From: Thermoplasmata archaeon
GTDB lineage: Archaea; Thermoplasmatota; Thermoplasmata; RBG-16-68-12
DNA length: 64,000 nucleotides
Reading direction: 5' to 3'
Assembly (NCBI GenBank): GCA_036395115.1
Contig: DASWDU010000034.1
Location: 14,941-78,940, forward strand
Shown: in pieces, positions 1 through 64,000 of the stretch
Numbering within the stretch: position 1 is the stretch's first letter
Layout of the letters: every line of letters begins with the position of its first letter
The notes under the pieces: generated by a model
Seen by the model: only the letters and a program-made list of their open reading frames with translations
What the model was told of the DNA's origin: nothing
The model's database searches: none
Program-made: the position numbers and the translations under genes

Positions 1-610
1 GTCGGAAGACTTGCGGTGAATGTCATGAAGGCCACTCGCGGACCCCGGACCAGGATCGCGCGGAGCCGATCCTCCGGTCGTTCCAGGCGGACGAGCCCCT
101 GTTGCGCGAGCAACCGCGCATGGTATGTCGCGAGCTGGCGGCTGATGCCGAGGATCCCCGCCACGTCGGAGATCGGGGCGCCCGGAGCCCGGGCGAGCGC
201 GCGGAGGAAGCGTTCCTGGGTTCGAGAGCGGCCGTCGCCGTTCGCCGGTGCGCGGGCTTCGGCCGAGCGGTGCATCTTCCGTCCGTTCTGGGAGCGGGAG
301 CGGATGAGCCCCGCCCGCTCCAAGACGCGCAGGTGGTGTGTCAACCCTCCCGTGCTCAGTCCGAGGGCGCGCTTGATGTTCGTGAACGTCTCGCCCGGGT
401 GGGCCCGGACGTGGTCGTAGATCCTCCGGCGCAACGCCTGCTTGAGGGTCGCCGGGAACGCCGTGCCGTTCTCGAAGACGGGGCGCAGGACCGAAGTCCC
501 CTTGGCACCGGCTCGCACATCGTCCGGGCCGCCGCGCTTCGTCAGGAGCCGCGCCGCGGGCACGGGCTTCAGACTCGCGATGGCGTGGCGGGCGTCCTGG
601 TGTTCCATCC
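1..610 (-). CDS. Tandem winged-HTH transcriptional regulator, partial (3' end runs off the window)
   Basis: rc ATG at 608-610 with an open frame to the window edge. Two wHTH-like segments: '...TFTNIKRALGLSTGGLTHHLRVLERAGLI...' and '...ISDVAGILGISRQLATYHARLLAQQGLV...'. Missing from the ORF table only because it has no in-window stop. Confidence 0.5.
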
Positions 611-617
611 CTCCTCC

Positions 618-2582
618 TTACTTCCTGAAGTAGCCGTGGGTCCTCAACCAGATAAGGCTTACGGGAACTAGGATAATGAGGAGGGGGGCGTACTTCGAGG
701 AATGAAGCGACACAATGATCATGCTGTTGACCCACCCGGGGAGGCCCAAGGCCATGACGGAGGCCTCAAGCGCCTCCGGCGTCGACGAGTCGGCGTTGAT
801 CGTGACGCCATTCAGGACCTGCACTGTGACGCACGCGGGTTCTGAGTACAGACTCCCGTCGAGGGAACGCGCGCACACCTTGTGCTCCCCGTTCGGGACC
901 ACCAAGGTGTTCCACTCGAACGCCCACGTGCTCCAGGCGAGCGCGGGTCCGGTGTCCGTGGCGCTCGACCACGCGCCGTTGTCGATCTGAACCTGGACGA
1001 GCTGCACGCCCGGGGTGATGCCCGTGGACCCATGGACGAGGTACAGCCCCTGCACCGTGTCGCCGTTCGTCAGGTTCTCGAACGCGATCGCGGGCCGGTC
1101 GTTCCGGTTGTCCACGCACGCCGTGATCGTCGCGGGATCGGAGAACATCGACCCAGACCACGCGCGCGCGGAGAGGTACAGGCAGCCGTCGTTGCGGGCC
1201 GTCGTGTCCCACGCGCTGGCCCACGTCGTCCACGACGCGTCCGGGGATGTGTCCGTGGCGCTGTTCCACGGGCCGCCGGCGATGCTCACCTGCACGAGCC
1301 AGACCAGACCGTAGTCGTTCGACGCTCTCCCGTTGATCAGGACGAACCCGCGGACCGTCTCTCCGTCCGTCGGTTCTACGATCGATAGCGTCGGCGGGCC
1401 GGAGCTGTTGCCCACGTAGACCGCCGCGCAGACGATCTCGGAGTACTGGCTCCCGTCCCAGGCGCGGACGCACACCACGTGGTTCGCGTCGGCGTATGCC
1501 GTCGTGTCCCATTGGTACGCCCAGGAGGTCCACGACTTGTCCGGCGACGTATCCGTCGCGTTGCTCCACGCGCCGTCGTCGATGCGGACTTGCACGAGCT
1601 GCACGCGACCCGCGTCAGCCGGGCTGCCTGCCGTCCCGTGGACGAGGAGGATTCCCCGCACGGTCTCCGGGGGCGTGACGTTCCCGCTCGGCTGCACGAG
1701 ATGCACGAACGGCCGGTTGTCCACGAAGTACTCGTTCAACCACGGCCTCGAGTACAGGTCGCCGTCGAACGCGCGCGCAGCCACGACGTGCTGCCCCGTA
1801 TTGGCGCCCACCGTGTGCCAATCGAACGACCACTGCCCCCAATCCGAGGTTGTCGGGGTCGCATCCAACCAGTTCGCGCTATTCGGCGTGGGGTCGATTG
1901 CGACCTGGACGAGTTGGACCGCACCGCCCGCGCTCGGGTCTCCGGCCTCCCCGACGACGGTCACGTTGCCGGCGGCGGTGGTCCGGTTCGCCGGGGTCAA
2001 GATGCGGACCCAGGGCGGGTTCGCCACGATCACGCGGGTCGTCGCCTCCTGCGCCTCGTCAGAGGTCCACGCTCTCACGGTGATCGCGTGCGACCCGTCG
2101 GTGGCCGACGTGGAATCCCACAGCATCCTCCATGTGCCCCAGGTCTTGTTGACGGAAGTGTCGTTCGCGATCCACCAGTCGCCCGCGTCGACGCGGACCT
2201 TCACGCCAGTGAGCTGCGAATCGCTGGAAGCCTCGCCCCCGATCGCCACGGTCCCGCTTACCGTGGCGCCCGCTTTCGGGGTGCTAATCGACACGTGCGG
2301 TCCCGCATCCTGGATCAGGAAGAGGACCGTAAACGCGCTGAAGGCTAGCGCGATTAAAACGGCTGGAACCGGCCCCCTCTCTACCTTATCAACTCCACTT
2401 TCTAGGGAATGTATGCGACTACGCGGGTATAGCCGTTTCCGGTACGCGGTTTTCGCACTATAAGTAGGTTGTGGAGGCCGTTTTCGCGCCGCGCGGAGCC
2501 CGTCAGGGCGTTCGCTTGCTTTCTTCACGTAGTTTAGGACGGTCGGAACCGCCTGACCGTCCAAGGCGACGTGCGGATCCAT
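618..2582 (-). CDS. Cell-surface repeat protein: N-terminal hydrophobic signal/anchor, five ~95-aa repeats, C-terminal TM anchor
   Basis: Maximal ORF. Repeat signature 'VQLVQV.ID.G.W..ATDT....W..W...WDTT' occurs five times. Hydrophobic segments 'AVLIALAFSAFTVLFLI' and 'IIVSLHSSKYAPLLIILVPVSLIW'. No canonical start codon lies just before the N-terminal hydrophobic segment, so the true start is uncertain. Confidence 0.6.
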   Translation of the reverse strand: MDPHVALDGQAVPTVLNYVKKASERPDGLRAARKRPPQPTYSAKTAYRKRLYPRSRIHSLESGVDKVERGPVPAVLIALAFSAFTVLFLIQDAGPHVSISTPKAGATVSGTVAIGGEASSDSQLTGVKVRVDAGDWWIANDTSVNKTWGTWRMLWDSTSATDGSHAITVRAWTSDEAQEATTRVIVANPPWVRILTPANRTTAAGNVTVVGEAGDPSAGGAVQLVQVAIDPTPNSANWLDATPTTSDWGQWSFDWHTVGANTGQHVVAARAFDGDLYSRPWLNEYFVDNRPFVHLVQPSGNVTPPETVRGILLVHGTAGSPADAGRVQLVQVRIDDGAWSNATDTSPDKSWTSWAYQWDTTAYADANHVVCVRAWDGSQYSEIVCAAVYVGNSSGPPTLSIVEPTDGETVRGFVLINGRASNDYGLVWLVQVSIAGGPWNSATDTSPDASWTTWASAWDTTARNDGCLYLSARAWSGSMFSDPATITACVDNRNDRPAIAFENLTNGDTVQGLYLVHGSTGITPGVQLVQVQIDNGAWSSATDTGPALAWSTWAFEWNTLVVPNGEHKVCARSLDGSLYSEPACVTVQVLNGVTINADSSTPEALEASVMALGLPGWVNSMIIVSLHSSKYAPLLIILVPVSLIWLRTHGYFRK

Positions 2583-3710
2583 GTCGGACGATTCAGTGTG
2601 GCGTCGTTTACGTACTTCCCGATCGAGGGATGCTCCGTGGCCTGCGGAAGTCCGTCTCCGGCGACTTCATCCAGATGAACGGGCGCGGGCTCTCGGCGTT
2701 CGCGGCCCGGTACTCCCGGATCGCCGCTTTGAGCTCGCGGACGTTCCCGGGGTTCCGCCGGCGTGTTCGCCCGTCCATGAGGTCGGTGAGGCACCGTTTC
2801 GTCGCATTGTGCCACGAGGACCCCGCCGGGACGACGTGGATGCGGAATCGCGGGTGGTGGGCGAGCCACCGCTTCAACCGTTCCTCCGTCCGCACGGTGA
2901 CGTCGTCGAGGACGATGTGGATGTCACCCTCCGGTGGGACCGCCTCGTCGATGGCACGCAGGAACGCGAGGAACTCCTGACCCCGGTCGCGATGGTGGAA
3001 CTCCCGGATCGCGGTCCCGTCCACCAGGTCGAGTGCGTCGAGGAGGTCCACGGAGACCTCGTGCCGATGTGCCCGGCTCCGCACCTTCGGGGAGCTGCGC
3101 CTGATCGGGATGGCCGGCGTGGGCTCTAGGACCTCGGTCCGCGTCTCCCCGTGCACAGCGAATACGACGGCACGCTTAGGCGGGTCCAGGTACGACCCGA
3201 CGACGTCGACGTGCCGTTCCAGGAACCGAGCGTCGCTCCTGGGCGTTGGCGACCTCGCTTCAGGTGTGAGCCGATGCGCCCGCCATAATCGAGAAACGGT
3301 CATGTGGCTCACGCCGACGGCCTCCGCGAGCGTCCGCGTGGACCAGCGGTCGGTCCCGCGGCGTCGCCCTTGCAGCGTCTTCTCGAGGATGCGCCGTACG
3401 GTCCGGGCCGGGATCTCGGGCGTCCGCCCCGAGCGCGGGGCTTCCCGTTCGATGCCGACGAGGCGGAGGCGGTGGAATCGGGAGCGCCACTTTCCGACGA
3501 ACGGATCGCTCACCTCGAGGCGTCCCGCGATCGCTCGGTTGTCCAACCCCTTCGCCGCCAGGAGGACGACCTGGGACCGGAGGACGAGGCGGTGGGGCGC
3601 GGTCCGGCTCAGCGACCAACCGAGCAGGCGCCGCCGCTCCGCTCGAGAGAGTACGATGGTCGGAGCGACCCTCACGGCCCCGCATCGAAGTCCGCGATAT
3701 TAGTTTACCG
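2530..3710 (-). mobile_element. IS630-family insertion sequence (approximate ends)
   Basis: Single transposase gene with IS630-type HTH plus DDE_3 architecture. 'TAGTTTA' heptamers at 2530-2536 and 3701-3707 may mark the flanks. Clear TIRs were not resolved. Confidence 0.55.
2608..3675 (-). CDS. IS630-family DDE transposase
   Basis: N-terminal HTH 'LSRAERRRLL...', DDE core '...IVLDDVTVRTEE...HVVPAGSSWHN...' and the C-terminal '...RPFIWMKS' ending typical of IS630/Tc1-mariner transposases. Confidence 0.8.
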   Translation of the reverse strand: MRVAPTIVLSRAERRRLLGWSLSRTAPHRLVLRSQVVLLAAKGLDNRAIAGRLEVSDPFVGKWRSRFHRLRLVGIEREAPRSGRTPEIPARTVRRILEKTLQGRRRGTDRWSTRTLAEAVGVSHMTVSRLWRAHRLTPEARSPTPRSDARFLERHVDVVGSYLDPPKRAVVFAVHGETRTEVLEPTPAIPIRRSSPKVRSRAHRHEVSVDLLDALDLVDGTAIREFHHRDRGQEFLAFLRAIDEAVPPEGDIHIVLDDVTVRTEERLKRWLAHHPRFRIHVVPAGSSWHNATKRCLTDLMDGRTRRRNPGNVRELKAAIREYRAANAESPRPFIWMKSPETDFRRPRSIPRSGST

Positions 3711-3860
3711 CTTTTGTGTTACACGCACATGCGAAGGAGCCTGATTGAGCGTGGCGTCCTCCGATAGAGCGGGGTCTTGCCCTCATTTCCCGCAGCAATG
3801 CATAAATAGACCGCCACTCATTCATATCGATGGAGTGCAGGGGTTCCCGGGGGTTTTAAC

Positions 3861-4211
3861 ATGACGTGGCATCTATGTCATAGCTGTGGAAAAGTCGTTG
3901 ACGTCGACCCGTACGTTGAAGCGTGCCCCGAATGCGGGGTCCACATCCCGGTTCCGCCCCACGAGCGCGGCTGGATGGGTCCGCCGCCGCCTCCGCCTCC
4001 GATTCCGCCCATGTCCAGGATGTACGGCCCTCCGGGGTACGCCCGTCCGGTCAACCCTGCTTCGGTGGCGGCGTCCAGCCGGCCCGAGAACCCCGAGATT
4101 CGAACTCTCCTCGACAAGAACGCCGTGCTCGAGGAGGAGAACGCCAAGCTGAAGAGAGATCTGGCAGAGAAGGAAGCGGCGCGAATACGGGGAGTGGGGG
4201 AGGGGAACTAG
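3861..4211 (+). CDS. Small zinc-ribbon protein with Pro-rich linker and C-terminal coiled coil
   Basis: 'CHSCGKV...CPECG' CxxC pair, a PPPPPPPIPP tract, then 'LLDKNAVLEEENAKLKRDLAEKEAARI'. Confidence 0.5.
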   Translation: MTWHLCHSCGKVVDVDPYVEACPECGVHIPVPPHERGWMGPPPPPPPIPPMSRMYGPPGYARPVNPASVAASSRPENPEIRTLLDKNAVLEEENAKLKRDLAEKEAARIRGVGEGN

Positions 4212-4215
4212 CCAA

Positions 4216-5079
4216 GTGGACGTTGACGTACGCCTCCGGGAAGAAGTCGCTGGCAACCTGTACATCAGGACCATCACGATGGGCGCCTCGCCGGCGGCCA
4301 TGGAATGGTATTCCCGACGCCTGCCCGAGTTCGCGAAGCACGACTTGCCGAAGTACCGCGACCCCGGAGCGGCGTTCGCGGAGTTTGCCAGCATTCCTTT
4401 CGCGAACGTGCCACTCGCAAGTCCATTGCCCAGCGGCATCATGGTGAACCTCGCACAACGGGGCTTCTCCGGGATGAAGGGGATCTCCGACGTGCGGTTG
4501 TTGCAGACCGAAGTCGTACGGATGGGCCGGACGATCGGGGCGGAAATCCTCGCCTCCGAAGAGTCCGTGGCCTCGCGTTTCGACCGACTCGTCTACCCGG
4601 AGGAACGCATCGTCACGATCGGCTCGAGCAGCCTCTGCGAACGGGCGCTTGTGAATGCTCAAGCGCGCGGAAAGAAACCATCGGTTACAGTCTTGCTGGC
4701 GTCCGCCAAGCCCGAGACTCTGACGATCGGGAACCGCCTCACCCAGTCGAATCTCGACGTGTCCTATGGTTTCCTTGCCGACTCCATCCAACACGTTGGA
4801 TCCGCTGATCGCGTGGTCGTCGGCGCGCATCTGATCACGGAAGACGGCGACGTCGTCTCGTCACAAGGTGCGGATCTTCTCGCCCTTGCGGCGAAGCGGC
4901 TCGGCAAGCCGGTCATTGTCCTCGCGGGGCCGTTCAAGGCGGTCGGCCGATCGACCAATCATTATTCGGACTACCTTCGGATGGTCGACCTCGAACTGGA
5001 CTTCACGGTCGACCGCTACGCCGTGGGCACGCGCGACTTTTCGGTCGTCTCCCGGGACCTCATCGACGCGATTCTGTAG
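4216..5079 (+). CDS. eIF-2B alpha/beta/delta family protein (aIF-2B subunit-like)
   Basis: Family pattern '...IVTIGSSS...VLLASAKPE...VVVGAHLITEDGDVVSSQGADLLALAAKRLGKPVIVLAGPFK'. Confidence 0.65.
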   Translation: MDVDVRLREEVAGNLYIRTITMGASPAAMEWYSRRLPEFAKHDLPKYRDPGAAFAEFASIPFANVPLASPLPSGIMVNLAQRGFSGMKGISDVRLLQTEVVRMGRTIGAEILASEESVASRFDRLVYPEERIVTIGSSSLCERALVNAQARGKKPSVTVLLASAKPETLTIGNRLTQSNLDVSYGFLADSIQHVGSADRVVVGAHLITEDGDVVSSQGADLLALAAKRLGKPVIVLAGPFKAVGRSTNHYSDYLRMVDLELDFTVDRYAVGTRDFSVVSRDLIDAIL

Positions 5080-5126
5080 GCGATAGGCTTATCTGGTCCG
5101 TCGCTTGAGGGGGCCCTCCGGTCTCC

Positions 5127-6719
5127 GTGATCAACGAAGTCGTTTCCCTGACCCTCTTGATTGCGCTCCTCATCAGCGTCGCTCTCGATGCGGTCCACCG
5201 GACGAGCATCGCGATTGGAATCGCGTTTGCCGGCGTAGTGATCGGCTCGATCCTCCCGGAGACACGGGACGTGCCGGGGAAAGGGCTCCCCTATTTCGGC
5301 CCCGGGACTGCGCTCGGGGCGGTCAACTTCCAAACCCTCGTCTTCCTGGTGTTCATGGGCGTGTTCATGGCGATTATGCAACGAAGCGGCGCCTTCGACT
5401 GGGTGACGAAGACGCTGGTTCTGAAGAGTCGGATGCAGCCCGGCATCCTTTTCGTCCGGATCCTCCTCTTGTCGTACGCGATTTCGCTCTTCGTGAATAA
5501 CGTCACCGTCGTCTTCATCATGGTTCCCATCACGCTGAACATCTGTCGGCAGTTCGGCGTGAATCCCGTGCCGTTCAGCGTGGCACAGGTCGCCGCCATC
5601 AACCTCGGCGGTGCCTCGACGATGGTGGGCGATTTTCCGAACATCATCATCGCGACGTCGCAGAAGCCGATCGAACTGACCTTCTTGGATTTCCAGACGA
5701 ACATGTTCCCCGCCTGCTTCGCTCTCCTTGTGGCGGAGATCCTCCTGTTCAGCCGCATGCACCCCGAATACTTCACGCGCTTCGAGCCGGGGCCTGCGGC
5801 CCGCGCCTTTGCGGCGGACCTCGCCGAGCGTCGAAGCACGGCAATCACGGACAAGCGCCTCCTCCAGGTGTCCGTGTTGGTCCTGGCCGCCATGTTGGGC
5901 GCATTCGTCGTTTCGACGACGCTTCGGATTCCCATTGCGCTGATTCCGGTTGCCGGAGCCGGCAGCATCCTCATGATATACGAGGTGCGACTGCGATCGA
6001 GGCACCCGCTAGACGCTACGTTAGACAAGCTGCAACGCAGGAACATCATCGGCGACGAGATTTCCAAGGTCCTGAGCGAGGTGCACTGGGACGTCGTGCT
6101 ATTCCTCGCGGCCCTGTTCGTCGTGGTCGGATCGCTGGAGCATACCGACGTCCTCACGTGGGCGGCCAATTTCATTCTCGGGACCTCGCAAGGGAACCCT
6201 GTGCTCGCAGTCATACTCATCGTGGTCCTTGCATCCATCATCACCATGGGCGCGGAGGCGGGACCCGCGACGGCGGTCCTTATCCCGGTGATTAACCAAC
6301 TCACGGTGGCTGGGCTCGGGTCGGGGGGTTTGCTCTACTGGGCACAGTCGCTGGGTGTGCAGGCTGGGTCGAGTACCACGATGATCGGGGCCAACGAGGG
6401 TCCTCTGGCTGCACGGATGATCGAGCAGGACGCGCGGATACACAACGCTTCGGACAGACTGACTGCGAAGGGCTTCACCCGGATTGGCGCGCGCATGTGG
6501 CTCCTTTTCATTCCGCTTTCCATCGTTTACCTGACGGGCTTGATCTTCTTTGGTTGGATGGTCTCAGGGGCTGCGTTCGTCCTCGCCCTTGTCGGGTCCC
6601 TTTGGATTGCGGCCCGCGGACTTGGGGGGGGGGGCGGCCCAGGACCGGCGCCGAGCGTGGCGTCATCCCAAAGGGGACCGACGGCGCCGCCAGCGTCGCC
6701 ATCCCGACGGACCCGCTGA
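5127..6719 (+). CDS. ArsB/NhaD-superfamily anion permease, paralog 1; C-terminal ~30 aa probably artefactual or frameshifted
   Basis: GTG start 'MINEVVSL'. Polytopic membrane protein '...VNFQTLVFLVFMGVFMAIMQRSGAFDWVTKTLVLKS...'. After the G11 tract at 6624-6634 the frame yields 'GGGGGPGPAPS...RRTR', absent from paralog 2. Confidence 0.7.
   Translation: MINEVVSLTLLIALLISVALDAVHRTSIAIGIAFAGVVIGSILPETRDVPGKGLPYFGPGTALGAVNFQTLVFLVFMGVFMAIMQRSGAFDWVTKTLVLKSRMQPGILFVRILLLSYAISLFVNNVTVVFIMVPITLNICRQFGVNPVPFSVAQVAAINLGGASTMVGDFPNIIIATSQKPIELTFLDFQTNMFPACFALLVAEILLFSRMHPEYFTRFEPGPAARAFAADLAERRSTAITDKRLLQVSVLVLAAMLGAFVVSTTLRIPIALIPVAGAGSILMIYEVRLRSRHPLDATLDKLQRRNIIGDEISKVLSEVHWDVVLFLAALFVVVGSLEHTDVLTWAANFILGTSQGNPVLAVILIVVLASIITMGAEAGPATAVLIPVINQLTVAGLGSGGLLYWAQSLGVQAGSSTTMIGANEGPLAARMIEQDARIHNASDRLTAKGFTRIGARMWLLFIPLSIVYLTGLIFFGWMVSGAAFVLALVGSLWIAARGLGGGGGPGPAPSVASSQRGPTAPPASPSRRTR
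6624..6634 (+). repeat. G11 homopolymer inside the 3' end of permease paralog 1
   Basis: 'cttggggggggggcggccc' read directly from the sequence. Confidence 0.9.
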
Positions 6720-6956
6720 ACCGCAACGTACGGCGGTACGCGCGCTGAAGCCGGATGCGGGCGGAGAGGTGGCCTTCCCGGACCGGGTCGAGACTCGTGT
6801 CCTTGCCAGCCCCTGCCAGCCCGAGAACCTCACGATTGAGAAGCCAAACGCACCGTCGAGTCCCGCGGGGTCCAGCGGCTTCCTGGGCGACGCGATGAAT
6901 GTCGGGTCCGCCGATCCGGTGACCATCGGCGCCCGGCTGACTACCGAGTTGATGAC

Positions 6957-8447
6957 GTGATCAACGAAATCGTTTCCCTAGTCCTTCTGTTCTCGTTGCT
7001 CATCGCGGTCGCACTCGACGTGGCCCACCGGACGACGATCGCGATGGGGGTTGCGATTGCCGCAGTCGTGGTCGGCTCAATACTCCCATACGAAGGCACC
7101 GACCCAGCGAGGTTTGGCCAAGGGTACTTCCCGCCATGGGTCGCACTCCAAGCGGTCAACTTTGAGACCCTCATCTTCCTGGTCGGCATGGGGGTGTTCG
7201 TGGCGATCATGCAACAGAGCGGCGCTTTCGACTACGTGACGAAGACGCTCGTCCTCAAGAGCAAGATGCAGCCGGGCATCCTATTCGTCCGAATCCTACT
7301 CTTGTCGTACGGCATTTCGTGCTTCGTGAACAACGTCTCCGTCATCTTCATCATGGTCCCGATAACGCTCAACATCTGTCGGCAGTTCGGCCTCGACCCC
7401 GTGCCGTTCAGCGTGATACAGGTCGCCGTCATCAACCTCGGCGGGGCCTCGACGATGGTGGGCGATTTTCCAAACATCATCATCGCTACGTCGGGGACGA
7501 ACCTGTCCTTCGTGGACTTCCAGGTGAACATGTTTCCCGCCTGCTTTGCGCTTGTGATCGCGTCGATTCTCCTGTTCCGTCGCATGCACCGCGAATACTT
7601 CACGCGCTTCGAGCCGGGGCCTGCCGCCCGCGCCTTTGCGGCGGACCTCGCCGAGCGTCGCGACACCTCAATCACAGACCGGCGCCTCCTTCAGGCGTCC
7701 GTGGTGGTCCTAGTGGGCATGTTGGGCACATTAGTCTTCTCGACGCAGCTTGGGATCCCTCTCGCCCTGATTCCGGCCGTCGGGGCCGCCATCATCCTCA
7801 TCCTATACGAAATGCGCCTGCGCGTCAGGCAGCCCTCGGGCGCCGCGTTAGACAAGATCCAACGTAGGAACCTCATCGGCGACGAGGTCTCCAAGATCCT
7901 GAGTGAGGTGCACTGGGACGTCGTCCTGTTCCTCATGGCCCTGTTCGTCGTGGTCGGCTCACTGCAGGCGACCGCTGTCCTCGACTGGGCGGCCGATTTC
8001 ATTCTCGGTGCCTCGTCAGGCGACCCCTTGCGAGCTTCGATGCTCATCGTTGTCATCGGATCCATCGTTTCCCTCAGCGCTGCGGCAGGACCCGCGACGG
8101 CGGTCTTCGTCCCTGTGATCAAGAAGCTTTCTGGGGTCGGGTCCGGGGGGTTGCTTTACTGGGCTCTGTCGTTGGGGGTACAGGCTGGGTCGAGCACCAC
8201 CTTGATCGGGGCGAACGAAGGTCCCCTGGCCGCTCGGATGATCGAGCAGGACTCGCGGGCACACAACGCTTCGAGTCGATTGGATGCCAAAGGTTTCAGT
8301 CGGATTGGGGGGCGCTTGTGGCTCATGATGATTCCGCTCTCCATCCTTTACCTGGCGGGCATCATTACGCTCGGCTGGATCGTCTCGGTGGCGGCTCTCG
8401 TCATTGCCCTCGTCGGGTCCTTCTTGATTGCCGTCCGGGGAATCTAG
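6957..8447 (+). CDS. ArsB/NhaD-superfamily anion permease, paralog 2 (tandem duplicate)
   Basis: GTG start 'MINEIVSLV', near-identical N-terminus and overall collinearity with paralog 1; ends '...VGSFLIAVRGI'. Confidence 0.75.
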   Translation: MINEIVSLVLLFSLLIAVALDVAHRTTIAMGVAIAAVVVGSILPYEGTDPARFGQGYFPPWVALQAVNFETLIFLVGMGVFVAIMQQSGAFDYVTKTLVLKSKMQPGILFVRILLLSYGISCFVNNVSVIFIMVPITLNICRQFGLDPVPFSVIQVAVINLGGASTMVGDFPNIIIATSGTNLSFVDFQVNMFPACFALVIASILLFRRMHREYFTRFEPGPAARAFAADLAERRDTSITDRRLLQASVVVLVGMLGTLVFSTQLGIPLALIPAVGAAIILILYEMRLRVRQPSGAALDKIQRRNLIGDEVSKILSEVHWDVVLFLMALFVVVGSLQATAVLDWAADFILGASSGDPLRASMLIVVIGSIVSLSAAAGPATAVFVPVIKKLSGVGSGGLLYWALSLGVQAGSSTTLIGANEGPLAARMIEQDSRAHNASSRLDAKGFSRIGGRLWLMMIPLSILYLAGIITLGWIVSVAALVIALVGSFLIAVRGI

Positions 8448-8560
8448 GTTTCGGCTTCATGGGTCGGCGCGGGGCGAGCGATCGCGTCGGGATTGGCGAA
8501 GGCCAAACGATGGCGAAGGCCGGTCTCCCTTTGTCAACAAACGCGGCGGGCAGACGCCCT

Positions 8561-8995
8561 TCACAGGTGTCGCAACATCTTGTATCCGTCCTCGCCGTCC
8601 GTGTAGAAGTGTGGTAAGGCCGCCGAAATCTCGAACCCGTATCGCTTGTAGAACTGAATCGCCTCGGCGTTCGATACGCGGACCTCCAGCTCGATCCGCT
8701 TGAGGCCGCGCATTGCGCACGCCCGGAGGAAGGCGTCCATCATCGCGGTCCCGACGCCGCGGCGACGGAAACGCGCCGAAACGGCGAACATGAGGACGCG
8801 CGCCTGTCCGTCGGCCGTGATCACCGACGCCAGGAATCCGACCGGATGGCCGTCGAGATCCGCGACGAGGAAACCGTCCCGCCACCAGCGGTGGATGTCC
8901 AAGTACAGGGACGTCGGATAATTCTCCCGCAACGCCTCGCGCACGATCGAGGCGACCGCGGGGATATCGTTCGGGACGAACGGCCGGATGCGCAC
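8561..8995 (-). CDS. GNAT N-acetyltransferase (RimI-like)
   Basis: Probable GTG start 'VRIRPFVPNDIPAV...'. Acetyl-CoA motif '...RRRGVGTAMMDAFLRAC...' and 'YKRYGFE'. The upstream Arg/Pro-rich extension of the ORF is discounted. Confidence 0.7.
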   Translation of the reverse strand: MRIRPFVPNDIPAVASIVREALRENYPTSLYLDIHRWWRDGFLVADLDGHPVGFLASVITADGQARVLMFAVSARFRRRGVGTAMMDAFLRACAMRGLKRIELEVRVSNAEAIQFYKRYGFEISAALPHFYTDGEDGYKMLRHL

Positions 8996-9075
8996 GCGGG
9001 CAAACCGAAGGGCCCGCCCCTTTTCAAAATGACGGTGGTCGGCAAGCTCATGTCCTTCCGGACCGTTCGAAGGCC

Positions 9076-10062
9076 GTGCGCCTCGCGATCGAGCTCTCCG
9101 GCGAACACCCGACGCTCCCCCGCGCCGAGGTCTACGCGGCGATGGCGGCGGAGGGCGTGGAGGTCCGTGCGGCAACCTTCAACGCGAGGCTCCTGCGGTT
9201 GGAGGTCTCCGGCCCCGCGGGCCGCGCGGTCGGACGGCTCGGACTCGCCCACCTCGCCTCCGAGGAGGTCGCCGCGGGGGATTTCGAAACGGTTCGGTCG
9301 TTCGCTCGGGAGGCCGACCTGGAGGGACGCCGATTCCGGGTGCGCGCGGAGGGGATCGGCGTCGACATCGATGTGCGGTCCCTGGAGGGCGCCCTCGGCG
9401 CGGACTTCGCGCGGACCGGGAAGGTGGATCTCGATCGACCCGAGGTCGAGTACCGGCTGCTCGTTGGAGACGAGTTCGTTCTCGGGCGGGTCGTGCATCG
9501 AATGAACCGGTCCCGGCTCGAGGCGCGCAAAGTCGCGAAGCGGTCCTTCACCCTGCCGATCTCGCTGCATCCGAAGCTCGCGCGCGCGCTCGTGAACCTC
9601 GCCCGCGTCCCCCGGACCGGCACGCTGCTCGATCCGTTCTGCGGCACGGGAGGGATCGTCCTCGAGGCGGCCGACATCGGCATCGGAGCGTTGGGCACGG
9701 ACCGTGCCCGCCGCATGATCGTCGGGACCCGCCGCTCGATGCGTGCCCTCGACCTGTCCGCGGCGCTCGCCGTCGCTGACGCGGGGCTCCTCCCGATGCG
9801 ACGGGGGACGATTCAAGGGATCGCGACGGACCCACCGTACGGACGGGCGGCCTCGACGCGAGGCGAGCCGATCGGGCGGCTGTACGCGCGGGCGTTCGAC
9901 TCCTTCGCGGCCGTACTCCCGGCCGGAGGCCATGCGGCGGTCGTCCTGCCGAGCCCGAAGGCGATCGAGATCGCGTCGGCGCGGATGGAGCTCATCGAAC
10001 GCCACGAGCTCCGCGTGCACCGGTCCCTCGTCCGGCACTTCTGCGTCTTCGTCACGGCGTGA
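9076..10062 (+). CDS. tRNA (guanine10-N2) methyltransferase, Trm11/Trm-G10-like (THUMP plus class I methyltransferase)
   Basis: GTG start 'MRLAIELSGEHPTLP'. Methyltransferase motifs 'LDPFCGTGGI' and 'DPPYG'. Confidence 0.75.
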   Translation: MRLAIELSGEHPTLPRAEVYAAMAAEGVEVRAATFNARLLRLEVSGPAGRAVGRLGLAHLASEEVAAGDFETVRSFAREADLEGRRFRVRAEGIGVDIDVRSLEGALGADFARTGKVDLDRPEVEYRLLVGDEFVLGRVVHRMNRSRLEARKVAKRSFTLPISLHPKLARALVNLARVPRTGTLLDPFCGTGGIVLEAADIGIGALGTDRARRMIVGTRRSMRALDLSAALAVADAGLLPMRRGTIQGIATDPPYGRAASTRGEPIGRLYARAFDSFAAVLPAGGHAAVVLPSPKAIEIASARMELIERHELRVHRSLVRHFCVFVTA

Positions 10063-11533
10063 TGTCCAGGATGACGACGAGATCGGCCGTCGCGGTCTCT
10101 CGCAAGGTCGTGGCGTGGACCTCGAACCGGACGGTCGCGGGGAGGGGCACCGGCCACGACGGCGGCGCGGTGATCTGAAGATCGAGGAGCGCGCGTTCGG
10201 AGGCGTTGAGTTCCACGCGCACCGTATCATTGTTCACGGTCGTGTTGGTCGAACCGACCACCACGTCGAGGAATTGGAACGAAAAGCCGAAGCTCGCAAG
10301 GTTCGGATTTTTCGCCGTGACGACGACGATTTCGGACGCTGCCGCGGTATGGTTCACGGCGAACCGGGTCAGCCCGATCGTCGCGCCGATGCGGATCGTC
10401 TGGTTGATGGCGACGAGCGGGCTTCCGTCGAGCTTCTCGAATGTCAGGCCCGGTCCCCCGCCGATCGCGACGAACGGCACGGGGACGAACGTCAGGAAGA
10501 GGATCGCGACGGCGCCGATCCCGACGAGTTTGCGGGCCGCGTCGAGGCGCGTGATGTCGTTCAGTGGCGGGGGATGGCGCGCGCCCAGCATCAGGATCAG
10601 GAAGGCAAAGAAAATCCAGCCGATGTACCACGCGCTCATGATGAAGAGCAAGAGGATCGCGGCCCACGACAGGTAGAACTGGTTCCGCCCGAAGAGGGCG
10701 CGGGCGATGTGGCCGCCGTCGAGCTGTCCGGCCGGGAGGAGGTTGATCGCCGTCACGAAGAGGCCGACCCATCCCGCGAAGGCGAGGGGATGCTTGAGGA
10801 CCGGGTTCGGGAGGGGGAAGAACAGGGAGAGGAAGTTGAAGAGCAGGGAACCTTGGATCGCTTCGCCGGGCACCGTCGGCACGACGGGAGGCGTCCCGGT
10901 CGAGAGGGCGAGGCCCGCGAGCGTCACCGGGATCGCGATCGCGAAACCGACGAGCGGCCCGGAGACGCCGATGTCCAGGAGGGCGCGGCGGTTCGGGATG
11001 GGGTCGCGCATGCTGATGAACGCGCCGAGCGTGCCGAGCGGCGGCAACGAGGGGAGGAAGAACGGCAGCGAGGCGTGGACCTTGTACTTCTTGGCGACGA
11101 GGAAGTGGCCCATCTCGTGGGAGCCGAGGATCGTGAGGAGCGGGAGGGAGAAGAACAGGCTGCCGTAGCCGATCGAGGCGGCGGAGAGGATCGGCTCCCC
11201 CGAATAGGCGGACCAGTTCCAGGCGCCGCCGAAGAACACGATCGAGGGGATCGTCAGGAGCAGCAGCAGGAGGTTCACCTGTCGCCTCGCGAATCGCATC
11301 CGCGGCCGGCGCTGCACGTGGAGGAGCGTCTCGCCCCGTTCCTGCGTCACGGTCGGGATATAGTCCCTCGGGACGAGTTCCTGGCGGAGTGCGTCGAACG
11401 GCGCATCGATGCTCCCGCTCGGGGAGGTGACCTGGAACGTCAGCGCGAGCGGCGTCACGACGACGCCGTATACGGTGAAGTACTTCGCCACGACGGTCCG
11501 GATCGCCTCGATCTCCGCTGCGGGCGAGTCCAT
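10052..11533 (-). CDS. Site-2 protease family (M50) membrane zinc metalloprotease with C-terminal extracytoplasmic domain
   Basis: 'HEMGHFLVA' HExxH motif, 'LLPAGQLDGGHI' motif, multiple TM segments. Confidence 0.8.
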   Translation of the reverse strand: MDSPAAEIEAIRTVVAKYFTVYGVVVTPLALTFQVTSPSGSIDAPFDALRQELVPRDYIPTVTQERGETLLHVQRRPRMRFARRQVNLLLLLLTIPSIVFFGGAWNWSAYSGEPILSAASIGYGSLFFSLPLLTILGSHEMGHFLVAKKYKVHASLPFFLPSLPPLGTLGAFISMRDPIPNRRALLDIGVSGPLVGFAIAIPVTLAGLALSTGTPPVVPTVPGEAIQGSLLFNFLSLFFPLPNPVLKHPLAFAGWVGLFVTAINLLPAGQLDGGHIARALFGRNQFYLSWAAILLLFIMSAWYIGWIFFAFLILMLGARHPPPLNDITRLDAARKLVGIGAVAILFLTFVPVPFVAIGGGPGLTFEKLDGSPLVAINQTIRIGATIGLTRFAVNHTAAASEIVVVTAKNPNLASFGFSFQFLDVVVGSTNTTVNNDTVRVELNASERALLDLQITAPPSWPVPLPATVRFEVHATTLRETATADLVVILDITP

Positions 11534-11654
11534 CGGCCGACCGAACCTTCCCGCGTATTAAAAGATACGTGGCAGTGCATCCTGCGGATGGAGGCCACGA
11601 AAAGCGTATTATATCAACGAGAATATCGGGGAGCAGCGAGGAGGGGTAGAGTCG

Positions 11655-11990
11655 ATGGGGTCTTGGTCTGGTTTCGTTCGCGATAGCCCGAACGCGGTTT
11701 ATCAAAAGGCCCAAGGAGCGGTCACGTCGAAAGGGTTTGAATCGAAGGTGGCCCTTCCCGGTCAAAGCTTGACTGCAGAGGGGGGTCGAGCGTATCGCTT
11801 GGTGGTACTGATCATCCTTGTGGTCGTGATCTGGCCTGTGGCGCTCATCTACTACTTCACTCGCAAACGAAACTCGATCACGGTCCAGATACGGCCTCAA
11901 GGTGAAGGAAGCGCGGTGCAGATCAACAGCTTCGGCGAGAAGGCCGACGATGCGCTGGGAATGATTACTTCGGGATTGTCGGCTCAGTAG
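11655..11990 (+). CDS. Hypothetical small membrane protein (low-GC ORF)
   Basis: One TM segment 'LVVLIILVVVIWPVALIYYF'. TATA-like 'ttatatca' about 35 nt upstream. GC visibly lower than neighbours, so coding status is uncertain. Confidence 0.35.
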   Translation: MGSWSGFVRDSPNAVYQKAQGAVTSKGFESKVALPGQSLTAEGGRAYRLVVLIILVVVIWPVALIYYFTRKRNSITVQIRPQGEGSAVQINSFGEKADDALGMITSGLSAQ

Positions 11991-11994
11991 CCGG

Positions 11995-12330
11995 TCGTCG
12001 GTCGTGTCGGGAAATGCGAGACCCGTTGCGTCCGCCGTCGGGTCGCCTTGGAATCCGGTAACCAGCCTGCGGCCCAAGAGTCTCTTCTCCCTGACTAGAC
12101 TCCCGCTCCGAGACCGACGGACTATGCTCATCCTTAACGATTAATCGGCTTGCTCTGCTCGCGGTCGTTCCAAAGGGGGAAAAGGCCGTGCGGGCCCGGA
12201 ATGCTGCGAGCGAAAGGGACGCGAAGCACGCTGCTCCGAGGCAGCGGGGAAGCTACGAATCCTCCTCCCGGTGTGCGCGTCTGGAAAACCGGTGATACGA
12301 GGTTCAGAGGCATCGCCAAGTAGAAAGCGC
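11995..12330. ncRNA. Candidate structured ncRNA in a ~340-nt gap between convergent genes (type unresolved)
   Basis: No credible ORF. Local stems such as ccgtcgggtc(12044-12053)/gaccgacgg(12112-12120). 'GGCCCGGAA...GCUGC' is loosely reminiscent of SRP RNA helix 8 but not diagnostic. Confidence 0.2.
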
Positions 12331-12334
12331 GGGC

Positions 12335-12922
12335 TCACCGGGGCCGCGCGCCGAACAGCCAAAGGAGGACCGCGGTCCCGAGGCCCGCGGCGACGAACCG
12401 CAAGCCTGTGACGACGAGCCGCTCGCGCACGAGGGTCCCGAGGTAGGCGCCGATGACGAACAGGATCGCGAGGGTCAGGCCGATTGCGACGACGGTCGCG
12501 GTCCGGATGTCGAAGAACAAGAACGGGATGAGGGGGACGAGCGCCGCGATCATCGGGGAGACGCCGTGGACGAGAGCGCTCACGATGGCGGCGAACTGAA
12601 ACGCCTCCTTGTGTTCCTCGCTGAGCCGCGCGAGCAACGCCCGCTCGATCGAGCGCACGTCGAGCTTCTTCTCGACGCGCTCCGCCTCGTACGCTCCGAC
12701 GGCGCTGCTCACCGCGAGGGCGATCCCGGCGCCGAGCGATGCGGAGAGGATGATCGTCTTGTGGGATTCGTCCGCGCCGGCGGCGACCGTGCCGATAATG
12801 ATCCCGAGGATCGTCAGCGCGCCGTCGAAGGCCCCGATCACGAAGTACCGGCGGACGATCGGCCCGACGTTCGTGATCTCGTCGTACTCCCGGATCCGGC
12901 GGCCCCAGGCGCGGAAGTCCAT
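12335..12922 (-). CDS. VIT1/CCC1-family membrane protein (putative Fe/Mn transporter)
   Basis: 'VIGAFDGALTILGIIIGTVAAGAD' resembles the VIT-family GxxDG motif. Five predicted TM segments. Confidence 0.55.
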   Translation of the reverse strand: MDFRAWGRRIREYDEITNVGPIVRRYFVIGAFDGALTILGIIIGTVAAGADESHKTIILSASLGAGIALAVSSAVGAYEAERVEKKLDVRSIERALLARLSEEHKEAFQFAAIVSALVHGVSPMIAALVPLIPFLFFDIRTATVVAIGLTLAILFVIGAYLGTLVRERLVVTGLRFVAAGLGTAVLLWLFGARPR

Positions 12923-12923
12923 G

Positions 12924-15623
12924 TCATCCGCTCTCGATCCCGAGTCGCTGGCGGACGAGTTCCTCGAGCCGCGCCGCGGCGGCCCTCGCCTGGTCGGCGT
13001 TCGGGAAGCTCGCCTGTGCGAAGTCCGGCTTTCCGCCGCCCTTGCCGTGGAAGTCCGGCGCGACGCTCCGGACGAGCTCCGCCGCGTCGATCGGCACCTG
13101 CACGCCGCGCGTGAGGACGAGCTTCACGTCGCTCGGCGACGGCGCCCAGTAGATCCCGATCGCCCGCGACTCGGAGGCGGTCGCCTTCGACATCGAGAGC
13201 ATGAACCCGACCCCTTGTGGGACCTCGGACCGGAGGATCGGCCATGGACCTTTCGCGGTCTCGATTTCCTGTCGCGTCTTCGCGGCCGCCTGCTCGTCCG
13301 TCGCCCGCTGGGAGATCTTGCGGTACTCCTTCCACTCGGCCACAATCCGCTCCGCGGCCGGCACGACGCGGTCCCCCGGCACTTCGAGGATCTCCGCGAC
13401 GCGCGCGAGCTCCTCGGCCTGCTTGCGCACGGCCTCGAGCGCGCCTTTGCCGGCGGCGTACTCCAGGCGGACGACGCCGTCCTGGATCCGGGTTGATCGG
13501 AGGATCTTGATCAAGGAGACGTCGCTCGTCCGCGAGACGTGGGTGCCGCCGCATGCCTCGACGTCCCACTTCGGGATCTCGACGACCCGCAGCTCGCCCC
13601 CGGGGACGGAGCCACCCTGATAGAGCCGGAAGCCGTACTTCCGCTCCGCGACGTCCCGGGCGAGGAACGTCGCCCGCACCTGGCGCCGCGCGAGGACCTC
13701 GTCGTTCGCGAGCGCCTCGATCTTCGTGACTTCCGCGTCGGTCAGGGCGTCGAAGTGGGTGATGTCGAGACGCGCCATGTCAGCGGCCTTGTGCGCGCCC
13801 GCCTGCCACACGTGGTTCCCGAGCGCCTTCCGCGCGGCGCCGAGGACGATGTGCGTGGCGGTGTGGTTCCGCATGAGTGCCTCCCGCCGCTCGCCGTCGA
13901 TCGCGCACGCGACGCGTGCGCCCTTGAGCGCGGACGCGTCGCCGCGGACGAAGTGCAGCACGCTGGCCCCGACCTTCTGGACGTCGTAAACCTCCCGGTC
14001 CCCGATTGTCCCGTGGTCCGCCTCCTGGCCGCCGCCTTCCGGGTAGAAGTACGTCTGGTCGAGGACGACCGCCTCGCCTTCGACCGCGAGGACCTTGGCC
14101 CGGAAGGCGCGCTTCCGCTTGTCCTCGTAGACGCGGAGCTTCGTCGGGGGGAGCGCCTTGGAGACCGTGACCTTCTTCGTCGCCTCGGCGGCCGCGGGCC
14201 GTTCGTGGCGGGCGGCGACCCGCGAGTAGAAGTCGTCCGGCACCTCGACGGGGGCGTCCGCGAATTCCCGGACGACGTCCGGGTTCAGTCCGTGGCTATC
14301 GTAGAGCTGGATCAACGTGTCGACGTCGAAGGCCTTCCCGGCGGCCTTCAGGTCCGCCGCGATCTTGCCGACCGTGGCACGGCCCTTTTCGAGCGTCTCA
14401 CGATACCGGGCCTCCTCGACCTTCAGGAGTTTCAGGATGTCGCCTTTGTTGAAGAAGAACTCCGGGTAGTCCTCCCGCATCTGGTCGATCATGAACGAGA
14501 CGGTGTCCGCGAGGCTGTACGTGATGTTGAGGTCCTTCAGCGCTCGCAGCCCGCGGCGCACGAGGAGGCGGGCGAAGTACCCCTCCCGGCTGTTCGACGG
14601 CACGACGCCGTCGCCGAGGAGGAAGATCAGGGCGCGCGCGTGGTCGCACACCGTGTACAGTGCTTCGAGGGGCGAGACCTGGGCGACGAGCTCGTCGACC
14701 GAGAGGCCGACCCGTTCTGCGGTCTGCCGGCGGATCTCGCGGATGTCCGCGAGGCTCTCGACCTTCAGCAGGCCCGCGACCTTCGAGTACTCCCGCAGCA
14801 CGCGGTCGTCCACGCGCTTCGCCCCGGTCGCGCGCTTCAGGTATGCGAGCGCGTCGCCGAAGACGGCCTCGTACGCCGACGTCGTGCCTTGGGAGAGCCA
14901 CGTGAGCCGCTCGAGGCCGTAGCCCGTGTCGACGACTTGCGTGTCCATTGGCACTCGATGCCCGTTCACCTCGCGGTTCATCATGAACACGAGCGTCGCG
15001 GCTTCCGCGCCGCCGAAGACGACCTCGAAGCACGGCCCGCTGTTCCCGCCGCCCTCCCACCACGACTCCTTGTACCGGACGACATCGGGCTTGAGGCCGA
15101 GCCGATCCGTGAGGAAGCCGTGGCACAGTTCGACAGTGTGATCCTTGAAGTACAGGAACTTCCCCGGAAAGTTGAACGCGTGGTGGGCCATCATCTCGAA
15201 CATCGTGAAGTGCTGCCCCGTCTTCCCGACGTTGTCGACATCGAGGAAGCGGACGCACGGCTGCGAGAGTGTGAGCGGGTTCGCAGGCGGGCTCGCCTCG
15301 CCGCTGATCACCCACGGCTGGAACGGGTAGACGCTCGCCTGCACGAAGAAGACGTCGTCGCGCCAACGGGCGACAATCGGGTAGCGCTTCACGCGAGTGT
15401 GGCCGTTCTGCTCCAGGTAGGAAAGGAAGTCCTCCCGCATCGCGCGGTAGGTGAGCTTCTTGGCGAACGGAGGATTCCCGATGAAGTCGTACTCCTGGCA
15501 CGGGGCCTCGCCACACGTCTCGTGCTGACCGATCGCCCAGAAGGCCTTCCCGCACTTCGCGCACGTCTGGCGAGTGAATCCCTGCTTGCGGAACAGCTCG
15601 ACCTCGTATTCACTCTCGGGCAT
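12924..15623 (-). CDS. alaS: Alanine--tRNA ligase (archaeal type)
   Basis: 899 aa. N-terminal 'FTRQTCAKCGKAFWA' zinc motif, class II AlaRS core, and a C-terminal 'HTATHIV...CGGTHV' editing-domain-like motif. Confidence 0.95.
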   Translation of the reverse strand: MPESEYEVELFRKQGFTRQTCAKCGKAFWAIGQHETCGEAPCQEYDFIGNPPFAKKLTYRAMREDFLSYLEQNGHTRVKRYPIVARWRDDVFFVQASVYPFQPWVISGEASPPANPLTLSQPCVRFLDVDNVGKTGQHFTMFEMMAHHAFNFPGKFLYFKDHTVELCHGFLTDRLGLKPDVVRYKESWWEGGGNSGPCFEVVFGGAEAATLVFMMNREVNGHRVPMDTQVVDTGYGLERLTWLSQGTTSAYEAVFGDALAYLKRATGAKRVDDRVLREYSKVAGLLKVESLADIREIRRQTAERVGLSVDELVAQVSPLEALYTVCDHARALIFLLGDGVVPSNSREGYFARLLVRRGLRALKDLNITYSLADTVSFMIDQMREDYPEFFFNKGDILKLLKVEEARYRETLEKGRATVGKIAADLKAAGKAFDVDTLIQLYDSHGLNPDVVREFADAPVEVPDDFYSRVAARHERPAAAEATKKVTVSKALPPTKLRVYEDKRKRAFRAKVLAVEGEAVVLDQTYFYPEGGGQEADHGTIGDREVYDVQKVGASVLHFVRGDASALKGARVACAIDGERREALMRNHTATHIVLGAARKALGNHVWQAGAHKAADMARLDITHFDALTDAEVTKIEALANDEVLARRQVRATFLARDVAERKYGFRLYQGGSVPGGELRVVEIPKWDVEACGGTHVSRTSDVSLIKILRSTRIQDGVVRLEYAAGKGALEAVRKQAEELARVAEILEVPGDRVVPAAERIVAEWKEYRKISQRATDEQAAAKTRQEIETAKGPWPILRSEVPQGVGFMLSMSKATASESRAIGIYWAPSPSDVKLVLTRGVQVPIDAAELVRSVAPDFHGKGGGKPDFAQASFPNADQARAAAARLEELVRQRLGIESG

Positions 15624-15654
15624 TCCCGGCTGGATGAACGCGCTCGATATAAAG

Positions 15655-15960
15655 ATGTATCAAGAGTGACCGCGCCTGCACCTCCAGGTGCCGTCCGGAG
15701 GCCAGAGGCGGCGTTTTGTAGGATTCTTCAAAACGGTCACTCGACCCGAACGTCGAGATGGCCGTACGCCACACTCTTAGCCTTGTAGACGTTTTCAAAG
15801 CCGCGCGGAGCGTGGAGACGGTTTTGCAAGGTCCTTCAAAACAGATTCGTGGCCCGACTGGGGCGATCGCCTGATTTCGAAATATCCTACAAAAAGGGCA
15901 GGCCGCGTTTCGCATTTTTGAAGGACTCTACAAAAGGGACTCAAGTCACTCTCGTATCAA
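15655..15960. repeat. Intergenic block with five copies of an imperfect palindrome TTTTG-N10/11-CAAAA (core tAGGAtyCTa), bounded by an inverted repeat (caagAGAGTGAC ... GTCACTCTcg)
   Basis: Copies at ~15713-15734, 15782-15800, 15821-15842, 15883-15900 and 15914-15938. Flanking inverted repeat at 15660-15670 and 15945-15954. Confidence 0.6.
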
Positions 15961-17088
15961 TTCGCGAGCAATGACCATCCGCTGGATCTCACTCGTGCCT
16001 TCTCCGATTTCTGTGAGTTTCGCGTCACGCAACATCCGTTCTACGGGATAGTCGGCGATGTAACCGTATCCGCCGTGGATCTGCACCGCCCGGTTCGTCA
16101 CGAACGACGACATCTCGCTCGCGTAGAGCTTGGCCATCGCGGCCTCCTTCTTGAATGACTTTCCCTGGTCTTTCAGCCAAGCCGCGCGCCGTACCAACGC
16201 CCGCGCCGCATCGATCCTCGTCGCCATGTCGGCGAGCATGAACTGAATCGCCTGATGCTCCGCAATCGGTTTGTCGAACTGAATCCGTTCCCTCGCATAC
16301 TTCACGGACTCCTCGAACGCGCCTTGCGAAATCCCGACCGCCATCGAGCCGATTCCGATCCGGCCGCCATCGAGGATCTTCAGCGCGTTCGCGAAGCCTC
16401 CCGCCTCGGGTCCCAGGAGCGCGTCCTTGGGGACCTTGCACTCCGTGAGGATGACCTGCGACGTGGCGCTGCCGCGCACCCCGAGCTTCTCTTCGACCTT
16501 CCCGATCGAGAGGCCGCGGTTGCCTCGCTCGACGATGAAGGCGCTGATCCCTCGGTTCCCCTTGGTCGTATCCGTAACGGCGTGGATGACGAACGTCCCC
16601 GCGACCGGGGCGTTCGTGCAGAAAGTCTTCGTGCCGTTCAAGACCCAACCGTCCTTCGTCCGGATGGCCGTGGACCGCATCGCGGCAGCGTCCGATCCGC
16701 TTGTTGGTTCCGTGAGGGCCCACGCCCCGACCTTGCGGCCGCTGGCGAGGTCCGGGATGTACCTTCGCTTCTGCTCCTCCGTCCCCGCGAGCCAGATCGT
16801 CCCGGTGCACAGCGAGTTGTGGGCCGCCATGATGAGCGCGTGCGATCCGCACACGCGCGCGACCTCCTCGATTCCGATCGCAAGCGCGACGGCATCGAGG
16901 CCCGCACCTTCGTACTCCTGGGGGATCGCCACGCCAAGGAGCCCGAGGCCGGCCATCTTCGCGACGGTATCCTTCGGGAACTCGCCGGTCTTGTCGACGC
17001 GTGCCGCAATCGGACGGATTTCATTCTCGGCGAAATCGTGGACCGTTTGGCGGATCATCTCGTGTTCGGGCTTCAGCTCGAAGTCCAT
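15946..17088 (-). CDS. Acyl-CoA dehydrogenase
   Basis: 380 aa ACAD fold: '...[15 protein letters not shown]...', '...IHGGYGY...' and a C-terminal catalytic Glu region '[10 protein letters not shown]'. Confidence 0.9.
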
Positions 17089-17149
17089 GGGACGCCCATG
17101 AGGCCTAAACCCAAACGTGCCTTTAGGGCTTCGCTCCCATCGTAGCCGT

Positions 17150-17218
17150 CGTCTTTGGTAGGATCCTACAAAAGGGCTCGTTGGGCCGACGCGATTTTGT
17201 AAGGTTCTTCAGAATCCA
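17150..17218. repeat. Two further copies of the TTTTG-N10-CAAAA palindrome (ttggtaggatcctacaaaag; ttttgtaaggttcttcagaa)
   Basis: Near-perfect 18-nt palindrome at 17155-17172 and a second copy at 17194-17213, between acd and the exonuclease gene. Confidence 0.6.
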
Positions 17219-17790
17219 CCTTCAGCGCCCGAGGCTTGCGGCGGCCTCCGCCGCTTGTCCCCAAGGTCTCCCAAGACCCCGCGACTCTCGTCCAACACGT
17301 CCATCAAGGCGTCGCGCTCTCGCGTCACGTACTCGATGATCTCCGGATACCGTCCGTCCCGGTACATCTTCGGGACGCGGGCGCCGCTCTCCTTGTCCGC
17401 GTACCGATGGAGGCTCGATCCCTCGAACGAGCCGCGGTTGAGCAGGACGAGCACGGAGGAGAGGTCGAAGTACGGCTTCGTGAACCAGTAGTACTTGAGC
17501 TTCCCGATGTCCCAGTCGACCAGCTTCCATTTGGTCGCCCGCTCGATCAGGAACGTCAGGTCGAACCGAAGGCGGTTCCCCACCGGCACGAAGTCCCACG
17601 TCGGCTCGAGGACGCCCTTTTCGAGGACCGTCTGGATCGCCTGCCTCTCCCCCCACTCCCACTCCGCGACGACCTGGAAGGTCCCCTTCGGCGTGAGTTC
17701 GTCGGTGAGCGGCTGGTACTGCACCGTGATGATGCGGTCCTGCTGCGGGCCGTCCCCCGTCGTTTCCGTATCGAAGTAGTATAGCGGCAC
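17209..17790 (-). CDS. DEDD-family 3'-5' exonuclease (DnaQ-like)
   Basis: GTG start 'VPLYYFDTETTG...' (Exo I motif), '...GNRLRFDLTFL...' (Exo II) and '...LHRYADKE...' (Exo III-like). The remainder of the 565-aa ORF upstream is Arg-rich high-GC noise. Confidence 0.55.
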   Translation of the reverse strand: MPLYYFDTETTGDGPQQDRIITVQYQPLTDELTPKGTFQVVAEWEWGERQAIQTVLEKGVLEPTWDFVPVGNRLRFDLTFLIERATKWKLVDWDIGKLKYYWFTKPYFDLSSVLVLLNRGSFEGSSLHRYADKESGARVPKMYRDGRYPEIIEYVTRERDALMDVLDESRGVLGDLGDKRRRPPQASGAEGGF

Positions 17791-17895
17791 GCGGAGCCTT
17801 CGGATTGCACGAAGGCCTCTGACGGGCCTTAAGTCCTTCCACCGCTCGCGCCGTGCGACAGTCTTTTCTCCGCATCCTGCGTTGCCGCGCCGGAC

Positions 17896-19047
17896 ATGCG
17901 AGTCGGGATCATCGGCGTCGGCATGACCGCCTTCCGGCCGTCGACGCCGGACGTCAGCTGGAAGGAGCTCATGTTCGAGGCCGCGTCCCGCGCGTACGCC
18001 GACGCGGGCGTGGACCCGCGGGCCGACGTCGGCTCGTTCGTCACGTGCGCCGAAGACTACTACGAGGGATTCGGGATCTTCGACGAGTTCGTGCCGGACC
18101 AGCTCGGAGCCGTGCTCCGGCCGACGTGCACCGTGTCGGGCGACGGATTGCAGGGCCTCGCGAACGCCTTCATGCAGATCCACACGGGCCTGATCGACGT
18201 CGCCGTCGTCGAGGCGCACAGCAAGATCTCGGACGTCCTGACGCCGCTCGGCATCGTCGAACACGGCCTCGACCCGATCTGGAACAAGCCGCTCGGATTC
18301 CATCCGTACGTCGTCGCGGGGCTCGAGGCGGACGCCTACCTGCGTGCGACCCGCACCCCGACGAAGGCGCTCGCCGCGGTCGTCTCGAAGAACCGGCGGA
18401 ACGCGTTGCACAATCCGATCGCGGCGTACGGCGCGGCGGTGGACCCGGATCACGTGACGTCGTCGGAACCGCGGTTCGAGCCGCTGCGGTCGCTCGACAT
18501 CAGCGGGCCCGCGGACGGCGCCGTCGTCCTCGTCCTCGCGTCGGACCGCGCGGCGCGCCGCCTCCACGCGACTCCCGTCTGGATCCGCGGCGTCGGCTGG
18601 GCGAGCGACTCGCCCAGCCTCGAGACGAGGGACTGGGCCTCCGCGACGTACGCGCGCCTGGCGGCCGCGATGGCGTACCGGCTCGCGAAGGTCCGTCGGC
18701 CGGCGACGGAGGTCGATTTCGCCGAGGTGGACGACCGCTTCTCGTACAAGGAATTGCAGCACCTCGAGGCGCTCGGCCTCGCAAAGCCCGGCGAGGCGGG
18801 CCGGGAGGCGCTCCGCGGCGCATACGCGGCGGACGGCCGGCGGCCGGTCAACGTGTCCGGCGGCTCGCTCGGCTGCGGCAACGTCTTCGAGGCGACGGGC
18901 CTGCATCGCGCGGCGGAGGCGACGCTCCAGCTCCGGGGCGACGCCGGCTCCCGCCAGATCGACGGGGCGAAGATCGGTGTCGCGCAGTCGTGGCGGTTCA
19001 TTCCGAGCGCGACCGGTGCGGTCGCGGTCCTGGGGGCGGGAGCCTGA
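17896..19047 (+). CDS. Thiolase-like protein (SCP-x/archaeal acetyl-CoA C-acetyltransferase type) 1
   Basis: 'MRVGIIGVGMTAF...' N-terminus; thiolase-fold length and motifs '...NVSGGSLGCGNVFEATG...'. Confidence 0.8.
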   Translation: MRVGIIGVGMTAFRPSTPDVSWKELMFEAASRAYADAGVDPRADVGSFVTCAEDYYEGFGIFDEFVPDQLGAVLRPTCTVSGDGLQGLANAFMQIHTGLIDVAVVEAHSKISDVLTPLGIVEHGLDPIWNKPLGFHPYVVAGLEADAYLRATRTPTKALAAVVSKNRRNALHNPIAAYGAAVDPDHVTSSEPRFEPLRSLDISGPADGAVVLVLASDRAARRLHATPVWIRGVGWASDSPSLETRDWASATYARLAAAMAYRLAKVRRPATEVDFAEVDDRFSYKELQHLEALGLAKPGEAGREALRGAYAADGRRPVNVSGGSLGCGNVFEATGLHRAAEATLQLRGDAGSRQIDGAKIGVAQSWRFIPSATGAVAVLGAGA

Positions 19048-19058
19048 GGAAAGTCGGC

Positions 19059-20207
19059 GTGATCGGCGCGGGCATGACGATCTTCCGACGGCGTCTCCAG
19101 GAGACCGGGAAGGAGATGTGCTTCGAGGCCACGCGGATGGCGCTGGATTCCGCCGGCCTCTCGATTGGCGACGTCGAGATGGTGGTGAACGGCACCGCTC
19201 CGGACGCCTTCGACGGCGTCCACATGAAGGGCGAGTACCTCCTCGACGGCTGCGGCGGGTACCGCAGGCCGTACACCCGCGTCTTCACGGGCGGCGGGAC
19301 CGGCGTCTTCAGCACGATCGCGGGCTGGTGGCACGTGGCCTCCGGCCTCGCGGACGTCGTTCTGGTCGTGAACGAGGAGAAGATGTCGTCCTGCCAGCCG
19401 CATCCGCAGTCGGTCTTCGCGCACATCTGGGATCCGATCCTGGACCGCCCGCTGAAGCCCAACCTGGTATGGATCTTCGCGATGGAGATGAACCGCTACA
19501 TGACGGTCTACGGGATCAAGAAGGAGGACATCGCCCGCGTGGCGGTCAAGAACAAGCGGAACGCGGTCGGCCATCCGTGCGCCCAGCTCGCGGACCCGAA
19601 CATCACGGTCGACGACGTCCTGAAGAGCGAGGTCATGGCGTGGCCCGTCCAGCGGCTCGACATCAGCCCTCCCAGCGACGGCGCGTCCGCCGTGGTGCTC
19701 GCGTCGGACGACTTCATCCGCCGACGGCGGATCAAGGACCGCGCGTGGATCTCCGGCGTCGGGTGGTGCATCGACTCGACGATGTGGACGGATCGGGACC
19801 TCGTCTTCCCGGAGTACGTCGCGCGCGCCGCGAAGATGGCATATCAGATGGCGAAGATCCGCGACCCCCGTCGGGAGATCGACTTCGCGGAGCCCTACGA
19901 CCCGTTCGACTACAAGGAGCTGCACCACCTCGAAGGATTGATGCTCGCGAAGAAGGGCGAGGCGCCGAAGCTCACGCGAGAGGGCGTGACGGAGCGCGAC
20001 GGTGCGATGCCCGTGTGCCCATCCGGCGGCCTCATGGGCGTCGGGAATCCGATCGCGGCGACGATGGGCATGAAGGTCGGCGAGCTGTTCTGGCAGCTCA
20101 CGGGCCAGGCGGGCAAGCGGCAAATCCCGCACGAGGTCCGCACCGGGGTGTCGCAGGCCTGGGGCGACCTGATGCAGTACGGCTGCGTGGTGGTGATGCG
20201 GGCATGA
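19059..20207 (+). CDS. Thiolase-like protein (SCP-x type) 2
   Basis: '(V)IGAGMTIFRRRL...'; '...PVCPSGGLMGVGNPIAATMGMKVGELFWQL...'. Start ambiguous: GTG at 19059 or ATG at 19074. Confidence 0.75.
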   Translation: MIGAGMTIFRRRLQETGKEMCFEATRMALDSAGLSIGDVEMVVNGTAPDAFDGVHMKGEYLLDGCGGYRRPYTRVFTGGGTGVFSTIAGWWHVASGLADVVLVVNEEKMSSCQPHPQSVFAHIWDPILDRPLKPNLVWIFAMEMNRYMTVYGIKKEDIARVAVKNKRNAVGHPCAQLADPNITVDDVLKSEVMAWPVQRLDISPPSDGASAVVLASDDFIRRRRIKDRAWISGVGWCIDSTMWTDRDLVFPEYVARAAKMAYQMAKIRDPRREIDFAEPYDPFDYKELHHLEGLMLAKKGEAPKLTREGVTERDGAMPVCPSGGLMGVGNPIAATMGMKVGELFWQLTGQAGKRQIPHEVRTGVSQAWGDLMQYGCVVVMRA

Positions 20208-20725
20208 CCGCGCGCGTCGCGAAGTGGCCCGGGGTCGAGCTGAGCGCCGCCGACCTCCTCGAGGGCAAGGTCACGCAGACGCGCTTCCGGCCCGAGGCCA
20301 AGTACGCATGGTCCGCGGGTGAGGCGATCTCCCGGTTCCTCGAAGAGCTGCAAGCCGGACGGCTGATTGCGCGGACCTGCCATCGCTGCGAACGAGTCCT
20401 GTTCCCGCCGCGGATGTTCTGCGAGGAATGCTTCCGGCCGACGGATGCGTGGACGTATATCCGCGATACGGGCACGATCGAGACGTACTCGGTGTCGTAC
20501 CTCGATACGGACGCGAAGCGAATCTCGGAACCCATCCTCGTCGGCGTCGTGAGCCTCGACGGCGCCTCCCCGAAGATGGGGATGATGCACTACTTCGGCG
20601 AGATGACGAAGGACGAGATCCGAATCGGGATGCGGGTGAAGGCGGCCTGGCGGCCGGCCGCGGAGCGGAAGGGGAGCGTCCTCGACATCCGCTACTTCCG
20701 GCCGCTGCGGGAGGGGGAGGGATGA
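20204..20725 (+). CDS. DUF35 protein (zinc ribbon plus OB-fold; thiolase-associated scaffold/ChsH2-C-like)
   Basis: ATGA overlap with the upstream gene. 'CHRCERVLFPPRMFCEECF' zinc ribbon followed by an OB-fold-like region. Confidence 0.75.
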   Translation: MTARVAKWPGVELSAADLLEGKVTQTRFRPEAKYAWSAGEAISRFLEELQAGRLIARTCHRCERVLFPPRMFCEECFRPTDAWTYIRDTGTIETYSVSYLDTDAKRISEPILVGVVSLDGASPKMGMMHYFGEMTKDEIRIGMRVKAAWRPAAERKGSVLDIRYFRPLREGEG

Positions 20726-21204
20726 CGTTCCTCGAGCGAACGACGGACGCCCGGCGGTACCGGGCGTGGGAGGGGAACATGGAGGCCGACTACATCTACA
20801 CGTCCGGCGTCGCGGGGGAGCGGTTCTTCGTCGCGCTTCGGGACGAAGGCCGTCTCCTTGCCACTCGGTGCACCGCGTGCGGCCTCGACTACCTCCCGCC
20901 GCGAATCTTCTGCGAAGTGTGCTTCGCCGAGCTCACGGAGTCCGTCCCCGTCCCGCCCGAGGGCCGGATCGCGTCCGTCACCGTCGCCCACCAGGACCGC
21001 ACGGGGGCCCTCGCATCGCCCCCGCAGGTCTGGGTGTTCGTCACGTTCAAAGGGGTCCGAGGCGGCCTCCTCCACCGCTTCCTGGGGGCTCCGGACGCCC
21101 CCCGGCCGGGGACACGCGTCCGCGTCCGGCTCCGACCGCGGGAGGCGCGGACCGGGACGATCGCGGACATCGAGGGGTTCGAGCCCGCCCGTTACGCAAA
21201 ATGA
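20722..21204 (+). CDS. DUF35 protein, second copy
   Basis: ATGA overlap with the upstream gene. '[19 protein letters not shown]' zinc ribbon. Confidence 0.75.
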
Positions 21205-21242
21205 AAACCAGCCCGACGGCTTGATAACCCCCCTCTTGGCTA

Positions 21243-21821
21243 TTGACGGCCGTGATGCTGCGCAAACCCACGATGGACCCGGAGTCGAAGACCTACAAGT
21301 TCAAGATCTGCCTTGTGGGGGAAGAGGGCGTCGGCAAGACGAGCCTCATCCATCGTTTCGTGTCCGGTGCGTTCGACGAGTCGTACATCCGCACACTCGG
21401 GGCCGTCGTCTCGAAGAAGACCGTCGCCCTGGGATCGATGCACGGTCGGCCGGTCCAGGTCGACATGATGATCCTCGACATTATGGGCAAGCGGACGTTC
21501 TTGCAGCTGTTCAAGGAAGCGTACTTCCACGGCGCGAAGGGCGTCCTCGCGGTGTTCGACATGACCCGCGCCGCCTCGTTGCGCGACCTGACGAAGTGGA
21601 TCGACGGCGTGCGGGACTCCGTCGGCCCGATCCCGGTGTACGCGCTCGGCAACAAGACCGACCTGACGCAACGCCGCGAGGCGACGCCGGAGGAAGCCTC
21701 GTCGATCCTGCGGTCGTACGAGTGCCCGATCCTGTACACGTCCGCGAAGACGGGCGACAACGTCGAGCAGGCGTTCCAAGGCCTCGCGAAGACGATCGTC
21801 GAGTCGAGCGTCACCGAGTAA
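21243..21821 (+). CDS. Ras/Rab-like small GTPase with non-canonical switch II
   Basis: G1 'GEEGVGKTS', switch I 'YIRTLG', G3 'DIMGKR' (DxxG with the catalytic Gln position replaced), G4 'NKTD', G5 'TSAK'. The true start may be the internal Met 'MDPESK' near 21273. Confidence 0.75.
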
Positions 21822-21871
21822 CGCCGCAACCATCTTATACGCACCGGCGTTTGAAACCGCCCGAGGGTTTC

Positions 21872-23551
<1,680 letters not shown>

Positions 23552-23558
23552 GGACCCC

Positions 23559-23957
23559 ATGCCGAAGAAGATCCGCGTGCTCATCGCGAAGCCTGGCCTG
23601 GACGGCCACGACCGCGGGGCGAAGGTCGTCGCGCGGGCGTTGCGCGACGCGGGGATGGAGGTCATCTATACGGGGCTGCGGCAGACGCCGGAGGACATCG
23701 TCGAGGCCGCGATCCAGGAGGACGTCGACGCGATCGGGCTGTCGTCCCTGAGCGGCGCGCACATGACGCTCTTCCCGGCCGTTGTCCGGCTGCTCAAGAA
23801 GCGGAAGGCGGGCGACATCATCGTGGTGGCCGGAGGGATCATCCCGGAGGAAGACGTTCCGAAGCTCAAGAAGGCGGGCATCCGGATGGTGTTCGGTCCG
23901 GGGACGACGCTCGGCGACATCGTCGCGTTCTTCGAGAAGGCGGGCAAAGATGCGTGA
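23559..23957 (+). CDS. mcmA2: Methylmalonyl-CoA mutase, B12-binding subunit
   Basis: '[35 protein letters not shown]' contains the DxHxxG cobalamin-binding motif. Confidence 0.9.
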
Positions 23958-24975
23958 GCGGGTGTCCCGCAAGAAGCCGTCCGTCCGACGATCGCGGGAT
24001 TCCGTCCGCGGGCTCGTCGAGGCCCTCCTCCGCGGAGATAAGCGGGCGGCGGGAAAGGTCATCTCGCTCATCGAGGACGACGAACCGGAGGCCGTCGAGG
24101 CCGTCGCCCGGATATTCCCGCACACGGGCCGCGCCCACGTCGTCGGGTTCACGGGACCGCCCGGAGCGGGAAAGAGTTCCCTCATCAACCGCCTGGTCCG
24201 CACGTTCCGCGGGAAGGACAAGAAGGTCGGCGTCGTCGCGGTCGATCCGACGTCCCCATATTCGGGCGGCGCGGTGCTAGGCGACCGCATCCGCATGGCG
24301 GACACGGGCGTCGATCCGGGGGTCTTCATCCGCTCCATGGCGACGCGCGGGCACGCGGGCGGACTGGCCCTCGCCACGTTCGACGCGGTGCGGGTCCTCG
24401 ACGCGCTCGGCATGGACGTCGTGTTCGTCGAGACGGTCGGCGCGGGGCAGAGCGAGGTAGAGATCGCGACGCGCGCGCACACGACAGTCGTCGTCGAGAT
24501 GCCCCTGACCGGGGACGTGGTCCAGACGATGAAAGCAGGCATCCTGGAGATCGGCGACGTCTACGTCGTGAACAAGGTGGATCTGGGCAACGACGACGTC
24601 CTCGTGGCGAACCTGACGTTTCAGCTGCAAGCCCGAGACGGCTGGACCCCGCCGATCGTTCGGACGATCGCGACGGACGGCCGCGGAGTCGACGAGCTCG
24701 CCGACGCCCTAGTGCGCCATGCGGAGTTCCTCGACCGAACGGGCCTCCGACGAAAGCGGGAAGTGGCGCGGGCCCGGCTCGAAATCCTGGAGAACGCACA
24801 GCGATCGCTCGCGCGTCGGGTCGAGGACACGTCCCGGTTGGGCGTAGCGTTCGATAGGCTCGCGCAGGAGGTCGCCGATCGCCGGATGGACCCGCACACC
24901 GCGGCCCTGAATCTCCTGGAGCGCCGAAACAAGAGGGCCCGCAAGAGTTCCGGAGACGCTCGGGGTGGGATTTGA
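23950..24975 (+). CDS. meaB: MeaB/ArgK-type G3E GTPase (methylmalonyl-CoA mutase chaperone)
   Basis: Walker A 'GPPGAGKSS'; '...[12 protein letters not shown]...NKVDL...'. Overlaps mcmA2 by 8 nt. Its 3' end overlaps the antisense tRNA. Confidence 0.85.
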
Positions 24976-25030
24976 ACCCACGATCTGCGACTTAGGAGGT
25001 CGCTGCCTTGTCCGTGCTGGGCCACCCGAG
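24957..25030 (-). tRNA. tRNA-Arg (anticodon CCU)
   Basis: Cloverleaf read from the minus strand: acceptor GCUCGGG/CCCGAGC, anticodon arm GCGAC-CUCCUAA-GUCGC, T-arm GUGGG-UUCAAAU-CCCAC, discriminator G, no encoded CCA. Confidence 0.8.
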
Positions 25031-25127
25031 CGCTGCGACGAGGCCTTGGCCCGCCATTAAAATTTCGGCCTCGATGAACCGATGCGGCCCAGCGTGCGAC
25101 GCAGACCGCGTTTTTTGGCTCAGAGGA

Positions 25128-25991
25128 TCAGAGTTCCTCGGGCGCCTTCTCCGACGACCGCGGTTCCTCTTCCTTCGGGGTCTCGGCGGGCTTCTTCGCC
25201 TTCGTGGCCGTCGCCTTCTTCCTCGGCTTCTTCGGAGGCGGGCCCTCCGGGGGCTTCGCCTTCGATTCCTCGGGCGCCGCCTCGGCGGCCTTCGGCTCCT
25301 TCTTCTCGTACTCTTCGAGGAACCGAATCGTCTTGAGCTCGGATAGCTCGCGGAGGTCCGCGACGACGCGGAACTTCGATACGAACCACTTCTCGTCCGT
25401 CTTGCACACGTCCGGCAGCTGGATCTCGGCGGTGCCGTCCTTCAGTTGGATCTTGAACTGATCGCCGAGTCCGTAGTCCATGTCGAGGATGGCCCGCATT
25501 CGTTCCTCAGGGGTCTTCGCCTTACGCGTCACGCGGAAGGCGTACTTCAGCGTCTTGCCGGCGAGCGGGTTGTTGAAGTCCACCCGGACGCGGCCCGCGC
25601 TGACGGCCGTGACGACTCCGTGCTTGCCCTTGATGGAGACCTCCATCCCGACCTCCGGGTTGATCTCCTGGCGGAGGAACTCCCGTTCCGTCCGAAGCTC
25701 GACGAGCCTCGGATCCCGCGCGCCCGCGCCTTTCTCCGGAGGAATCACGACCTCCTTCGGTTCGCCGAGGGTCGCCCGGAGGAGCGCCTCCTCGAGACCC
25801 TCGAAGAGCCGGCCGCGGCCGACGACGACGGGGGCTTCCATGTAAACCTTCTTCTCGTCGAACTTGCCCTCCTTCTTCGCGACCTCGTCGTGGGTCGTGT
25901 CGAAGAGGGTCTGGGTCCCGGTCGGGTTGATCGTCCAGGCGTCATACTCGAGCCAGACGATGTCCCCTTTCTCGATCGATTCGGAAACCAA
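25128..25991 (-). CDS. FKBP-type peptidyl-prolyl cis-trans isomerase (archaeal long type) with Lys/Glu/Pro-rich C-terminal tail
   Basis: FKBP fold '...GDIVWLEYDAWT...VGRGRLFEGLEEAL...' and a low-complexity tail 'KAKPPEGPPPKKPRKKATATKAKK'. Confidence 0.8.
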   Translation of the reverse strand: MVSESIEKGDIVWLEYDAWTINPTGTQTLFDTTHDEVAKKEGKFDEKKVYMEAPVVVGRGRLFEGLEEALLRATLGEPKEVVIPPEKGAGARDPRLVELRTEREFLRQEINPEVGMEVSIKGKHGVVTAVSAGRVRVDFNNPLAGKTLKYAFRVTRKAKTPEERMRAILDMDYGLGDQFKIQLKDGTAEIQLPDVCKTDEKWFVSKFRVVADLRELSELKTIRFLEEYEKKEPKAAEAAPEESKAKPPEGPPPKKPRKKATATKAKKPAETPKEEEPRSSEKAPEEL

Positions 25992-26065
25992 CCGCCCACC
26001 GCAGGTTTGGTTCGGAAGGGACCCGCTCGCTTAAACCTTGCGGGGCGCGGAGGCGATGCCGGGGC

Positions 26066-27013
26066 TCACTTGTTCATTCCGATGGCCACAGAGATCCGCT
26101 TGTACCGATTCCGGATCGTGACTTCCGTCACGCCGGCGACCTCGGCGACTTCCTTCTGCGTGCACGGTTTGTTCGACAAGATGGCCGCGATGTAGATCGT
26201 CGCGGCGGCGACGCCGCTCGGCGCGACGCCCGACGCCAACTCGTCTTTCTCGACCTTGTCCAGGATCTCCTTCGCCTTCCGCTGGACGTCCATCTCCAGG
26301 TTCAGCCGATTGCAGAACCGCGCGATGTAGTCCCGAGGGCTCTGCGGGAGCAGCTTCAGGCCGAGTTCCCGGACGAGCGTCCGGTACGTGCGGCCGATTG
26401 ACTTGCGGTTGACGCTCGACTTCGAGGCGATCTCGTCGAGGGTCCGCGGCACGCCGCACTGGCGGCACGAGGCGTACAAGGTCGCCGCGACGACCTCGTC
26501 GATCGAGCGCCCGCGGACGAGGTTCTTCGTCGACGCCCGCCGGTATAGGACCGCGGCGCTCTCGCGGACGTGACGCGGGAGGCCCAGCTTCGACGCCATC
26601 GTGTTGATTTCCGTCAGGCCTTGGGCGAGGGACCGCTCCCCGCTCTTCGACGTGCGGATGCGGTGCTGCCACTTCCGCAGCCGGTAGATCTGGGCTCGGG
26701 ACTTGTGCGGGATCTGGCGCCCGTAGGCGTCCTTGTTCCGCCACCCGATCGATGTCGAAAGGCCCTTGTCGTGGGCCATGATCGTGCCCGGCGGCCCGGC
26801 CCGCTCGCGGGACTCCCGCTGTTCGGAATCGAAGGCCCGCCATTCCGGGCCCTCGTCGATGATCATGTCGTCCAGCACAAGCCCACAGTCCTCGCAGACG
26901 ATCTCCGCCCGCCCATAGTCCCGGACCAGGTGCTCCCCGTGGCACTCCGGACACTGGGTCGTAATCTCTACTTCCCGCACGCCAACAGTCCTCCCCCACG
27001 GAGAATAGTACAA
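26066..27013 (-). CDS. tfb: Transcription initiation factor IIB (TFB)
   Basis: N-terminal zinc ribbon '[10 protein letters not shown]...CEDCG', two cyclin-fold repeats, and C-terminal HTH '...[18 protein letters not shown]'. Confidence 0.95.
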
Positions 27014-27030
27014 ACCCTACGAGACAGGAA

Positions 27031-27038
27031 TTATATAA
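27031..27038 (-). promoter_or_regulatory. TATA box (TTATATAA) with purine-rich BRE-like upstream, ~20 nt from the tfb ATG (leaderless-type promoter)
   Basis: Palindromic 'ttatataa' preceded on the coding strand by 'aaggg'; position relative to the ATG at 27013. Confidence 0.4.
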
Positions 27039-27132
27039 CCCTTGCCCACGGGGAGGCTCGGCTTCGACGGTTGGAGAACTGGAAAATTCTCTCGGGATGA
27101 GTCACGCAGGCGGGCCCGGGCCTCGCGGGGAT

Positions 27133-27870
27133 CTACGGCCGGAATTCGATTGATTCGCCGTTGCGCAACATGCGCCACCGGCCGGGCAACGTCGGGAGGA
27201 CCTCCGAACACACCACCCGCATCTCCTCCGTGCCGGTCTCGTGCAGCGTGTAGTACGGTACGCACGTCCGGGCGTCGCGGTGGGCGATCAGCCTCTCGCC
27301 ATCGAGGAGGAGGAACGTGTACGACTCGACCTTCCGGGGGAAGCGCTCGTCGATGCTCGCCTTCGCCTTCGCGATCGCCTGCTTCACCTCCGGGAGCGGA
27401 CGGCTCTCTGGGCCCAGCGATTCGACGAACCGGTCGAAGATGAACTGCGAGTCGATCTGCCCGTCCTGCACCCCGAACTCCGCAATCTCGCCGTTGTGCG
27501 CGAAGAACACGGTCCGGCCGTCGACCTCGCGGCGGAACGGGTGGCAGTAGCGCTCCTGGATCGTGTCCCGCTTCGACGCGTACCTGAGGTGGGCCACGAG
27601 GACGAGCGGCGGGCTGCACGTCCGGATCATCTGGCGGATCGCGTCCTCGTACTTCGGATCCGCCGTCGCCTTCGCAGCGCTCCGCGCGTAGAATTCGCCC
27701 TCCTGGGCTACGCAAGCGATCCCCCAGCCGTCCGGGTGGCCGGACTTCGGGTTGGGCTGCGGACATCCGAAATCCCGGAAGTTCCGGCCCGTGTCGGCGA
27801 GCTGCCGGAACGCGAGGAGCGTGTCCGCCGGCACGGGCTTCCGGCTCACGACCGCGAGCATCCGGCACAT
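27133..27870 (-). CDS. Class II (Ntn-type) glutamine amidotransferase, YafJ-like
   Basis: 'MCRMLAVVS' with an N-terminal Cys nucleophile right after the Met; '...GWGIACV...HLRYAS...'; 245 aa. Confidence 0.75.
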   Translation of the reverse strand: MCRMLAVVSRKPVPADTLLAFRQLADTGRNFRDFGCPQPNPKSGHPDGWGIACVAQEGEFYARSAAKATADPKYEDAIRQMIRTCSPPLVLVAHLRYASKRDTIQERYCHPFRREVDGRTVFFAHNGEIAEFGVQDGQIDSQFIFDRFVESLGPESRPLPEVKQAIAKAKASIDERFPRKVESYTFLLLDGERLIAHRDARTCVPYYTLHETGTEEMRVVCSEVLPTLPGRWRMLRNGESIEFRP

Positions 27871-27872
27871 CG

Positions 27873-28364
27873 TCAGCCCAGCTTGTAGCCGATCTTGCGC
27901 AGGAACGCGATTCGCTCCGCGCGGTCTCCCTCCGTCTCCACGCCTTTCGCCCGATCTCCGTCGACCACGCCGAGGACGCCGCGTCCGCGGTGCGTCGTCG
28001 CCACGATTACGTCCACGGGGTTCGCCGTCGCGGCGAAGATCGTCACGATCTCGGGCACGTCTCGAAGCGCCCGGAGGACGTTGATCGGGTACGCGTCCTC
28101 CAAGAAGACGACGAAGAAGTGACCGGCCCCGACCGCCAGGGCGTTCTTCGCCGCGAGGCCCTTCAGTCGGAGATCGTTCCCTTCCGCGCGGACCAGGCAC
28201 GGCCCGGACGCCTCGCAGAACGCGACGCCGAATCGGATCCCGGGGACGGACCCGACGAGCGCCTCGTGGACGTCCTCCGCCGTCTTGATGAAGTGGGTCT
28301 GACCGAGGATGACGTTCAGCCCGTCCGGGTTCTCGATGGGGACGATCTCCGTGTCCACCGCCAT
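27873..28364 (-). CDS. Conserved archaeal ~160-aa protein (possibly adenosine-specific kinase family; tentative)
   Basis: 'MAVDTEIVPIENPDGLNVILGQTHFIKTAEDVHEAL...'. Directly upstream of, and co-oriented with, the amidotransferase. Family assignment is from memory only. Confidence 0.4.
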   Translation of the reverse strand: MAVDTEIVPIENPDGLNVILGQTHFIKTAEDVHEALVGSVPGIRFGVAFCEASGPCLVRAEGNDLRLKGLAAKNALAVGAGHFFVVFLEDAYPINVLRALRDVPEIVTIFAATANPVDVIVATTHRGRGVLGVVDGDRAKGVETEGDRAERIAFLRKIGYKLG

Positions 28365-28369
28365 CGCCG

Positions 28370-28783
28370 ATGTATCGACCCCGGCCGATTAAAGTATTGT
28401 TCTCGGACGCGTGGACGTACGTTACGTGCACGCGGAAGGGAGAGGGACCCGTCCTCCATGCGCTTCCCATGGCACGCATCAAGGGGCTGTGGGCCGTCCT
28501 GTTCGAGGTCGAAGACGCGGACGCGAGAGAGGACTTGGCGCTCGTCGCAACGGCGATCCAGGTGCACTTCGCGAACGGGGTCACGCGGGAGCGGGCCGTC
28601 ACCGAGTTCATGGCAATCCGGTTCCGATGGCCCGCGTCGCGGACCCGCAAGCGGTTGCAAGGCCTCGTCGACCTCGGGGTGCTCCGCTGCACGCGGGATC
28701 TGTCGGACAACTGGACGAAGGTCTACGAGGTCGTCGACCGCCCCCACGTCCCTGCGGCGTTCGCCCTCGAGATGGCCGGGTGA
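28370..28783 (+). CDS. Hypothetical protein (possible HTH)
   Basis: ORF with '...SRTRKRLQGLVDLGVLR...'. An internal Met 'MARIKGLW' is a possible alternative start. Confidence 0.3.
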   Translation: MYRPRPIKVLFSDAWTYVTCTRKGEGPVLHALPMARIKGLWAVLFEVEDADAREDLALVATAIQVHFANGVTRERAVTEFMAIRFRWPASRTRKRLQGLVDLGVLRCTRDLSDNWTKVYEVVDRPHVPAAFALEMAG

Positions 28784-28787
28784 GCGC

Positions 28788-29297
28788 TCACCGCCCGGCA
28801 CGGACGGTGGCCTTGCGGACCCGCTCGAGGAATCCGGACGAGCGGAGCGGCTGGTAGCAGAGCATGAAGAAGTCCGACGCGACGAGGACGAAGATCTCCC
28901 GCGGGACGCGCCGCATCGACCGGTGCCGAACCGCGGCGACCTCGCCCTCCGGATGGAATTCGAACGGGAACCCCATCTTGCGGCTCGAGGCCACGAGCCG
29001 TCGCACCGGGCTGCTCGGCCGGCGCACGATCGATTCGTGGAGCGTCCCGTTCGGCGGGCGGACGAACGCGTACGCCACGACCTCGGGCGGATCCGCGACT
29101 CCGGGGAAGACGCCGACTCGCAGCGCGAAGCCGAACGAGAAGCCCGCTTGCGCGGTTCGGCGGACGCGGGAGAAGCGGTAGCCCACGAACCCGTGGTTCG
29201 CGATCCGCGTGCGGCGGAAGTTCTCCATCGGCCATTGCAGCGGGCGCCGGATCCGCTCGAACGTCGCGGCGATCTCGTCCCGCCGATCCGTCGCCAT
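28788..29297 (-). CDS. Hypothetical protein
   Basis: Met 'MATDRRDEIAATFERIRRPLQW...' inside a longer ORF whose N-terminal part is charged low-complexity. Confidence 0.35.
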   Translation of the reverse strand: MATDRRDEIAATFERIRRPLQWPMENFRRTRIANHGFVGYRFSRVRRTAQAGFSFGFALRVGVFPGVADPPEVVAYAFVRPPNGTLHESIVRRPSSPVRRLVASSRKMGFPFEFHPEGEVAAVRHRSMRRVPREIFVLVASDFFMLCYQPLRSSGFLERVRKATVRAGR

Positions 29298-29378
29298 CGG
29301 TCCAGTGGAGTCCGTGGAAGGCCATAATCCCTCGGTCGTCCGAGGCCTTCTTGTACCGAACCGCCGCTCCGCGGGCCG

Positions 29379-29588
29379 ATGGAGCGCCGATCGGCCGCGC
29401 TCACGCTCGTCGCCGGGCTCGCGGCGTGCGTCGTCACGGTCGCGACGTTCCTCGTCGACCTCGGGGACCACGACCTCGCGGAAGGCTTCGGACTGCTCGC
29501 GTTCGTTCTCGGCCTGTTTCTCGTCTGGGAGGGCGGGTTCAGCCTGTGGCGGGAACGTGCCCTCGCGGGCCGCCAGAAGCCGAGGTAG
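29379..29588 (+). CDS. Hypothetical small membrane protein (two TM)
   Basis: 'LTLVAGLAACVVTVATFLV' and 'LLAFVLGLFLVW' hydrophobic segments; upstream of the aminopeptidase. Confidence 0.25.
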   Translation: MERRSAALTLVAGLAACVVTVATFLVDLGDHDLAEGFGLLAFVLGLFLVWEGGFSLWRERALAGRQKPR

Positions 29589-29683
29589 CCGCCACATCCG
29601 GTCGGCCGCCGACGCCCGATTCCGTGACGTTAACTACATATTCGCCAAGACGCTGCCGGCGACCGGAGACCCCAGGGCCTCGC

Positions 29684-32305
29684 ATGGCGACGTCGAACCG
29701 CTTACCCGACACCGTCCGACCGGAGACGTATTCGATCGAGTTGCGGCCGGATCTCGGGGACTTTACCTTCCGAGGGAGCGAGTCCATTCGGATTCGCGTC
29801 GCGCGGCCCGTGAAGACGATCATCCTGAACGCCAAGGAGCTCCAGGTCCACGAGGCGACCGTGCGGTCGTCCCGGGGCCGCCCGGTGCCCGCCGCCCGGA
29901 TCGACACGGAGCCGACCACCGAGCGGGTGCGCCTGACCTTCGCGGACCCGATCCCGAAAGGCGCGGCCACGCTCGCCCTCGGCTTCACGGGGACACTGAA
30001 CGATCAGCTCGCGGGATTCTACCGGAGCAAGTACACCACGACGGCGGGCAAGGAGGGCTACATGGCCGCCACTCAGTTCGAGGCGACGGACGCCCGCCGC
30101 GCGTTCCCCTGCTGGGACGAGCCGGCGGCGAAGGCGGCTTTCGAGGTGACGCTCATCGTACCCGACGGAATGGCGGCGGTCTCGAACACTCCGGTCCTCC
30201 AAGACGAGCGCCTCGTCGATGGGACGCACCGCGTGCGATTCGCGAAGACGCCGACGATGTCGACGTACCTCCTGGCGTTCGTGATCGGCCCGCTGGAAGC
30301 CCTCAAAGGCTCGATGGCAGGCAAGACGGAGCTCGGCGTGTGGGCGCTGCCCGATCGGGTCGGCCACGGTCGTTGGGCCCTCGAGAGCGCGTCCCGCATC
30401 CTCTCCTACCTGAACGAGTACTACGGAATCCCGTATCCGCTCGAGAAGCTCGACCACGTGGCCCTCCAGGATTTCGCGGCGGGCGCGATGGAGAACTGGG
30501 GCGCGATCACGTACCGGGAACGGATCCTCCTCTTCGACCCGTCCACGTCGTCGGCGCAGACGAGCCAGAACATCGTGGACGTTATCGCGCACGAGACCGC
30601 CCACATGTGGTTCGGCGACCTCGTCACGATGGCGTGGTGGGACGACCTCTGGCTCAACGAGAGCTTCGCGTCCTGGATGGGGAACAAGGCCGTCGACGCG
30701 CTCCATCCCGAGTGGCGCATGTGGACGCAGTTCCTCCTCTTCGACACGATTCGCGGCCTCGGCCTCGATGGCCTCCGTAACTCGCATCCGATCGAGGTCC
30801 GGGTCGAGGACCCCGCCGAGATCCGCGAGATCTTCGACGAAATCAGCTACAGCAAGGGCGCGTCGATCCTCTGGATGCTCGAGCAGTTCCTCGGCGAAGA
30901 CGCGTTCCGCCGCGGGCTGCGGCGCTACCTGAACGCGCATCGATACGGGAACGCCCGCACGGAAGACCTCTGGACGGCGCTCGAGGACGTGTCCCGAAAG
31001 CCCGTGCGGGCCTTGATGGGCACATGGACGAAGCAGACCGGCTTCCCCCTCGTCGACGTCCAAATCTCCAGGAAGGCGAAGGAGGCCACGGTGAGGCTCA
31101 CCCAGTCCCGGTTCTTGTACGAGCACCTCGCGGGAGCCCCGGCGGGGAAGGCGCTCTGGAAGGTCCCCGTCCGGATCGCGCGGGCGGGTGCGCCCGAGGT
31201 GGAACGGTCCCTGATGGAGAAGCGGACGGAGACCCGGAAGGTCGCCAAGGGGAAGAGGCCTCCGGACCGGGATTGGATCAAGGTGAATGCGGGGCAGTCC
31301 GGCTTCTACCGGGTCAACTACCCTCCGGAAGAATGGGACCGGCTACGGCGGGCCGTCGTGGCGGGCGAGCTCGAGGCGGAAGATCGACTCGGCCTCCAGA
31401 ACGACGCGTACGCCCTCACGGTCGCCGGATACCTGCCGGCGATGTCGTTCCTCGAGCTGACGTCCGCGTACCGAGACGAAGACAACACCACCGTGTGGCA
31501 AGGGATCGCGGATTCCTTGATGGGATTCGAGAGCCTGATCGCCGACCGGCCGTACCTGGATTCCTTCTACGAGTACGCGAGGGACCTGTTTCGACCGGTC
31601 GTGGCCCGCACCGGATGGGCCCCTAAGAAAGGAGAAGGCCACCTCGACGCCCTGCGCCGGATGACGGTGCTCTCCCGTCTCGGCCACTACTTGGACCGAC
31701 CGGTCTTGGACGAGGCGTCGAGGCGCTTCGCGGACTCCCTGAAGGATCCCGCGTCCCTGCCTCCCGACCTGCGTTCCGTCGTGTACGGGCTCGTCGCCCA
31801 GGAGGCGGACGAGGCGACGTACGAGACCTTGTGGGGGCTCGAGCAGAAGTCGGCGCTCCAAGAGGAGCAGGTCCGCCTCCTCCTCGCCCTGACGCGGCCC
31901 CGAGGGGAATCCCTCCTCCGGGAAACCCTCGCTCGGGCCCTGTCGGACGCAGTCCGGTTCCAGGATGCGCCGATCGTGATCCGGGGCGTGGCGACGAGCC
32001 GACCGAGCGTCGGGAGGGACCTCGCGTGGACCTTCATCAAGGCGAACTGGGATGAGTTGTATCGGCGGTATTCACCTTCCGGATTCCTCATCCGCGGGCT
32101 CGCCGCAGTCCCGGAGACGTTCGCAAGCGCCAATCGGGCGCGGGAGATCGAGGCCTTCTTCAAGAGTCATCCGTCGCCCGGCGTCCGGCGGACCGTGAAA
32201 CAGGTAATGGAGAAGATCCGCGTGAACGCCGCGTGGCTCCGGCGCAACGACAAGGCTCTTGCGGCCTGGTTCCGAGGGCACGAGCCTTCGACAGCTCGCG
32301 AGTGA
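29684..32305 (+). CDS. M1-family aminopeptidase (aminopeptidase N / tricorn-interacting-factor-like)
   Basis: 'GAMENWG' motif and 'HETAHMWFGDLVTMAWWDDLWLNESFA' (HExxH-x18-E). 873 aa. Confidence 0.9.
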   Translation: MATSNRLPDTVRPETYSIELRPDLGDFTFRGSESIRIRVARPVKTIILNAKELQVHEATVRSSRGRPVPAARIDTEPTTERVRLTFADPIPKGAATLALGFTGTLNDQLAGFYRSKYTTTAGKEGYMAATQFEATDARRAFPCWDEPAAKAAFEVTLIVPDGMAAVSNTPVLQDERLVDGTHRVRFAKTPTMSTYLLAFVIGPLEALKGSMAGKTELGVWALPDRVGHGRWALESASRILSYLNEYYGIPYPLEKLDHVALQDFAAGAMENWGAITYRERILLFDPSTSSAQTSQNIVDVIAHETAHMWFGDLVTMAWWDDLWLNESFASWMGNKAVDALHPEWRMWTQFLLFDTIRGLGLDGLRNSHPIEVRVEDPAEIREIFDEISYSKGASILWMLEQFLGEDAFRRGLRRYLNAHRYGNARTEDLWTALEDVSRKPVRALMGTWTKQTGFPLVDVQISRKAKEATVRLTQSRFLYEHLAGAPAGKALWKVPVRIARAGAPEVERSLMEKRTETRKVAKGKRPPDRDWIKVNAGQSGFYRVNYPPEEWDRLRRAVVAGELEAEDRLGLQNDAYALTVAGYLPAMSFLELTSAYRDEDNTTVWQGIADSLMGFESLIADRPYLDSFYEYARDLFRPVVARTGWAPKKGEGHLDALRRMTVLSRLGHYLDRPVLDEASRRFADSLKDPASLPPDLRSVVYGLVAQEADEATYETLWGLEQKSALQEEQVRLLLALTRPRGESLLRETLARALSDAVRFQDAPIVIRGVATSRPSVGRDLAWTFIKANWDELYRRYSPSGFLIRGLAAVPETFASANRAREIEAFFKSHPSPGVRRTVKQVMEKIRVNAAWLRRNDKALAAWFRGHEPSTARE

Positions 32306-32457
32306 AGCGGCCAGTCCGAAGCCTCCTCGTGCCGTAGGCGAGTTGATCCCTATCTCGGCAGGTAGCGGGAGAGGAACGAATATTGAGCGGAAGAGTCTTA
32401 CCGAACCCCCGAGGGACCTGGTTGGCGGCATCACAGTCGGAGGCCGTTGAGGTCAAG

Positions 32458-33102
32458 GTGAGTGCGCGCTCTATTGGGAAGAAGCCGAGGACAGTCTTCG
32501 TGGCGTATCCATACAAACTATTCGCTGGAGAAGACTATCGGGCTGTGTTTGATCGCGTGGGAAAGGCGCTCGGCGTGAAATTCACGTTTGCCGACCAGAA
32601 GATACTTGATGTCCACATCTTGGAAAAGATCGCCCTCATGATCAAAGAAGCAGAGTTCTCCATTTTCGACATCTCAGGGTGGAATCCAAACGTTACCTTG
32701 GAGTATGGACTGGCTCTCGGATTTGGCGAGAAGAAGTTCCTGCTGTTCGATCCAGGCAAGACAGAATTTAGTGAAGTGCCCGCGGATGTCAGGGGGTTTG
32801 ACCGGCTTGAGCACCGGTCCTATGCAGAACTTGAGCGTGCCCTCACGTTCCTCATCGCCCAGGAGTTCCCGCCTGAGAAGAAAGCCGACCCACTCGGAGA
32901 CTTACAAGTCCAGATTAAGGACCTCCTTGCAAGAACGCCGGGGGTTTCAAGGAGCACCGTCGCAGCGGCGCTCGGGATTAGGCCGGAACTGGCTAGCTTG
33001 GTGCTCGGCCAGATGGTCGGCACCGAGCTTGAGGTGCGCGGGGAAAGGAGGGGCACGAAGTACTACCTTAAAGGCTCAGCACCAGCGGGGCCAAACCATT
33101 AG
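32458..33102 (+). CDS. Fusion protein: nucleoside 2-deoxyribosyltransferase-like (NDT/Rcl-fold) N-domain plus C-terminal winged HTH
   Basis: 'TVFVAYPY...' Rossmann-like start; 'FDISGWNPNVTLEYGLALGFGEKKFLLF' matches the NDT-family catalytic-Glu block. C-terminal '...STVAAALGIRPELASLVLGQMVGTELEVRGERRGTKYYL' is a wHTH. Visibly lower GC. Start ambiguous: TTG at 32383 or GTG at 32458. Confidence 0.6.
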   Translation: MSARSIGKKPRTVFVAYPYKLFAGEDYRAVFDRVGKALGVKFTFADQKILDVHILEKIALMIKEAEFSIFDISGWNPNVTLEYGLALGFGEKKFLLFDPGKTEFSEVPADVRGFDRLEHRSYAELERALTFLIAQEFPPEKKADPLGDLQVQIKDLLARTPGVSRSTVAAALGIRPELASLVLGQMVGTELEVRGERRGTKYYLKGSAPAGPNH

Positions 33103-33198
33103 CCGCACTTTGGCGGAGGCCTTTGATCCACGGGGGCAAACACAGCCGCGGCCTCCGTAATGCGTCTGGCGGCCTCCTAACCACGTCCCCGCAATGTT

Positions 33199-33783
33199 GT
33201 GGGAGCGGCCCAGACCCCAATATCTGGTATTGCGGAGTCGGTCCCAAAACATTCATTCTCTCGGGCTGACTTGCGGTCAAGCGTGAGAAGCGTCCGGATC
33301 AACCGCAGGCTGGGGGTAGGCCCTAAGCCGCTCACGACCGTGTTCCCCGGCCTGGATCGGGACCCGAACTTCATCGCGCTTTTCAACGACGGGCTGCGGG
33401 AGAAGGTCTTGGCCGAGACGCGCGTGAATCTGGTCCCCGAAGACTCCTACGCCTACATCGACGACGAGCGGGGGTGGGTGAACCTCGGGCATGGATACCT
33501 GAAGACCGGCGAGGCCCGAATCCTCTACCTCGACATCCTGCACGAATTGACCCACATCCGCCAGTGGCACGAGGGGAAGGAACTATGGGATCGGAAGTAC
33601 GACTACGTAGACCGGCCTACCGAGGTGGAGGCCTACCGGGTCGCGGTTGAAGTCGCCCGGAAGATCGGGATGACCGACCGGGAAATCGCCGATTATCTCC
33701 GGGTGGAATGGACCAGCCGCGAAGAGCACGAGCGGCTGTGCCGCCGCCTCGGGGTGCGGCAGACCGACTCCCGCGCTCACTGA
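33199..33783 (+). CDS. HExxH putative metallopeptidase-like protein (DUF4157-like)
   Basis: '...GWVNLGHGYLKTGEARILYLDILHELTHIRQWHEG...'. The resemblance to the DUF4157 block (Gly-rich segment followed by 'LLAHELTHVVQ') is from memory. Confidence 0.55.
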   Translation: MGAAQTPISGIAESVPKHSFSRADLRSSVRSVRINRRLGVGPKPLTTVFPGLDRDPNFIALFNDGLREKVLAETRVNLVPEDSYAYIDDERGWVNLGHGYLKTGEARILYLDILHELTHIRQWHEGKELWDRKYDYVDRPTEVEAYRVAVEVARKIGMTDREIADYLRVEWTSREEHERLCRRLGVRQTDSRAH

Positions 33784-33837
33784 CTGCCTATGATTGTCTG
33801 ACGGGGCTGATGGGGGAATCACCCGATCAAGGGCAAA

Positions 33838-34176
33838 GTGTACATGTACATCGACGACGACGCCGGCAACGTCGTGGCAGGCCTCGGCTACCTGCGGACG
33901 GGGGAGTCGCGCATTCTGTATCTCGACGTGTTGCATGAACTCACGCACATCCGCCAGTGGCATGCGGGCCGCGAGCTCTGGGACCGTCGGTACAACTACG
34001 TCGACCGCCCGACGGAGATCGAGGCGTATCGAATCGCGGTCGACGAGGCGCGTCGTCTCGGGATGACGGACCGGGAGATCGCCGACTATCTCCGCGTGGA
34101 GTGGACGAGCCGCGAGGAGCACGAGCGGCTTTGCAAGCACCTCGGCGTCCGCAGCCCCGAATCGCGCGCCGTCTGA
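33838..34176 (+). CDS. HExxH DUF4157-like protein, tandem paralog (N-terminally shorter)
   Basis: '...GNVVAGLGYLRTGESRILYLDVLHELTHIRQWHAGRELWDRRYNYVDRPTEIEAYRIAV...'. Collinear with the upstream paralog, including the C-terminal '...DREIADYLRVEWTSREEHERLC'. Confidence 0.55.
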   Translation: MYMYIDDDAGNVVAGLGYLRTGESRILYLDVLHELTHIRQWHAGRELWDRRYNYVDRPTEIEAYRIAVDEARRLGMTDREIADYLRVEWTSREEHERLCKHLGVRSPESRAV

Positions 34177-34223
34177 GGGCAAGGCCTCAAATCGACGGGG
34201 CCTGTTCCGCGCAGGCGAGGCAG

Positions 34224-34559
34224 ATGGCGCCGATCACCTTGGAGGAGTTCGCGAAGGTCGAGATGCGCGTCGGCAAGGTCGTCGACGTGCAGGACTTCCC
34301 GGAGGCACGCAACCCCTCGTACAAGCTCTGGATCGACTTTGGACCGTTCGGTGTGAAGAAGAGTTCGGCGGCGATCCGCCGATGGTACGCGAAGGAGGAC
34401 CTTGCGGGCCGTCAGGTCGTTGCCGTGACGAACTTCCCGCCCCGGCAGGTCGGTCCGTTCCTGTCCGAGGTCCTCTGCCTCGGCGCGGTTCAGCCCGACG
34501 GGCGGGTCGTCATGCTCCGCCCGGATTCGGAGGGAGAGCTTGGGGCTCGGATCGCTTGA
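34224..34559 (+). CDS. tRNA-binding domain protein (CsaA/Trbp111-like, MetRS C-terminal-domain-like)
   Basis: '...EMRVGKVVDVQDFPEARNPSYKLWIDFG...' OB-fold tRNA-binding signature. Confidence 0.75.
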   Translation: MAPITLEEFAKVEMRVGKVVDVQDFPEARNPSYKLWIDFGPFGVKKSSAAIRRWYAKEDLAGRQVVAVTNFPPRQVGPFLSEVLCLGAVQPDGRVVMLRPDSEGELGARIA

Positions 34560-35031
34560 GGGTGGCCGCGAGTTCCTCGTCCGCGCGTGCGGCGTCCTGG
34601 TACACGACGACGCCGTCCTCGCCCAAGAGGGAGACGACGGACGGGGCAGCCGGAGCTACGCGCTCCCGGGCGGCCACCTGGAGTTCGGGGAGACCCTCGC
34701 GATGTGCATGTCGCGCGAGTTCTACGAGGAGAGCGGCCTCAACGTCGAGGCCGAGAAACTCCTGTACGTCCACGAGAACTTCTACACCCTCCGGGAGATC
34801 GTGACCCACGAAATCGGATTCTACTTCCTGGTCGATCTGAACTCCGAGTTCCCGTCGGCGGATTCCGACGGATATGTCCCGAGCCGCGAGTCCCACATCC
34901 GCATGCGATTGCTGCCGCTTTCGGAACTCCGCGCGTTCGCGATGATGCCGCCGTTTCTTCGAGAACGTCTCCCTGCGGACGCGCGTGCGCATTTCGCCGG
35001 TCCAGCCAGGCACCTCGTCTCCCGGGACTGA
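34540..35031 (+). CDS. NUDIX hydrolase
   Basis: Nudix box 'GGHLEFGETLAMCMSREFYEESGL' (Gx5Ex7REUxEExGU). Confidence 0.75.
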   Translation: MGLGSLEGGREFLVRACGVLVHDDAVLAQEGDDGRGSRSYALPGGHLEFGETLAMCMSREFYEESGLNVEAEKLLYVHENFYTLREIVTHEIGFYFLVDLNSEFPSADSDGYVPSRESHIRMRLLPLSELRAFAMMPPFLRERLPADARAHFAGPARHLVSRD

Positions 35032-35033
35032 CG

Positions 35034-35465
35034 ATGGCCGTTCGAATCCGCCCGCTGCGGCTCCGCGACTACGACGACATGATCGCGCTCTTCCGAGCGT
35101 GCGGGATGGAGCCGAAGGCGCGGGGAAGGGATTCCCGTCCCGCCATCGCACGGCAACTGCGAGCCCACCCCGGTCTCTACATCGGCGCGTTTGACGGAAG
35201 TCGGCTCGTGGGCGCGGTCCTCGGGACGCACGACACCCGCAAAGGCTGGATCAATCGGCTCGCGGTACACCCCGCATACCGGAGGCGGGGGCTGGCGCGC
35301 CGACTCGTGCGGGCGTGCGAGCGCGCGTTGCGGGCCGGGCGCATCGAGATGTTCTGTGCACTCATCGAAACGGACAACGCGGCCTCCGAGGCCGTCTTCC
35401 GCTCGCTCGGCTACGAGGTCGTCGAGATCCTCTATGCCCGCCGCAAGCTCCGCGACGACATCTAG
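35034..35465 (+). CDS. GNAT N-acetyltransferase
   Basis: '...RRRGLARRLVRACERAL...' acetyl-CoA-binding motif and 'SLGYEVV'. Confidence 0.75.
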   Translation: MAVRIRPLRLRDYDDMIALFRACGMEPKARGRDSRPAIARQLRAHPGLYIGAFDGSRLVGAVLGTHDTRKGWINRLAVHPAYRRRGLARRLVRACERALRAGRIEMFCALIETDNAASEAVFRSLGYEVVEILYARRKLRDDI

Positions 35466-36658
35466 GGGATCACGTTCAGTTCCTTTCCGATCTTCTCGTA
35501 GGCGACGAGAGCGTCGTCGAGGTCCTGGCGCTTCAGCCCGGCGTTCACGATGTTCCGGATGCGCGCCTTGTCCTTCGCGACCATCGGGAATACGATCGGC
35601 AAGGCGAACACCCCTTCCTCGAACAGCCGCTCGCTGAACCGCTTCGCGGTCGCGGAATCGCCCAGCATGACGGGCGTGATGGGCGTCTGGCTCCGCCCGA
35701 TGTCAAAGCCGAGCGAGACGAGCCGCTTCTTGAAGTACTTCGTGTTCGACCACAGCTTCTTGACGTGCCTCGGCTCCGTCTCGAGGACGTCGATTGCCGC
35801 GGTGCAGGCGGCCGTGACCGCGGGAGGGTGGGATCCGCTGAGGAGCCAGGTCCTCGACTTGTTCAGCGCGTAGTTCCGGAGGTCGTTCGACCCGGCGATG
35901 TAGCCGCCGACCACGCCGAGGGCTTTCGAGAACGTGCCCAGCTCGACCTGGATCTTCTCCTCGACGTGGAAGTGCGAGGCGACGCCACGGCCGCCGTCCC
36001 CAAGGACTCCCTCCCCGTGCGCGTCGTCGATGTACACCATCGCCCCGAATTCCTCGCTGACCTTCGCGATGTCGCCGACCGGCGCGATGTCGCCGTCCAT
36101 CGAGAACACGCCGTCACTCACAACGAGGATCTTCTTGGCCGTGGCGTCGGCCTCCTTCAGCGCGCGTTCGAGGTCGCCGACGTCGCAGTGCCGATAGATG
36201 ATCCGCTGCGCCTTCGTCAGTCGCACGCCGTCGATGATGCTCCCGTGGTTCAGCTCGTCCGTCAGGATCGCGTCGCCGTCGCCCGCGAGCTGCGAAATCA
36301 GCCCCGCATTCCCGGCGAAGCCGCTCATGTAGAACAGGGCCGCCTCGCGCCGCTTGAAGCGGGCGATCCGGCGCTCGAGCTCCTCGTGGAGGTCCATGTT
36401 CCCGGCGATCGGCCGCACGCTGCCGCTGCCCGCGCCGTGCGTCTTGATCGCCTCGCGTGCCGCCCGCTTCACCTTCGGATGATTCGACAGGTTCAGGTAG
36501 TTGTTCGAGCAAAGCATGATGACGGTCTTCCCGTCGACGACGCTGCGCGGAGCCGACGGCCCTTGGAGGACCCGGAGCTTCCAGTCGAGGCTCTGCGCGA
36601 CGAGGTTCTCGTACTCCGCGCGCATCCAAGAGGTCGGATCTCGGTTCGCCAGCGTCAT
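35462..36658 (-). CDS. kbl: 2-amino-3-ketobutyrate CoA ligase (glycine C-acetyltransferase)
   Basis: 398 aa. Class II aminotransferase-like 'LGTFSKALG' with the PLP-binding Lys. ATGA overlap with tdh. Confidence 0.85.
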   Translation of the reverse strand: MTLANRDPTSWMRAEYENLVAQSLDWKLRVLQGPSAPRSVVDGKTVIMLCSNNYLNLSNHPKVKRAAREAIKTHGAGSGSVRPIAGNMDLHEELERRIARFKRREAALFYMSGFAGNAGLISQLAGDGDAILTDELNHGSIIDGVRLTKAQRIIYRHCDVGDLERALKEADATAKKILVVSDGVFSMDGDIAPVGDIAKVSEEFGAMVYIDDAHGEGVLGDGGRGVASHFHVEEKIQVELGTFSKALGVVGGYIAGSNDLRNYALNKSRTWLLSGSHPPAVTAACTAAIDVLETEPRHVKKLWSNTKYFKKRLVSLGFDIGRSQTPITPVMLGDSATAKRFSERLFEEGVFALPIVFPMVAKDKARIRNIVNAGLKRQDLDDALVAYEKIGKELNVIP

Positions 36659-37701
36659 CCCTCCATCGGGAACGCGACCTTGCCGCAGTTGCCGCTTCGC
36701 ATCACGTCCATCGCCTCGTCGTACCGGTCGAGAGGAAACTTGTGCGTGAGGAGCGGCCGCAGATTCACGTTGCCGCTCTTCAGGAGTCCGCCCATCTGAG
36801 CCCACGTCTTGAACATCAGCCGGCCGTGGATCCCGTGGATCGACGCGCCTTTCGTCACGAGCTCCGACATCGGGATCGTCACGTCCTCCGTGTAGAACCC
36901 GAGAATATGAATGCCCCCGGCGGGGCGCACGATTTGCAGGGCCTGCCGCAACGCCTGTTCGCTCCCCGACATCTCGAGGACCTCGTCGACGCCTTCGCCC
37001 GATGTCAGGTTTTTGATCTCGTCGACGAGGGCGGCCTTCGACGCGAGCACGTGATGCGCCCCGACCTCCTTCGCGAGGTCCATCCGGTACCGGTTCGTGT
37101 GGCCGATGGCGATGACCCGCGCGGCCGCCATCGCGCGGCACAGGGCGACGGCCATGAGGCCGATCGGACCGAGGCCGAAGATCGCGACGGTCTTGCTGGG
37201 CACATTCGCGTTCGTCACGGTATAGACGGCGTTGCCGAGCGGATCTTGCATCGTCGCGAGTTCCGGCGGAAGGTCCGGATCGTTCACAATCACGTTCGTC
37301 GCGGGGATCTTGAGGTACTCTGCGAACGAGCCGTCGCGGTCGATCCCGAGGATCGACACGGTCTTGCAAACGTGCGCGTTACCCGTGCGGCACATGTAGC
37401 AGCGGCCGCACGCGACGTGGCCCTCCGCGCTCACGTACGCCCCCTTCTCGAGGCCCGTCACCTCCGAACCGAGCCGTTCGATCCGCCCCGCGAACTCGTG
37501 TCCCTGGATGAGCGGCACCTTGATGCGGGCCTGAGCCCACGCGTCCCAATCGAAGATGTGCACGTCCGTCCCACAGATCGATGCGACCTGCACGCGAATC
37601 AAGACCTCCGACGGGCCGGGCTCGGGGATCGGGACCGATCGGACTTCCGTGCTCCGCGACGACGGCTTCAATTTCACTGCGGCTTTCATTGTGCCGGCCA
37701 T
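36655..37701 (-). CDS. tdh: L-threonine 3-dehydrogenase (Zn-dependent ADH family)
   Basis: 'GHEFAGRIERLG' and structural-zinc 'CGRCYMCRTGNAHVC'; tdh-kbl operon arrangement. Confidence 0.85.
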   Translation of the reverse strand: MAGTMKAAVKLKPSSRSTEVRSVPIPEPGPSEVLIRVQVASICGTDVHIFDWDAWAQARIKVPLIQGHEFAGRIERLGSEVTGLEKGAYVSAEGHVACGRCYMCRTGNAHVCKTVSILGIDRDGSFAEYLKIPATNVIVNDPDLPPELATMQDPLGNAVYTVTNANVPSKTVAIFGLGPIGLMAVALCRAMAAARVIAIGHTNRYRMDLAKEVGAHHVLASKAALVDEIKNLTSGEGVDEVLEMSGSEQALRQALQIVRPAGGIHILGFYTEDVTIPMSELVTKGASIHGIHGRLMFKTWAQMGGLLKSGNVNLRPLLTHKFPLDRYDEAMDVMRSGNCGKVAFPMEG

Positions 37702-37771
37702 GCCCGCATTTCCCCGGTCGTGCCTCGCATAGGGCTGGGGTATTTCAACTTGGTTCCTGGCCCTCGCGGGC

Positions 37772-38911
37772 TCATCGCTGGATCGGGTGGAGCTTCGATG
37801 TGCGATATCCGATGAGCACGAAGAGGTATTCGCGACTCCGGAATTCCTCGTCCAGCCCCGCATCGCCCGTGTCGACCCGCAGCACCGGCGTCATCGCGAG
37901 TTTGCCCGGCGTCGCGACGGCGATCAGGTTCCGCGTCCCGATCCGCCGGAGGACCTCCGGGCTCGCCTCGAGATTCCCGCGTCCGAGGAGGAAGCCCTGC
38001 GAGCCGATCGGACTGAGGACCAGCTTCGCCTTCGGGTGCGCATCGAGCAAAGACAAGATGCCCCGCTCGTTCAGGTCCTTGGCGACCGTCCGGCCGCCGA
38101 GGATCGCGTCGATCCCTAGGATGGTCTTCTCGAGACCGAGGGCGGTCGCGATCGACGCGATCGTCGAGCCAGGGCCGAGGAAGAAGAGGGTGCCCGGCTC
38201 TCCCGCGAACAGCTCGCGGAAGTGATCCGCGAGTTCCTCGCGGGTCGACTCTTCGCTCACCTCCGCGACCTGAAGCTTGCCGGCCTGGACGAGCGTCGGT
38301 TCCACGAGCGTCTTCGCCGTCCCGACGAGTGCGACGCGCCACTCGCCTCGGCGGTATGCGTCCTCGTCGAGGTCGAGGATCTCGGCGGATCCGACACGCA
38401 GGCTGCCCTGGAGGTGAGCGACGGTCAATTCGGCGGCCGCCCGCGGGGAGACCGCGAACACGCCCGAATGCATCTTGACGCCCGCCGGGATTCCGAGAAT
38501 CGGGACGCGGTCCTTCGCCGATTCCGCGACATCGCGCGCCGTGCCGTCTCCGCCGCAGAAGAGGAGGAGCTCCACCCCGCCGGAGATGCACGCGTCGACG
38601 GCCCGCCTCGTGTCTTCCGCCGTGGTCGTGTTGCCCGGCCGGTAGACGACATCCACTTGCGCATCGACGACCCCGGCATCTCGAAGCGGCTCACCGCCCA
38701 TCGGTCCTTCGCAGGTGAGCCATCGGACATCGGGCAAGGGACTCGCGCGCGCGGCGGATAGGAACTCGTTCGCGAACTGGCGGGCCCGCTCCGGTGCAAC
38801 CGGTTCGGCCCCCGCGGCTCTCGCCTGCTCGACGACGCCGTCCGTCCCCTTGAGGCCGACTCGTCCGCCCATCCCCGCGATGGGGTTGACGACGAATCCG
38901 ATGCGCCGCAC
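37772..38911 (-). CDS. ATP-NAD kinase family protein (COG3199-like predicted NAD/polyphosphate kinase)
   Basis: 'GGDGT' motif inside 'LLLFCGGDGTARDV'; N-terminal 'MRRIGFVVNPIAGMGG'. Confidence 0.6.
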   Translation of the reverse strand: MRRIGFVVNPIAGMGGRVGLKGTDGVVEQARAAGAEPVAPERARQFANEFLSAARASPLPDVRWLTCEGPMGGEPLRDAGVVDAQVDVVYRPGNTTTAEDTRRAVDACISGGVELLLFCGGDGTARDVAESAKDRVPILGIPAGVKMHSGVFAVSPRAAAELTVAHLQGSLRVGSAEILDLDEDAYRRGEWRVALVGTAKTLVEPTLVQAGKLQVAEVSEESTREELADHFRELFAGEPGTLFFLGPGSTIASIATALGLEKTILGIDAILGGRTVAKDLNERGILSLLDAHPKAKLVLSPIGSQGFLLGRGNLEASPEVLRRIGTRNLIAVATPGKLAMTPVLRVDTGDAGLDEEFRSREYLFVLIGYRTSKLHPIQR

Positions 38912-38954
38912 GACGTCCGCACTCGCCCCGCCGTATTTCCTTCTTCCGAGGCCC

Positions 38955-40007
38955 TTAGCGGTTCCGCGAATCCGGTGCCGGTGCGCGGCGCCATGCGCGG
39001 GCGAGGGCGGGAGGCGGCGCGGCTACCATGAGGTGCGCGAAGTAACCGAGCGCGGCGAGAGGGAGGAGAGGCCACAGCAGCGGCGCGAGCAAGACCGATG
39101 TCGTCAAGCCCGCGGCGATGCCGAGCTGGATGACCCTCAGTTCGTTGCGGGTCGTTGACTCGAGGTCCGCCGCGTCGATCCGCAGATGGAACCAGATCGC
39201 CGGGAGCGTGAGGACGGCGGCGAAGAAGAACGCGGTGTGGAAGGTGACGCTCAGCCAGAGGTCGAGGATGACTGCCGCGACGACCATCCCCGCGGCGTAC
39301 CGCTTCGCATTCCGGAACCCAAGGGCGACGACGGTCGTGCGCTTCGGCGGCACCGCCGCCGCGTCCATCGGCGCATCGGCATAGTGATGGACGACCAGCA
39401 TGCCGGTGCACGCGAGGGCGTGGGCCGCCAGGGCGATCACCGCCACGAGCGAGACGGAGAGTGCCTGGATCGCGTACGCGCCGAGGCCCGACAGCAAGAC
39501 GCCGGGGAATCCGCCCAGCCACTCCCCGGTGAAGGGCCGGTACGACATCGCGATCGGCGGGGCGGTGTACGCCAGGCCGATGAGGTACCCGGCGAGGATG
39601 ATCAGGGCGAGCCACGGTGCGCGCGCCACGACGACCCAGGCGGTCAACGCGGCGACGCCGAAGGTCGCGCAGGCAAAGATCCGCCACAGATCCCGCTCCT
39701 CGAGCAAGCCCATGTTCCGGACCTTGCTCCCGCCGGACAGGGCGCGGAGCCCGATCTGGTCCGTGCCGCTCCGCCAATCGTAGATCTCGTTGATGGCGTG
39801 CGTCTCCCATCCTTGGACGAGGCCGCCGAGGGCGAGGGCCACCACAAGCCAGAGCGGCTCGAACCTCCCGGCGACGGCGAAGGCCACCGCGGTCCCCAGC
39901 ACGACCGCCGTGTACGACCAGAGCAGGACCGGGATCAGCCGGAACTCCAGGAACCAACCGAGCGCCTTGCGTCTCCACGACTGCTCGACCGGGACGGACG
40001 CCACCAT
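38955..40007 (-). CDS. UbiA-family membrane prenyltransferase
   Basis: 'HAINEIYDWRSGTD' (NxxxDxxxD Asp-rich motif); about eight TM segments. Start chosen at Met 'MVASVP'. Confidence 0.65.
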   Translation of the reverse strand: MVASVPVEQSWRRKALGWFLEFRLIPVLLWSYTAVVLGTAVAFAVAGRFEPLWLVVALALGGLVQGWETHAINEIYDWRSGTDQIGLRALSGGSKVRNMGLLEERDLWRIFACATFGVAALTAWVVVARAPWLALIILAGYLIGLAYTAPPIAMSYRPFTGEWLGGFPGVLLSGLGAYAIQALSVSLVAVIALAAHALACTGMLVVHHYADAPMDAAAVPPKRTTVVALGFRNAKRYAAGMVVAAVILDLWLSVTFHTAFFFAAVLTLPAIWFHLRIDAADLESTTRNELRVIQLGIAAGLTTSVLLAPLLWPLLPLAALGYFAHLMVAAPPPALARAWRRAPAPDSRNR

Positions 40008-40044
40008 TTTGACTATTTCGATAGTAATATTAGAACGTTCGCGG
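40008..40044. promoter_or_regulatory. AT-rich divergent promoter region between the UbiA gene and the wHTH regulator gene
   Basis: 'ttttgactatttcgatagtaatattagaacg' is the only AT-rich stretch locally and sits 0-25 nt from both start codons. Confidence 0.3.
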
Positions 40045-40056
40045 ATGCGGTGTTGG

Positions 40057-40404
40057 ATGGCCGAGCCACCGGGTACGTTGTCGAAGAACGGTTGGGTGCG
40101 CGGCTTCATGGACAAGCGGTTGTGGTATCTCATCGCGGCAACCCGCGGGGGCATCAACCGCGCGCGGATCTTGCGGACGCTCCACGACCGGCCGTACAAC
40201 GCGAACGACCTCGCAGGCCAACTCGGTCTCGACTACAAAACGGTTCGCCATCACTTGGATGTGCTCCGGGAGAACGATTGCGTCATGACGCTCGGACACG
40301 AAGGCTACGGCATCTTGTATTCCCTCTCGCCTCGGCTCCAGGTGCACTTCGACGACTTCCTCGAAATCTGGCGGCTCATCGAGGGCCGCGTTGGGGAAAA
40401 GTAA
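40057..40404 (+). CDS. Winged-HTH (ArsR/PadR-like) transcriptional regulator
   Basis: '...LIAATRGGINRARILRTLHDRPYNANDLAGQLGLDYKTVRHHLDVLRENDCV'. Alternative ATG at 40045. Confidence 0.55.
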   Translation: MAEPPGTLSKNGWVRGFMDKRLWYLIAATRGGINRARILRTLHDRPYNANDLAGQLGLDYKTVRHHLDVLRENDCVMTLGHEGYGILYSLSPRLQVHFDDFLEIWRLIEGRVGEK

Positions 40405-40437
40405 ATATGGTGCACATCCGACTCGGCACGTGGTAAC

Positions 40438-40728
40438 GTGGCGCTCGGGACCTTTTGGATGATCGACGTCGGGCTCGCCCTCGCGAGCGTGGCGGTTCTG
40501 GCGGGACTCCTCTATGTCTACGTCGGGAATTATCGCCACCTGAGGTCCCCCTTCTCCTTCGGCCTCGTGGTGTTCGCGGCCCTCTTCGTGGTCGAGAACC
40601 TCGCCGCGGTCTACTTCTACGTCGTCATGAGCCAGGACTTCGGGGCGGGCGTCGCGGTCCCGATGCTCGCGCTGAACGCCGCGGAACTCGTCGGGTTCGC
40701 GACCCTGTTCTACGTGTCGTGGCGGTAA
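40438..40728 (+). CDS. Small membrane protein (three TM)
   Basis: Hydrophobic throughout; immediately downstream of the regulator. Confidence 0.45.
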   Translation: MALGTFWMIDVGLALASVAVLAGLLYVYVGNYRHLRSPFSFGLVVFAALFVVENLAAVYFYVVMSQDFGAGVAVPMLALNAAELVGFATLFYVSWR

Positions 40729-40791
40729 GCCCTCGGGGAGCGTCGCGGTCAAATACGCCCGCACCCTTTGCGGTCCCGAGGCGTCCCCGTG

Positions 40792-41727
40792 GTGAACTAT
40801 CGTCCGATGGGGAAGACGGAGCTCGAGGTCTCGGAGGTCGGGTTCGGCCTGTGGACCCTCGCCACCGGCCGGTGGGGCGAATTCACCGACGACCAGGCCG
40901 TCGACTTGCTCCACAAGGCGTACGACGCGGGCATCAACTACTTCGACGTCGCCCCCACGGACGGGGCGGGGCGCGGGGAACGCTTGCTCGGACGGGCCTT
41001 TCAGGACCGGCGGGAGCTCGTCATCATCTCGACCAAGGTGGGCCGCACCGATGGCGGGGTCGATTTCTCGCCGGCCGGCATCCGCAAGGCGCTCGACGCG
41101 ACCCTGGATCGGCTGGCTTCGTCCTACGTCGACGTCGTGCAGCTGCACTACCCCGATGCGGCAACCGTCGCGAACGCCGGCGTGTGGCAGACCCTCGAGG
41201 ACCTGAAGTCGGAAGGGAAAGCCCGCTACGTCGGGATCGCGCTCGGCCCGGGCCCCGGTGGCCTCGAGGAAGGGCGAGCCGCGATGCGGAAGCGCGACCT
41301 CGGTTGCGTGCAGACGTACTACAACCTCCTCGAAGAGGAGCCGGGTCGGAAGTTCTTCCCGGTCGCCCTGGAGATCAACCAAGGGATGGTGATCCGCGCG
41401 CCGCACGCCGGCGGCGTGCTCGAATCGAGCCCCGACGCGGTCCGCTTCCCCGCGGACGGGGATCTCCAGGTGAAGGAAGCGGCGTGGGTTGAGCGGGCGA
41501 GGGACCAGGCGGCGAACCTGAGCTGGATCTACGAGGGGAAGGGGATGAGCCTCTCCCAGGCCGCGGTGAAGTTCATCCTGTCCGAGGAGACCGTGGCGTC
41601 CGTGATCCCGAACATCTACCGGGAAGAGCACCTCACGGAGTACGGCGCCGTGTCGGACTTCGAGAGCTTCTCCCAGGTCGAGCTCGGTGAGATCGCGGAG
41701 CAGTTCCGGAAAGGGTTCGGTGCCTGA
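40792..41727 (+). CDS. Aldo/keto reductase
   Basis: 'NYRPMGKTELEVSEVGFGLW', 'GINYFDVAPTDG', '...VQLHYPD...'. GTG start; the alternative is TTG at 40768. Confidence 0.8.
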   Translation: MNYRPMGKTELEVSEVGFGLWTLATGRWGEFTDDQAVDLLHKAYDAGINYFDVAPTDGAGRGERLLGRAFQDRRELVIISTKVGRTDGGVDFSPAGIRKALDATLDRLASSYVDVVQLHYPDAATVANAGVWQTLEDLKSEGKARYVGIALGPGPGGLEEGRAAMRKRDLGCVQTYYNLLEEEPGRKFFPVALEINQGMVIRAPHAGGVLESSPDAVRFPADGDLQVKEAAWVERARDQAANLSWIYEGKGMSLSQAAVKFILSEETVASVIPNIYREEHLTEYGAVSDFESFSQVELGEIAEQFRKGFGA

Positions 41728-41736
41728 GGCATCCGT

Positions 41737-42327
41737 ATGATCCTCGGCTACGTCGACAGGGAGGATCGCATCTACGACCTCGGCTTCGCGACGATGCGTC
41801 TTCGCGTCCGCCTCGAGGCCGGGGAAGGAAGCGTCTCCAGGGTGACGTTCTCCCAGGTCGCGGGGAGCGGGGCGGCATCGTACCGCGTGCTCGGGGAGGC
41901 GGACGGGCGCGCGGAGGTGTCGATGGACCACGATGGCAAGCGCATCCCGCTGTTGCGCGAGGTCGACGGGCATCTGTACCGGCACGAGGCGGGCCTCTTG
42001 TTCTTGGCGTCTCCGGCGACGCGGGATCCCGAGGATCCCGGATACTTCTTGGTCAAGCTCCGCGCGATGCCGAGCGCGGTCGCGTTCTTCTTCGAGGATC
42101 AAGAAGGTCGGGAACTCGTCTCGGTCCCGCGCGATGAGGTCCTCCGGGTTGCGGCGGAGGGGGGCGGGCTCACGGTCTTCGTGAGCGCGGCGAACGTCGC
42201 CCTGCCGAAGGAGAAGATCGCATACACGGTCCACTTCGAACCGGCGTCTCGCATCGGACCACTCCTGGAGGATCTCGTGCTGGCGCAGGGCGAGGGACAA
42301 ACCCCTCCTAAGCGACGAAATCCTTAA
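41737..42327 (+). CDS. Hypothetical protein
   Basis: 196-aa ORF 10 nt downstream of the aldo/keto reductase; no recognisable motif. Confidence 0.45.
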   Translation: MILGYVDREDRIYDLGFATMRLRVRLEAGEGSVSRVTFSQVAGSGAASYRVLGEADGRAEVSMDHDGKRIPLLREVDGHLYRHEAGLLFLASPATRDPEDPGYFLVKLRAMPSAVAFFFEDQEGRELVSVPRDEVLRVAAEGGGLTVFVSAANVALPKEKIAYTVHFEPASRIGPLLEDLVLAQGEGQTPPKRRNP

Positions 42328-43069
42328 TACGACCGCGCAGCTTCGCCCGCCGGGGTCCGACATGTCCTACGATGTCGCAGGTCTGGGTCTCGGCGGCGAA
42401 AAGAAGGGCAAACGGAAGACGTACGCGTACGTCGGGGTCGCGGTCGTCGTCATCGTCCTCGTTGCGGTTTGGTGGGCCTTCTACATGTAGGCCTCCCCGG
42501 GAATGCTTGAAGGTCCTCCCGTTCCATCCGCTCAAGGGAGAACTCTTCCGGGTGAGGTCATCGGGCTTCATTCTTCTCCCATGGCTCGCATGCCCCGGCC
42601 CCGAAGCATCGCGATGAATCCTAAGATGAACAAAGCCACCGAAATAATGTACGCCGGCCGCCAGAAGAGAGACAGCGGGGAAATCAGAAGCCCGGCGAAC
42701 ATGAGCCATAAGCGTCTCTTCGTTGCGGAGTTCATGCCCACTCCTCCCGCCGCGAATATTCGATGGCCCCCCATAGTCTTTCCCTCCGCCCGACCGGAGT
42801 CGCCTTCTTTTGGTGGTGTGGGACGTCGGAGCCGAGGAGGGCGGTTGCCATCGTGCGTCGGCGAAGAGAGGGATGGGGATACATCCCTGAGGCGTCCAGC
42901 CCCGCGATCCCGGAGGCAGGAAGGCGCGCGACCTCCTCCGGACCCGAAAGGATAAGACAATTGAGCGGAGTCGTTACCGCCTATCGGCCTTGATTCGCTA
43001 TTCTTAAATACTGCGGCCCGTATGCTTCGGCCGTCACCTTGTGACACCCTTTTGAACGGGAGTGTTCAG

Positions 43070-43711
43070 ATGTCAACGGTTTCCAAAGAAGTCGAGACCG
43101 GCACGACGACGCTCGGGCTCGTTTGCAAGGATGGGGTCGTCCTCGCAGCGGACCGCCGTGCGACGGCTGGGACGCTGATTGCGCACAAGCACACGAAGAA
43201 GGTGTACAAGCTCGACGAGAACCTCGGCCTGACGACCGCGGGCCTCGTCGGCGATCTGCAGGTCCTCGCGCGGTACATCACCGCGGAAGTCGAACTGTAC
43301 AAGCTCAAGCGTGGCGTCACGATGCCCGTCGAGGCGTGCGCGACGCTGACCGCGAACATCCTCAGCGGCAGCCGCTTCTACCCATATTGGGTGCAGCTCG
43401 TGATCGGCGGCTGGGACCGCGCGGGCGGCCATGTGTACTCGCTCGACGCGGCCGGCGGGTCCCTCCCGGACAAGTTCGTTTCGAGCGGGTCCGGCAGCCC
43501 CTACGTCTATGGAGTCCTCGAGGACCACTTCAAGGATGACATGTTGACGGAGGACGGGGCGAACCTCGCGATCCGGGCCGTCACCGCGGCGATGAAGCGG
43601 GACGCGGTCTCGGGCGAAGGGATCGACGTCGCGATCATCACGAAAGACGGATTCAAGATGCTCGACGACAAAGAAGTCGAGAAGCGCAAGTTAAGCATGA
43701 AACTGACCTGA
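43070..43711 (+). CDS. psmB: Proteasome beta subunit
   Basis: Propeptide 'MSTVSKEVETG' then 'TTTLGLVCKDGVVLAADRRAT' with the active-site Thr. Confidence 0.9.
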   Translation: MSTVSKEVETGTTTLGLVCKDGVVLAADRRATAGTLIAHKHTKKVYKLDENLGLTTAGLVGDLQVLARYITAEVELYKLKRGVTMPVEACATLTANILSGSRFYPYWVQLVIGGWDRAGGHVYSLDAAGGSLPDKFVSSGSGSPYVYGVLEDHFKDDMLTEDGANLAIRAVTAAMKRDAVSGEGIDVAIITKDGFKMLDDKEVEKRKLSMKLT

Positions 43712-43745
43712 GTCCGCAAGCGACGTCAGGTCAACGAGACGTCCG

Positions 43746-45653
43746 ATGACCATTGAGGACATTCTGAACGACGCGCGAAGCGTCGTGAAGAAAGTGGTCC
43801 CCGACCACGTGGAAATCACGCAAGTCGACTTCGAAGGCCCCACGATCGTGATCTACACGAAGAACATGGAGGTCTTCGCGGAGTCGAACGAGCTCGTGCG
43901 CCAGATCGCTCAGCAGCTCCGCCGCCGGATCGTCGTCCGACCGGATCCGTCCCTCCTTGCGTCCCAGGAGGACGCCGAGAAGATTATTCGCGAGGTGATC
44001 CCGCCGGAGGCGCAGATCACCGGCATCTACTTCGAGACGGAAACCGGCGAGGTGACAATCGAGGCGCTTTCGCCCGGTATGGTGATCGGCCGCCACGGGT
44101 CGATCCTGAACGAGGTCAAGAAGCGGATCGGTTGGGCGCCGAAGGTCGTGCGCACCCCTCCCATCCCCTCGAAGACGGTCGAGGAGATTCGCCAGTACCT
44201 CCGGACGATCAACGACGAGCGCCAGGCGTTCCTGAAACAAGTCGGCCGACGACTCGCGCGCGAAGTCCCCCAGGGAGAGAACTACGTCCGGATCACCGCA
44301 CTCGGGGGCTTCCGACAGGTCGGCCGATCCGCCGCGCTCCTGTCCACGCGGGAGTCGAAGGTCCTGATCGACTGCGGCGTGCTCATCTCGGAGGACAACG
44401 GCTCGCCCTACCTCAACGCCCCGGAGGTCATGCCGCTCGGTTCGATCGATGCCGTCGTCATCACGCACGCCCATCTCGACCACTCCGGGCTCGTGCCGGC
44501 CCTGTACAAGTACGGCTACGACGGGCCGATTTACACGACGCCGCCGACGCGCGACCTGATGTCGTTGCTCCAGCTCGACTTCATCAAGGTCGCGATGGGC
44601 GAGGCGCGCAAGTCGCCGTACGATTCGAGCAACGTCCGGAAGGCCGTGGCGAACACGATCCCGCTCAAATACGGCGAGACGACGGACATCGCGCCGGACG
44701 TCCGGTTGACGTTCCAGAACGCGGGCCACATCCTCGGCTCCGCCGTCGCGCACTTCCACATCGGGGACGGGCTGTACAACGTCGCGATGTCCGGGGACAT
44801 CAAGTTCGAGAAGACGTGGCTCTTCAACCCGGCCGTCAACAAGTTCCCGCGCCTCGAGACGCTCGTCCTCGAATCGACGTACGGCGGCTACCACGACATC
44901 CAGCCGTCCCGGCACGAGGCGGCGCAGCAGCTCAAGGAGGTGGTCCGTCGGGTGCTCAGCCGAGGGGGCAAGGTCTTGGTCCCCGTCTTCGCCGTCGGGC
45001 GCTCCCAGGAGGTCATGCTCGTCCTCGAGGACGCGATGCGGAACCGCCAGATCCCGGAAGTGCCGATCTACTTGGACGGCATGATCTGGGAGGCGACCGC
45101 GATCCATACCGCGTACCCGGAGTACCTGAACAGCCAGCTCCGGACGGAGATCTTCCAGACGGGCGAGAACCCGTTCCTGTCGCCGATCTTCAAGCGCGTC
45201 GAGACGTCGGACATGCGGTCGAACATCTGCGACGACGTCGAGCCGTGCATCGTGCTCGCGACGTCCGGCATGATGTCAGGCGGCCCCGTGTTGGAGTACT
45301 TCAAGTCGTGGGCGGACAACCCGCTCCACGCCCTCCTCTTCGTCGGGTTCCAATCCGAAGGATCCCTCGGCCGGCGCATCCAGCGGGACGCGCGCGAGAT
45401 CACGCTCACGGACCGCGGGCAGCCGCTCACGCTCCCGATCAAGCTCGACGTCGAGACGATCGACGGCTTCTCCGGCCACTCGGACCGCCTGCAGCTTCTG
45501 AACTACGTCGGGACGATGGAGCCTCGGCCCGAGCGGGTCATCGTAAACCACGGCGAGGAGTTCAAGTGCTCCGACCTGGCGTCGGGCCTATACAAGAAGT
45601 TCGGCCTCGAGGCGCGCGCCCCGATGAACCTCGAGACGATCCGGCTCAAGTGA
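43746..45653 (+). CDS. aCPSF1/FttA (KH plus metallo-beta-lactamase plus beta-CASP ribonuclease; transcription termination factor)
   Basis: Two N-terminal KH domains; 'HAHLDHSG' MBL motif; beta-CASP region. 635 aa. Confidence 0.9.
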   Translation: MTIEDILNDARSVVKKVVPDHVEITQVDFEGPTIVIYTKNMEVFAESNELVRQIAQQLRRRIVVRPDPSLLASQEDAEKIIREVIPPEAQITGIYFETETGEVTIEALSPGMVIGRHGSILNEVKKRIGWAPKVVRTPPIPSKTVEEIRQYLRTINDERQAFLKQVGRRLAREVPQGENYVRITALGGFRQVGRSAALLSTRESKVLIDCGVLISEDNGSPYLNAPEVMPLGSIDAVVITHAHLDHSGLVPALYKYGYDGPIYTTPPTRDLMSLLQLDFIKVAMGEARKSPYDSSNVRKAVANTIPLKYGETTDIAPDVRLTFQNAGHILGSAVAHFHIGDGLYNVAMSGDIKFEKTWLFNPAVNKFPRLETLVLESTYGGYHDIQPSRHEAAQQLKEVVRRVLSRGGKVLVPVFAVGRSQEVMLVLEDAMRNRQIPEVPIYLDGMIWEATAIHTAYPEYLNSQLRTEIFQTGENPFLSPIFKRVETSDMRSNICDDVEPCIVLATSGMMSGGPVLEYFKSWADNPLHALLFVGFQSEGSLGRRIQRDAREITLTDRGQPLTLPIKLDVETIDGFSGHSDRLQLLNYVGTMEPRPERVIVNHGEEFKCSDLASGLYKKFGLEARAPMNLETIRLK

Positions 45654-45660
45654 GGCCCGA

Positions 45661-46155
45661 ATGTCGGCCGGCGCGACGGGCCCCACGCCCGCTTGGGGGC
45701 GGTGGATTCCCGGCAGCGCGGTGATCCTGTTCCTGTTCCTCTCGGCCGGCCTGTGGATGGCGTCCCTCGCCGCCGACGCCGTCGGCCAGTCGGTCCTCGT
45801 CGTTGTCTTCCTCGCGGTCGCCGCGTTCGTCCCTCTCGCCTGGCTCGCCGGGCGCATCTGGACTCGGCCACTGTGGGCCGTCCGGGTGCGCGACAGTCCC
45901 GAGGCGATCACCGCGGCCGTGCGGGATGCGCTCCGCGACCGCCTGCCGACGCAGCTCGCCGCGGCGGACGGCCCCGAGGGGCTGTTCCGTCGTTGTGAGA
46001 CGCTGCTCCGGATCGACGAGCCGGCGTGCCTGATCGGGGTCGAGAGGTCGGTCGGCGGGATCGGGACGACGGTCCTGCTGCTCCCGCGCTCTCGGGACCG
46101 CCGATCGATCGACGACCTCCGTGCCCGGATCCTCTCTCGGCTGGCGAGCCCGTAG
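45661..46155 (+). CDS. Hypothetical membrane protein
   Basis: Two N-terminal TM segments; 7 nt after aCPSF1. Confidence 0.45.
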   Translation: MSAGATGPTPAWGRWIPGSAVILFLFLSAGLWMASLAADAVGQSVLVVVFLAVAAFVPLAWLAGRIWTRPLWAVRVRDSPEAITAAVRDALRDRLPTQLAAADGPEGLFRRCETLLRIDEPACLIGVERSVGGIGTTVLLLPRSRDRRSIDDLRARILSRLASP

Positions 46156-46196
46156 AGGAAAGGCAAGCCTTTTGTGGGCCGCCGCGATGGGCCGCC

Positions 46197-46661
46197 GTGC
46201 GTCGGCCCTTCTACGAGAAGGTCCAAGATCTCGTGACGCCGGAGGCGTTCCACGCCCAGGTCGACGCCGCGATCGCCGAATGGGGCGGCCTGTTGGACCG
46301 AGACGCCGCCGCGATGGTCGTCGTCGAACGCCTCGGCCGGAGCGTCGCAGCATTCGCCCGCATCGCGGATCTCGAGGAGGGCATGGAGGCGAATCTGCGG
46401 GCCACGGTCGTCGGCATTTCGCCGGTGCGCACGTTCACGCGCCAAGACGGTACCCCAGGCCGGGTGGCGAACCTCGAGCTGCGGGACGACAGCGGGTTCT
46501 GCCGCTTCGCCCTCTGGGACGACGACGTCGGGCTCGTGGATCGGGGAAAGGTCGCCGTCGGGGCGACGGTCCGCGCCCTCGACTGCTACGTGAAGCGGAC
46601 GAACTTCGGCCTCGACGTGTCCCGCGGCAAGTTCGGCGCGCTCGTGGTGGAGGGACCCTGA
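46197..46661 (+). CDS. OB-fold nucleic-acid-binding protein (RPA-like single OB)
   Basis: '...GRVANLELRDDSGFCRFALWDDDVGLV...' resembles RPA-type OB folds. GTG start inferred. Confidence 0.45.
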   Translation: MRRPFYEKVQDLVTPEAFHAQVDAAIAEWGGLLDRDAAAMVVVERLGRSVAAFARIADLEEGMEANLRATVVGISPVRTFTRQDGTPGRVANLELRDDSGFCRFALWDDDVGLVDRGKVAVGATVRALDCYVKRTNFGLDVSRGKFGALVVEGP

Positions 46662-46662
46662 C

Positions 46663-47199
46663 GTGCCCGAGACGGCGGACGGCTGGTCGTACGCGAACAA
46701 CTGGCGGATCGCGGCGTTCTTCCTCGGCCTCGCGATGATCCTCCTCGGGATCGGGTCGCTCGCCGTGTTCGCGTTCGGAGACGACGCCGGGATGGCCGGC
46801 CTGTCGCTCCTCGCGATCGCGACGTACCTCCTGGTCTTCTCCGTCCTGGTCTTCGTGCCGCGAATCGCGCGACGGGGTTCCGTGAGCTTCAGTCTGTTCT
46901 CTCGCCGATCGGTGGAGGATGCAGAGAAGGCCGTCGTGGGGGCGATCGAGGCAGTGGGGAGGGCGCCTCGCGTGGAGATGGCGCGGTCACGGTCGAACCA
47001 CCCGCCGCGCGTGGTGACGGCCGACGGGATCGTGACGCGGTTCCGCATCGAGATTTCCCGCGCCGGGCCCGGATCCGTGGACGGAGGCGTCTGGACGGAG
47101 ATCGTCCAGAGTGTCGCGTCGACGGACGCGGACGCGGCGCGGACGTTGCGGGAGCGGGTCAACGAGCAGCTCGCGAGGCTCCCACGGGCCGAGGAGTGA
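46663..47199 (+). CDS. Hypothetical membrane protein
   Basis: Starts 2 nt after the upstream stop; two TM segments, then a soluble domain. Confidence 0.45.
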   Translation: MPETADGWSYANNWRIAAFFLGLAMILLGIGSLAVFAFGDDAGMAGLSLLAIATYLLVFSVLVFVPRIARRGSVSFSLFSRRSVEDAEKAVVGAIEAVGRAPRVEMARSRSNHPPRVVTADGIVTRFRIEISRAGPGSVDGGVWTEIVQSVASTDADAARTLRERVNEQLARLPRAEE

Positions 47200-47202
47200 G
47201 GC

Positions 47203-48858
47203 TCACATCCCCATTCCGGGCATGCCGCCCATCCCGCCCATGCCGCCGCCGTGTTCGCCGCCACCGGGCGGAGGCGGGGGCGACTTCTTCGAGGCGATGA
47301 TGTCGTCGATGCGGAGGATCATGCCCGCGACTTCCTGGGCGGACTCGATTTCTTGGGTCTTGACACGGAGCGGCTCGACGATGTTCGCCTTGAGCATGTC
47401 GAGGGGCTCGCCCGTCATGACGTTCACTCCCATCGACTTGCCGCCCTTCTTCCCGTGTTCCGCGCGGAGCTTGATCAGGACGTCGATCGGATCGAGGCCC
47501 GCGTTTTCGCCGAGCGTCCTCGGGATCACGTCGAGCGCCTGCGCGAACGCTTCAATCGCCAACTGTTCCCGGCCCCCGATCGTCGCCGCGTAATCCTTGA
47601 GCGCCAGGGACAGCTCGACCTCCGCCGCCCCGCCGCCGGCGATCGCCTTGCCGTCCTCGATCGTCGCAGCCACCACGCGCAGCGCGTCGTGGAGGATTCG
47701 CTCGACCTCATCGACGACGTGCTCCGTGCCGCCGCGCACGAGGATCGACACGGCGCGGGCTTTCTTGCAGCCGGTGACAAAGGTCATGTCGTCCGTCCCG
47801 ACCTTCCGCTCCTCGACGAGCTCGGCGCTCCCGAGTTCCTTCGCCGTGAGGTCGTCCAGGTTCGTGACCGCGCGCGCGCCCGTCGCCTTCGCGAGCTTCT
47901 TCATATCGCTTTCCTTGACGCGACGCACCGCGTAGATGCCCTCCTTCGCGAGGTAGTGCTGTGCGACGTCGTCGATGCCCTTCTGGCACAGGACGACGTT
48001 GGCCCCGGATGCCCTGATCTTGTCGACCATCGTCTTGAGGCTCTTCTCTTCCTCGTTCAGGAACAGCTGTAGCTTGCCCGGATCGCGGATTCGGATCTCC
48101 TCGTTCACCTCGGTCTTCTTGACCTCGAGGGCGCGGTTGATCAGGGCGATCTTCGCGTCGCGGACGAACTTCGGCATCCGAGGATGCACGCGCTCTTTGT
48201 CCAAGACGACGCCGTCGATCAGGTTCGTGTCGCTCAGGCTCCCCCCGTGTTTCTTCTGGACGAGGATGTTGTCGACGTCCGCGCGGAGTTCCCCCGCGAC
48301 CTCCTCGACGATCGACTGCACCGCGTCCACGGCGATGCCGGCGAGGAAGTCGGCATTCGTACCGACGCTGCGGCCAGACATCGCCGTCCGGGCGATCGAC
48401 CGGAGGGTCGTCTTGTCGTCCCTCTTCACGGGGAAGGCGAGCTGGTTGAGTCGGCGGACCGCCTCGGCCGCCGCCATCCGGTAGCCGTTCACGATGATCG
48501 TCGGGTGGACCTCCTGCTCGATCAGGCTCTCGGCGGCTTTCAGGAGTTCCCCGGCGAGGATGACGGCACTCGTCGTCCCGTCTCCGACCTCGTCGTCCTG
48601 CGTCTTAGCGACCTCGACGAGCATCTTCGCCGTCGGGTGTTCGATCTCGATTTCCTTGAGGATCGTGACCCCATCGTTCGTAATCGTCACGTCGCCGAGA
48701 GAGTCGACGAGCATCTTGTCCATGCCTTTCGGGCCAAGGGTCGACTTGACCGCATCGGCGACCGCGCGGGCGGCGGCGATGTTGTTCGACACTGCGCCCT
48801 TGCCCTTCTCCCGTTCCGTCCCTTCCTTCAAGATGATGATTGGCTGACCGCCCATCAT
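47203..48858 (-). CDS. ths: Thermosome subunit (group II chaperonin)
   Basis: '...[28 protein letters not shown]...' and a C-terminal GGM repeat tail. Confidence 0.95.
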
Positions 48859-48991
48859 TTGGATTCCCGCGGGTCTATGCGAGGGCTTCTATATGAGCGT
48901 TGCCCTTGAGTGGTTCCGTTGCGTTGTTCTTGGCGCCCCCGGGGGGCGGGTGAGAGTGGCTCGCGATGGTCTTAGGGAACCGAGGTGGGGC

Positions 48992-49162
48992 TTACCGGAA
49001 CAAGATCTCAGTCCTGAGCGCCTTCCCATCGAAGTGTACTATCATTTTCTTCGTTTTCAGCTGACGCCAAGTCCACTCGGCGACTTCCTTTGGCTCACAG
49101 ACCTTGAAGTTGCGTCTGTCAACAATAATCTCTTGGATGATATGCCGGCGCTCATATCTCAC
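48992..49162 (-). CDS. Hypothetical small protein (56 aa) in the low-GC island
   Basis: GTG-start ORF from my own translation: 'VRYERRHIIQEIIVDRRNFKVCEPKEVAEWTWRQLKTKKMIVHFDGKALRTEILFR'. Confidence 0.25.
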   Translation of the reverse strand: MRYERRHIIQEIIVDRRNFKVCEPKEVAEWTWRQLKTKKMIVHFDGKALRTEILFR

Positions 49163-49185
49163 CGGCGACTCTGGAAGGTCTATGG

Positions 49186-49467
49186 TTACTCCTCGCCAAG
49201 AATCCAGATCCTCAGTTTGTCTCCTTCCCTGTGAACCGCGTACTCTTGTCCGGACGTGTCACGAAAGAGGGATAGCGTGTCTTCTGACATCTCTTCGGGC
49301 ACGAGCCGGAAGAGCGGTTCTCTCAGCTGGGACATGCGCATTACACCCTGCTCGAAGGTCTTGATCCATTGGGTGAGGCTTCTAAAGGGATTAAAACGAA
49401 ATGGGGTTCCGATCTCTCGTCCGATGCCTGTTAAAACCTGACCGCCTGGTATCAGTCCATGACTCAC
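49186..49467 (-). CDS. Hypothetical protein (93 aa), low-GC island
   Basis: ATGA overlap with the upstream 126-aa gene, suggesting an operon. Confidence 0.35.
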   Translation of the reverse strand: MSHGLIPGGQVLTGIGREIGTPFRFNPFRSLTQWIKTFEQGVMRMSQLREPLFRLVPEEMSEDTLSLFRDTSGQEYAVHREGDKLRIWILGEE

Positions 49468-49844
49468 GGTTTTCCGCCCTCCGCTTCCTGGATTAGTGAA
49501 CGATACCTCTTCAGCACGTTCTCGATGTTCTGCGAGAACAGCTCCTTGTCCTCCGAACTGGCCGTGAGGATGTCCCCGCCCCGTGTTAGAATAGGACTTA
49601 CGTCCATGATGAACTTTATGAAACGACCGGCTTGCTCGTCGGGAATCCTCGAAAGGAAGCCCGCGAGGGCATTCGGATCATTGAGCTTCGTCAGTACGTC
49701 CGACTTGAGTCCCGTTTCGGCCTCGAGCGTCGCCATGTCCCGTGCCAACCCTCCGAAAATCTTGACGAGTCCGTACATGAAAAGAATCAGCTTGCGAGAG
49801 TCAGGCTCTCCGACCTTCGGTTCTGGCATGGGCGGCCCGTTCAC
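49464..49844 (-). CDS. Hypothetical acidic protein (126 aa), low-GC island
   Basis: No recognisable motif; first gene of a three-gene minus-strand unit divergent from the DGQHR gene. Confidence 0.4.
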   Translation of the reverse strand: MNGPPMPEPKVGEPDSRKLILFMYGLVKIFGGLARDMATLEAETGLKSDVLTKLNDPNALAGFLSRIPDEQAGRFIKFIMDVSPILTRGGDILTASSEDKELFSQNIENVLKRYRSLIQEAEGGKP

Positions 49845-50137
49845 GGATGGACACCAACGGCTAAAGCCTTTCTCAACCCGACGTTCTGTGGTGGATGGTT
49901 TCTGGCGAAGGGTTCCGTTTCGACGTTGTTGACGCGCCTTCCGGTAGGTTTATCCCTTATGCCCGGTTATGCCCAGATAGTCCAGCGGCTGTAACCCTCC
50001 ACGACGTGGCTGGGGGTCGCGGACGAGAAGGCAAAGCGTGTTTACGAGTAGCGGCGCCCTCACCGAGGCGGCCTCACTGTCCTCCGGCTTTGGACCCTCC
50101 ACAGCAGTGGTTGGGGGCGGGAGGACGATGTGAGACC

Positions 50138-51331
50138 ATGGAAAGCCAAACAAGGCGAAAGGCGGTGGCCCCCGCCGAAGAGAAAGGGGTCGAAGGCGTG
50201 AACACTCGGCAGGCAGTCCGGGAGATCCGGAAGCTTGCCCTAGAGTACGAGCAGCACGGGAACCGGTTCTACGTCACGGTGTGGACGGGCACCGAGTTGG
50301 CGAAGAGCACGACGGTGCCGGTCTTCGACAGCAGGAAAGAAGACGGGTACCAGCGGCTCCCCAAGAAGCAGCGCGTACACAGGGCGGCCAAGTACCTCCT
50401 TTCGGGAGGGAAGTTCCCGGGGGCCATCCTCCTGAGCATCAGGGGTCCGGACCGTGAGAAGATCTCCGTGCGCCCGATCCAGGATGTCCCGGGGAACGGG
50501 TTCTACCGGCTCGTCGAACTAACCATTCCGGCGGGGGTCATGATCTACCTCGTCGATGGACAGCACCGGAAGTACGCCCTCGTCGAGGGGATCGACCAGG
50601 GGAGCCACCTCGAGAACTTCGGGCTCGCCTCGGTCATTTTTCTTTCCGAGGACGAGGTCGACGAGGCCCAACAGTTCCGGACCGTCCACAAGGAGCAAAA
50701 GAACGTCCCCACGGACCTCGTGGACCGGATCCTGCTCCGCGAAGTGGAGACGGATCGGGTGAACCCGATCGCCCTCCGGCAAGCCGGCGAGTACAAGAAG
50801 CTCCGGGAGTGGACCGCGATCCGCGTCACGCGCCTCCTGGACGAGCTGCAGGGGAGCCCGTGGCATGGCCGGATCAAGCCTCCGAACGCGGGGATGTTGG
50901 CCGAGGAGGCCAAGGCCAAGGGCGACGAGGCCCCGGACTGGGACGTGACGGAGAACAGCGTCAAGACGTCGCTTACACCCGTCATCGAGTTGCTCGACGG
51001 ATGGGAGCCAGAAGCAATCGCGAACATGCTCGTCGCGTACTGGCAAGCGGTCGTCGAGGTGTGCGCACAGGCCTGGGCGAACAAGGAGGCCTATCTGTAC
51101 ATGCACAACACGAAGGGGATCTACGTCCTCCACTCGTTCTTCCCGGCGTGCTTCGCGCACTCCGTGAAGCTATCGGGTGGGCCGTCGAAGGACAACTTCG
51201 CCTCCGTGCTCTCGGATGCGGGCTTGGACGACGAGTTCTTCGCCCGTGGAGGGGAGCTCGAGGGGGTCGGAGGTTGGGGCGGGTTCAAGACGAAGGCGCA
51301 GGAACTCGTGTCGAACCTAGCCGAGACGTAG
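50138..51331 (+). CDS. DGQHR-domain protein (DndB-like; ParB/Srx-fold)
   Basis: 'VMIYLVDGQHRKYALVEG' DGQHR motif. ~397 aa, the size of DndB. 'gggaggac' SD-like element 11 nt upstream of the ATG. Confidence 0.75.
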   Translation: MESQTRRKAVAPAEEKGVEGVNTRQAVREIRKLALEYEQHGNRFYVTVWTGTELAKSTTVPVFDSRKEDGYQRLPKKQRVHRAAKYLLSGGKFPGAILLSIRGPDREKISVRPIQDVPGNGFYRLVELTIPAGVMIYLVDGQHRKYALVEGIDQGSHLENFGLASVIFLSEDEVDEAQQFRTVHKEQKNVPTDLVDRILLREVETDRVNPIALRQAGEYKKLREWTAIRVTRLLDELQGSPWHGRIKPPNAGMLAEEAKAKGDEAPDWDVTENSVKTSLTPVIELLDGWEPEAIANMLVAYWQAVVEVCAQAWANKEAYLYMHNTKGIYVLHSFFPACFAHSVKLSGGPSKDNFASVLSDAGLDDEFFARGGELEGVGGWGGFKTKAQELVSNLAET

Positions 51332-51388
51332 CCACCGGATGAGGGGGCCCGCGCCCCCACTCTCTTTTTTTCAGCGACCCGCCTAGCC

Positions 51389-52795
51389 TCAGTCCTCGTC
51401 GTCGTCCTCCGACACGTCGAGAACCATCTGCTCCCCGGGGATCTCCCTCACTCTCTCGCGGACCTTCACGTTGCTGATGATGAGGACATCCGGTACGGCG
51501 TCTGTGCCCATTTCTCGGCTGGCCAAGGAATTCTTTCTCCATTGGTCGACGGTCAGCGGTCGAAGGTAGTAGTTGAACCGTGACCCGACGTACAGCCAGA
51601 GCTGACGCTTGCTCCACTCCGCGTGCCTCAACGCCTCCAGGAAATCATCCCGTTTCATGACGGAGACCGTCGGCCCAATCCCGAAGGTCGAGAGCGGTGC
51701 TTCCTTGGACGCCTCGAGGATGGAATCAAGAAGGCCATCGTCAAATGTGGCCCCCCGATTCATCACGAAGAAGAGATCAAGGACGGACCGGCGCTTGCTC
51801 CCGCGGGAAGCTCGCCTGTAGCCCCGGTGCGAAATGGCGAATACGGATCCCACGCCGTCCTCACTCAGGCTTGCCAGGCCACGTCGCTTCGCGGTCTCTC
51901 GCGCCAAGAGGTAGGCGTACTTCAGCTTGCGAAGGGCCTGGATTCGACGAGAAAGGGTTCGCTTCCACCCGTCCTGGGATTGCTTTGCTTCAAGGCGCTT
52001 CTGCCACAATCGCTGGACTTCCGGCAGAACCTTCTTGGGGAAATTGGCCACGAACTCCTCATTGAGTTCCAGGCCGATCGCCTTCCGATCCATGCAATCT
52101 GCTTGGGCCACAACAATCCCGGTTCCGGCGAAGCAGTCGAGGACAATATCACCGGGGTCCGTCGTTAGCTCGATGATGCGCTCAGCGAGGGCTGGAGGAA
52201 AAGGGCAGTAGTGTCGAAGGAATCCGTTGCTCCAGGAGCCCTGCGTCGGGATTGGCACACGCCACACGTTTCCCGGATCTTTTCCCTGCGGATTGTAACG
52301 TTCTGGGTACTTCACCCACCATCGCTTGAGATCGACCGGTTCCCGGATTCGATTGACGAAATACTTGAAGGTCGCGCCTTTTGAGAAGAACAGAACGTAC
52401 TCGAAAGCGTCGCGGAACATGCCCTTGGCCGACCACGGGAGCGTCTTCGTCTTGTCCCATATGACGACATCCTGAAGCTTCCAGCCCAGACCCTTCAACC
52501 GGTTGGCCAGATCGAACGGCAGCGGCAAGAGCTCCCCGCTTCGTTTAACGGAGTCGGCAACGATCCACAGGGAACCGCTCTGCTTGGTAACCTTCAGAAC
52601 GTCCGCGAATACCCGTTGAAGCGCGGAGAGATATTCCTCGTAGCTCGACTCCCTCCCGATCTGCTGAGGGAATCCCCAATCCTTCTGACCCCAATAGGGG
52701 GGCGAGGTCAGTGTCAAGGTGACGCTATCTGGTTCCACGGCTTCGGAGAGGCGGCGTGCATCCTGCCAGAGAAATTTATATGACTGCTCGCTCAT
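51389..52795 (-). CDS. Beta-class amino (N4-C/N6-A) DNA methyltransferase with ~200-aa unknown C-terminal domain and acidic tail
   Basis: Motif IV 'TSPPYW' precedes motif I 'DCFAGTGIV' (beta-class order). 'aggtgagg' SD-like element 9 nt upstream of 'MSEQSYKF'. Ends 'DVSEDDDED'. Confidence 0.8.
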   Translation of the reverse strand: MSEQSYKFLWQDARRLSEAVEPDSVTLTLTSPPYWGQKDWGFPQQIGRESSYEEYLSALQRVFADVLKVTKQSGSLWIVADSVKRSGELLPLPFDLANRLKGLGWKLQDVVIWDKTKTLPWSAKGMFRDAFEYVLFFSKGATFKYFVNRIREPVDLKRWWVKYPERYNPQGKDPGNVWRVPIPTQGSWSNGFLRHYCPFPPALAERIIELTTDPGDIVLDCFAGTGIVVAQADCMDRKAIGLELNEEFVANFPKKVLPEVQRLWQKRLEAKQSQDGWKRTLSRRIQALRKLKYAYLLARETAKRRGLASLSEDGVGSVFAISHRGYRRASRGSKRRSVLDLFFVMNRGATFDDGLLDSILEASKEAPLSTFGIGPTVSVMKRDDFLEALRHAEWSKRQLWLYVGSRFNYYLRPLTVDQWRKNSLASREMGTDAVPDVLIISNVKVRERVREIPGEQMVLDVSEDDDED

Positions 52796-53099
52796 CTTCT
52801 CGACCTCACCTGCTTTTTCCCGGTCGGATTCGGGACTTTCCGAAGGCAGGACGGGCACGAAACGTTGAGAAGATCGGACTTCGTCGTCCATTGGTGGCCA
52901 CAGTGTGGGCACTTGAGCGTGGTCATGGTCGGACGGGATGCTGGTAGTAGTAGCAGTAGTAGCCATCCGTTTAATGGGGAAAACCCTTTCTATGGCTCGC
53001 CTGCCTTTGTGTTCGCCAGTCAAGAGATCGTGCATGTCGGCGTCTTCGGATCTTGGTGTCAGATGCATCCCGCCGGACTCCAAAGGCGACTCCTTCCGG

Positions 53100-54330
53100 G
53101 ATAAAGTCGGTGCGGCGCCGTAGCATACATGCATGCTACGTGAGTCCTCGTCGCTCCTTCCAGTACGTCGCCCATCGGATCAGGTCGCCCCACCCATCGT
53201 CGAACGGCAGTCGGATCCCGGCAGCTATGGCTGGCGTGCCGCCGTCCAGCGATTCGTGGCCCCGAAGGAAATCGTATTGCACGACGAAGGCGTGGCTGAA
53301 CGCCTCCGCCCCGGCGGGGGTCTGGAAGCCGCGCATTGTCTTCACGCGGTCCTTGAATGTCCCATTCAGCCGCTCGATGAGATTGTTGTTCGGGCCGCTC
53401 CGGAAGTGAATCCGATTCAAGTGGAGTCGCCCCGTTGTGTTCGCGTAGAAGTTCCTTCGGACGCCTTCGCGGTAGGCGGCCAAGCGGTCCGTCACGATCC
53501 GTTCGGGCCGCGTTAGGGAAACGGCCTTCGCCTCCCGGAACAGGCGAACGGCGTGTTCGTCCTTCCGGCCCCACTCCGTCACGGAACTCGATGCGATAAA
53601 CCGCGTCCCCGCGTCCTCCGTGAACCACGTCCACATGTCCACTCCCGCGACCTTGATCGCGGTCTCGTCGGCGTGCCACGTCGTGCTTAGGTCCGCTCGG
53701 AACGAGGACGTGTACTCGCGGACCAGCGGCGCGTACTTCCGGAGCCACCGCCAGATTGTCGACTTGTCCCGCCGGGGGTAGAGGTTGCGCCCCGTCCGCT
53801 TGTGGCTCAGGCCGTCCACATACAGACGAAGCGCGGAGGCGATCACACGGGTCGGCGTCCGCATCTTCGGAAGCCGTCCGTTGTCCTCGAACGTATGGTG
53901 ACAGTCTTTGCATCGGAGCACCTGCACGCCGCGCTTCCGGCCGTACTTCGTCACATGGTTCGAGGCACAGTACTTGCATTTGCCCTTCCTCTCGGCAACT
54001 TGATACGCGAGCTGTTCCTTACTGATCGTCCGGGGTTCGTCGGACACAACGACGAGCCTCCCAGCCAAGCGGTGTTCACAGCACCGCTTGGCTCCACTTT
54101 CTCCATAGGAACAGAGGCTAATCTGTGTGACAGCAGGGGGTGAGCGAACCTCCTCGGGAACGAGGAAAACCCGCCATTTATCGCGCGTACGGCGCGTCCC
54201 TGGGCGATCTGAAACACTTTCACTCGGGAGGCTAGTCTGACGGTGCCGACGGTGGACGTGCCGACGCGCGTTCTGGCCCAATCCCGGGGCTTCCTACCCA
54301 CGCCCGGGATGGCTACGCCTGGGTCGGTTT
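53100..54330 (-). mobile_element. IS6-family insertion sequence (approximate ends)
   Basis: Single IS6-type transposase; boundaries and TIRs not resolved. Confidence 0.5.
53136..54281 (-). CDS. IS6-family transposase with N-terminal zinc-ribbon/HTH extension
   Basis: '...WHADETAIKVAGVDMWTWF...IVTDRLAAY...NNLIERLNGTFKDRVKTMRGF' DDE region; N-terminal 'CKYCASNHV...CKDCHH'. True start probably internal. Confidence 0.75.
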   Translation of the reverse strand: MGQNARRHVHRRHRQTSLPSESVSDRPGTRRTRDKWRVFLVPEEVRSPPAVTQISLCSYGESGAKRCCEHRLAGRLVVVSDEPRTISKEQLAYQVAERKGKCKYCASNHVTKYGRKRGVQVLRCKDCHHTFEDNGRLPKMRTPTRVIASALRLYVDGLSHKRTGRNLYPRRDKSTIWRWLRKYAPLVREYTSSFRADLSTTWHADETAIKVAGVDMWTWFTEDAGTRFIASSSVTEWGRKDEHAVRLFREAKAVSLTRPERIVTDRLAAYREGVRRNFYANTTGRLHLNRIHFRSGPNNNLIERLNGTFKDRVKTMRGFQTPAGAEAFSHAFVVQYDFLRGHESLDGGTPAIAAGIRLPFDDGWGDLIRWATYWKERRGLT

Positions 54331-54754
54331 CCACCAGATTCTCACCCGGAACGAATCCGGGTGTCCATGCGCTCCATCCCTCTTGGCGAGGGCAGTTCTC
54401 CCATCCGGGTTTGTGAGCGGTGGTCGGAGGTTGGACCAACTCTTTATAGATTGCGGGGGCCGGGGCGGGACTCACAAGCCCAGAGGTCATGCGCCTCAGA
54501 ACGCTACCCTCCCCGACCCTTTCCGCCAAGAATAATGCAACGGAATCCCCTTGAGTCACTTCCCGGTGGAGGTCTCGGCGAGGTGGCGTCGGGCGGATAG
54601 CGAACCCACGCTTCCGATTCGGAACGCCTCGTGCTCGTGGGTCTCCGTCATCGCGGTTTCTTCGGAGTCCTTGAGGGGACCTGTGTCCGCCGCCCGATCC
54701 CTTGGGATGGCGTCGCAACTGATAAGGCGGGTTTCCTCGTTGTCTCGCGTCCTC

Positions 54755-55960
54755 ATGGGGCCACCGTGCCGCTACTGCAACCAAATCAAGGCCCACTCGC
54801 GCGCCTACCGACCCCGGTCTGCCTCGCACGCCGTAGCCACGCCATTTCCGCGATGCGACTGGCATTGGAGGTTCGTGTGCGCCGTGTGTGGCAAGTCGCG
54901 CCACTTCCACGGCATCGCGTATTGTGGACGAGAGCAGCGGTTCTTTTGCCTCTACTGCGCGCCCGAGCACCGCGCACCGCGGAAGCCCTTCTGGGGCTGG
55001 TCGTACCACTACCGTCTGCGCTGCCCATGGCGGTCCGAATGGCACGCAGCACTCGATCGGCTGGAGTACGAGCGCAGACACCCATGGCAGGTGAAGCGAT
55101 CGTGGCAGCGCGCGAGGCGCGGCATGAGTGAGGATGAGAACATCCAGGCCAGCTGGTCGTTTCGCGTCCAAGCGCTCGAGGACGTCACAGAGGAGGACTC
55201 GCGGAAAGGCTGGGACTCGGTCGCGGAGTGGTGGATTTCGCGGTATACCGAGAGAGGCGACGTGAACCGGGAATGGGTGATCGACCCCGCTCTGTTCCGC
55301 CTCCTGGGCGACGTGCGAGGCAGACGAATCTTGGACGCGGGCTGCGGCACCGGTTACCTAGCCCGCATCCTCGCCGCGAAGGGCGCGATTGTGGTCGGTG
55401 TCGATCTCTCTCCGAAGCTCCTCGCGGCGGCTCGAAAGCAAGAGGCTCTGGAGCCTCTCGGCGTCGAGTACGAGGAAGCGGATCTCGCGGATCTTTCGCG
55501 TTTCGGCGACGGGACGTTCGATGTGGTGGTGTCGAACGTCGTGATGCAGGATGTCCTCCGATACCGCGAAGCGTTCCGGGAACTCCGTCGGATCATCCGG
55601 CCCGGGGGACAGCTCCTGTTCAGCGTCACCCATCCGTGTTTCGAGCGCCCCATCCCCGGATCGTGGCTTCGGGAGCCCCCGGATACGGAGCGAGTCGAAG
55701 AGTGGCGGGGCCTGCTAGTCGATAGATACTACGACCGAGTCGCAGTCTGGTGGGGACCCGCGGGCAAGGAGACCGCGGTCGGCTTCCACCGCACCTTGGA
55801 GGATTACGTCACCGCGTTGCACGACGCGGGATTCTTCGTGGTACGGATGGAGGAACCCGTGCCCAGCGAGGATGCACTGCAACGCATGTACCGCGAGTTC
55901 GCAGACTACTCACGTGTGCCACTGTTCCTGATCATCGAAGCGATTTGCTTGGCGGCTTGA
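54755..55960 (+). CDS. Cys-rich zinc-finger domain fused to class I SAM-dependent methyltransferase (Methyltransf_11-like)
   Basis: N-terminal 'CRYCNQ...CDWHWRFVCAVCGKSRHFHGIAYCGREQRFFCLYCAPEH...C'; methyltransferase motif I 'ILDAGCGTGYLARIL' and '...DVVVSNVVMQDV...'. Start ambiguous: 54551, 54707 or 54755. Confidence 0.6.
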   Translation: MGPPCRYCNQIKAHSRAYRPRSASHAVATPFPRCDWHWRFVCAVCGKSRHFHGIAYCGREQRFFCLYCAPEHRAPRKPFWGWSYHYRLRCPWRSEWHAALDRLEYERRHPWQVKRSWQRARRGMSEDENIQASWSFRVQALEDVTEEDSRKGWDSVAEWWISRYTERGDVNREWVIDPALFRLLGDVRGRRILDAGCGTGYLARILAAKGAIVVGVDLSPKLLAAARKQEALEPLGVEYEEADLADLSRFGDGTFDVVVSNVVMQDVLRYREAFRELRRIIRPGGQLLFSVTHPCFERPIPGSWLREPPDTERVEEWRGLLVDRYYDRVAVWWGPAGKETAVGFHRTLEDYVTALHDAGFFVVRMEEPVPSEDALQRMYREFADYSRVPLFLIIEAICLAA

Positions 55961-56039
55961 ACCGATGGACCCGGCTCAAATCGTTGTGCGCGGAACTTTA
56001 TATCCCACCGTTTTCCTAGCTCCCTTAGGAGTAAAGTCG

Positions 56040-56366
56040 ATGGCAGACAAGCCAATTCATGTAACCGATGCTGAGTTCGAGAAGGCCATCAACGAGCATC
56101 CCTACGTCGTCGTCGATTTTTGGGCGGAGTGGTGCGCCCCGTGCCGCGCGATCGAACCCATCGTCGAGGACCTCGCGAAACGGTATGCGGACAAGGTGAC
56201 CTTCGTCAAGGTGAACACCGACGAGAACCCGAGGACGCCGCAGCAGTTCATGGTGATGGGCATCCCGACGATCCTGTTCTTCAAGAACGGAAAGCTCGTC
56301 GACCAGGTCGTCGGCGCGATGCCGCGCGGGCCGTTCGAGGAACGTGTCAAGAAGCACCTCGCATGA
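56040..56366 (+). CDS. trxA: Thioredoxin
   Basis: 'VVDFWAEWCAPCRAIEPI' with a CAPC active site. 108 aa. Confidence 0.9.
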   Translation: MADKPIHVTDAEFEKAINEHPYVVVDFWAEWCAPCRAIEPIVEDLAKRYADKVTFVKVNTDENPRTPQQFMVMGIPTILFFKNGKLVDQVVGAMPRGPFEERVKKHLA

Positions 56367-56410
56367 CGACAGCTAGAAATAGGCATCCGTTCCTTCGAGG
56401 ACGGGACACC

Positions 56411-56575
56411 ATGAGCAGCCTCATCGAAATGCTCGCGAGCAAGAAGAAAGCCCCCTTGGTCGCTCCCGAGTCGACCGTGATCCTGCCGGTGCTGCAGAAG
56501 GAGCACGAGGGCTCCTGCGGCGAGGGCTGCGGCTGCGCGAACGGCGGCGAGGAAGGCGGCTGCTGCGGCGGCTGA
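56411..56575 (+). CDS. Cys-rich 54-aa peptide downstream of thioredoxin
   Basis: 'MSSLIEMLASKKKAPLVAPESTVILPVLQKEHEGSCGEGCGCANGGEEGGCCGG', 44 nt after the trx stop. Confidence 0.4.
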   Translation: MSSLIEMLASKKKAPLVAPESTVILPVLQKEHEGSCGEGCGCANGGEEGGCCGG

Positions 56576-56602
56576 GCCGACGCCGGCGACCTGTTCCGAC
56601 GT

Positions 56603-57049
56603 TTGAGAATCATCGCGGATAATCGTCTCGTCCCGCTTATATACCGTCGAACGCCTCAATTCCTCCGCACAGAGGAGGAAGCGAATACGGACCCCTTGGA
56701 AGCGTCGAGACTCGTGACTGACGAGTACTCGGCGAAGATCCTCGTGGCGACCTTCAAGAAATCGAGGTCGGCCATCGATCTCAGCCGCGAATACGGCATC
56801 CCAATCGCCGCGTGCTACCGTCGCATCCACGCCCTCGAGCGCGCGGGCCTCATCCGGTGCACGGAGCGGGCGCTGACGCAGAAGGGCAAGCGCATCTCCC
56901 TCTACATGTCCCAGCTCAAGAACGCGTACATCTTCTTCGAGAACGGCCGCCTGCGGGTACGATTCCAGCTCGCGACCGGAATCACGAAGGACTTCGGCGG
57001 CGACTGGAACGCCGTGGACGTCGTCGAGCCGATCTTGCCAACCCGATAA
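56603..57049 (+). CDS. Winged-HTH transcriptional regulator
   Basis: '...SAIDLSREYGIPIAACYRRIHALERAGLIRC...'. Confidence 0.5.
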   Translation: MRIIADNRLVPLIYRRTPQFLRTEEEANTDPLEASRLVTDEYSAKILVATFKKSRSAIDLSREYGIPIAACYRRIHALERAGLIRCTERALTQKGKRISLYMSQLKNAYIFFENGRLRVRFQLATGITKDFGGDWNAVDVVEPILPTR

Positions 57050-57561
57050 CCCCTCCTCCACAACCCACAGGCAGGACCGAGAACCCCTCGTCCTGCCTCT
57101 TTTATTCCGCGATGGGGAGCGGTGAGTTCGGGCGGACGATATGACGTTCGCCGACGCGTTGACAAACACCGCCAAGCGCCCATCTGTCTGACGCACGATC
57201 GTGGGTCTCAGAACTGAGACCGTTGACAAATTTCTCTTATATGACGGGCCGAAATTGCCTCAGTCGCGATGGACCGGGAGCGCATGAAGTACCTGTTCAA
57301 AGAGGTGCTCGGCGTCGACGTCGACGAGGTCGTGAGGAAGGTCGTCGCGACGATCGCCATCGAGCGAGCGAAACAAGCGCAGAAGAACACACAGGACTGG
57401 AAGCGGTACATGGAAGCGGAAGGGGGAATCGTCATCCTCCCCTCGAACGTCACCCAGTTGGGGCGGAAGGATCCGAGGAAGTGAGTCGCGCCGCACGCCG
57501 ATCGGCGGCTCTCGACCCGCCGACCTCGCGCGGTCGGATATCCTTTAAATTGGCCCCATGA

Positions 57562-58958
<1,397 letters not shown>

Positions 58959-58970
58959 TGGTGTGCTACC

Positions 58971-59557
58971 TCAGGTCGCCCACGGCTCTCTCCCGACGAT
59001 CGATTCGGTGGCGGACCATATCAGATCGAAGACGAACGTGTGACCGGTGGGCAACGGCACGCCGTTGCCCACGATGGCGAAAACATCGCCGCGGTTCACC
59101 GTCCCATCTCCGTCGACGTCCGTCCAGGTGACCCGCAGGGTCGTCGAGCCGATCGCGATCGGTGTCGCATCCCCGCTCGCCCCCAACGGACGGCTCGTCC
59201 CTGTGACTGAGTCGATCTGCAGGTTGAAGGCGTATAGGGACGGCGGCCGTTGTTCGCTTGCCGCTCCGACGGCAAAGCTCACGTTCCCGTTCGATGTCTG
59301 GAGATTCGCGAAGCGATGGCCGGCCTGGGCGGAGTCCCGAGAAAGGTCCCGAACAGCGACACGACCGCGAAGATGATGAGCGCGACGAGCGCGATCGCCA
59401 CGATGATGAGGACCAGGATCGTCCGGACCAGGGCCTTCTGCCCATGCGGCGGCGGAACCGGGTATCCGGGCGGGCCATACGGACCGTGTGGCGGCCCCGG
59501 ACTCGGGGGCGGAAACGGAGGTTGCGCCACCTCTCGGCAATGTGCCTCGGACGTCAA
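58971..59557 (-). pseudogene. Possible frameshifted membrane-anchored protein (Pro-rich N-terminus plus TM at 59279-59557; beta-rich extracytoplasmic domain at 58971-~59300 in another frame)
   Basis: The 92-aa ORF ('...PPHGPYGPPGYPVPPP...LVLIIVAIALVALIIFAVVSLF') and the 189-aa ORF ('...NGNVSFAVGAASEQRPPSLYAFNLQIDS...TWTDVDGDGTVNRGD...') overlap in different frames. Could equally be two genes. Confidence 0.3.
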
Positions 59558-59929
59558 ATAGACGTCCCCTCTGGCGGAAATCTTGGCGGACCGAAGATTT
59601 TAAGTGCGCCGCTTCGGATACACGCCGCCAGAAGGGATGGTGAGTCTCTGCTCGAAGAGATCTCCGAAATTATTGGGCTCCAGGTCTACACGCACAACGG
59701 CGTGTTCCTCGGGAACGTGAACAACCTCGTCGTCGACGTGGACAATGGCGCGGTCGACGGAATCTTCATCGGCGAGACGAACCCGCTCCTCGTCGAGGGG
59801 AGCCGGGCGGTGAGCGTGCCGTTCCGGTGGGTCCAGAGCGTGGGGGACATCGTCGTCCTGCGGTATTTCCCGAAACGCGTCTCGCTCCGAAAGGGCGCCG
59901 CCCCGGCGATCCCTGCCCCGGCCAAGTAG
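59540..59929 (+). CDS. PRC-barrel domain protein
   Basis: '...IIGLQVYTHNGVFLGNVNNLVVDVDNGAVDGIFIGE...VPFRWVQSVGDIVVL'. The start ATG overlaps the 5' end of the divergent minus-strand ORF. Confidence 0.5.
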   Translation: MCLGRQIDVPSGGNLGGPKILSAPLRIHAARRDGESLLEEISEIIGLQVYTHNGVFLGNVNNLVVDVDNGAVDGIFIGETNPLLVEGSRAVSVPFRWVQSVGDIVVLRYFPKRVSLRKGAAPAIPAPAK

Positions 59930-59977
59930 AGACCGCACGCCGATATTCTTATTCGGCCGGGCTCATTAGCTGACGGC

Positions 59978-60409
59978 GTGGCTCGCCCGAAGCCGTCGAT
60001 CCTCGTCTCTCCGGACGCGCGGTTCGAGGTGCTCGAGATCCGGCGTCTTCGCGGTCACGAACAGATTCGACGCGCGCTCCTCAAAGAGCTCACGGAGCGG
60101 ATTCAGCGGGACGGCTACATCAAGAGGCCGATTCTCGTAGCGGACCGCCACTTCGTGATCTTGGACGGCCACCATCGCGTCGAGGCGTTGCGCGCGCTCG
60201 GTTGCAACCGCATCCCCGCGTACGTCGTCGACTATTTCTCGGCGATCGTGAACCTAGGCACGTGGCCCGATGCGGTCGTGGCCACGGTCACGAAGGACGA
60301 GGTGATCCGCCGTGGGCTGAGAGACGATCGCTTCCCCCCGAAGACGACGCGTCACACGGTGCGGGTCGAACTCGAGGACCGACCGACGGACCTCGAGGAT
60401 CTGGTGTGA
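59978..60409 (+). CDS. ParB/sulfiredoxin-superfamily nuclease-domain protein
   Basis: 'ILDGHHRVEALRALG' ParB-N motif (DGxHR). Confidence 0.6.
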   Translation: MARPKPSILVSPDARFEVLEIRRLRGHEQIRRALLKELTERIQRDGYIKRPILVADRHFVILDGHHRVEALRALGCNRIPAYVVDYFSAIVNLGTWPDAVVATVTKDEVIRRGLRDDRFPPKTTRHTVRVELEDRPTDLEDLV

Positions 60410-61375
60410 TCACGGTCCGGCCGGGGGCGGCGGGTTCCCCGGAGGAGGAGCGGGGCGTCGGAGCCGGCGTCGCACCAAGAACACGACGACGATGGACGCC
60501 GCCGCCGCGACGACGACCACAATCGCCCAGTCCGAGGTCGTGAGGCCGAAGAATCGCGGGGGTTCGAGCGCCTGGTACCGATACGACATGAGTTCGCTCG
60601 TCGCGATGGGCTCCGTCCCGGTCCCGTTATACGCCTCGGTCCGCACGTCGTTCCCCGCGGCGGGAGCGAAGAACCGGAGGCGGGACGTGCCGTCCGGGAA
60701 GTCCTCGCGGATCCGGAACGCGTCGAAATGCCCCGCGGGGGTGTCCACGGTCGCTGGGGCCTCGAGGGTGTACGTGACGTTCGTCCACGCAAGTCCCGCG
60801 GAGTCGATCGGCGGCGTCGGGAATCCTATCGAGATGCCAAAGTGCTCCGAGAAATTCAGTTCGCTCCGGACGACGGCCGTCGCGCCGACCGAGAGCGGGA
60901 AGAGCCACGTATCCTCCACGAGGCGGAAGACGCTCGTGTTCTGGACCCGGAGGTGGAACGGGAGCAGGTAAGGGGCTACGTAGACCGTCCCGTTCGCCTC
61001 GAGATCGAGGGTGCTGTTGACCGTCTTCATCCCCCGGCTCTCGATCGTTTCCTCCGCCGTCAGGACCCATGTGCCGGAGGCGGGTGCGCTGATGAAGCTA
61101 GTCGTGAGACGTCCCGAGGCGGTGCCCGAGCCGTTCACCTCAACCCGGTACGCGTCGTACGGTGTGCCTTCGACCACGAACGTACCATGGTCCGTCACCC
61201 TCTCGGTTACTTGCCCATCGAGGAAGAAGTTGGCCGCAAGCGTGGTGTTCGTGCGGTAGGTCCACGTATCGCCGGGCGTGAGGACGGGCGCGTCGACGCT
61301 CGCATTCGGTGCGGCGACCGGAGAGAGCGACAGGACGAAGAGGAGCAGGCCCGCGATCGCGGCGAGAGCGCGCAC
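60410..61375 (-). CDS. Secreted/membrane-anchored glycoprotein-like protein
   Basis: Signal peptide 'MRALAAIAGLLLFVLSLSPVAA'; many N-x-S/T sequons; C-terminal TM 'WAIVVVVAAAASIVVVFLV' plus a basic tail. Confidence 0.6.
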   Translation of the reverse strand: MRALAAIAGLLLFVLSLSPVAAPNASVDAPVLTPGDTWTYRTNTTLAANFFLDGQVTERVTDHGTFVVEGTPYDAYRVEVNGSGTASGRLTTSFISAPASGTWVLTAEETIESRGMKTVNSTLDLEANGTVYVAPYLLPFHLRVQNTSVFRLVEDTWLFPLSVGATAVVRSELNFSEHFGISIGFPTPPIDSAGLAWTNVTYTLEAPATVDTPAGHFDAFRIREDFPDGTSRLRFFAPAAGNDVRTEAYNGTGTEPIATSELMSYRYQALEPPRFFGLTTSDWAIVVVVAAAASIVVVFLVRRRLRRPAPPPGNPPPPAGP

Positions 61376-61413
61376 GCTCGTCCATTCGGCTGGACTCGAT
61401 TAAGGTTATTGGT

Positions 61414-61920
61414 TCAGCGCCCGGATTCGAGGGTCCGGCCCTTCGAGCCCGGGCGGATTCGGAGGCGCCCGCCGAACTCACGGTGGAGGGCCGCTCCTCC
61501 GAGGAGGCGATCCAGGAAGACGGCCAGCGCGGCGACCTCGGAGTGCGGCTGGTTGCCCACCGCCACGTTCGCGTCGACGAGGCGGTACACGTCCCCGGGG
61601 ACTTTCTCCGCGCCGACGACGACGAGGACATCGTCGGTCGAGATTCGTGGCAGGCTCTCGTACAATTCCATCCCGTACATCGTGAGCTGGACCGTCGTCC
61701 CCGCCCAATCCCGTAGGACCCGGCGCCACGGGACGCCCGTCTCGACGCGGAACGAGCCGCCGAATCGCCGCACGACGTCCCGGACCGTCCGCTCCAGCCT
61801 CGGGTCTTTCGTCGACACCAGGACCGCGTCCGCCCCAAACGCGCGGGCGGTCAGCGCGACGTGGGTCGTCACGCGCCTGTCTCGGCCGGGCCGGTGGCCC
61901 AAGCGGAGGACCGTGATCAC
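61414..61920 (-). CDS. tRNA (cytidine56-2'-O)-methyltransferase aTrm56 (SPOUT)
   Basis: 'MITVLRLGHRPGRDRRVTTHVALTARAFGA' N-terminus characteristic of aTrm56. Confidence 0.8.
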   Translation of the reverse strand: MITVLRLGHRPGRDRRVTTHVALTARAFGADAVLVSTKDPRLERTVRDVVRRFGGSFRVETGVPWRRVLRDWAGTTVQLTMYGMELYESLPRISTDDVLVVVGAEKVPGDVYRLVDANVAVGNQPHSEVAALAVFLDRLLGGAALHREFGGRLRIRPGSKGRTLESGR

Positions 61921-61921
61921 G

Positions 61922-62419
61922 TCATTCCTCGAATCGGATGATCCGGTGGCCTCGGAAGTCGAGGCGAGGCGAGCGCTTCACCAACGCCTTGAGTTTCGTC
62001 TGCGTCACCTGGAGTTTGTCGGCCACGTCCCCGGAGAACTTGCCCTCGGGGCCGACCATCTCGAAGATCTGGGCCTCGATCGCCTCGTACGCCGGTTCGG
62101 GCATCATCGCCGCGTGCAAGACGTCGGAGATTTCCTGGATCGGGGCGGTCGCGTTGATGTGGAACGACGAGTAAAACGCGTGGTAGGCCTTCTCGGGCGA
62201 CGCGGTCGACCCGGTCTGCCATTTCGTCTCGACGAGCTTCATCTTCTCGAAGAATCGGAGGGCATCCGCACCCGGGGCGCCGAACTTCTCCTCAATCTCG
62301 CGCGCGCTCTTCCAGCCCGCGGAAACCTCCTTGAACACTTCGCTCTTGACGTCGCTGTCGACCGCGCGAAGGATCGGCACGAGCTCCGCGACCTCGCTCA
62401 CAACCTTGATGCGATTCAA
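61922..62419 (-). CDS. Hypothetical protein
   Basis: 165-aa ORF 1 nt upstream of aTrm56; no recognised motif. Confidence 0.45.
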   Translation of the reverse strand: MNRIKVVSEVAELVPILRAVDSDVKSEVFKEVSAGWKSAREIEEKFGAPGADALRFFEKMKLVETKWQTGSTASPEKAYHAFYSSFHINATAPIQEISDVLHAAMMPEPAYEAIEAQIFEMVGPEGKFSGDVADKLQVTQTKLKALVKRSPRLDFRGHRIIRFEE

Positions 62420-62706
62420 CCGAACCGACGCGCGATAACCCGGTGTGGCGTTATAAGTTTTAAACCCCTGAGGCCACTGGACGGTACCGTTAAATGGGGG
62501 ACACTGTTGCCCCCGGTCCCCCCCCGGCGCCCGCGACCCGCACGCCGTACGCGATCCTCGGCGACGTCACGCCCGGACCGCCGAAGACCAAGCGGTGCCG
62601 GGGTTGCCCCGCCTCGATACCGACCGATTCGCCAAGTGGCCTCTTTGCTCTCTGCAGGAGCATGGTGCGCGAGGGCGGCGGCACCGGGCTCGGGTTCTGA
62701 CCGAGC

Positions 62707-62937
62707 CTACTCCTTCGTCTCCGTCGTGATCGTATACGTGTACCCCCATCGCCAGCCAGCTCCGCCCGGCCCCCCGACGCAGCCGTGCGCGAGCTTGTCC
62801 TTCTCCCACGCGCGGGCCTCCTTCTCCGTCGTGAACACCCGTTGTTGCCAGTCGCGCGGCATCCCGTGCTCCCGGGCCCTCTGCTGCGGATCGTCCGTGA
62901 GTCCGGCGTACGTCCTTCCAAGATTCGGCCTCGCCAA
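62707..62937 (-). CDS. Small ORF with weak GIY-YIG-like N-terminal pattern
   Basis: '...GRTYAGLTDDPQQRAREHG...' (Y-x-G-x-T...R..EH). Confidence 0.2.
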   Translation of the reverse strand: MARPNLGRTYAGLTDDPQQRAREHGMPRDWQQRVFTTEKEARAWEKDKLAHGCVGGPGGAGWRWGYTYTITTETKE

Positions 62938-63036
62938 TCAGGCACCCTCCGAGCCAAGCCCCATCGGCTCGGGGCACCTTAGAACTTCTCCAGGCCACGA
63001 CAATATCGGCGATCCGTCGCCTCTGATTTCGTCCAC

Positions 63037-63771
63037 TCAAGGCTTCAGGGCTTTACGGACTGCGGCGGCTTGCCTCAGAAGGGCGTCGTGTTTCTCATCC
63101 AGGACACGTACCACTTCGAGACCTTGCTTCACCAAGGAGTGGGTGGTGCAGACGTCGTACATGCCCTCGAGCGTCTTCGGATCGTTCGCTTGAAGAAAGG
63201 CTACGGCCTTGTCGACATAGAAGAGATGAGCGGCCGGGGAATCGACGACCTCTTGCCATGCGGTAGGGCGGTCGTCCAGATGACGAAGAAGGTGCGGATA
63301 ACTTTCGCGGAGAAGGGTTTCAGTGAGCACCGCGTAGTTGCTTGGCAAACCCACCTTATCGCCGGCGATTTGGCTCTGAGAGACATACCTCGGTCCGATT
63401 CGCTCGTTGAACGCCTGAAGCAATCCCGCCTCGCGGACATCCACGATGTGCTGGGTCAGCTTGCGTAGCGCCTCCTGGAACTCGACTGTCGAAGTTCGGA
63501 ACGCTTCGCAGACGGCTTTCTTCCTTCCTCTCAGCCTATCCCAATCCGACGGAGGAATAGAGGACCAAGGTCCGTACGCCAATACCTGTTCAGGCTCGTG
63601 CGATCCGAGACCAACCGCATAGTCGTAGACCGGATTGAGCACCTTTTTCCTGAGTTCGCGTCGATGAGGCGAGCGCAGCGCGAGCACCGCGGCTGCGGCG
63701 CTGACCAGCCCTCCGGCTCCGACGAGGTAGGGCCAAATCGAAACGAGGAAAGAAGCAAGGTCGTCGGCCAT
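63037..63771 (-). CDS. Hypothetical membrane-anchored protein (lower-GC region)
   Basis: N-terminal TM 'LVSIWPYLVGAGGLVSAAAAVLAL'. 244 aa. Confidence 0.45.
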   Translation of the reverse strand: MADDLASFLVSIWPYLVGAGGLVSAAAAVLALRSPHRRELRKKVLNPVYDYAVGLGSHEPEQVLAYGPWSSIPPSDWDRLRGRKKAVCEAFRTSTVEFQEALRKLTQHIVDVREAGLLQAFNERIGPRYVSQSQIAGDKVGLPSNYAVLTETLLRESYPHLLRHLDDRPTAWQEVVDSPAAHLFYVDKAVAFLQANDPKTLEGMYDVCTTHSLVKQGLEVVRVLDEKHDALLRQAAAVRKALKP

Positions 63772-64000
63772 TCCAGCGGTCCGAGAAGCTCGGGGGGCTT
63801 CAAGTTAGCTTGCGCTGAGTATCTGGACGCGGTGGCACGGAGGCGGTCCGAAGACCAGCAGGCCGCGATCCTTCAGGTACCTGGGAAACGCCGGAACGGC
63901 TCGTTCGCAGACAACGCAAACGTAAACGCCGGAGTAGTCCCCCATAGGACGAAGGTACATTCGGTCGGATAGAAAAAGACGCCGCCCCGTGGGGAGCGGC

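Follow-up and report, generated by a model that had tools for sequence, protein, structure and literature searches.

Four co-directional genes encoding two thiolase-fold proteins (T1 and T2) and two DUF35 proteins (D1 and D2) are found at positions 17896-21204 of the 64,000-nucleotide stretch of Thermoplasmata DNA analysed here (the window), exactly where the initial annotation had placed them. Judging from their sequences, these four proteins most likely form an uncharacterised four-subunit carbon–carbon lyase, aldolase-like and acting on short acyl-CoAs. The reading that best explains the observations, to which about an even chance is assigned, is a DUF35-stapled T1·T2 heterodimer in which T2 would be catalytic and would act on a small acyl-CoA through Cys-independent enolate chemistry.

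Organisation and conservation of the four-gene unit

T1 (17896-19047, plus strand, 383 aa; Pfam Thiolase_C_1) and T2 (19044 or 19059 to 20207, plus strand; Pfam Thiolase_N and Thiolase_C_1) are SCP2-thiolase-fold genes, followed on the same strand by the DUF35 genes D1 (20204-20725, 173 aa) and D2 (20722-21204, 160 aa), each with the Pfam domains zf-ChsH2 and OB_ChsH2_C. It had been proposed that all four are coupled by ATGA or 8-12-nt overlaps; the 4-nt ATGA overlap is indeed present at T2/D1 and D1/D2, but the 8-12-nt overlap at T1/T2 is not obtainable from any ATG, GTG or TTG codon. At this junction the window has GCCTGAGG (CTGA), where the closest relatives have GTGA or ATGA, and thus T2 starts either at the non-canonical CTG 19044 (4-nt overlap with T1, 387 aa product) or at GTG 19059, which lies after an 11-nt gap with GAGGA 9 nt upstream (382 aa product). 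The T2 homologs begin with MRKVGVIGAGM, and it is there that GTGA or ATGA overlaps occur in the relatives. Archaeal relatives most often join these genes by a 4-nt overlap (29 T1/T2, 41 T2/D1 and 41 D1/D2), and gaps of 2-40 nt separate the four genes in bacterial ones.

In 80 GTDB species genomes (Thermoplasmata, Chloroflexota, Fraserbacteria and WOR-3), each locus long enough to be informative has the genes in the order T1-T2-D1-D2, a recurrence that places the arrangement far beyond chance. Sulfolobales and Sulfolobales-like loci also keep this order, as acd-T1-T2-D1-D2. Additionally, T1, T2 and D1 each form one monophyletic orthologous group spanning archaea and bacteria; for D2, monophyly was not recovered, and archaeal D2 proteins reach 45% identity with the structural-genomics protein 3IRB. 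T1 and T2 are the closest paralogs of each other, with paralog identities of 31-44% versus at least 45% (T1) and at least 56% (T2) among orthologs. On a bacterial contig, T2, D1 and D2 are naturally fused into a single 731-aa protein (P0364), with a T1 gene ahead of it. This fusion and the strict 2+2 linkage favour one complex, and the suggestion of a doubled 1:1 arrangement gives way, in view of the T1, T2 and D1 monophyly and the fusion, to one ancient heteromeric module rather than two thiolase/DUF35 pairs.

In bacterial loci, the unit is found without any constant partner gene, and most of them have housekeeping neighbours such as fabD/fabG, nusB, tatC, tRNA synthetases and EF-G; fabD/fabG lie near the unit in several Chloroflexota.

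As for the DUF35 proteins, D1 carries the motif CxxC-x10-CxxC (TCHRC...FCEEC), its best PDB match being 3IRB (SSO2064; 1e-11) and the next DUF35 chain 6ESQ_E, and it is presumed to be a stand-alone staple subunit with a Zn-ribbon and an OB fold. D2 has the motif RCTAC...FCEVC, with all four Cys at least 95% conserved, and also matches 3IRB best (9e-15); neither protein matched an NCBIfam model. Since the 3IRB-type gene occupies the fourth position, that of D2, in the Sulfolobales-like acd-T1-T2-D1-D2 loci, D2 is the ortholog of SSO2064. Every DUF35 protein solved within a complex binds a thiolase-fold dimer (PMC6996347, PMC12329534).

Active sites of the two thiolase-fold proteins

The status of the thiolase residues was established by alignments to 7YVY, 6ESQ and 6HSJ together with residue censuses of 68 T1 and 79 T2 orthologs, and both the Cys/His/Cys set of thiolases and the Glu/Cys/His set of HMG-CoA synthase (HMGCS) are missing from T1 and T2. 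The claim that neither protein is HMGCS-like was borne out, as HMG_CoA_synt was unmatched in Pfam and NCBIfam and both proteins match SCP2-type thiolases best, in sequence as in fold. Consequently, a mevalonate-pathway thiolase/HMGCS/DUF35 complex is barely credible: an archaeal host needs that pathway and the locus does join thiolase-fold and DUF35 genes, but no HMGCS is present, the archaeal acetoacetyl-CoA thiolase equivalog (AcCoTHIOL_METTL) is scored at 150 and 165 bits against 600, the closest paralog of T1 is T2 and vice versa, and the loss of both residue sets refutes this reading, which had already been disfavoured in the initial annotation.

In T1, a conserved nucleophilic Cys was not found among the 68 orthologs: the C78 position is occupied by C, H, V, F or Q, and S81, which is at the nucleophile position if the following helix is ungapped, varies among S, T, C, P and G. 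The HDCF motif has become D279-D280-(R/K/T/A)-(F/Y), and at the GHP His position archaea carry N, 15 of 18 bacteria have H and Sulfolobales have V. Nevertheless, 80 of the 383 residues are at least 97% invariant, among them an acidic stretch, AEDYxEGFxIFDEFVPDQLG, with the look of an interaction surface, and the AF2 model (pLDDT 80) superimposes on the archaeal thiolase 6ESQ_A with a TM-score of 0.89. These features suggest that T1 is a catalytically degenerate partner.

T2 is far more conserved, with 146 of 382 residues at least 97% invariant in 79 archaeal and bacterial orthologs and identities of 56-99% across domains (56-76% between archaea and bacteria; 63% between the window T2 and its Sulfolobales ortholog). 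Its CxS nucleophile motif is replaced by G78-G79-G80-T81, which puts Gly at the nucleophile position, the HDCF position reads Y280-D-P-F and the GHP position G329-N330-P331 in all 79 orthologs, and the C-terminal loop is A-W368-G-D. Most of the beta4-alpha4 roof loop does not vary (P114, H115, Q117, F120, I123, D125, R130-L132 and N135), which, together with the cross-domain identity, may indicate a small, specific substrate. For T2, AF2 gave a model of only moderate quality (pLDDT 71), its active-site loops scoring below 50.

The missing Cys/His/Cys set also disposes of the beta-oxidation thiolase that had been offered as one option. Two ordinary 3-ketoacyl-CoA thiolase/DUF35 pairs beside acd, or an archaeal fatty-acid-synthase-type ketothiolase/DUF35 core, would account for the fold, the DUF35 genes and the acyl-CoA dehydrogenase gene that lies nearby here and directly upstream in Sulfolobales; such pairs are common in archaea and active in S. 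acidocaldarius, and public annotations read acetyl-CoA acetyltransferase. This explanation is nonetheless highly improbable, because the conserved nucleophilic Cys, the HDCF His/Cys and a conserved GHP His are lacking in the 68 T1 and 79 T2 orthologs, the acetoacetyl-CoA thiolase scores and those for BbsB (63 and 102 against 750) are far under the cut-offs, the 2+2 linkage and the T2-D1-D2 fusion indicate one complex, and the window has neither a hydratase nor a 3-hydroxyacyl-CoA dehydrogenase.

The other option raised earlier, an Ltp2/ChsH2-type retro-aldolase, provides the best analogy for T2, through the Gly at the nucleophile position and the Tyr of YDxF, but family membership did not hold. 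The motif equivalent to HDCF is Y294DHF in Ltp2 and Y302DCY in Sal (PMC12329534), Y280DPF being that of T2, an equivalence drawn transitively through HDCF. T2 is without the second catalytic residue of the two aldolases, having Pro282 at the position of Sal Cys304 and Ltp2 His296 and Asn330 at that of Ltp2 Tyr344; D1 and D2 are separate proteins and not domains fused to a MaoC hydratase, and lipid-transfer-protein HMM scores are far under the cut-off.

It is thus proposed that T1, T2, D1 and D2 would be four subunits of one heteromeric complex, in which a pseudo-symmetric T1·T2 thiolase-fold heterodimer would have a different DUF35 Zn-ribbon/OB staple on either side. Both T subunits have lost the Cys that accepts the acyl group, along with the His/Cys set for acid-base catalysis. 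T2 is probably the catalytic, Sal/Ltp2-like subunit, with Tyr280 in the (H/Y)DxF motif as putative general base and the Asn330 amide replacing the GHP His, while T1 would complete the dimer and the docking sites of D1 and D2. As T2 keeps the Sal/Ltp2 solution, Cys-independent C–C bond chemistry via an acyl-CoA enolate appears the most likely activity, and the most probable reaction would split a small beta-hydroxyacyl-CoA in a retro-aldol step, yielding acetyl- or propionyl-CoA together with an aldehyde or ketone, or would run the opposite way. This reaction type is read from only two or three aligned residues. One relative (P0373; 44% identity) has YDPF and GNP but also a Cys in the nucleophile position, so that aldolase chemistry cannot be diagnosed from the Tyr/Asn pair by itself.

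A non-catalytic assembly, either an acyl-CoA-binding or sensing module or a scaffold for the mutase, Ras-like GTPase or reductases, would fit the disappearance of every canonical catalytic residue from both T proteins as well as the acidic T1 segment. DUF35 is an established scaffold, Trf working outside acyl-CoA metabolism (PMC6996347), and Saci_1121/1120 recruits further enzymes (bioRxiv 10.1101/2024.07.05.601840). This possibility is considered improbable, since the four catalytic-loop positions and many polar residues of T2 are extremely conserved across domains, which is more enzyme-like than scaffold-like, and bacteria keep the unit without a constant partner.

Genomic surroundings and candidate reactions

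The unit had been described as lying next to acd. A short-chain-type acyl-CoA dehydrogenase gene is indeed close (15946-17088; all three Acyl-CoA_dh domains; nearest NCBIfam model AcrC/butyryl-CoA-DH-like, under cut-off), but on the minus strand, divergent from the unit and separated from it by an exonuclease-like ORF (17209-17799, also on the minus strand). An acd gene is upstream of the unit in 27 archaeal loci; in Sulfolobales it is a different acd, co-directional and directly upstream, and in three Chloroflexota loci it is located 2-3 kb downstream.

The strongest conserved neighbour in Thermoplasmata is not acd but a B12 acyl-CoA mutase operon. Downstream of D2, after 50 nt, a gene for a 188-aa Ras-family small GTPase (21255-21821, plus strand; Pfam Ras 4.5e-34, Roc) is probably in the same operon as the unit, and a GTPase gene separates D2 from the mutase in 42 Thermoplasmata loci, with no such case among the bacterial loci. 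Next on the plus strand are the large subunit of the mutase (21872-23551; Pfam MM_CoA_mutase 1e-219), its B12-binding small subunit (23559-23957; Pfam B12-binding 8.7e-30), conserved downstream in Thermoplasmata loci, and a MeaB-type G-protein chaperone (23950-24975; Pfam MeaB 8.5e-87), followed by a T-rich terminator-like site at 25094-25120. The best PDB match of the large subunit is HcmA (4R3U, 559 bits, versus 479 for human MCM), and its score of 605 against the MCM equivalog is under the cut-off of 876. Phe at MCM Tyr89, Gln at MCM Arg207 and Ala at HcmA Asp117 form a signature that appears isobutyryl-CoA-mutase (ICM)-like; Phe/Gln occurs in 36 of 36 neighbouring orthologs and Ala in the 34 where the motif was matched. 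Three Fraserbacteria loci also have a MeaB gene, located some 3 kb downstream of the unit. An ICM-like mutase with MeaB occurs near the unit in two different arrangements, and 2-oxoacid:ferredoxin oxidoreductases are near it in Sulfolobales and one Chloroflexia locus. Taken together, acd, the oxidoreductases and the mutase with MeaB suggest a context of amino-acid-derived short- or branched-chain acyl-CoA catabolism. No adjacent hydratase was found in Thermoplasmata loci or most bacterial loci. Distant relatives have clusters of ACD, enoyl-CoA hydratase and T-T-DUF35 without a 3-hydroxyacyl-CoA dehydrogenase, which would fit a hydratase-to-aldolase logic.

These surroundings also bear on another Cys-independent enolate reaction, namely malonyl- or methylmalonyl-CoA decarboxylation, like that of the KS-CLF/KSQ-type Cys-less condensing-enzyme homologs, or a biosynthetic aldol- or Claisen-type condensation of two acyl-CoA-derived partners. 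Tyr280 and Asn330 sit at the positions of the decarboxylation-promoting His/Asn pair of KAS III-type enzymes, which we take to be structurally equivalent. The linkage of the unit to a B12 mutase with MeaB recalls E. coli sbm-ygfD-ygfG, and the bacterial housekeeping context, with fabD/fabG in several Chloroflexota, would fit biosynthesis. However, the mutase has the ICM-like Phe/Gln and not the Tyr/Arg signature of MCM, and methylmalonyl-CoA is therefore probably not a local metabolite; furthermore, no carboxylase is nearby. TbSLP, an SCP2-thiolase-like protein with YDCF, does decarboxylate malonyl-CoA weakly, but extremely slowly (kcat 0.005 s-1), and CtSal does not (PMC12329534). Such a reaction is accordingly regarded as unlikely.

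Relation to known systems

The lyase reading, with T2 as candidate aldolase, has its nearest parallels in the steroid side-chain retro-aldolases Sal-Shy(DUF35) (9MYR) and Ltp2-ChsH2(DUF35) (6OK1), which combine an SCP2-thiolase fold with DUF35 staples and against whose aldolase type both T1 and T2 reach a Foldseek probability of 1.0. In CtSal, as in T2, Gly takes the place of the nucleophilic Cys, and Asn330 of T2 lies 50 residues past Tyr280, as do Sal Gln352 and Ltp2 Tyr344 past their own Tyr (PMC12329534). In contrast, the steroid enzymes are homodimers whose DUF35 domains are fused to a MaoC hydratase, whereas a heterodimer with two different free-standing DUF35 proteins is predicted here; the roof loop, invariant here, is disordered in them (PMC12329534), no steroid-type cluster is present, and identity is only 22-24%.

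The archaeal thiolase/HMGCS/DUF35 complex (6ESQ) shares the archaeal origin and the joining of two different thiolase-superfamily subunits by DUF35, but the present unit has no HMGCS subunit, no catalytic Cys/His/Cys and two DUF35 paralogs instead of one. In the benzoylsuccinyl-CoA thiolase BbsAB (7PXP) and the alpha2beta2 ketothiolase/DUF35 complex Saci_1121/1120 of S. acidocaldarius, a thiolase-fold dimer is likewise flanked by free-standing DUF35 proteins encoded by adjacent genes, but these are true thiolases with a catalytic Cys, a homodimeric core and one T gene per D gene. The putative D-T-T'-D' layout would be the analogue of the alpha-beta-beta-alpha arrangement of BbsAB, Ltp2-ChsH2(DUF35) and Sal-Shy(DUF35).

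Actinobacterial sterol-catabolism pairs (ltp3/ltp4; Rhodococcus pLP1, cluster L083) also have two adjoining thiolase-fold genes plus DUF35, one of the two proteins being Cys-less with Y-x-P-F and x-N-P, like T2. The closest annotated plasmid homolog is on pLP1, with the motifs GGATG, YAPF and ANP, and is accompanied by a truncated thiolase-like partner and a DUF35 protein in a ChsE/ChsH-like cluster. These pairs differ in identity (about 35%), in their single DUF35 gene and in their location within ChsE/ChsH-type catabolic clusters. According to Wilbrink 2012, as cited in PMC10398937, ltp3 and ltp4 are proposed aldol-lyases, a function derived from genetics and not from biochemistry.

SSO2064 (3IRB) also has the extra N-terminal helix region, although it is only 35% identical to the window D2 and was solved alone as a homodimer; in the Sulfolobales loci, this orphan structure takes the place of D2 in the four-gene module. 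Finally, T2 passes the NCBIfam equivalog PRK06065 (662 bits; cut-off 455) and T1 nearly passes PRK06066 (482.6 bits, just under 516), both 'thiolase domain-containing protein'. Therefore, the two families already exist as curated but unnamed models to which no function is attached and which mention neither a partnership of T1 with T2 nor a connection to the two DUF35 proteins.

Gene anatomy and surroundings of the unit

The four genes for thiolase-fold and DUF35 proteins that the initial annotation had placed at 17896-21204 are present on the forward strand, apart from a detail of the junction between the first two. They comprise the SCP2-thiolase-fold genes T1 (17896-19047; 383 aa; Pfam Thiolase_C_1) and T2 (ending at 20207; Thiolase_N and Thiolase_C_1), followed by the DUF35 genes D1 (20204-20725) and D2 (20722-21204), both of which match zf-ChsH2 and OB_ChsH2_C and combine a Cys4 zinc ribbon of the CxxC-x10-CxxC type with an OB-fold domain, encoded beside the thiolase-fold genes. 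Regarding the overlaps previously described, those of the ATGA type were found at the T2/D1 and D1/D2 junctions, whereas none of 8-12 nt is possible between T1 and T2. T2 homologs begin with MRKVGVIGAGM, and in the nearest relatives their start codon lies in a GTGA or ATGA across the T1 stop, a position read as CTGA in the window and in one further locus (L005). The next start candidate is the GTG at 19059, 11 nt past the T1 stop and with GAGGA upstream, so that T2 in the window (19044-19061) starts either at the CTG or at this GTG, 5 codons later. In archaeal relatives, junctions are most often 4-nt overlaps, and gaps of 2-40 nt occur in bacteria.

The acyl-CoA dehydrogenase gene (acd; 15946-17088, reverse strand), which had been described as standing beside the unit, is indeed present, but it is encoded on the strand opposite to the unit and lies beyond an exonuclease-like ORF (17209-17799, reverse strand). 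The latter has a DEDD-exonuclease-like N-terminus (YYFDTETTGDG), gave no match in Pfam or NCBIfam, and is kept beside acd in many Thermoplasmata loci. Downstream of the unit, all on the forward strand, are found the genes for a Ras/Roc-family small GTPase (21255-21821; 188 aa), the large subunit of a B12-dependent acyl-CoA mutase (21872-23551), the B12-binding subunit of this mutase (23559-23957) and MeaB (23950-24975), and a T-rich terminator-like site was found only 3' of MeaB, with none earlier downstream of the unit.

The window has a G+C content of about 66%, the genome loci nearest to its unit are Thermoplasmata MAGs, and the exact D1 protein is also encoded on ENA and JGI soil-metagenome contigs, with a TFIIB gene adjoining; the source is a soil Thermoplasmata archaeon. 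Elsewhere in the window, regions of lower G+C carry two transposase genes (one DDE_3 with HTH, one IS240-type DDE; 2608-3699 and 53136-54293, both on the reverse strand) and a DndB-like, DNA-sulfur-modification-associated gene (49865-51331, forward strand), and a tandem pair of CitMHS-family transporter genes (citrate/di-tricarboxylate type) lies at 5109-6719 and 6840-8447.

Distribution of the four-gene unit

A scan with T2 of one genome per GTDB species returned 80 loci, and tblastn with the complete set of window proteins showed the order T1-T2-D1-D2 wherever a locus was of sufficient length for it to be judged. These loci belong to MAGs labelled Thermoplasmata or Methanomassiliicoccales, to three Candidatus Fraserbacteria, to about 15 Chloroflexota and to one WOR-3 bacterium. 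Additionally, SSO2064 (PDB 3IRB), an orphan structure that is the best PDB match of D1 as well as of D2, retrieved as a query Sulfolobales-like hot-spring metagenome contigs (L090-L093), where the 3IRB-type gene is the fourth in an acd-T1-T2-D1-D2 cluster (for example at L092 1953-6396) and T2 is 63-65% identical to that of the window. Counting both the GTDB loci and the Sulfolobales-like contigs, the unit occurs in two or more archaeal phyla and in no fewer than three bacterial ones. The entry 3IRB thereby gains a genomic context and probably a structural one, and, as Sulfolobales include model species amenable to genetics, the orthologous unit there offers a possible way to test its function. 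The second-best PDB match, ST0096 (PDB 4YZO), was considered as a member of the unit and rejected, as its S. solfataricus ortholog is not part of a T-T-D-D unit. On that S. solfataricus contig (L084 5001-6403), a Cys-less thiolase-like protein of the ST0096 family precedes a single protein of 91 aa that has only the zf-ChsH2 zinc ribbon, a "mini-DUF35" arrangement unlike T1-T2-D1-D2.

Orthologs are at least 45% (T1) and at least 56% (T2) identical, compared with 31-44% between T1 and T2 and 22-44% between D1 and D2. In distance comparisons and neighbour-joining trees, T1, T2 and D1 were each monophyletic over archaea and bacteria. The phylogeny that had been proposed for the DUF35 copies thus separated D1 as a set of orthologs, but D2 monophyly was not recovered in the neighbour-joining tree; identity between the 3IRB reference and archaeal D2 sequences reaches 45%. 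From these identities and trees it follows that the T1/T2 and D1/D2 splits had occurred before the unit spread. Among 1.84 billion cluster representatives searched there was also a bacterial protein of 731 aa (P0364; L085 2585-4780) that joins T2, D1 and D2 in one chain and whose gene is preceded by one for T1; the zinc ribbon of its D2 part looks degenerate. The earlier description of a doubled thiolase/DUF35 pairing consequently gives way to a single kept module, with constant order, a T2-D1-D2 fusion and old paralog splits. The gene content is always two linked thiolase-fold and two linked DUF35 genes, and this linkage, together with the fusion, argues at the sequence level for a putative T1T2D1D2 assembly. 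The true thiolase-DUF35 complexes BbsAB and Saci_1121/1120 are α2β2, with a homodimeric core and each thiolase gene matched by a single DUF35 gene.

Active-site residues of T1 and T2

The AlphaFold2 models of T1 and T2 (pLDDT 80 and 71, respectively) both match SCP2-type thiolase folds best, namely 7YVY from P. furiosus, the archaeal thiolase 6ESQ, zebrafish SCP2-thiolase, BbsB, Ltp2, Sal and PhlC, and all PDB sequence and fold matches of the two proteins are SCP2-type thiolase-like. When 68 orthologs of T1 and 79 of T2 were aligned to 7YVY, 6ESQ and 6HSJ, the catalytic Cys and the acid/base Cys/His of thiolases were absent from both families. T2 carries an invariant GGGT (G78-G79-G80-T81) for the nucleophile motif C(A/S)SG, YDPF for HDCF in 79/79 orthologs, with Y280 aligned to the His of HDCF/HDAF, an invariant GNP in place of GHP, and AWGD as its last loop; 146 of its 382 residues are at least 97% invariant. 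T1 has S, T, C, P or G at the nucleophile position, and C78, its sole nearby Cys, is likewise variable (C/H/V/F/Q); DD(R/K/T/A)(F/Y) replaces HDCF, with Asp where T2 has Tyr280, and the His of GHP is N, H or V according to lineage. The Sulfolobales orthologs of both proteins show the same residue pattern. C320 of T2 (in CPSGG) was considered as an alternative nucleophile and discarded, since the Sulfolobales ortholog and the protein P0361 have Ser instead.

Neither protein is a thiolase or an HMG-CoA synthase. T1 and T2 fall far short of the curated thiolase equivalog models, reaching 150 and 165 bits for AcCoTHIOL_METTL (cut-off 600) and 63 and 102 bits for BbsB (cut-off 750). On the other hand, T2 passes NCBIfam PRK06065 (662.1 bits, cut-off 455), and T1 falls marginally below PRK06066 (482.6 bits, cut-off 516), which is its top match by a factor of 2; both are existing NCBI equivalog models without names. 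The fold, as well as the label "acetyl-CoA acetyltransferase" carried by thousands of public proteins of both families, would speak for ordinary thiolases, a reading that is very improbable in view of the lost residues, and the β-oxidation thiolase first suggested is not upheld. The mevalonate complex shares a DUF35 scaffold with the unit, but it has one such protein where the window has two paralogs, and neither T1 nor T2 matched HMG-CoA synthase (HMG_CoA_synt) in Pfam or NCBIfam; this explanation is thus extremely improbable, and its exclusion in the initial annotation holds after the active-site alignment there recommended. These proteins are tallied as thiolase/DUF35 pairs in genome-inferred β-oxidation, mevalonate and archaeal fatty-acid synthesis pathways, and such reconstructions are probably wrong for T1-T2-D1-D2, because the residues for thiolase chemistry are missing.

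The same positions bring T2 closer to the steroid side-chain retro-aldolases. It was reported that the HDCF of SCP2-thiolase corresponds to Y294DHF in Ltp2 (PDB 6OK1) and to Y302DCY in Sal, with the Tyr acting as catalytic base, that Gly takes the place of the nucleophilic Cys in CtSal (PDB 9MYR), and that Tyr344 of Ltp2 is replaced by an inert Gln352 in Sal (PMC12329534). T2 likewise lacks the nucleophile, having Gly as in CtSal, and its Y280 is equivalent, transitively via the HDCF motif (PMC12329534), to the base Tyr of YD(H/C)(F/Y). The 50-residue spacing from this Tyr to Tyr344/Gln352 is also that from Tyr280 to Asn330 in T2 and from the HDCF His to the GHP His in 7YVY. Since the placements of Gly, Tyr280 and Asn330 agree, T2 has three of the four Sal hallmark positions; the general acid of Sal is lacking, with Pro282 at its position. 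The second catalytic residue (Cys304 in Sal, Tyr344 in Ltp2) is thus absent from T2, which has Pro282 and Asn330, and from T1, which has R/K/T/A and N/H/V. Additionally, the DUF35 domain of the Ltp2 and Sal systems resides in a preceding MaoC-type hydratase (ChsH2 or Shy) of a steroid cluster, whereas D1 and D2 stand alone, and no MaoC or enoyl-CoA hydratase gene was found in the 64-kb window. Therefore, of the Ltp2/ChsH2-type retro-aldolase first proposed, the aldolase-like residues of T2 remain, but not the membership of that family.

More distant relatives of T2 are informative in this respect. Those at 42-44% identity occur in clusters of acyl-CoA dehydrogenase, crotonase and T-T-DUF35 genes that contain no 3-hydroxyacyl-CoA dehydrogenase, an arrangement that, by analogy, follows the dehydrogenase, hydratase and aldolase logic of steroid side-chain cleavage. 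As a caveat to the aldolase likeness, one of them (P0373) combines YDPF and GNP with a nucleophile position that is still Cys. One divergent ortholog adjoins a crotonase and a HIBADH-like gene. A PLSDB plasmid search with T2 gave only paralogs of at most 35% identity, the nearest annotated one being the Cys-less Rhodococcus pLP1 homolog (35%; motifs GGATG, YAPF and ANP), which has a truncated thiolase-like gene upstream, a DUF35 gene, and a cluster of two acyl-CoA dehydrogenases, a split MaoC hydratase, a CoA-transferase, SDRs and a CoA ligase.

Metabolic context and proposed reaction

Downstream of the unit, 42 Thermoplasmata loci carry the genes for the Ras-like GTPase, mutase and MeaB; in two loci (L047 and L051) the mutase operon is divergent and upstream, and in Fraserbacteria MeaB lies about 3 kb downstream. 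The Ras/Roc GTPase between D2 and the mutase is kept in the 42 Thermoplasmata loci and absent in bacterial loci, and it is present alongside the MeaB chaperone, not instead of it. The best solved relative of the mutase is the 2-hydroxyisobutyryl-CoA mutase HcmA (PDB 4R3U). At the substrate-defining positions of the alignments, the mutase of the window has Phe where methylmalonyl-CoA mutase (MCM) has Tyr89 and HcmA Ile90, Gln, as in HcmA, at MCM Arg207, and Ala, as in MCM, at HcmA Asp117. Phe and Gln were found in 36/36 mutase orthologs adjoining the unit, and Ala in 34, where the motif matched. The Phe80/Gln198 pair is what we take to be the isobutyryl-CoA mutase signature. Judged by these residues, the enzyme is probably not a methylmalonyl-CoA mutase, and its signature is isobutyryl-CoA-mutase-like, in an archaeon. 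The idea of a methylmalonyl-CoA decarboxylase, which came from the "MCM" neighbour, is weakened by the presence of Phe/Gln instead of Tyr/Arg.

The acd gene is divergent from the unit in 27 Thermoplasmata loci, co-directional and directly upstream in Sulfolobales, and separated from it by a few kb in three loci of Chloroflexota. Genes for 2-oxoacid:ferredoxin oxidoreductases occur near the unit in Sulfolobales and in one Chloroflexia locus, and in one Sulfolobales-like contig (L093) the unit is followed by an IorA-like enzyme of this type and an acyl-CoA synthetase. Most bacterial loci have housekeeping neighbours, none of them constant, and no consistent catabolic partner emerged when the 99 ORFs around the unit in 19 bacterial loci were tallied by Pfam family (SDR 5, TatC 4, NusB 4, MeaB 3). 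A search for hydratase and dehydrogenase partners had been recommended; neither a hydratase nor a 3-hydroxyacyl-CoA dehydrogenase was found in the 64-kb window, whose genes are mostly housekeeping. Taken together, the contexts point to short, amino-acid-derived acyl-CoA metabolism, with no particular substrate singled out.

The gene anatomy, the conservation, the missing thiolase residues, the Sal-like residues of T2, the fusion and the contexts are all observed in the sequences. As regards the mechanism, we infer its stoichiometry, catalytic subunit, reaction and substrate as follows. T1 and T2 would form a pseudo-symmetric heterodimer, with D1 and D2 each docked to one side, like the DUF35 proteins in every solved complex. 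T2 would bind a small acyl-CoA in its highly conserved pocket and make or break a C-C bond via an enolate, with no covalent acyl-enzyme, T1 being an accessory or non-catalytic partner. The most probable reaction would be retro-aldol cleavage with Tyr280 as base. Another enolate reaction, such as decarboxylation or condensation, is rather unlikely. A non-catalytic scaffold or sensor is improbable, the strong conservation of T2 across domains speaking against it. In its full form, the aldolase reading makes T1T2D1D2, tentatively and with low confidence, an unrecognised, cross-domain and housekeeping-grade heterotetrameric β-hydroxyacyl-CoA lyase with a Cys-less thiolase fold, acting on small substrates in a bypass from acd through a hydratase to the aldolase. 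Such a lyase would convert, for example, 3-hydroxyisovaleryl-CoA, 3-hydroxy-2-methylbutyryl-CoA or 3-hydroxybutyryl-CoA into a ketone or aldehyde and acetyl- or propionyl-CoA.

If true, branched-chain amino-acid carbon in Thermoplasmatota, Sulfolobales, Chloroflexota and others would be routed through acd, hydratase and aldolase, bypassing the 3-hydroxyacyl-CoA dehydrogenase/thiolase steps or those of the biotin-dependent methylcrotonyl-CoA carboxylase and HMG-CoA lyase, and in Thermoplasmata this route would be coupled to an archaeal B12 mutase of the isobutyryl-CoA type. Moreover, should T2 prove to be a lyase of the aldolase type, the chemistry of Ltp2 and Sal would be no specialty of steroid catabolism but an old and widespread solution in archaeal and bacterial central acyl-CoA metabolism. 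A literature search found no paper on the two-thiolase/two-DUF35 unit, on PRK06065/PRK06066 or on Rv3521 as a double DUF35 protein, and the prior record of these families consists only of the unnamed NCBIfam models and of one subunit as the orphan structure 3IRB. DUF35-stapled thiolase-fold complexes are already known as a kind; this one differs in that its two thiolase-fold subunits are distinct from each other, as are its two DUF35 subunits, and in that the thiolase residues are gone and the aldolase set is incomplete. The unit differs further from the known systems in its housekeeping-level conservation across domains and in its association with an isobutyryl-CoA-mutase-like mutase.

Follow-up and report, generated by a model that had tools for sequence, protein, structure and literature searches.

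We analysed a 64,000-nucleotide stretch of DNA from a Thermoplasmata archaeon (the window), in which three open reading frames on the same strand (32383..33102, 33199..33783 and 33838..34176) lie between a gene for an M1 aminopeptidase, which ends at 32305, and a gene for a tRNA-binding protein (tRNA_bind), whose true start is the ATG at 34224. The first gene, g1, encodes a nucleoside 2-deoxyribosyltransferase (NDT)/TIR-like domain followed by a winged helix-turn-helix (wHTH), and the other two, g2 and g3, encode related HExxH proteins (Table 1). No integrase or transposase is found between or around the three genes. An initial annotation had described the trio as a three-gene insert. The reading frames and the peptide blocks that it quoted are all present, however only g1 and g2 prove to be inserted, while g3 is a resident gene.

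Table 1 Features of the locus between the M1 aminopeptidase and tRNA_bind genes (window coordinates).
Feature	Position	Strand	Remarks
Inserted foreign segment	32306..33838	+	~1.5 kb (1.53-1.55); breaks colinearity with L026 and L032
g1, standalone NDT/TIR-like + wHTH protein, 226 aa	32422..33102	+	Start from family alignment and NCBI call; alternative starts TTG 32383, GTG 32458
g1 N-terminal alpha/beta domain of NDT/DNPH1/MilB/TIR type, residues ~23-150	32488..32871	+	
g1 Glu94 codon, candidate catalytic nucleophile	32701..32703	+	Block DISGWNPNVTLE(Y/L)GLA
g1 C-terminal wHTH, residues ~157-217	32890..33072	+	
g2, full-length HExxH copy, 166 aa	33283..33783	+	Start GTG, from family alignment; HExxH at 33541-33555
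Spacer, 55 nt, g2 stop codon to breakpoint	33784..33838	+	Two in-frame stop codons inside
g3, 5'-truncated resident HExxH gene, residues 55-166	33839..34176	+	HExxH at 33934-33948
TGTACATGTACA, rest of the 14-bp palindrome ATGTACATGTACAT	33839..33850	.	Junction sequences

The two nearest relatives (L026 and L032), whose proteins flanking the locus are 89-97% identical to those of the window, have at this position the M1 aminopeptidase gene, a single HExxH gene of the g3 type and tRNA_bind, without g1. Colinearity of the window with both extends to 32282 and resumes at 33839 (88% and 86% nucleotide identity). The DNA in between replaces ~250 nt of L026, namely an intergenic region with the TATA-like sequence GGTTTTTCT and the first 54 codons of the HExxH gene resident there. 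The left junction can be placed only to ~32283-32345, whereas the right junction is exact at 33838/33839. The comparison shows that ~1.5 kb of foreign DNA carrying g1 and g2 has been inserted here. Both junctions are also contained in L047, a 1768-bp contig from a JGI metagenome that matches 32194-33961 with 100% identity; it may stem from the same reads, assembled independently.

Beyond the right junction g3 continues the colinearity of the relatives, and its product shares 91% and 89% of its residues with those of the resident genes of L026 and L032, respectively. The g2 protein is 86-90% identical to that of L004, 81% identical to that of L003, and only 67% identical to that of the resident gene of the nearest relatives. 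Between g2 and g3 the nucleotide identity is only 74%, and the two fall into different clades of the family tree, in which g3 groups with the resident genes, g2 with L004, and a short copy from another genome (L016) with the intact L040 gene. This rules out a recent tandem duplication: g2 and g3 are xenologs, and not the tandem paralogs they had first been taken for. With g2 a different Thermoplasmata clade has contributed a complete HExxH allele, which now supplies the full-length protein, and g3 is the decapitated resident gene, which by alignment lacks 54 of 166 residues and not the ~40 given at first. Our preferred reading, to which we assign a probability of about 70%, is that the locus is a composite in which the foreign segment displaced the promoter region and the first 54 codons of the resident HExxH gene. 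We found no donor of g1 and g2; homology to g2-type loci ends at the coding region, and the 55-nt spacer shows no homology to the regions 3' of g2-type genes or 5' of the resident gene.

The window comes from a soil metagenome-assembled genome (MAG), and the presence of g2 and g3 from different clades could in principle reflect an assembly or binning artefact that joined reads of two Thermoplasmata populations. However the identity of the separately assembled JGI contig across both junctions argues against a chimera, the same architecture recurs in another genome (L016), and a chimera would not yield a clean 55-nt spacer followed by a copy cut exactly at codon 55. We regard such an artefact as extremely improbable.

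In composition, g1 is the sole foreign gene of the three. It has a GC content of 0.557 and a GC3 of 0.656, against 0.83-0.93 for the GC3 of the neighbouring genes, and the 300 nt with the lowest GC content in the entire 64 kb lie within it (0.497, 3.6 SD under the mean). g2 and g3 (GC3 0.85 and 0.87) are not distinguishable from their neighbours, so that the distinct composition first ascribed to the whole trio holds for g1 alone. g1 and g2 may have come together or, given the difference in their GC3 (0.66 vs 0.85), in two steps.

The AlphaFold2 model of g1 (pLDDT 90.4) and its fold matches agree with the architecture proposed in the initial annotation, an alpha/beta domain of the NDT/DNPH1/MilB/TIR type followed by a C-terminal wHTH. 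The N-terminal domain has a flavodoxin-like three-layer alpha/beta fold, which matches solved NDT, DNPH1 and MilB structures at the fold level of the NDT superfamily. Glu94 (motif DISGWNPNVTLE.G.A) is shared by at least 90% of 77 homologs of g1, and D83, W87, N88, N90 and G96 are invariant among them. In the model Glu94 sits at the transition from strand 79-83 to helix 89-101, and the order of motifs and secondary structure elements suggests that it is the equivalent of the catalytic Glu of NDT, DNPH1 and TIR enzymes.

Sequence profiles place g1 less firmly. The protein itself has no Pfam match, and single-sequence searches of Pfam and NCBIfam gave nothing significant. Searches of PDB sequences with the g1 profile returned weak wHTH matches only and none to an NDT domain. 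Among the 77 homologs, 62 match PF10137 (the CAP12/PycTIR TIR-like family) weakly at E <= 0.01, with a best value of 5.5e-6, but g1 does not. The PADLOC 'Effector TIR' model is matched by 76 of the 77 family members and PycTIR by 16, and g1 of the window matches the TIR effector model with E = 0.0014 only. None of the homologs matches PF05014 or PF15891 at E <= 0.01, nor does g1 at E <= 10, and DUF4062 is likewise unmatched among the 77.

The g1 family is scattered across bacteria and archaea, and its GC content lies below that of the flanks in 51 of 53 loci, by 7.5 points on average. Across 80 loci there is no recurrent neighbour. The neighbours include SLATT, ThsB-TIR, TIR_2, CAP12-TIR, HsdM, type IIG RM and MTase-HD genes, as well as DUF4365, HEPN, Schlafen/AlbA_2, integrases and IS110, and the family is often found in defence or mobile islands, although some contexts (L127, L129) are not defence-like; only 2 loci lie on viral contigs. 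Together these data support g1 as an accessory, horizontally acquired gene of conflict-system type. We found no earlier description in the literature of a stand-alone protein with this TIR-like plus wHTH architecture, and the family is so far uncharacterised.

The closest architectural parallel is the effector of retron Ec86, which combines an NDT-like domain with a wHTH (bioRxiv 10.1101/2023.08.16.553469). Type II retron effectors of this kind and g1 share an NDT-like N-terminal domain of N-glycosidase-type fold with a conserved catalytic-type Glu (in g1 from sequence and model), a C-terminal wHTH and, as predicted in the case of g1, domains that contact nucleic acid and an antiviral conflict role. 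In contrast to the retrons, g1 stands alone, as neither the window nor the sampled neighbours showed a reverse transcriptase or msr/msd partner: reverse transcriptase domains are absent from the genes with Pfam annotation in L005-L008 and L127-L129 and from 20 sampled neighbours, and an Rfam scan of the window at gathering thresholds found only a tRNA. CAP12/PycTIR (PF10137), known from CBASS and Pycsar, is the sole sequence family consistently touched by the g1 family, with weak matches in which the Glu is conserved; in g1, however, the wHTH takes the place of the SAVED or cNMP-binding sensor, and no cyclase or CD-NTase gene is found among sampled neighbours. A TIR-like NADase is also joined to an HTH/winged AUX domain, which binds the phage portal, in Swarozyc (bioRxiv 10.64898/2026.05.01.722283). 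The likeness to this DUF4062 system is one of architecture only, that is a single gene in which a TIR/NDT-like catalytic domain is followed by a winged-helix module, the sensing part in Swarozyc; the g1 family itself does not match DUF4062. DNPH1/Rcl, MilB and the nucleoside 2'-deoxyribosyltransferases are stand-alone metabolic enzymes, whereas g1 carries a wHTH, is a mobile accessory gene and lacks a match to their PF05014 and PF15891 profiles.

With these parallels in mind we tentatively favour, at somewhat under even odds, a role for g1 as a single-gene conflict or abortive-infection effector, predicted to cleave NAD+ or nucleotides. The NDT/TIR-like domain would cleave the N-glycosidic bond of NAD+ or a nucleotide via Glu94, and the wHTH, by binding nucleic acid or a viral protein, would provide the sensing or tethering that gates the enzyme or makes it oligomerise. 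g1 might in this respect act alone, as Ec86 effectors and Swarozyc do. A sensor-like alpha/beta domain joined to a DNA-binding wHTH could alternatively belong to a ligand-sensing transcription factor and not to an enzyme, as in Csa3 and other regulators that pair a Rossmannoid sensor with a wHTH; a nucleoside or nucleotide would be the ligand of the pocket, and nearby genes the targets of the wHTH. The small size of the protein (~220 aa) without a partner gene, a full-length fold match to the DNA-bound response regulator PhoP, and weak PADLOC matches to CasR/Csa3 in some family members would fit this alternative. However the CasR/Csa3 matches probably reflect the wHTH only, the nearest profile relatives are NADase effectors, the varying neighbours offer no conserved regulon to control, and the catalytic-type Glu and the D/W/N/N residues around it are near-invariant, as expected of an active site. 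We consider a regulator of this kind fairly unlikely, and less likely than the effector. As an Ec86-effector architecture without the retron, the g1 family is a reasonable candidate for a single-gene immune protein that depletes nucleotides or NAD.

The HExxH gene has a different character. Its 166-aa product is single-copy and strongly conserved in a clade of soil Thermoplasmata, and the gene keeps the same synteny, beside tRNA_bind-NUDIX-GNAT-aminotransferase, in ~37 species-representative loci. In 29 of 38 evaluable loci tRNA_bind lies immediately 3' of it, and in a further 3 the distance is within 1 kb. The dN/dS of the family (0.04-0.10) indicates strong purifying selection, although the deletion of the gene in L042 implies that it is not strictly essential. 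H87, E88, H91 and E114 are invariant in the family. The AlphaFold2 model of g2 has a pLDDT of 93.8, and both g2 and g3 have the HExxH motif and the downstream Glu helix in a zincin fold, as in a minimal gluzincin of clan MA(E) type, in line with the zincin-like assignment made at first.

The family has no Pfam entry and is small, with 229 clusters at 50% identity among 1.84 billion proteins. Its profile finds no match among PDB sequences, and no member was found in viral contigs. To the minigluzincins (selecase MJ1213, projannalysin and proabylysin), the M48/M56 cores and SprT/Spartan there is 13-18% identity and no profile relationship, and the family differs from the minigluzincins by an additional conserved N-terminal region of 55 residues and its own invariant RQWH and YLRVEW blocks. 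Matches to ImmA/IrrE (Peptidase_M78) stay below threshold (20 of 55 members, best E 0.017), and an Xre gene is absent from the conserved neighbours (tRNA_bind, NUDIX, GNAT). None of the neighbours of the main clade is found beside the genes of a distant clade of the family (L043-L046), and the GNAT domain fused to distant homologs shows only generic GNAT-motif similarity (E ~1e-3) to the syntenic GNAT gene. The HExxH protein is a lineage-core, cytosolic minimal gluzincin without a named family, tightly conserved and of fixed position immediately upstream of tRNA_bind-NUDIX-GNAT-aminotransferase. Its most probable activity is that of a Zn-dependent peptidase or amidase, and its predicted role in this clade is of housekeeping type.

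These properties bear on the suggestion that the three genes form one accessory nucleotide-signalling defence cassette, in which g1 would be an NDT/SLOG-like sensor and the HExxH pair DUF4157-like effectors. The three genes are adjacent on one strand, g1 is compositionally foreign and has relatives in defence islands, and one of the folds matched by the HExxH protein is the VgrG2b toxin domain. However the HExxH gene belongs to the core of the clade and keeps its synteny there without g1, and g3 is a truncated resident ortholog. Neither gene is found beside the other elsewhere: a HExxH gene accompanies g1 in 0 of 83 other g1 loci, and g1 accompanies the HExxH gene in 0 of 41 other HExxH loci, which speaks against a functional coupling of the two. 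g2 and g3 are host-like in composition and have no PADLOC match. The resemblance to DUF4157 (PF13699) amounts to an HExxH motif in a small domain; none of 55 members of the HExxH family matches it at E <= 1, nor do the window proteins at E <= 10, and the HExxH gene behaves as a core gene and not as a toxin module. We therefore hold a joint cassette to be very unlikely. The accessory character that had been claimed for the whole insert is borne out for g1 and fails for the HExxH gene, whose core status and shared synteny are of the kind that the initial annotation had itself named as counter-evidence. For genome scanning this is a caution, as an apparent three-gene cassette turns out to be one mobile gene and a duplicated core gene.

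The truncation has left g3 with an intact open reading frame, starting at GTG 33838 or ATG 33844, in which all residues invariant in the family are retained, and the word remnant may understate it. Its dN/dS against intact orthologs (0.064-0.086) equals that between intact genes, and that of the L016 short copy is 0.11 over a dS of 0.67. Diverged natural homologs of 97-109 aa begin at the equivalent position, and standalone minigluzincins of 104-109 aa (selecase, projannalysin) align over most of their length. g3 could accordingly be a functional short paralog of ~110 aa, the size of a minigluzincin, kept by selection beside g2. However a very recent truncation explains the low dN/dS equally well, the two strands and the helices of residues 13-51, which are packed in the full-length model, are missing from g3, the 55-nt spacer contains no recognisable promoter or TATA-like element, and one related copy that starts with MYMYIDD is frameshifted (P0373). 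We consider a functional g3 a possibility of some weight that is nonetheless less favoured than a truncated gene without a function of its own. The QWR sequence of the L016 short copy is not a sign of decay, as the intact L040 gene has QWR too.

The right junction falls within a 14-bp palindrome of alternating purines and pyrimidines, ATGTACATGTACAT, which codes for M-Y-M-Y-I. We found it complete in 17 intact g3-type genes but not in g2-type genes, and g2 reads SYAYI at this site. In L016, which belongs to another lineage, an independent truncation has its start in this palindrome as well, at a distance of 1-3 nt. We reject Campbell-type or integrase-mediated integration in the window: g2 is of the g2 type throughout, only 55 nt lie between the copies, and both an integrase and att repeats are missing. 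The foreign segment was probably attached by an illegitimate join at a break in ATGTACATGTACAT, which would involve neither an integrase nor a homologous crossover. The composite locus represents in situ xenologous gene displacement at base-pair resolution, with a second independent event at the same palindrome, a form of allele replacement that has rarely been documented in uncultured archaea.

The proximity of the two truncations within one palindrome, although it concerns two events only, could also mean that the HExxH gene is targeted by a homing-type nuclease or by an element that integrates site-specifically, and that the join was not a random illegitimate one. In both cases (the window and L016) a palindrome-free allele lies upstream of the truncated copy, the nearest homolog of g2 (L004) is found beside a tyrosine integrase and a helicase and not in the canonical synteny, and the region 5' of the HExxH gene varies in L003, L027 and L016. 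The window, however, has neither an element body nor att-like direct repeats, and no integrase or nuclease; its colinearity with the relatives holds on both sides, and g2, being g2-type over its whole length, is not a Campbell-type hybrid; L016 lacks g1, and its upstream genes are quite different. We judge a targeted element to be improbable. An extension of this idea, which we put forward as a speculation of equally low probability, is that a nuclease or recombination activity recognises ATGTACATGTACAT-like sites, that palindrome-free alleles spread as resistant replacements, and that g1 hitch-hikes with them as a new single-gene immune effector. If so, breakage targeted to ATGTACATGTACAT would turn over alleles in archaea in a drive-like manner. 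The palindrome itself follows automatically from the peptide MYMYI with GC-rich codons, and thus it need not be a selected DNA element.

Three ORFs on one strand lie between an M1 aminopeptidase gene and a tRNA_bind gene in this soil MAG, annotated as Thermoplasmata archaeon: g1, encoding an NDT/TIR-like domain and a winged HTH, followed by two HExxH genes, g2 (full length) and g3 (5'-truncated). All the peptide motifs quoted in the initial annotation were found in these ORFs. The description of the trio as a compositionally distinct insert holds for g1, which has a GC of 0.557, a GC3 of 0.656 and, within it, the 300 nt with the lowest GC anywhere in the 64 kb (0.497, 3.6 SD under the mean), but not for g2 and g3 (GC3 of 0.85 and 0.87), which resemble their neighbours (every gene 0.83–0.93). 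Two further low-GC patches (0.51–0.55), neither with an Rfam match at gathering threshold, are mainly intergenic, one 3' of an alanyl-tRNA synthetase gene and the other between a thermosome gene and a 126-aa ORF. ARAGORN and Rfam detected a single RNA gene in the window, a tRNA-Arg (CCT).

Coordinates of features in the window and in compared loci
Feature	Source	Coordinates	Strand	Remarks
Low-GC patch	window	15600-15900		
tRNA-Arg (CCT)	window	24955-25032	-	
M1 aminopeptidase gene	window	end 32305		
g1	window	32383-33102	+	mechanical ORF; family-consistent start TTG 32422, 226 aa
g2	window	33199-33783	+	mechanical ORF; family-consistent start GTG 33283, 166 aa
g3	window	33838-34176	+	mechanical ORF; family-consistent length 112 aa
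tRNA_bind gene	window	ATG 34224		
Low-GC patch	window	48850-49500		
Closest g2 relative and context	L004	1709-6501		
SRPBCC (Polyketide_cyc2) gene	L016	6780-7538		
HExxH gene pair	L016 (DATESQ010000059.1)	7995-8911		
Sole HExxH copy, deleted	L042 (VBLZ01000079.1)	7945-8252		
g1 homolog with bracketing ORFs	L006	5193-7129		likewise L007, L008
Island with g1 homolog	L128	5692-13732		5.9-Mb bacterial contig

The HExxH gene is a core gene and not an accessory effector. Its product has 553 close homologs, nearly all of 166 aa and 65–88% identical, with 49 invariant columns, including H87-E88-x-x-H91, RQWH, PTE114 and YLRVEW. An exhaustive profile search of 1.84 billion proteins returned a small family (229 clusters at 50% identity). 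Across 38 species-representative genomes and metagenome contigs it occurs as a single copy in one conserved neighbourhood (GATase4, AdoKin, M1 or M1-like, HExxH, tRNA_bind, NUDIX, GNAT, aminotransferase, ADH, NAD kinase). Of 38 evaluable loci, 29 have tRNA_bind immediately 3' and another three have it ≤1 kb away. Orthologs show dN/dS values of 0.04–0.10. The proposal of a three-gene defence insert with DUF4157-like effectors is therefore not supported, since the HExxH gene is core and syntenic in related archaea, an outcome that the initial annotation had itself named as refuting, g3 is the resident ortholog, and no family member matches DUF4157 even at E ≤ 1; the only touches, both sub-threshold, are to Peptidase_M78 and Tox-MPTase3. 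For this family-less gluzincin of soil Thermoplasmata, of continuing interest as a core protein, we infer a housekeeping-type role in the cytosol as a peptidase or amidase that depends on Zn.

The gene at the M1 position in L009-L015, L022, L031, L033-L038 and L041 is only 25–28% identical to the window's M1 aminopeptidase; a distant M1 paralog holds the equivalent position in these many relatives, and the remaining synteny is intact. GNAT domains are found N-terminally in repeated fusions with distant HExxH homologs (P0249, P0250, P0253, P0258, P0260), with only generic similarity between the fused domain and the syntenic GNAT gene, and in one distant homolog (P0257) the fusion partner is AHSA1/SRPBCC plus DUF3471. 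An SRPBCC gene also lies directly 5' of the HExxH gene in L016, and these fusions and this neighbour may be functional hints. Two other variants are a tandem two-domain fusion with a degenerate second HExxH motif (P0241) and a protein with an in-frame internal deletion of residues ~43–85 (P0242). Nor is the gene strictly essential: compared with L010, a close relative, the sole copy in L042 lacks ~272 nt that reach from the start codon to codon ~88 and take in the H-E of HExxH, with no replacement copy found near the deletion. At least one lineage can thus dispense with the gene, unless that MAG has another copy elsewhere.

The history of the locus was resolved against its nearest relatives, L026 and L032, whose flanking proteins are 89–97% identical to the window's and which carry M1, a single HExxH gene and tRNA_bind without g1. 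DNA colinearity with both stops at 32282 and resumes at 33839, codon 55 of their HExxH gene, and thus ~1.55 kb took the place of ~250 nt. The lost resident DNA comprised HExxH codons 1–54 and the intergenic region with its conserved TATA-like GGTTTTTCT element. This element, (A/T)AGGTTTTTCT, lies ~27–35 nt 5' of the resident start codon (L001, L017, L019-L021, L025, L026, L029, L030, L032), which suggests a short-leader or leaderless transcript, and is absent from the window. The g3 gene is 91% identical to that of L026 and nests among resident orthologs, whereas g2 belongs to another clade, with 67% identity to resident genes versus 86–90% to L004. With g2 and g3 only 74% identical in nucleotides and in different clades, g2 is a xenolog rather than a tandem duplicate. 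A separately assembled metagenome contig (L047) is 100% identical over both junctions. The region around the insert is colinear with the relatives, and no integrase, transposase or flanking repeats were found there. The closest relative of g2, in L004, is not in the canonical synteny: a tyrosine integrase and a split ResIII/DEAD helicase lie 5' of it and an unannotated 231-aa gene comes next, and mobile DNA may carry this HExxH subclade.

In resident-type genes ATGTACATGTACAT codes for M-Y-M-Y-I; it is a perfect 14-bp palindrome of alternating purines and pyrimidines, found in 17 intact genes. At that site g2-type alleles have TCCTACGCCTACAT and no palindrome. The window junction (...GGGCAAAG/TGTACATGTACATCGAC, slash at the join) falls inside the resident palindrome. 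L016, from a different lineage, carries a full-length g2-type copy, an unrelated 77-nt spacer and then a truncated copy beginning ...AACTA/TACATGTACATCGAT in the same palindrome, 1–3 nt away from the window breakpoint. On the 5' side of this L016 pair, DnaJ, DnaK, a thermosome gene and the SRPBCC gene take the place of the usual M1 neighbourhood. Because the short copy of L016 groups as sister to L040's intact gene, which bears the palindrome, and its full copy is only 74–80% identical to g2, this truncation is independent of the window's. We infer that illegitimate joining at a fragile palindrome made the junction; a targeted mechanism is a less likely alternative, with only these two events on record. 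A xenologous displacement at a palindrome, occurring twice and resolved to the base pair, is of interest.

No relaxed constraint was seen in g3 (dN/dS 0.064–0.086) or the L016 short copy (0.11), values in the range found between intact genes, and natural diverged HExxH forms of ~100–110 aa exist. P0373 starts with MYMYIDD, after which a frameshift leads into sequence of low complexity. The g3 gene may be a very recent remnant of the resident gene or, somewhat less probably, a functional, minigluzincin-sized paralog.

The predicted structure of g1 (pLDDT 90.4) has an N-terminal alpha/beta domain and a C-terminal winged HTH, and Foldseek matched the alpha/beta domain to DNPH1/Rcl, MilB and NDTs (E 3e-5), which bears out the NDT–winged-HTH fusion first proposed. 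Homologs of ~220 aa, at least 134 in all, are spread across bacteria and archaea. Among 77 homologs, 76 touched the PADLOC CBASS 'Effector TIR' model, 62 PF10137 (CAP12/Pycsar-effector TIR), 19 PDC-S35 and 16 PycTIR; the window protein itself reached only E = 0.0014, with the PADLOC TIR effector model. Glu94 is kept in ≥90% of homologs and D83, W87, N88, N90 and G96 are invariant, the pattern to be expected if this were the active site of an N-glycosidase or NADase. In 51 of 53 loci the homologs have a lower GC than the DNA on either side (by 7.5 points on average). There was no recurrent neighbour across 80 loci, nor did any homolog occur together with an HExxH gene outside L047, whose DNA is that of the window. 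Sampled neighbours are rich in conflict and mobility genes (SLATT 2TM effectors, ThsB-TIR, TIR_2, CAP12-TIR, HsdM, a type IIG RM enzyme, MTase-HD, DUF4365, HEPN, Schlafen/AlbA_2, tyrosine integrases, IS110), and some contexts are neutral.

Like retron Ec86-type effectors, g1 combines an NDT-like domain with a winged HTH, but it lacks a retron partner and has no detectable sequence similarity to them. Its architecture is also comparable to that of Swarozyc, in which one gene encodes a TIR-like NADase and a winged-helix domain for sensing, although g1 has no DUF4062 match. The most likely reading, to which we assign a probability of about 45%, is that g1 is a stand-alone effector that would cleave a nucleotide or NAD, with its winged HTH gating the cleaving domain. 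The main rival, in which the protein is a Csa3-like ligand-sensing regulator, is somewhat less likely. This uncharacterised stand-alone family is of interest in itself.

In L128, a g1 homolog is flanked by a TIR_2 + HTH_3 protein and by a CAP12-PCTIR_TIR protein of 375 aa, so that three different genes of TIR type share one island, with an IS110 transposase near. In L006, L007 and L008, a 252-aa homolog lies between a 251-aa ORF (52 nt 5') and a 120-aa ORF, neither with a Pfam match, and a 1043-aa type IIG RM gene adjoins them; this arrangement could be a small conserved operon in that subclade.

Follow-up and report, generated by a model that had tools for sequence, protein, structure and literature searches.

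A recurrent pairing of a DndB-like DGQHR gene with a DNA methyltransferase family marked by its C-terminal domain

In the window, by which we mean the whole 64,000-nt stretch of Thermoplasmata DNA that was analysed, a DGQHR protein is encoded next to a beta-class DNA methyltransferase with an additional C-terminal domain (CTD). The same pairing recurs in archaea, bacteria and phages beyond chance, and the adjacency, judged from gene neighbourhoods, is not fortuitous. The reading that we favour, with roughly even confidence, is that the window genes would be part of a recurrent, apparently undescribed methylation-based, R-M-like defence family, of which they would represent the modification half together with a DGQHR NTPase accessory.

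Layout and composition of the locus

The host of the locus is a soil archaeon. The genes and elements considered are listed below.

50138-51331, plus strand: DGQHR gene, 397 aa, a short DndB/DpdB-like form
51389-52795, minus strand: methyltransferase gene, 468 aa, beta-class
52043..52795, minus strand: catalytic domain of the methyltransferase, a DNA amino-methyltransferase with SPPY ... FAGTG
51389..52042, minus strand: CTD of the methyltransferase, family-specific, about 215 aa
51343..51371, plus strand: hairpin GGGGGCCCGCGCCCCC with a run of seven T residues, read directly from the sequence, putatively a terminator
52954..54321, minus strand: IS6-family insertion sequence (transposase 53136-54047, ORF up to 54281; ends approximate)
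48992..49844, minus strand: three small low-GC ORFs (56, 93 and 126 aa) in a low-GC stretch

The initial annotation had placed the 397-aa and 468-aa proteins tail to tail with a 57-bp gap, and both the coordinates and the motifs bear this out: the genes are convergent, their stop codons are exactly 57 bp apart, and the hairpin GGGGGCCCGCGCCCCC sits in the gap that separates them. The region had also been described as a low-GC island holding a horizontally acquired module. Against a whole-window mean GC of 0.653 (sd 0.030, 1.4-kb windows), 500-nt windows give values of 0.52-0.60 at 48750-50250 and 0.56-0.61 at 51250-53250, so that the dip is genuine yet uneven across the locus. The flanking host genes have a GC3 of 0.89-0.92; the DGQHR gene, at 0.87, is host-like, the methyltransferase gene, at 0.73, shows foreign codon usage, and the three small ORFs lie at 0.58-0.70. 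The low-GC "island" is not a single homogeneous acquired block, because the DGQHR gene resembles the host in GC3 and, together with its promoter and leader, stays constant in this archaeal clade, whereas the genes downstream of it differ among loci.

The IS6 element beyond the methyltransferase was recognised correctly, as its transposase ORF (53136-54281) matches PF13610 at 55.8 bits; on the NCBIfam IS6 model it reaches 110 bits, under the 125-bit cutoff. The element lies directly upstream of the methyltransferase gene in the same orientation and is present in a single copy within the window. Candidate imperfect inverted repeats are found at 52954-52968 and 54307-54321 (core GTAGCCATCC/GGATGGCTAC), and no 8-bp target duplication was found at the ends. 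The position that it occupies is the one where relatives carry AIPR, a candidate effector, and no AIPR remnant is detectable. The three small ORFs, which the initial annotation had listed with the pair, do exist, and gene callers disagree on them. They have no match in Pfam, NCBIfam or PADLOC. Homologues are absent from about 180 related loci, except for identical copies of the window locus, so by this comparison the small ORFs are outside the conserved module.

The two proteins and the leader of the DGQHR gene

In the methyltransferase, SPPY (residue 31) precedes FAGTG (residue 222), an order that makes it beta-class, and it matches PF01555 at E 6e-47. Homology to known enzymes shows it to be a predicted intact beta-class DNA amino-methyltransferase, and the SPPY motif and the top Foldseek match tentatively point to N4-cytosine over N6-adenine as its target. 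The CTD is composed of a helix of about 59 residues, an alpha/beta domain and an acidic tail ending in SEDDDED; its structural model is confident for residues 246-441, and an alignment of 37 sequences contains the conserved motifs LRxLKYP, PPLSKFGI and PPIxSNI. It had been described as unrecognisable, and this holds: these last 215 or so residues have no match in Pfam, NCBIfam or PADLOC, nor among solved structures, the PDB-sequence profile search covering methyltransferase positions 6-262 only. In the Pfam and PDB searches the CTD resembles no known specificity or restriction domain. The family is large, with 368 matches at E <= 1e-20 among the 8000 candidates scored. An exhaustive HMMER search over 1.84 billion representative proteins gave three kinds of match only: proteins as long as a methyltransferase (430-540 aa, with the CTD at about 250-465), shorter proteins (210-360 aa) and one GHKL fusion of 968 aa. 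On this sequence evidence, the CTD is a hallmark of a methyltransferase family.

In the DGQHR protein the GYQR motif is found at residue 70 and the DGQHR motif at residue 140; the N-terminal half has a ParB/Srx fold and the C-terminal half is helical. Its proposed DndB-like identity agrees with matches above the cutoffs of both Pfam DndB (PF14072; E 1.9e-19, 70.4 bits, cutoff 29.1) and TIGR03187 DGQHR (107.7 bits, cutoff 58.85). In the defence library it matches PADLOC DpdB best (E 6.8e-15), with most of the length covered; the short form of another locus, L040, matches the same model at E 5.3e-32. The window protein is itself a short form, without the N-terminal nuclease-like domain of the long form of about 600 aa, and no nuclease motif was identified in it. 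For this reason the window copy of the module may be incomplete.

Similarity to DndB of the dnd phosphorothioation systems includes family membership, size, the ParB/Srx fold with GYQR and DGQHR motifs, a gene position beside a DNA-modification enzyme, and a palindrome at the gene's own promoter, comparable to the DndB operators. However, the window protein stays at 20.5 bits where the DndB equivalog cutoff is 328 bits, the window is without DndA, C, D and E, a methyltransferase takes the place of the sulfur-insertion machinery, and the two genes converge instead of sharing an operon. In the dpd 7-deazaguanine systems DpdB serves a DNA-modifying enzyme as its NTPase accessory, but the window protein reaches 54 bits against a 300-bit equivalog cutoff, and DpdA/TGT, DpdC and the dpdD-K restriction genes are absent from the window. 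Pfam-annotated copies of the window locus from other samples contain no dnd, dpd or restriction-endonuclease genes. In agreement with the initial annotation, we rejected the locus as dnd or dpd, since the equivalog cutoffs are widely missed and the partner genes are absent, and as classical type II R-M, since the partner genes are absent.

Type II R-M methyltransferases (M.PvuII, M.MboIIA, M.RsrI) differ in that the extra CTD of about 215 aa has no counterpart in solved methyltransferases, and the window partner is a ParB/DGQHR protein without a nuclease domain, not a recognised endonuclease. GmrSD, BrxU, SspE and DndI, which combine a DUF262 ParB-like NTPase with a DUF1524 HNH nuclease, target modified DNA without a cognate methyltransferase, whereas the window has no DUF1524/HNH and the methyltransferase is the conserved partner. 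Phage ParB-methyltransferase fusions also combine a ParB-CTPase-fold domain with an N6_N4 methyltransferase (10.1101/2025.10.10.680097), but as a single polypeptide whose ParB N-domain is canonical, and their presumed role is in anti-defence; the window has two separate genes, the DGQHR subfamily, and a methyltransferase with its own CTD.

Four features precede the DGQHR coding sequence.

49945..49953, plus strand: TATA-box-like element TAGGTTTAT, putative DGQHR promoter from its position and conservation
49980..50024, plus strand: leader hairpin 1, conserved, candidate operator or RNA element
50038..50133, plus strand: tentative upstream ORF of 31 codons, with a GTG start here and ATG in relatives
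50077..50127, plus strand: leader hairpin 2, conserved, spanning the Shine-Dalgarno-like GGAGG that precedes the DGQHR start codon

In all 10 distinct upstream regions of the DGQHR clade the TA and the TTTAT core of TAGGTTTAT are invariant, and the conserved leader block follows about 27-35 nt downstream of the element, which is probably part of the DGQHR promoter. Hairpin 1 holds a 28-nt block, ACCCTCCACGACGTGGYTGGGGGTCGCG (49994-50021), in which Y is the sole varying position, and an invariant palindrome, CCACGACGTGG, at 49999-50009. The block is kept among loci with coding DNA merely 72-78% identical, and each of the 9 loci found in an exact-pattern metagenome scan for it is directly upstream of a same-clade DGQHR gene. 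Hairpin 1 has no match in Rfam. All 17 predicted pairs of hairpin 1 are retained with hardly any variation, so covariation speaks neither for nor against the stem. RNAalifold, applied to 10 leader sequences, gave 95.4% of cells paired for the whole structure, as compared with 41-53% with slid partners; in hairpin 2, eight pairs change on both sides, mostly within one sub-clade, and hence represent few independent events. The candidate upstream ORF ends in a TGA 4 nt 5' of the DGQHR start codon. Its frame and a SLSSGF-like peptide are retained in most of the 10 leaders; it is interrupted in L001 and extends further in the L003 group. Autoregulation of the DGQHR gene would agree with the presence of this invariant palindrome at its promoter.

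Pairing of the two genes in other genomes

The initial annotation had raised the question of whether the two genes are conserved together, and gene neighbourhoods in archaea, bacteria and phages indicate that they are. A DGQHR protein is encoded directly adjacent in 25 of 34 CTD-methyltransferase loci and in 3 of 108 generic beta-methyltransferase loci (Fisher's exact test, p = 3e-17), the counts being 21/30 versus 3/50 in species-representative genomes and 4/4 versus 0/58 in viral contigs. The adjacent DGQHR gene often overlaps the methyltransferase stop codon, and the divergence of the methyltransferase is correlated with that of its partner (Mantel r = 0.77, p = 2e-4, 17 loci). The two genes appear to be inherited as a unit. 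In the reverse direction, all nine long DGQHR proteins found in viral contigs adjoin a beta-class methyltransferase, four with the CTD and five without it, an arrangement like that of R-M systems; among them is the cultured Akkermansia phage Chantilly, which carries the pair beside its integrase. No PADLOC model covers the pair, and no description was found in the literature searched, in keeping with the earlier view that no described system fits.

Dependence is stronger from methyltransferase to DGQHR than the reverse, because short DGQHR forms occur without any methyltransferase: in other archaea in a conserved neighbourhood that looks like housekeeping (UbiA - DGQHR - cyclophilin-like), on Providencia plasmids and in viral contigs. 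Bacterial short forms precede their own partner of about 270-300 aa, which is absent in the window. Most DGQHR partners of the CTD methyltransferases are about 600 aa long with an extra N-terminal domain that is nuclease-like by motif pattern only (PD-(D/E)xK-like), Pfam and PDB sequence searches having returned nothing for it.

Among archaeal relatives, L001 (82% identity for DGQHR, 67% for the methyltransferase) is convergent like the window, L006 (68% and 43%) is co-directional, and L176 shows only 37% for DGQHR and 53% for the methyltransferase. The incongruent identities of L176 and L006 imply that the two genes have come together repeatedly and are not the legacy of a single accident. 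Candidate effectors beside short forms are AIPR/AbiU in L001 and L006, BrxC/PglZ-like genes in L176, GHKL and a 291-aa protein in L013, and proteins of 822 and 259 aa in L038. CTD methyltransferases also have alternative partners, namely a GHKL ATPase that matches PADLOC REase_II models (E 3.6e-14) and SNF2 with a NOV_C nuclease; by sequence similarity these look like restriction components. Haloarchaeal plasmids encode GHKL-methyltransferase-CTD fusion proteins, which shows a physical cooperation of the family with NTPases. In the clade of the window, two or three resolved loci have AIPR and a different methyltransferase instead of the CTD methyltransferase, and the variable downstream cargo also includes BglII/BamHI-like fragments. 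In other genomes, neighbours of the family include AIPR/AbiU, HEPN, GHKL, BREX-like genes, prophage integrase and IS elements.

Proposed function and competing explanations

In the defence-family model, the beta-class methyltransferase would mark host DNA. Comparative genomics shows CTD methyltransferases as the modification component for interchangeable partners, the ParB/Srx-fold DGQHR protein being by far the commonest. The latter would bind NTP and DNA and, as an accessory, either control the modification or read it. This is the role of DndB in dnd systems, where it is a repressor with palindromic binding sites in the promoter of its own gene (PMC4507180), and of DpdB in dpd systems, an ATPase that DpdA requires for DNA modification (PMC10164549, PMC12839542); binding of ATP and GTP has been reported for a DndB-like protein (10.1101/2025.10.10.680097). 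The killing activity would reside elsewhere: in long forms probably in the fused PD-(D/E)xK-like N-terminal domain, and at most short-form loci probably in a separate neighbour, namely AIPR/AbiU, a GHKL ATPase with a protein of about 290 aa, an 800-aa and 230-aa pair, or BREX-like genes. Points against this model are the short DGQHR forms without any methyltransferase, the loci of the window clade with AIPR and a different methyltransferase, and the window genes themselves, which are convergent, form no operon and differ in GC3.

One could suppose instead that the locus is a complete two-gene R-M system, with the short DGQHR protein as a restriction enzyme that nicks or cuts unmethylated DNA under NTP control. 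Nuclease activity has been reported for some ParB/Srx-fold proteins. We consider this unlikely, as the short form lacks both an identified nuclease motif and the N-terminal domain typical of the obligately paired long form, the partner of bacterial short forms is missing here, and the existence of short forms without a methyltransferase would be intolerable for a toxic restriction enzyme.

Rather unlikely, in our judgment, is a regulated orphan methyltransferase with an epigenetic or housekeeping role and no defence function, in which DGQHR would be a DndB-like transcription factor that tunes methylation. The DndB precedent, the invariant palindrome, the lack of a nuclease in the window, the host-like codon usage of DGQHR and the housekeeping neighbourhoods of its distant homologues are all compatible with such a role. 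However, the palindrome is at the DGQHR promoter and not at that of the methyltransferase, whose codon usage is foreign, and the family context in other genomes is overwhelmingly one of defence islands and mobile elements.

The constancy of the DGQHR gene and its leader in a clade with variable downstream genes, the difference in codon usage, the convergent arrangement around a terminator-like hairpin and the IS6 element next door could also mean that a resident DGQHR gene marks a hotspot for R-M genes, abortive-infection cassettes and IS elements, with the methyltransferase as incidental cargo. This we find quite improbable, given that the same rare methyltransferase family lies beside at least three DGQHR lineages in several phyla, at the significance noted above, and that the L176 and L006 identities imply repeated association. 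Beta-class methyltransferases of the same fold, such as M.PvuII, M.RsrI and CcrM, need no helpers, which, with 9 of 30 genomic CTD-family loci having no DGQHR partner, makes it very improbable that DGQHR is a DpdB-like NTPase helper that brings the methyltransferase onto DNA or activates it there, perhaps by way of the CTD and with no restriction, despite the DpdB matches, the dependence of DpdA on DpdB ATPase activity and the GHKL fusions.

In the defence-family model, the IS6 element might conceivably have removed an effector from the window locus. Because no effector is present and IS6 lies where relatives carry AIPR, the window copy would most likely be a modification-plus-accessory remnant or a minimal variant of the family rather than a full restriction system.

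The DGQHR-methyltransferase locus

The locus is flanked on one side by a thermosome gene and on the other by a block of SAM-methyltransferase and thioredoxin genes. Its source is a soil Thermoplasmata archaeon, and an identical locus was seen again in several soil metagenomes. Its features are listed here in order of position.

Features of the locus in the window
47203-48858, minus strand: thermosome gene, one flank of the locus
48992-49844, minus strand: three small ORFs, from the ORF list
49945-49953: TATA-like element TAGGTTTAT, upstream of the DGQHR gene
49994-50021: 28-nt block ACCCTCCACGACGTGGYTGGGGGTCGCG, in which the Y position alone varies and which holds the palindrome CCACGACGTGG
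50138-51331, plus strand: DGQHR protein gene, 397 aa (PF14072, TIGR03187)
51389-52795, minus strand: beta-class methyltransferase gene, 468 aa (PF01555), convergent with the DGQHR gene
53136-54281, minus strand: IS6-type transposase ORF, by its DDE_Tnp_IS240 domain match

The DGQHR and methyltransferase genes converge across a 57-bp gap, and both are intact. The DGQHR protein exceeds two curated cutoffs (107.7 bits against TIGR03187, cutoff 58.85; 70.4 bits against PF14072 DndB, cutoff 29.1) and carries both the QR pair, as GYQR at residue 70, and the DGQHR pentapeptide at residue 140, so that the DndB-like identity first assigned to it holds. By structural comparison its N-terminal half has the ParB/Srx fold, which is shared by ParB N-domains and sulfiredoxin, and for the greater part the protein resembles DpdB (PADLOC E 6.8e-15) and DndB. 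No nuclease match was obtained for the C-terminal half, which is helical. As a HEPN domain has been proposed in DndB (PMC3632139), we considered one for this half as well; the candidate was rejected on finding neither a conserved Rx4-6H motif nor a HEPN structural match. The window protein is a short form, without the extra N-terminal domain of the ~600-aa long form described below.

The methyltransferase matched PF01555 with 160.9 bits, and SPPY precedes FAGTG, which is the beta-class motif order. Read through, its ORF reaches 581 aa, and gene callers have assigned it 500 or 581 aa, but the extension (52796-53134) enters the IS6 element and is not present in homologues. The methionine at 52795 matches the homologue starts and has a GGTGAGG element 8 nt upstream; the longer calls are an annotation artefact worth correcting. 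A separate SAM-methyltransferase ORF (54551-55960) also reaches upstream of the gene callers' start (278 aa). The upstream extension of that ORF is cysteine-rich and zinc-ribbon-like, and its PADLOC 'mad2' match is confined to the generic SAM-binding domain.

The remaining ~215 aa of the methyltransferase form a C-terminal domain (CTD), for which the initial annotation had recognised no family. This was correct, although the domain recurs in a family of its own. A search with the full-length protein gave 368 matches at E <= 1e-20 among 8000 candidates scored; among the 120 matches listed, most are 420-500 aa long and about 40% identical, and the majority cover >80% of the query. The hosts belong to Bacteroidota, Planctomycetota, Chloroflexota, Acidobacteriota, Proteobacteria and archaea. 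The motifs LRxLKYP, PPLSKFGI and PPIxSNI are conserved in a 37-sequence alignment of the CTD, and the CTD HMM scores 168 bits on the window methyltransferase. When the CTD alone was used in an exhaustive HMMER search, it turned up at the C-terminus of methyltransferase-length proteins, in shorter proteins of 210-360 aa, and otherwise only in one 968-aa protein, a fusion of GHKL ATPase, methyltransferase and CTD. A large methyltransferase family has the CTD as its hallmark, and the domain is not an oddity of the window gene.

The locus had been described as neither a canonical dnd or dpd system nor a type II restriction-modification system, and the searches bear this out. Unlike proteins of the Dnd system, the window protein reaches only 20.5 bits against the DndB equivalog TIGR03233 (cutoff 328) and 44 bits against TIGR04172 (cutoff 450); against the DpdB equivalog NF041060 it reaches 54.1 bits (cutoff 300). 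Around copies of the locus, dndC, dndD, dndE and dndA were not found in Pfam-annotated gene lists up to about 10 kb either side, nor were DpdA (TGT-like) and DpdC in the annotated neighbourhood. GmrSD / DUF262-DUF1524 type IV enzymes differ in having a C-terminal DUF1524/HNH domain, for which the window protein gave no Pfam match. Profile searches and annotated neighbourhoods revealed no recognisable restriction endonuclease within the locus, which thus lacks the cognate endonuclease gene of a type II system. The sole candidate for that role is the DGQHR protein, in which no nuclease domain was identified, and we regard it as rather unlikely that the short form is itself the nuclease.

The locus had also been described as a low-GC acquired island. 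The GC dip is real when computed, but it is uneven. GC3 is 0.89-0.92 in the flanking host genes and 0.87 in the DGQHR gene, compared with 0.73 in the methyltransferase gene and 0.58-0.70 in the three small ORFs. The methyltransferase and small-ORF stretch looks foreign or recent and the DGQHR gene, with its near-host value, looks resident or long ameliorated; this contrast argues against a single homogeneous island. Elsewhere in the window, about 32000-33800 is the sole other stretch with 1.4-kb windows under 0.60 GC. The small ORFs, previously counted as part of the acquired module, show no similarity to any neighbour gene in about 180 related loci. For this reason we rejected them as module members, and also as a decayed form of the ~290-aa partner gene that accompanies some relatives.

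Upstream of the DGQHR gene, 49945-50137 forms a conserved putative archaeal promoter and leader, present also in L001, L003 and L092-L100, which are loci around relatives of the window genes. Its 28-nt block is kept across loci whose coding DNA is only 72-78% identical. Scanning metagenome contigs for the exact pattern gave nine loci, in all of which (9/9) the block lies directly upstream of a DGQHR gene of the window clade. The ~155-nt leader is predicted by RNAalifold to form two hairpins: paired cells make up 95.4% over ten distinct sequences, versus 41-53% in slid controls. In the second hairpin, which includes GGAGG, eight pairs are changed on both sides, mainly from one sub-clade. The leader holds a possible 31-codon upstream ORF that is inconsistent between sequences. 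The block was also considered as a tRNA fragment or known RNA, which was rejected, since no tRNA lies at this position and Rfam gave no match. DndB is a repressor of its own operon that acts on palindromes in the promoter (PMC4507180); by analogy, the block is likely an operator or RNA element for autoregulation. A further hairpin, GGGGGCCCGCGCCCCC, with a T7 run follows the DGQHR stop codon.

Close relatives and the IS6 element

The window DGQHR protein has few close relatives (59-82% identity), all of them in similar soil archaea. Two of their loci, L001 and L002, have exactly the window arrangement, with the DGQHR gene convergent with a CTD methyltransferase (67% identity), and have in addition an 85-aa gene and an AIPR/AbiU gene, the latter a candidate effector, upstream of the methyltransferase. 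DNA similarity between the window and L001 is limited to 49980-51323 (the DGQHR gene and its upstream region) and 51876-52890 (the methyltransferase). The L001 DGQHR gene lies in a dense defence island, which also holds a pair of GHKL ATPase and 308-aa methyltransferase genes and a HEPN-domain gene pair (4897-7531, 13472-14250). In L006 a single strand carries the DGQHR gene, a 146-aa ORF, a CTD methyltransferase (43% identity) and then an AIPR fragment. L003, L095 and L098 have an AIPR-like protein, a 333-aa methyltransferase and BglII/BamHI-like fragments, and no CTD methyltransferase.

In the window, the place of the 85-aa and AIPR genes of L001 is occupied by the IS6 element (about 52954-54321). 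This element is oriented like the methyltransferase gene and lies upstream of its start codon, about 160 bp away. The IS6 transposase scores 55.8 bits against PF13610 (cutoff 27) and 110 bits against the NCBIfam IS6 model, under the 125-bit cutoff; the inverted repeats are imperfect (13/15), and the 8-bp target duplication was not found. A tblastn search gave no remnant of AIPR/AbiU or another effector in the window, and no AIPR, GHKL or other effector gene, and so no nuclease-like effector, was found there. The IS element may conceivably have removed an effector. The window copy of the module is probably reduced. We consider it unlikely that the methyltransferase is instead a regulated orphan.

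Pairing of the CTD methyltransferase family with DGQHR proteins

We scanned one genome per species with the family alignment, which yielded 30 CTD loci (L012-L041) and 50 generic beta-methyltransferase loci as a built-in control. A DGQHR-HMM match lay immediately downstream in 20-21 of the 30 CTD loci, as opposed to 3 of the 50 control loci, and the two genes often overlap by 16-45 nt at the methyltransferase stop codon. In viral contigs, scanned independently, 4/4 CTD loci and 0/58 controls had a DGQHR neighbour (combined Fisher's exact p = 3e-17 for the two scans). Pairwise identities of methyltransferase and partner are correlated over 17 loci (Mantel r = 0.77, p = 2e-4), which indicates that the two genes travel together, though their hosts belong to different phyla. 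The window pair falls within this module, as the CTD motifs are present and the DGQHR gene is the immediate neighbour. These results show a strong, recurrent, cross-domain association of the CTD methyltransferase family with DGQHR proteins.

One could still envision that the two genes are adjacent incidentally, at a hotspot. Such an origin is quite unlikely given the counts. In L176/L177, a soil archaeal contig carrying the closest-but-two relative of the window methyltransferase, the DGQHR gene lies 2.3 kb upstream of the methyltransferase. The DGQHR protein of L176 is 37% identical to that of the window, whereas that of L006 is 68% identical; the methyltransferases show the reverse (53% versus 43%). 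This incongruence indicates that the DGQHR-methyltransferase association formed more than once.

PADLOC 2.0 has no model for the pair and returns generic methyltransferase and DpdB/DndB matches only, and a full-text literature search retrieved no published description of a DGQHR/DndB-like protein paired with a methyltransferase. ParB-like and COG1479 domains have been linked to restriction-modification systems in general (review, PMC3632139), and in phages, fusions between ParB folds and N6_N4 methyltransferases are noted (10.1101/2025.10.10.680097). We would place the pair among methylation-based self/non-self systems, as a form in which a DndB/DpdB-type protein is recruited.

Most partners are long forms of ~600 aa (catalogued at L012-L034, L041, L114-L117, L180 and L182-L190), in which the DGQHR core, at about residues 255-355, stands behind a ~215-aa N-terminal domain. 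The pattern GF ... E-x-D-D-I-F ... E-N-V-x4-E-(Y/D)-T ... H-L-x-K-K is nearly invariant in this domain, which gave no significant match to Pfam or to a PDB sequence profile. One hypothesis, from inspection of the motifs by eye, is that it may resemble the core of a PD-(D/E)xK nuclease in which the lysine is displaced. Pairing of the long form with methyltransferases is obligate: in viral contigs, 9/9 long-form proteins adjoin a beta-class methyltransferase, four with the CTD and five shorter and without it. In the cultured Akkermansia phage Chantilly, the methyltransferase gene converges on, and overlaps, that of a 616-aa 'hypothetical protein', next to the integrase gene. Obligate pairing is what a restriction enzyme would be expected to show, and the long form is a candidate for a new restriction-enzyme architecture.

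A methyltransferase does not always accompany the short form. In bacteria a dedicated partner of ~270-300 aa comes after it; a methyltransferase is also present in L040, L055 and L013, and none in the viral contig L112 or the Providencia plasmids. On 15 such plasmids (L181, 5001-6871) the two-gene cassette, which has no methyltransferase, lies between umuD and umuC. The partner is weakly conserved, with the motifs W..V..YY..YF......R..G and H..VW.N, and matched no Pfam family when searched for L040, L055 and L112. The next-nearest DGQHR homologues (about 25% identity), from other archaea (L101-L104), lie in a conserved UbiA - DGQHR - cyclophilin-like context that adjoins ribosomal S12/S7 genes and contains no modification genes, which suggests that some DGQHR proteins have a non-defence role. 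It is very improbable that the DGQHR protein is a pure methyltransferase helper.

Where DGQHR proteins are absent, the partners that replace them are restriction-like. A GHKL (HATPase_c_3) protein of about 560 aa, which matches PADLOC type II restriction enzyme models (E 3.6e-14), lies with a ~290-aa protein beside the CTD methyltransferase in L018, L013, L015 and L023; a pair of about 800 and about 230 aa does so in L030, L035, L036, L038 and L179, and an SNF2 helicase with a NOV_C nuclease in L029 and L031. On haloarchaeal plasmids, the GHKL domain and the methyltransferase-CTD are fused in one 975-aa protein. Fusions of this type, ~970 aa long, are P0155 and those on Halobaculum and Halococcus plasmids (L105, 5594-8521; L106, 5603-8500). 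Each fusion gene is followed by a second CTD-bearing methyltransferase, with an SMC-like AAA ATPase and several hypothetical genes near, and these loci look like a multi-gene system of their own. In L176/L177 (7001-15404) the methyltransferase gene heads a cluster that also encodes a 293-aa protein, an AAA_16 protein and BrxC/PglY-like and PglZ-like proteins; the cluster is a BREX-like system with a small beta-class methyltransferase in place of PglX. With partners this varied, the methyltransferase family behaves like a modification component that can be exchanged between several effector types.

Proposed function of the module

DndB and DpdB act as accessories within their own modification modules (PMC4507180, PMC10164549, PMC12839542, PMC10853773, 10.1101/2025.10.10.680097). 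In the reading that we favour, to which we give an even chance, the CTD methyltransferase family would work like a restriction-modification system in which the short DGQHR protein is an NTP-dependent accessory that regulates or reads the modification. Killing would come from a fused domain or from genes nearby, and the window copy would be without this function. A more specific version, possible but on the unlikely side when taken as a whole, is that the modules form a distinct class of methylation immunity controlled by an NTP switch. The ParB-like NTPase would read methylation and gate a fused nuclease in the long form or separate effectors in the short form, possibly docking on the CTD, and in Thermoplasmata the DGQHR gene would also be under the control of a novel cis-regulatory leader to which its own product binds.

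The CTD, which is also fused to GHKL ATPases and also found beside BREX-like genes, would be a candidate docking domain, and docking would let one methyltransferase family serve several effector types. The ~600-aa long partner would be a new restriction-enzyme architecture. The family merits follow-up, as do the CTD and the archaeal leader; the probably reduced state of the window copy tempers interest in that copy, whose main value is as an entry point to the family and to the conserved archaeal leader element. To our knowledge, DGQHR (DndB/DpdB-type) proteins have so far been understood only as accessories of phosphorothioate and 7-deazaguanine modifications. Here their tie to ordinary base methylation is just as close, through a module present in bacterial phyla, archaea and a cultured temperate phage, and the pairing suggests that ParB-fold NTPases generally have a part in the control or reading of DNA modification.
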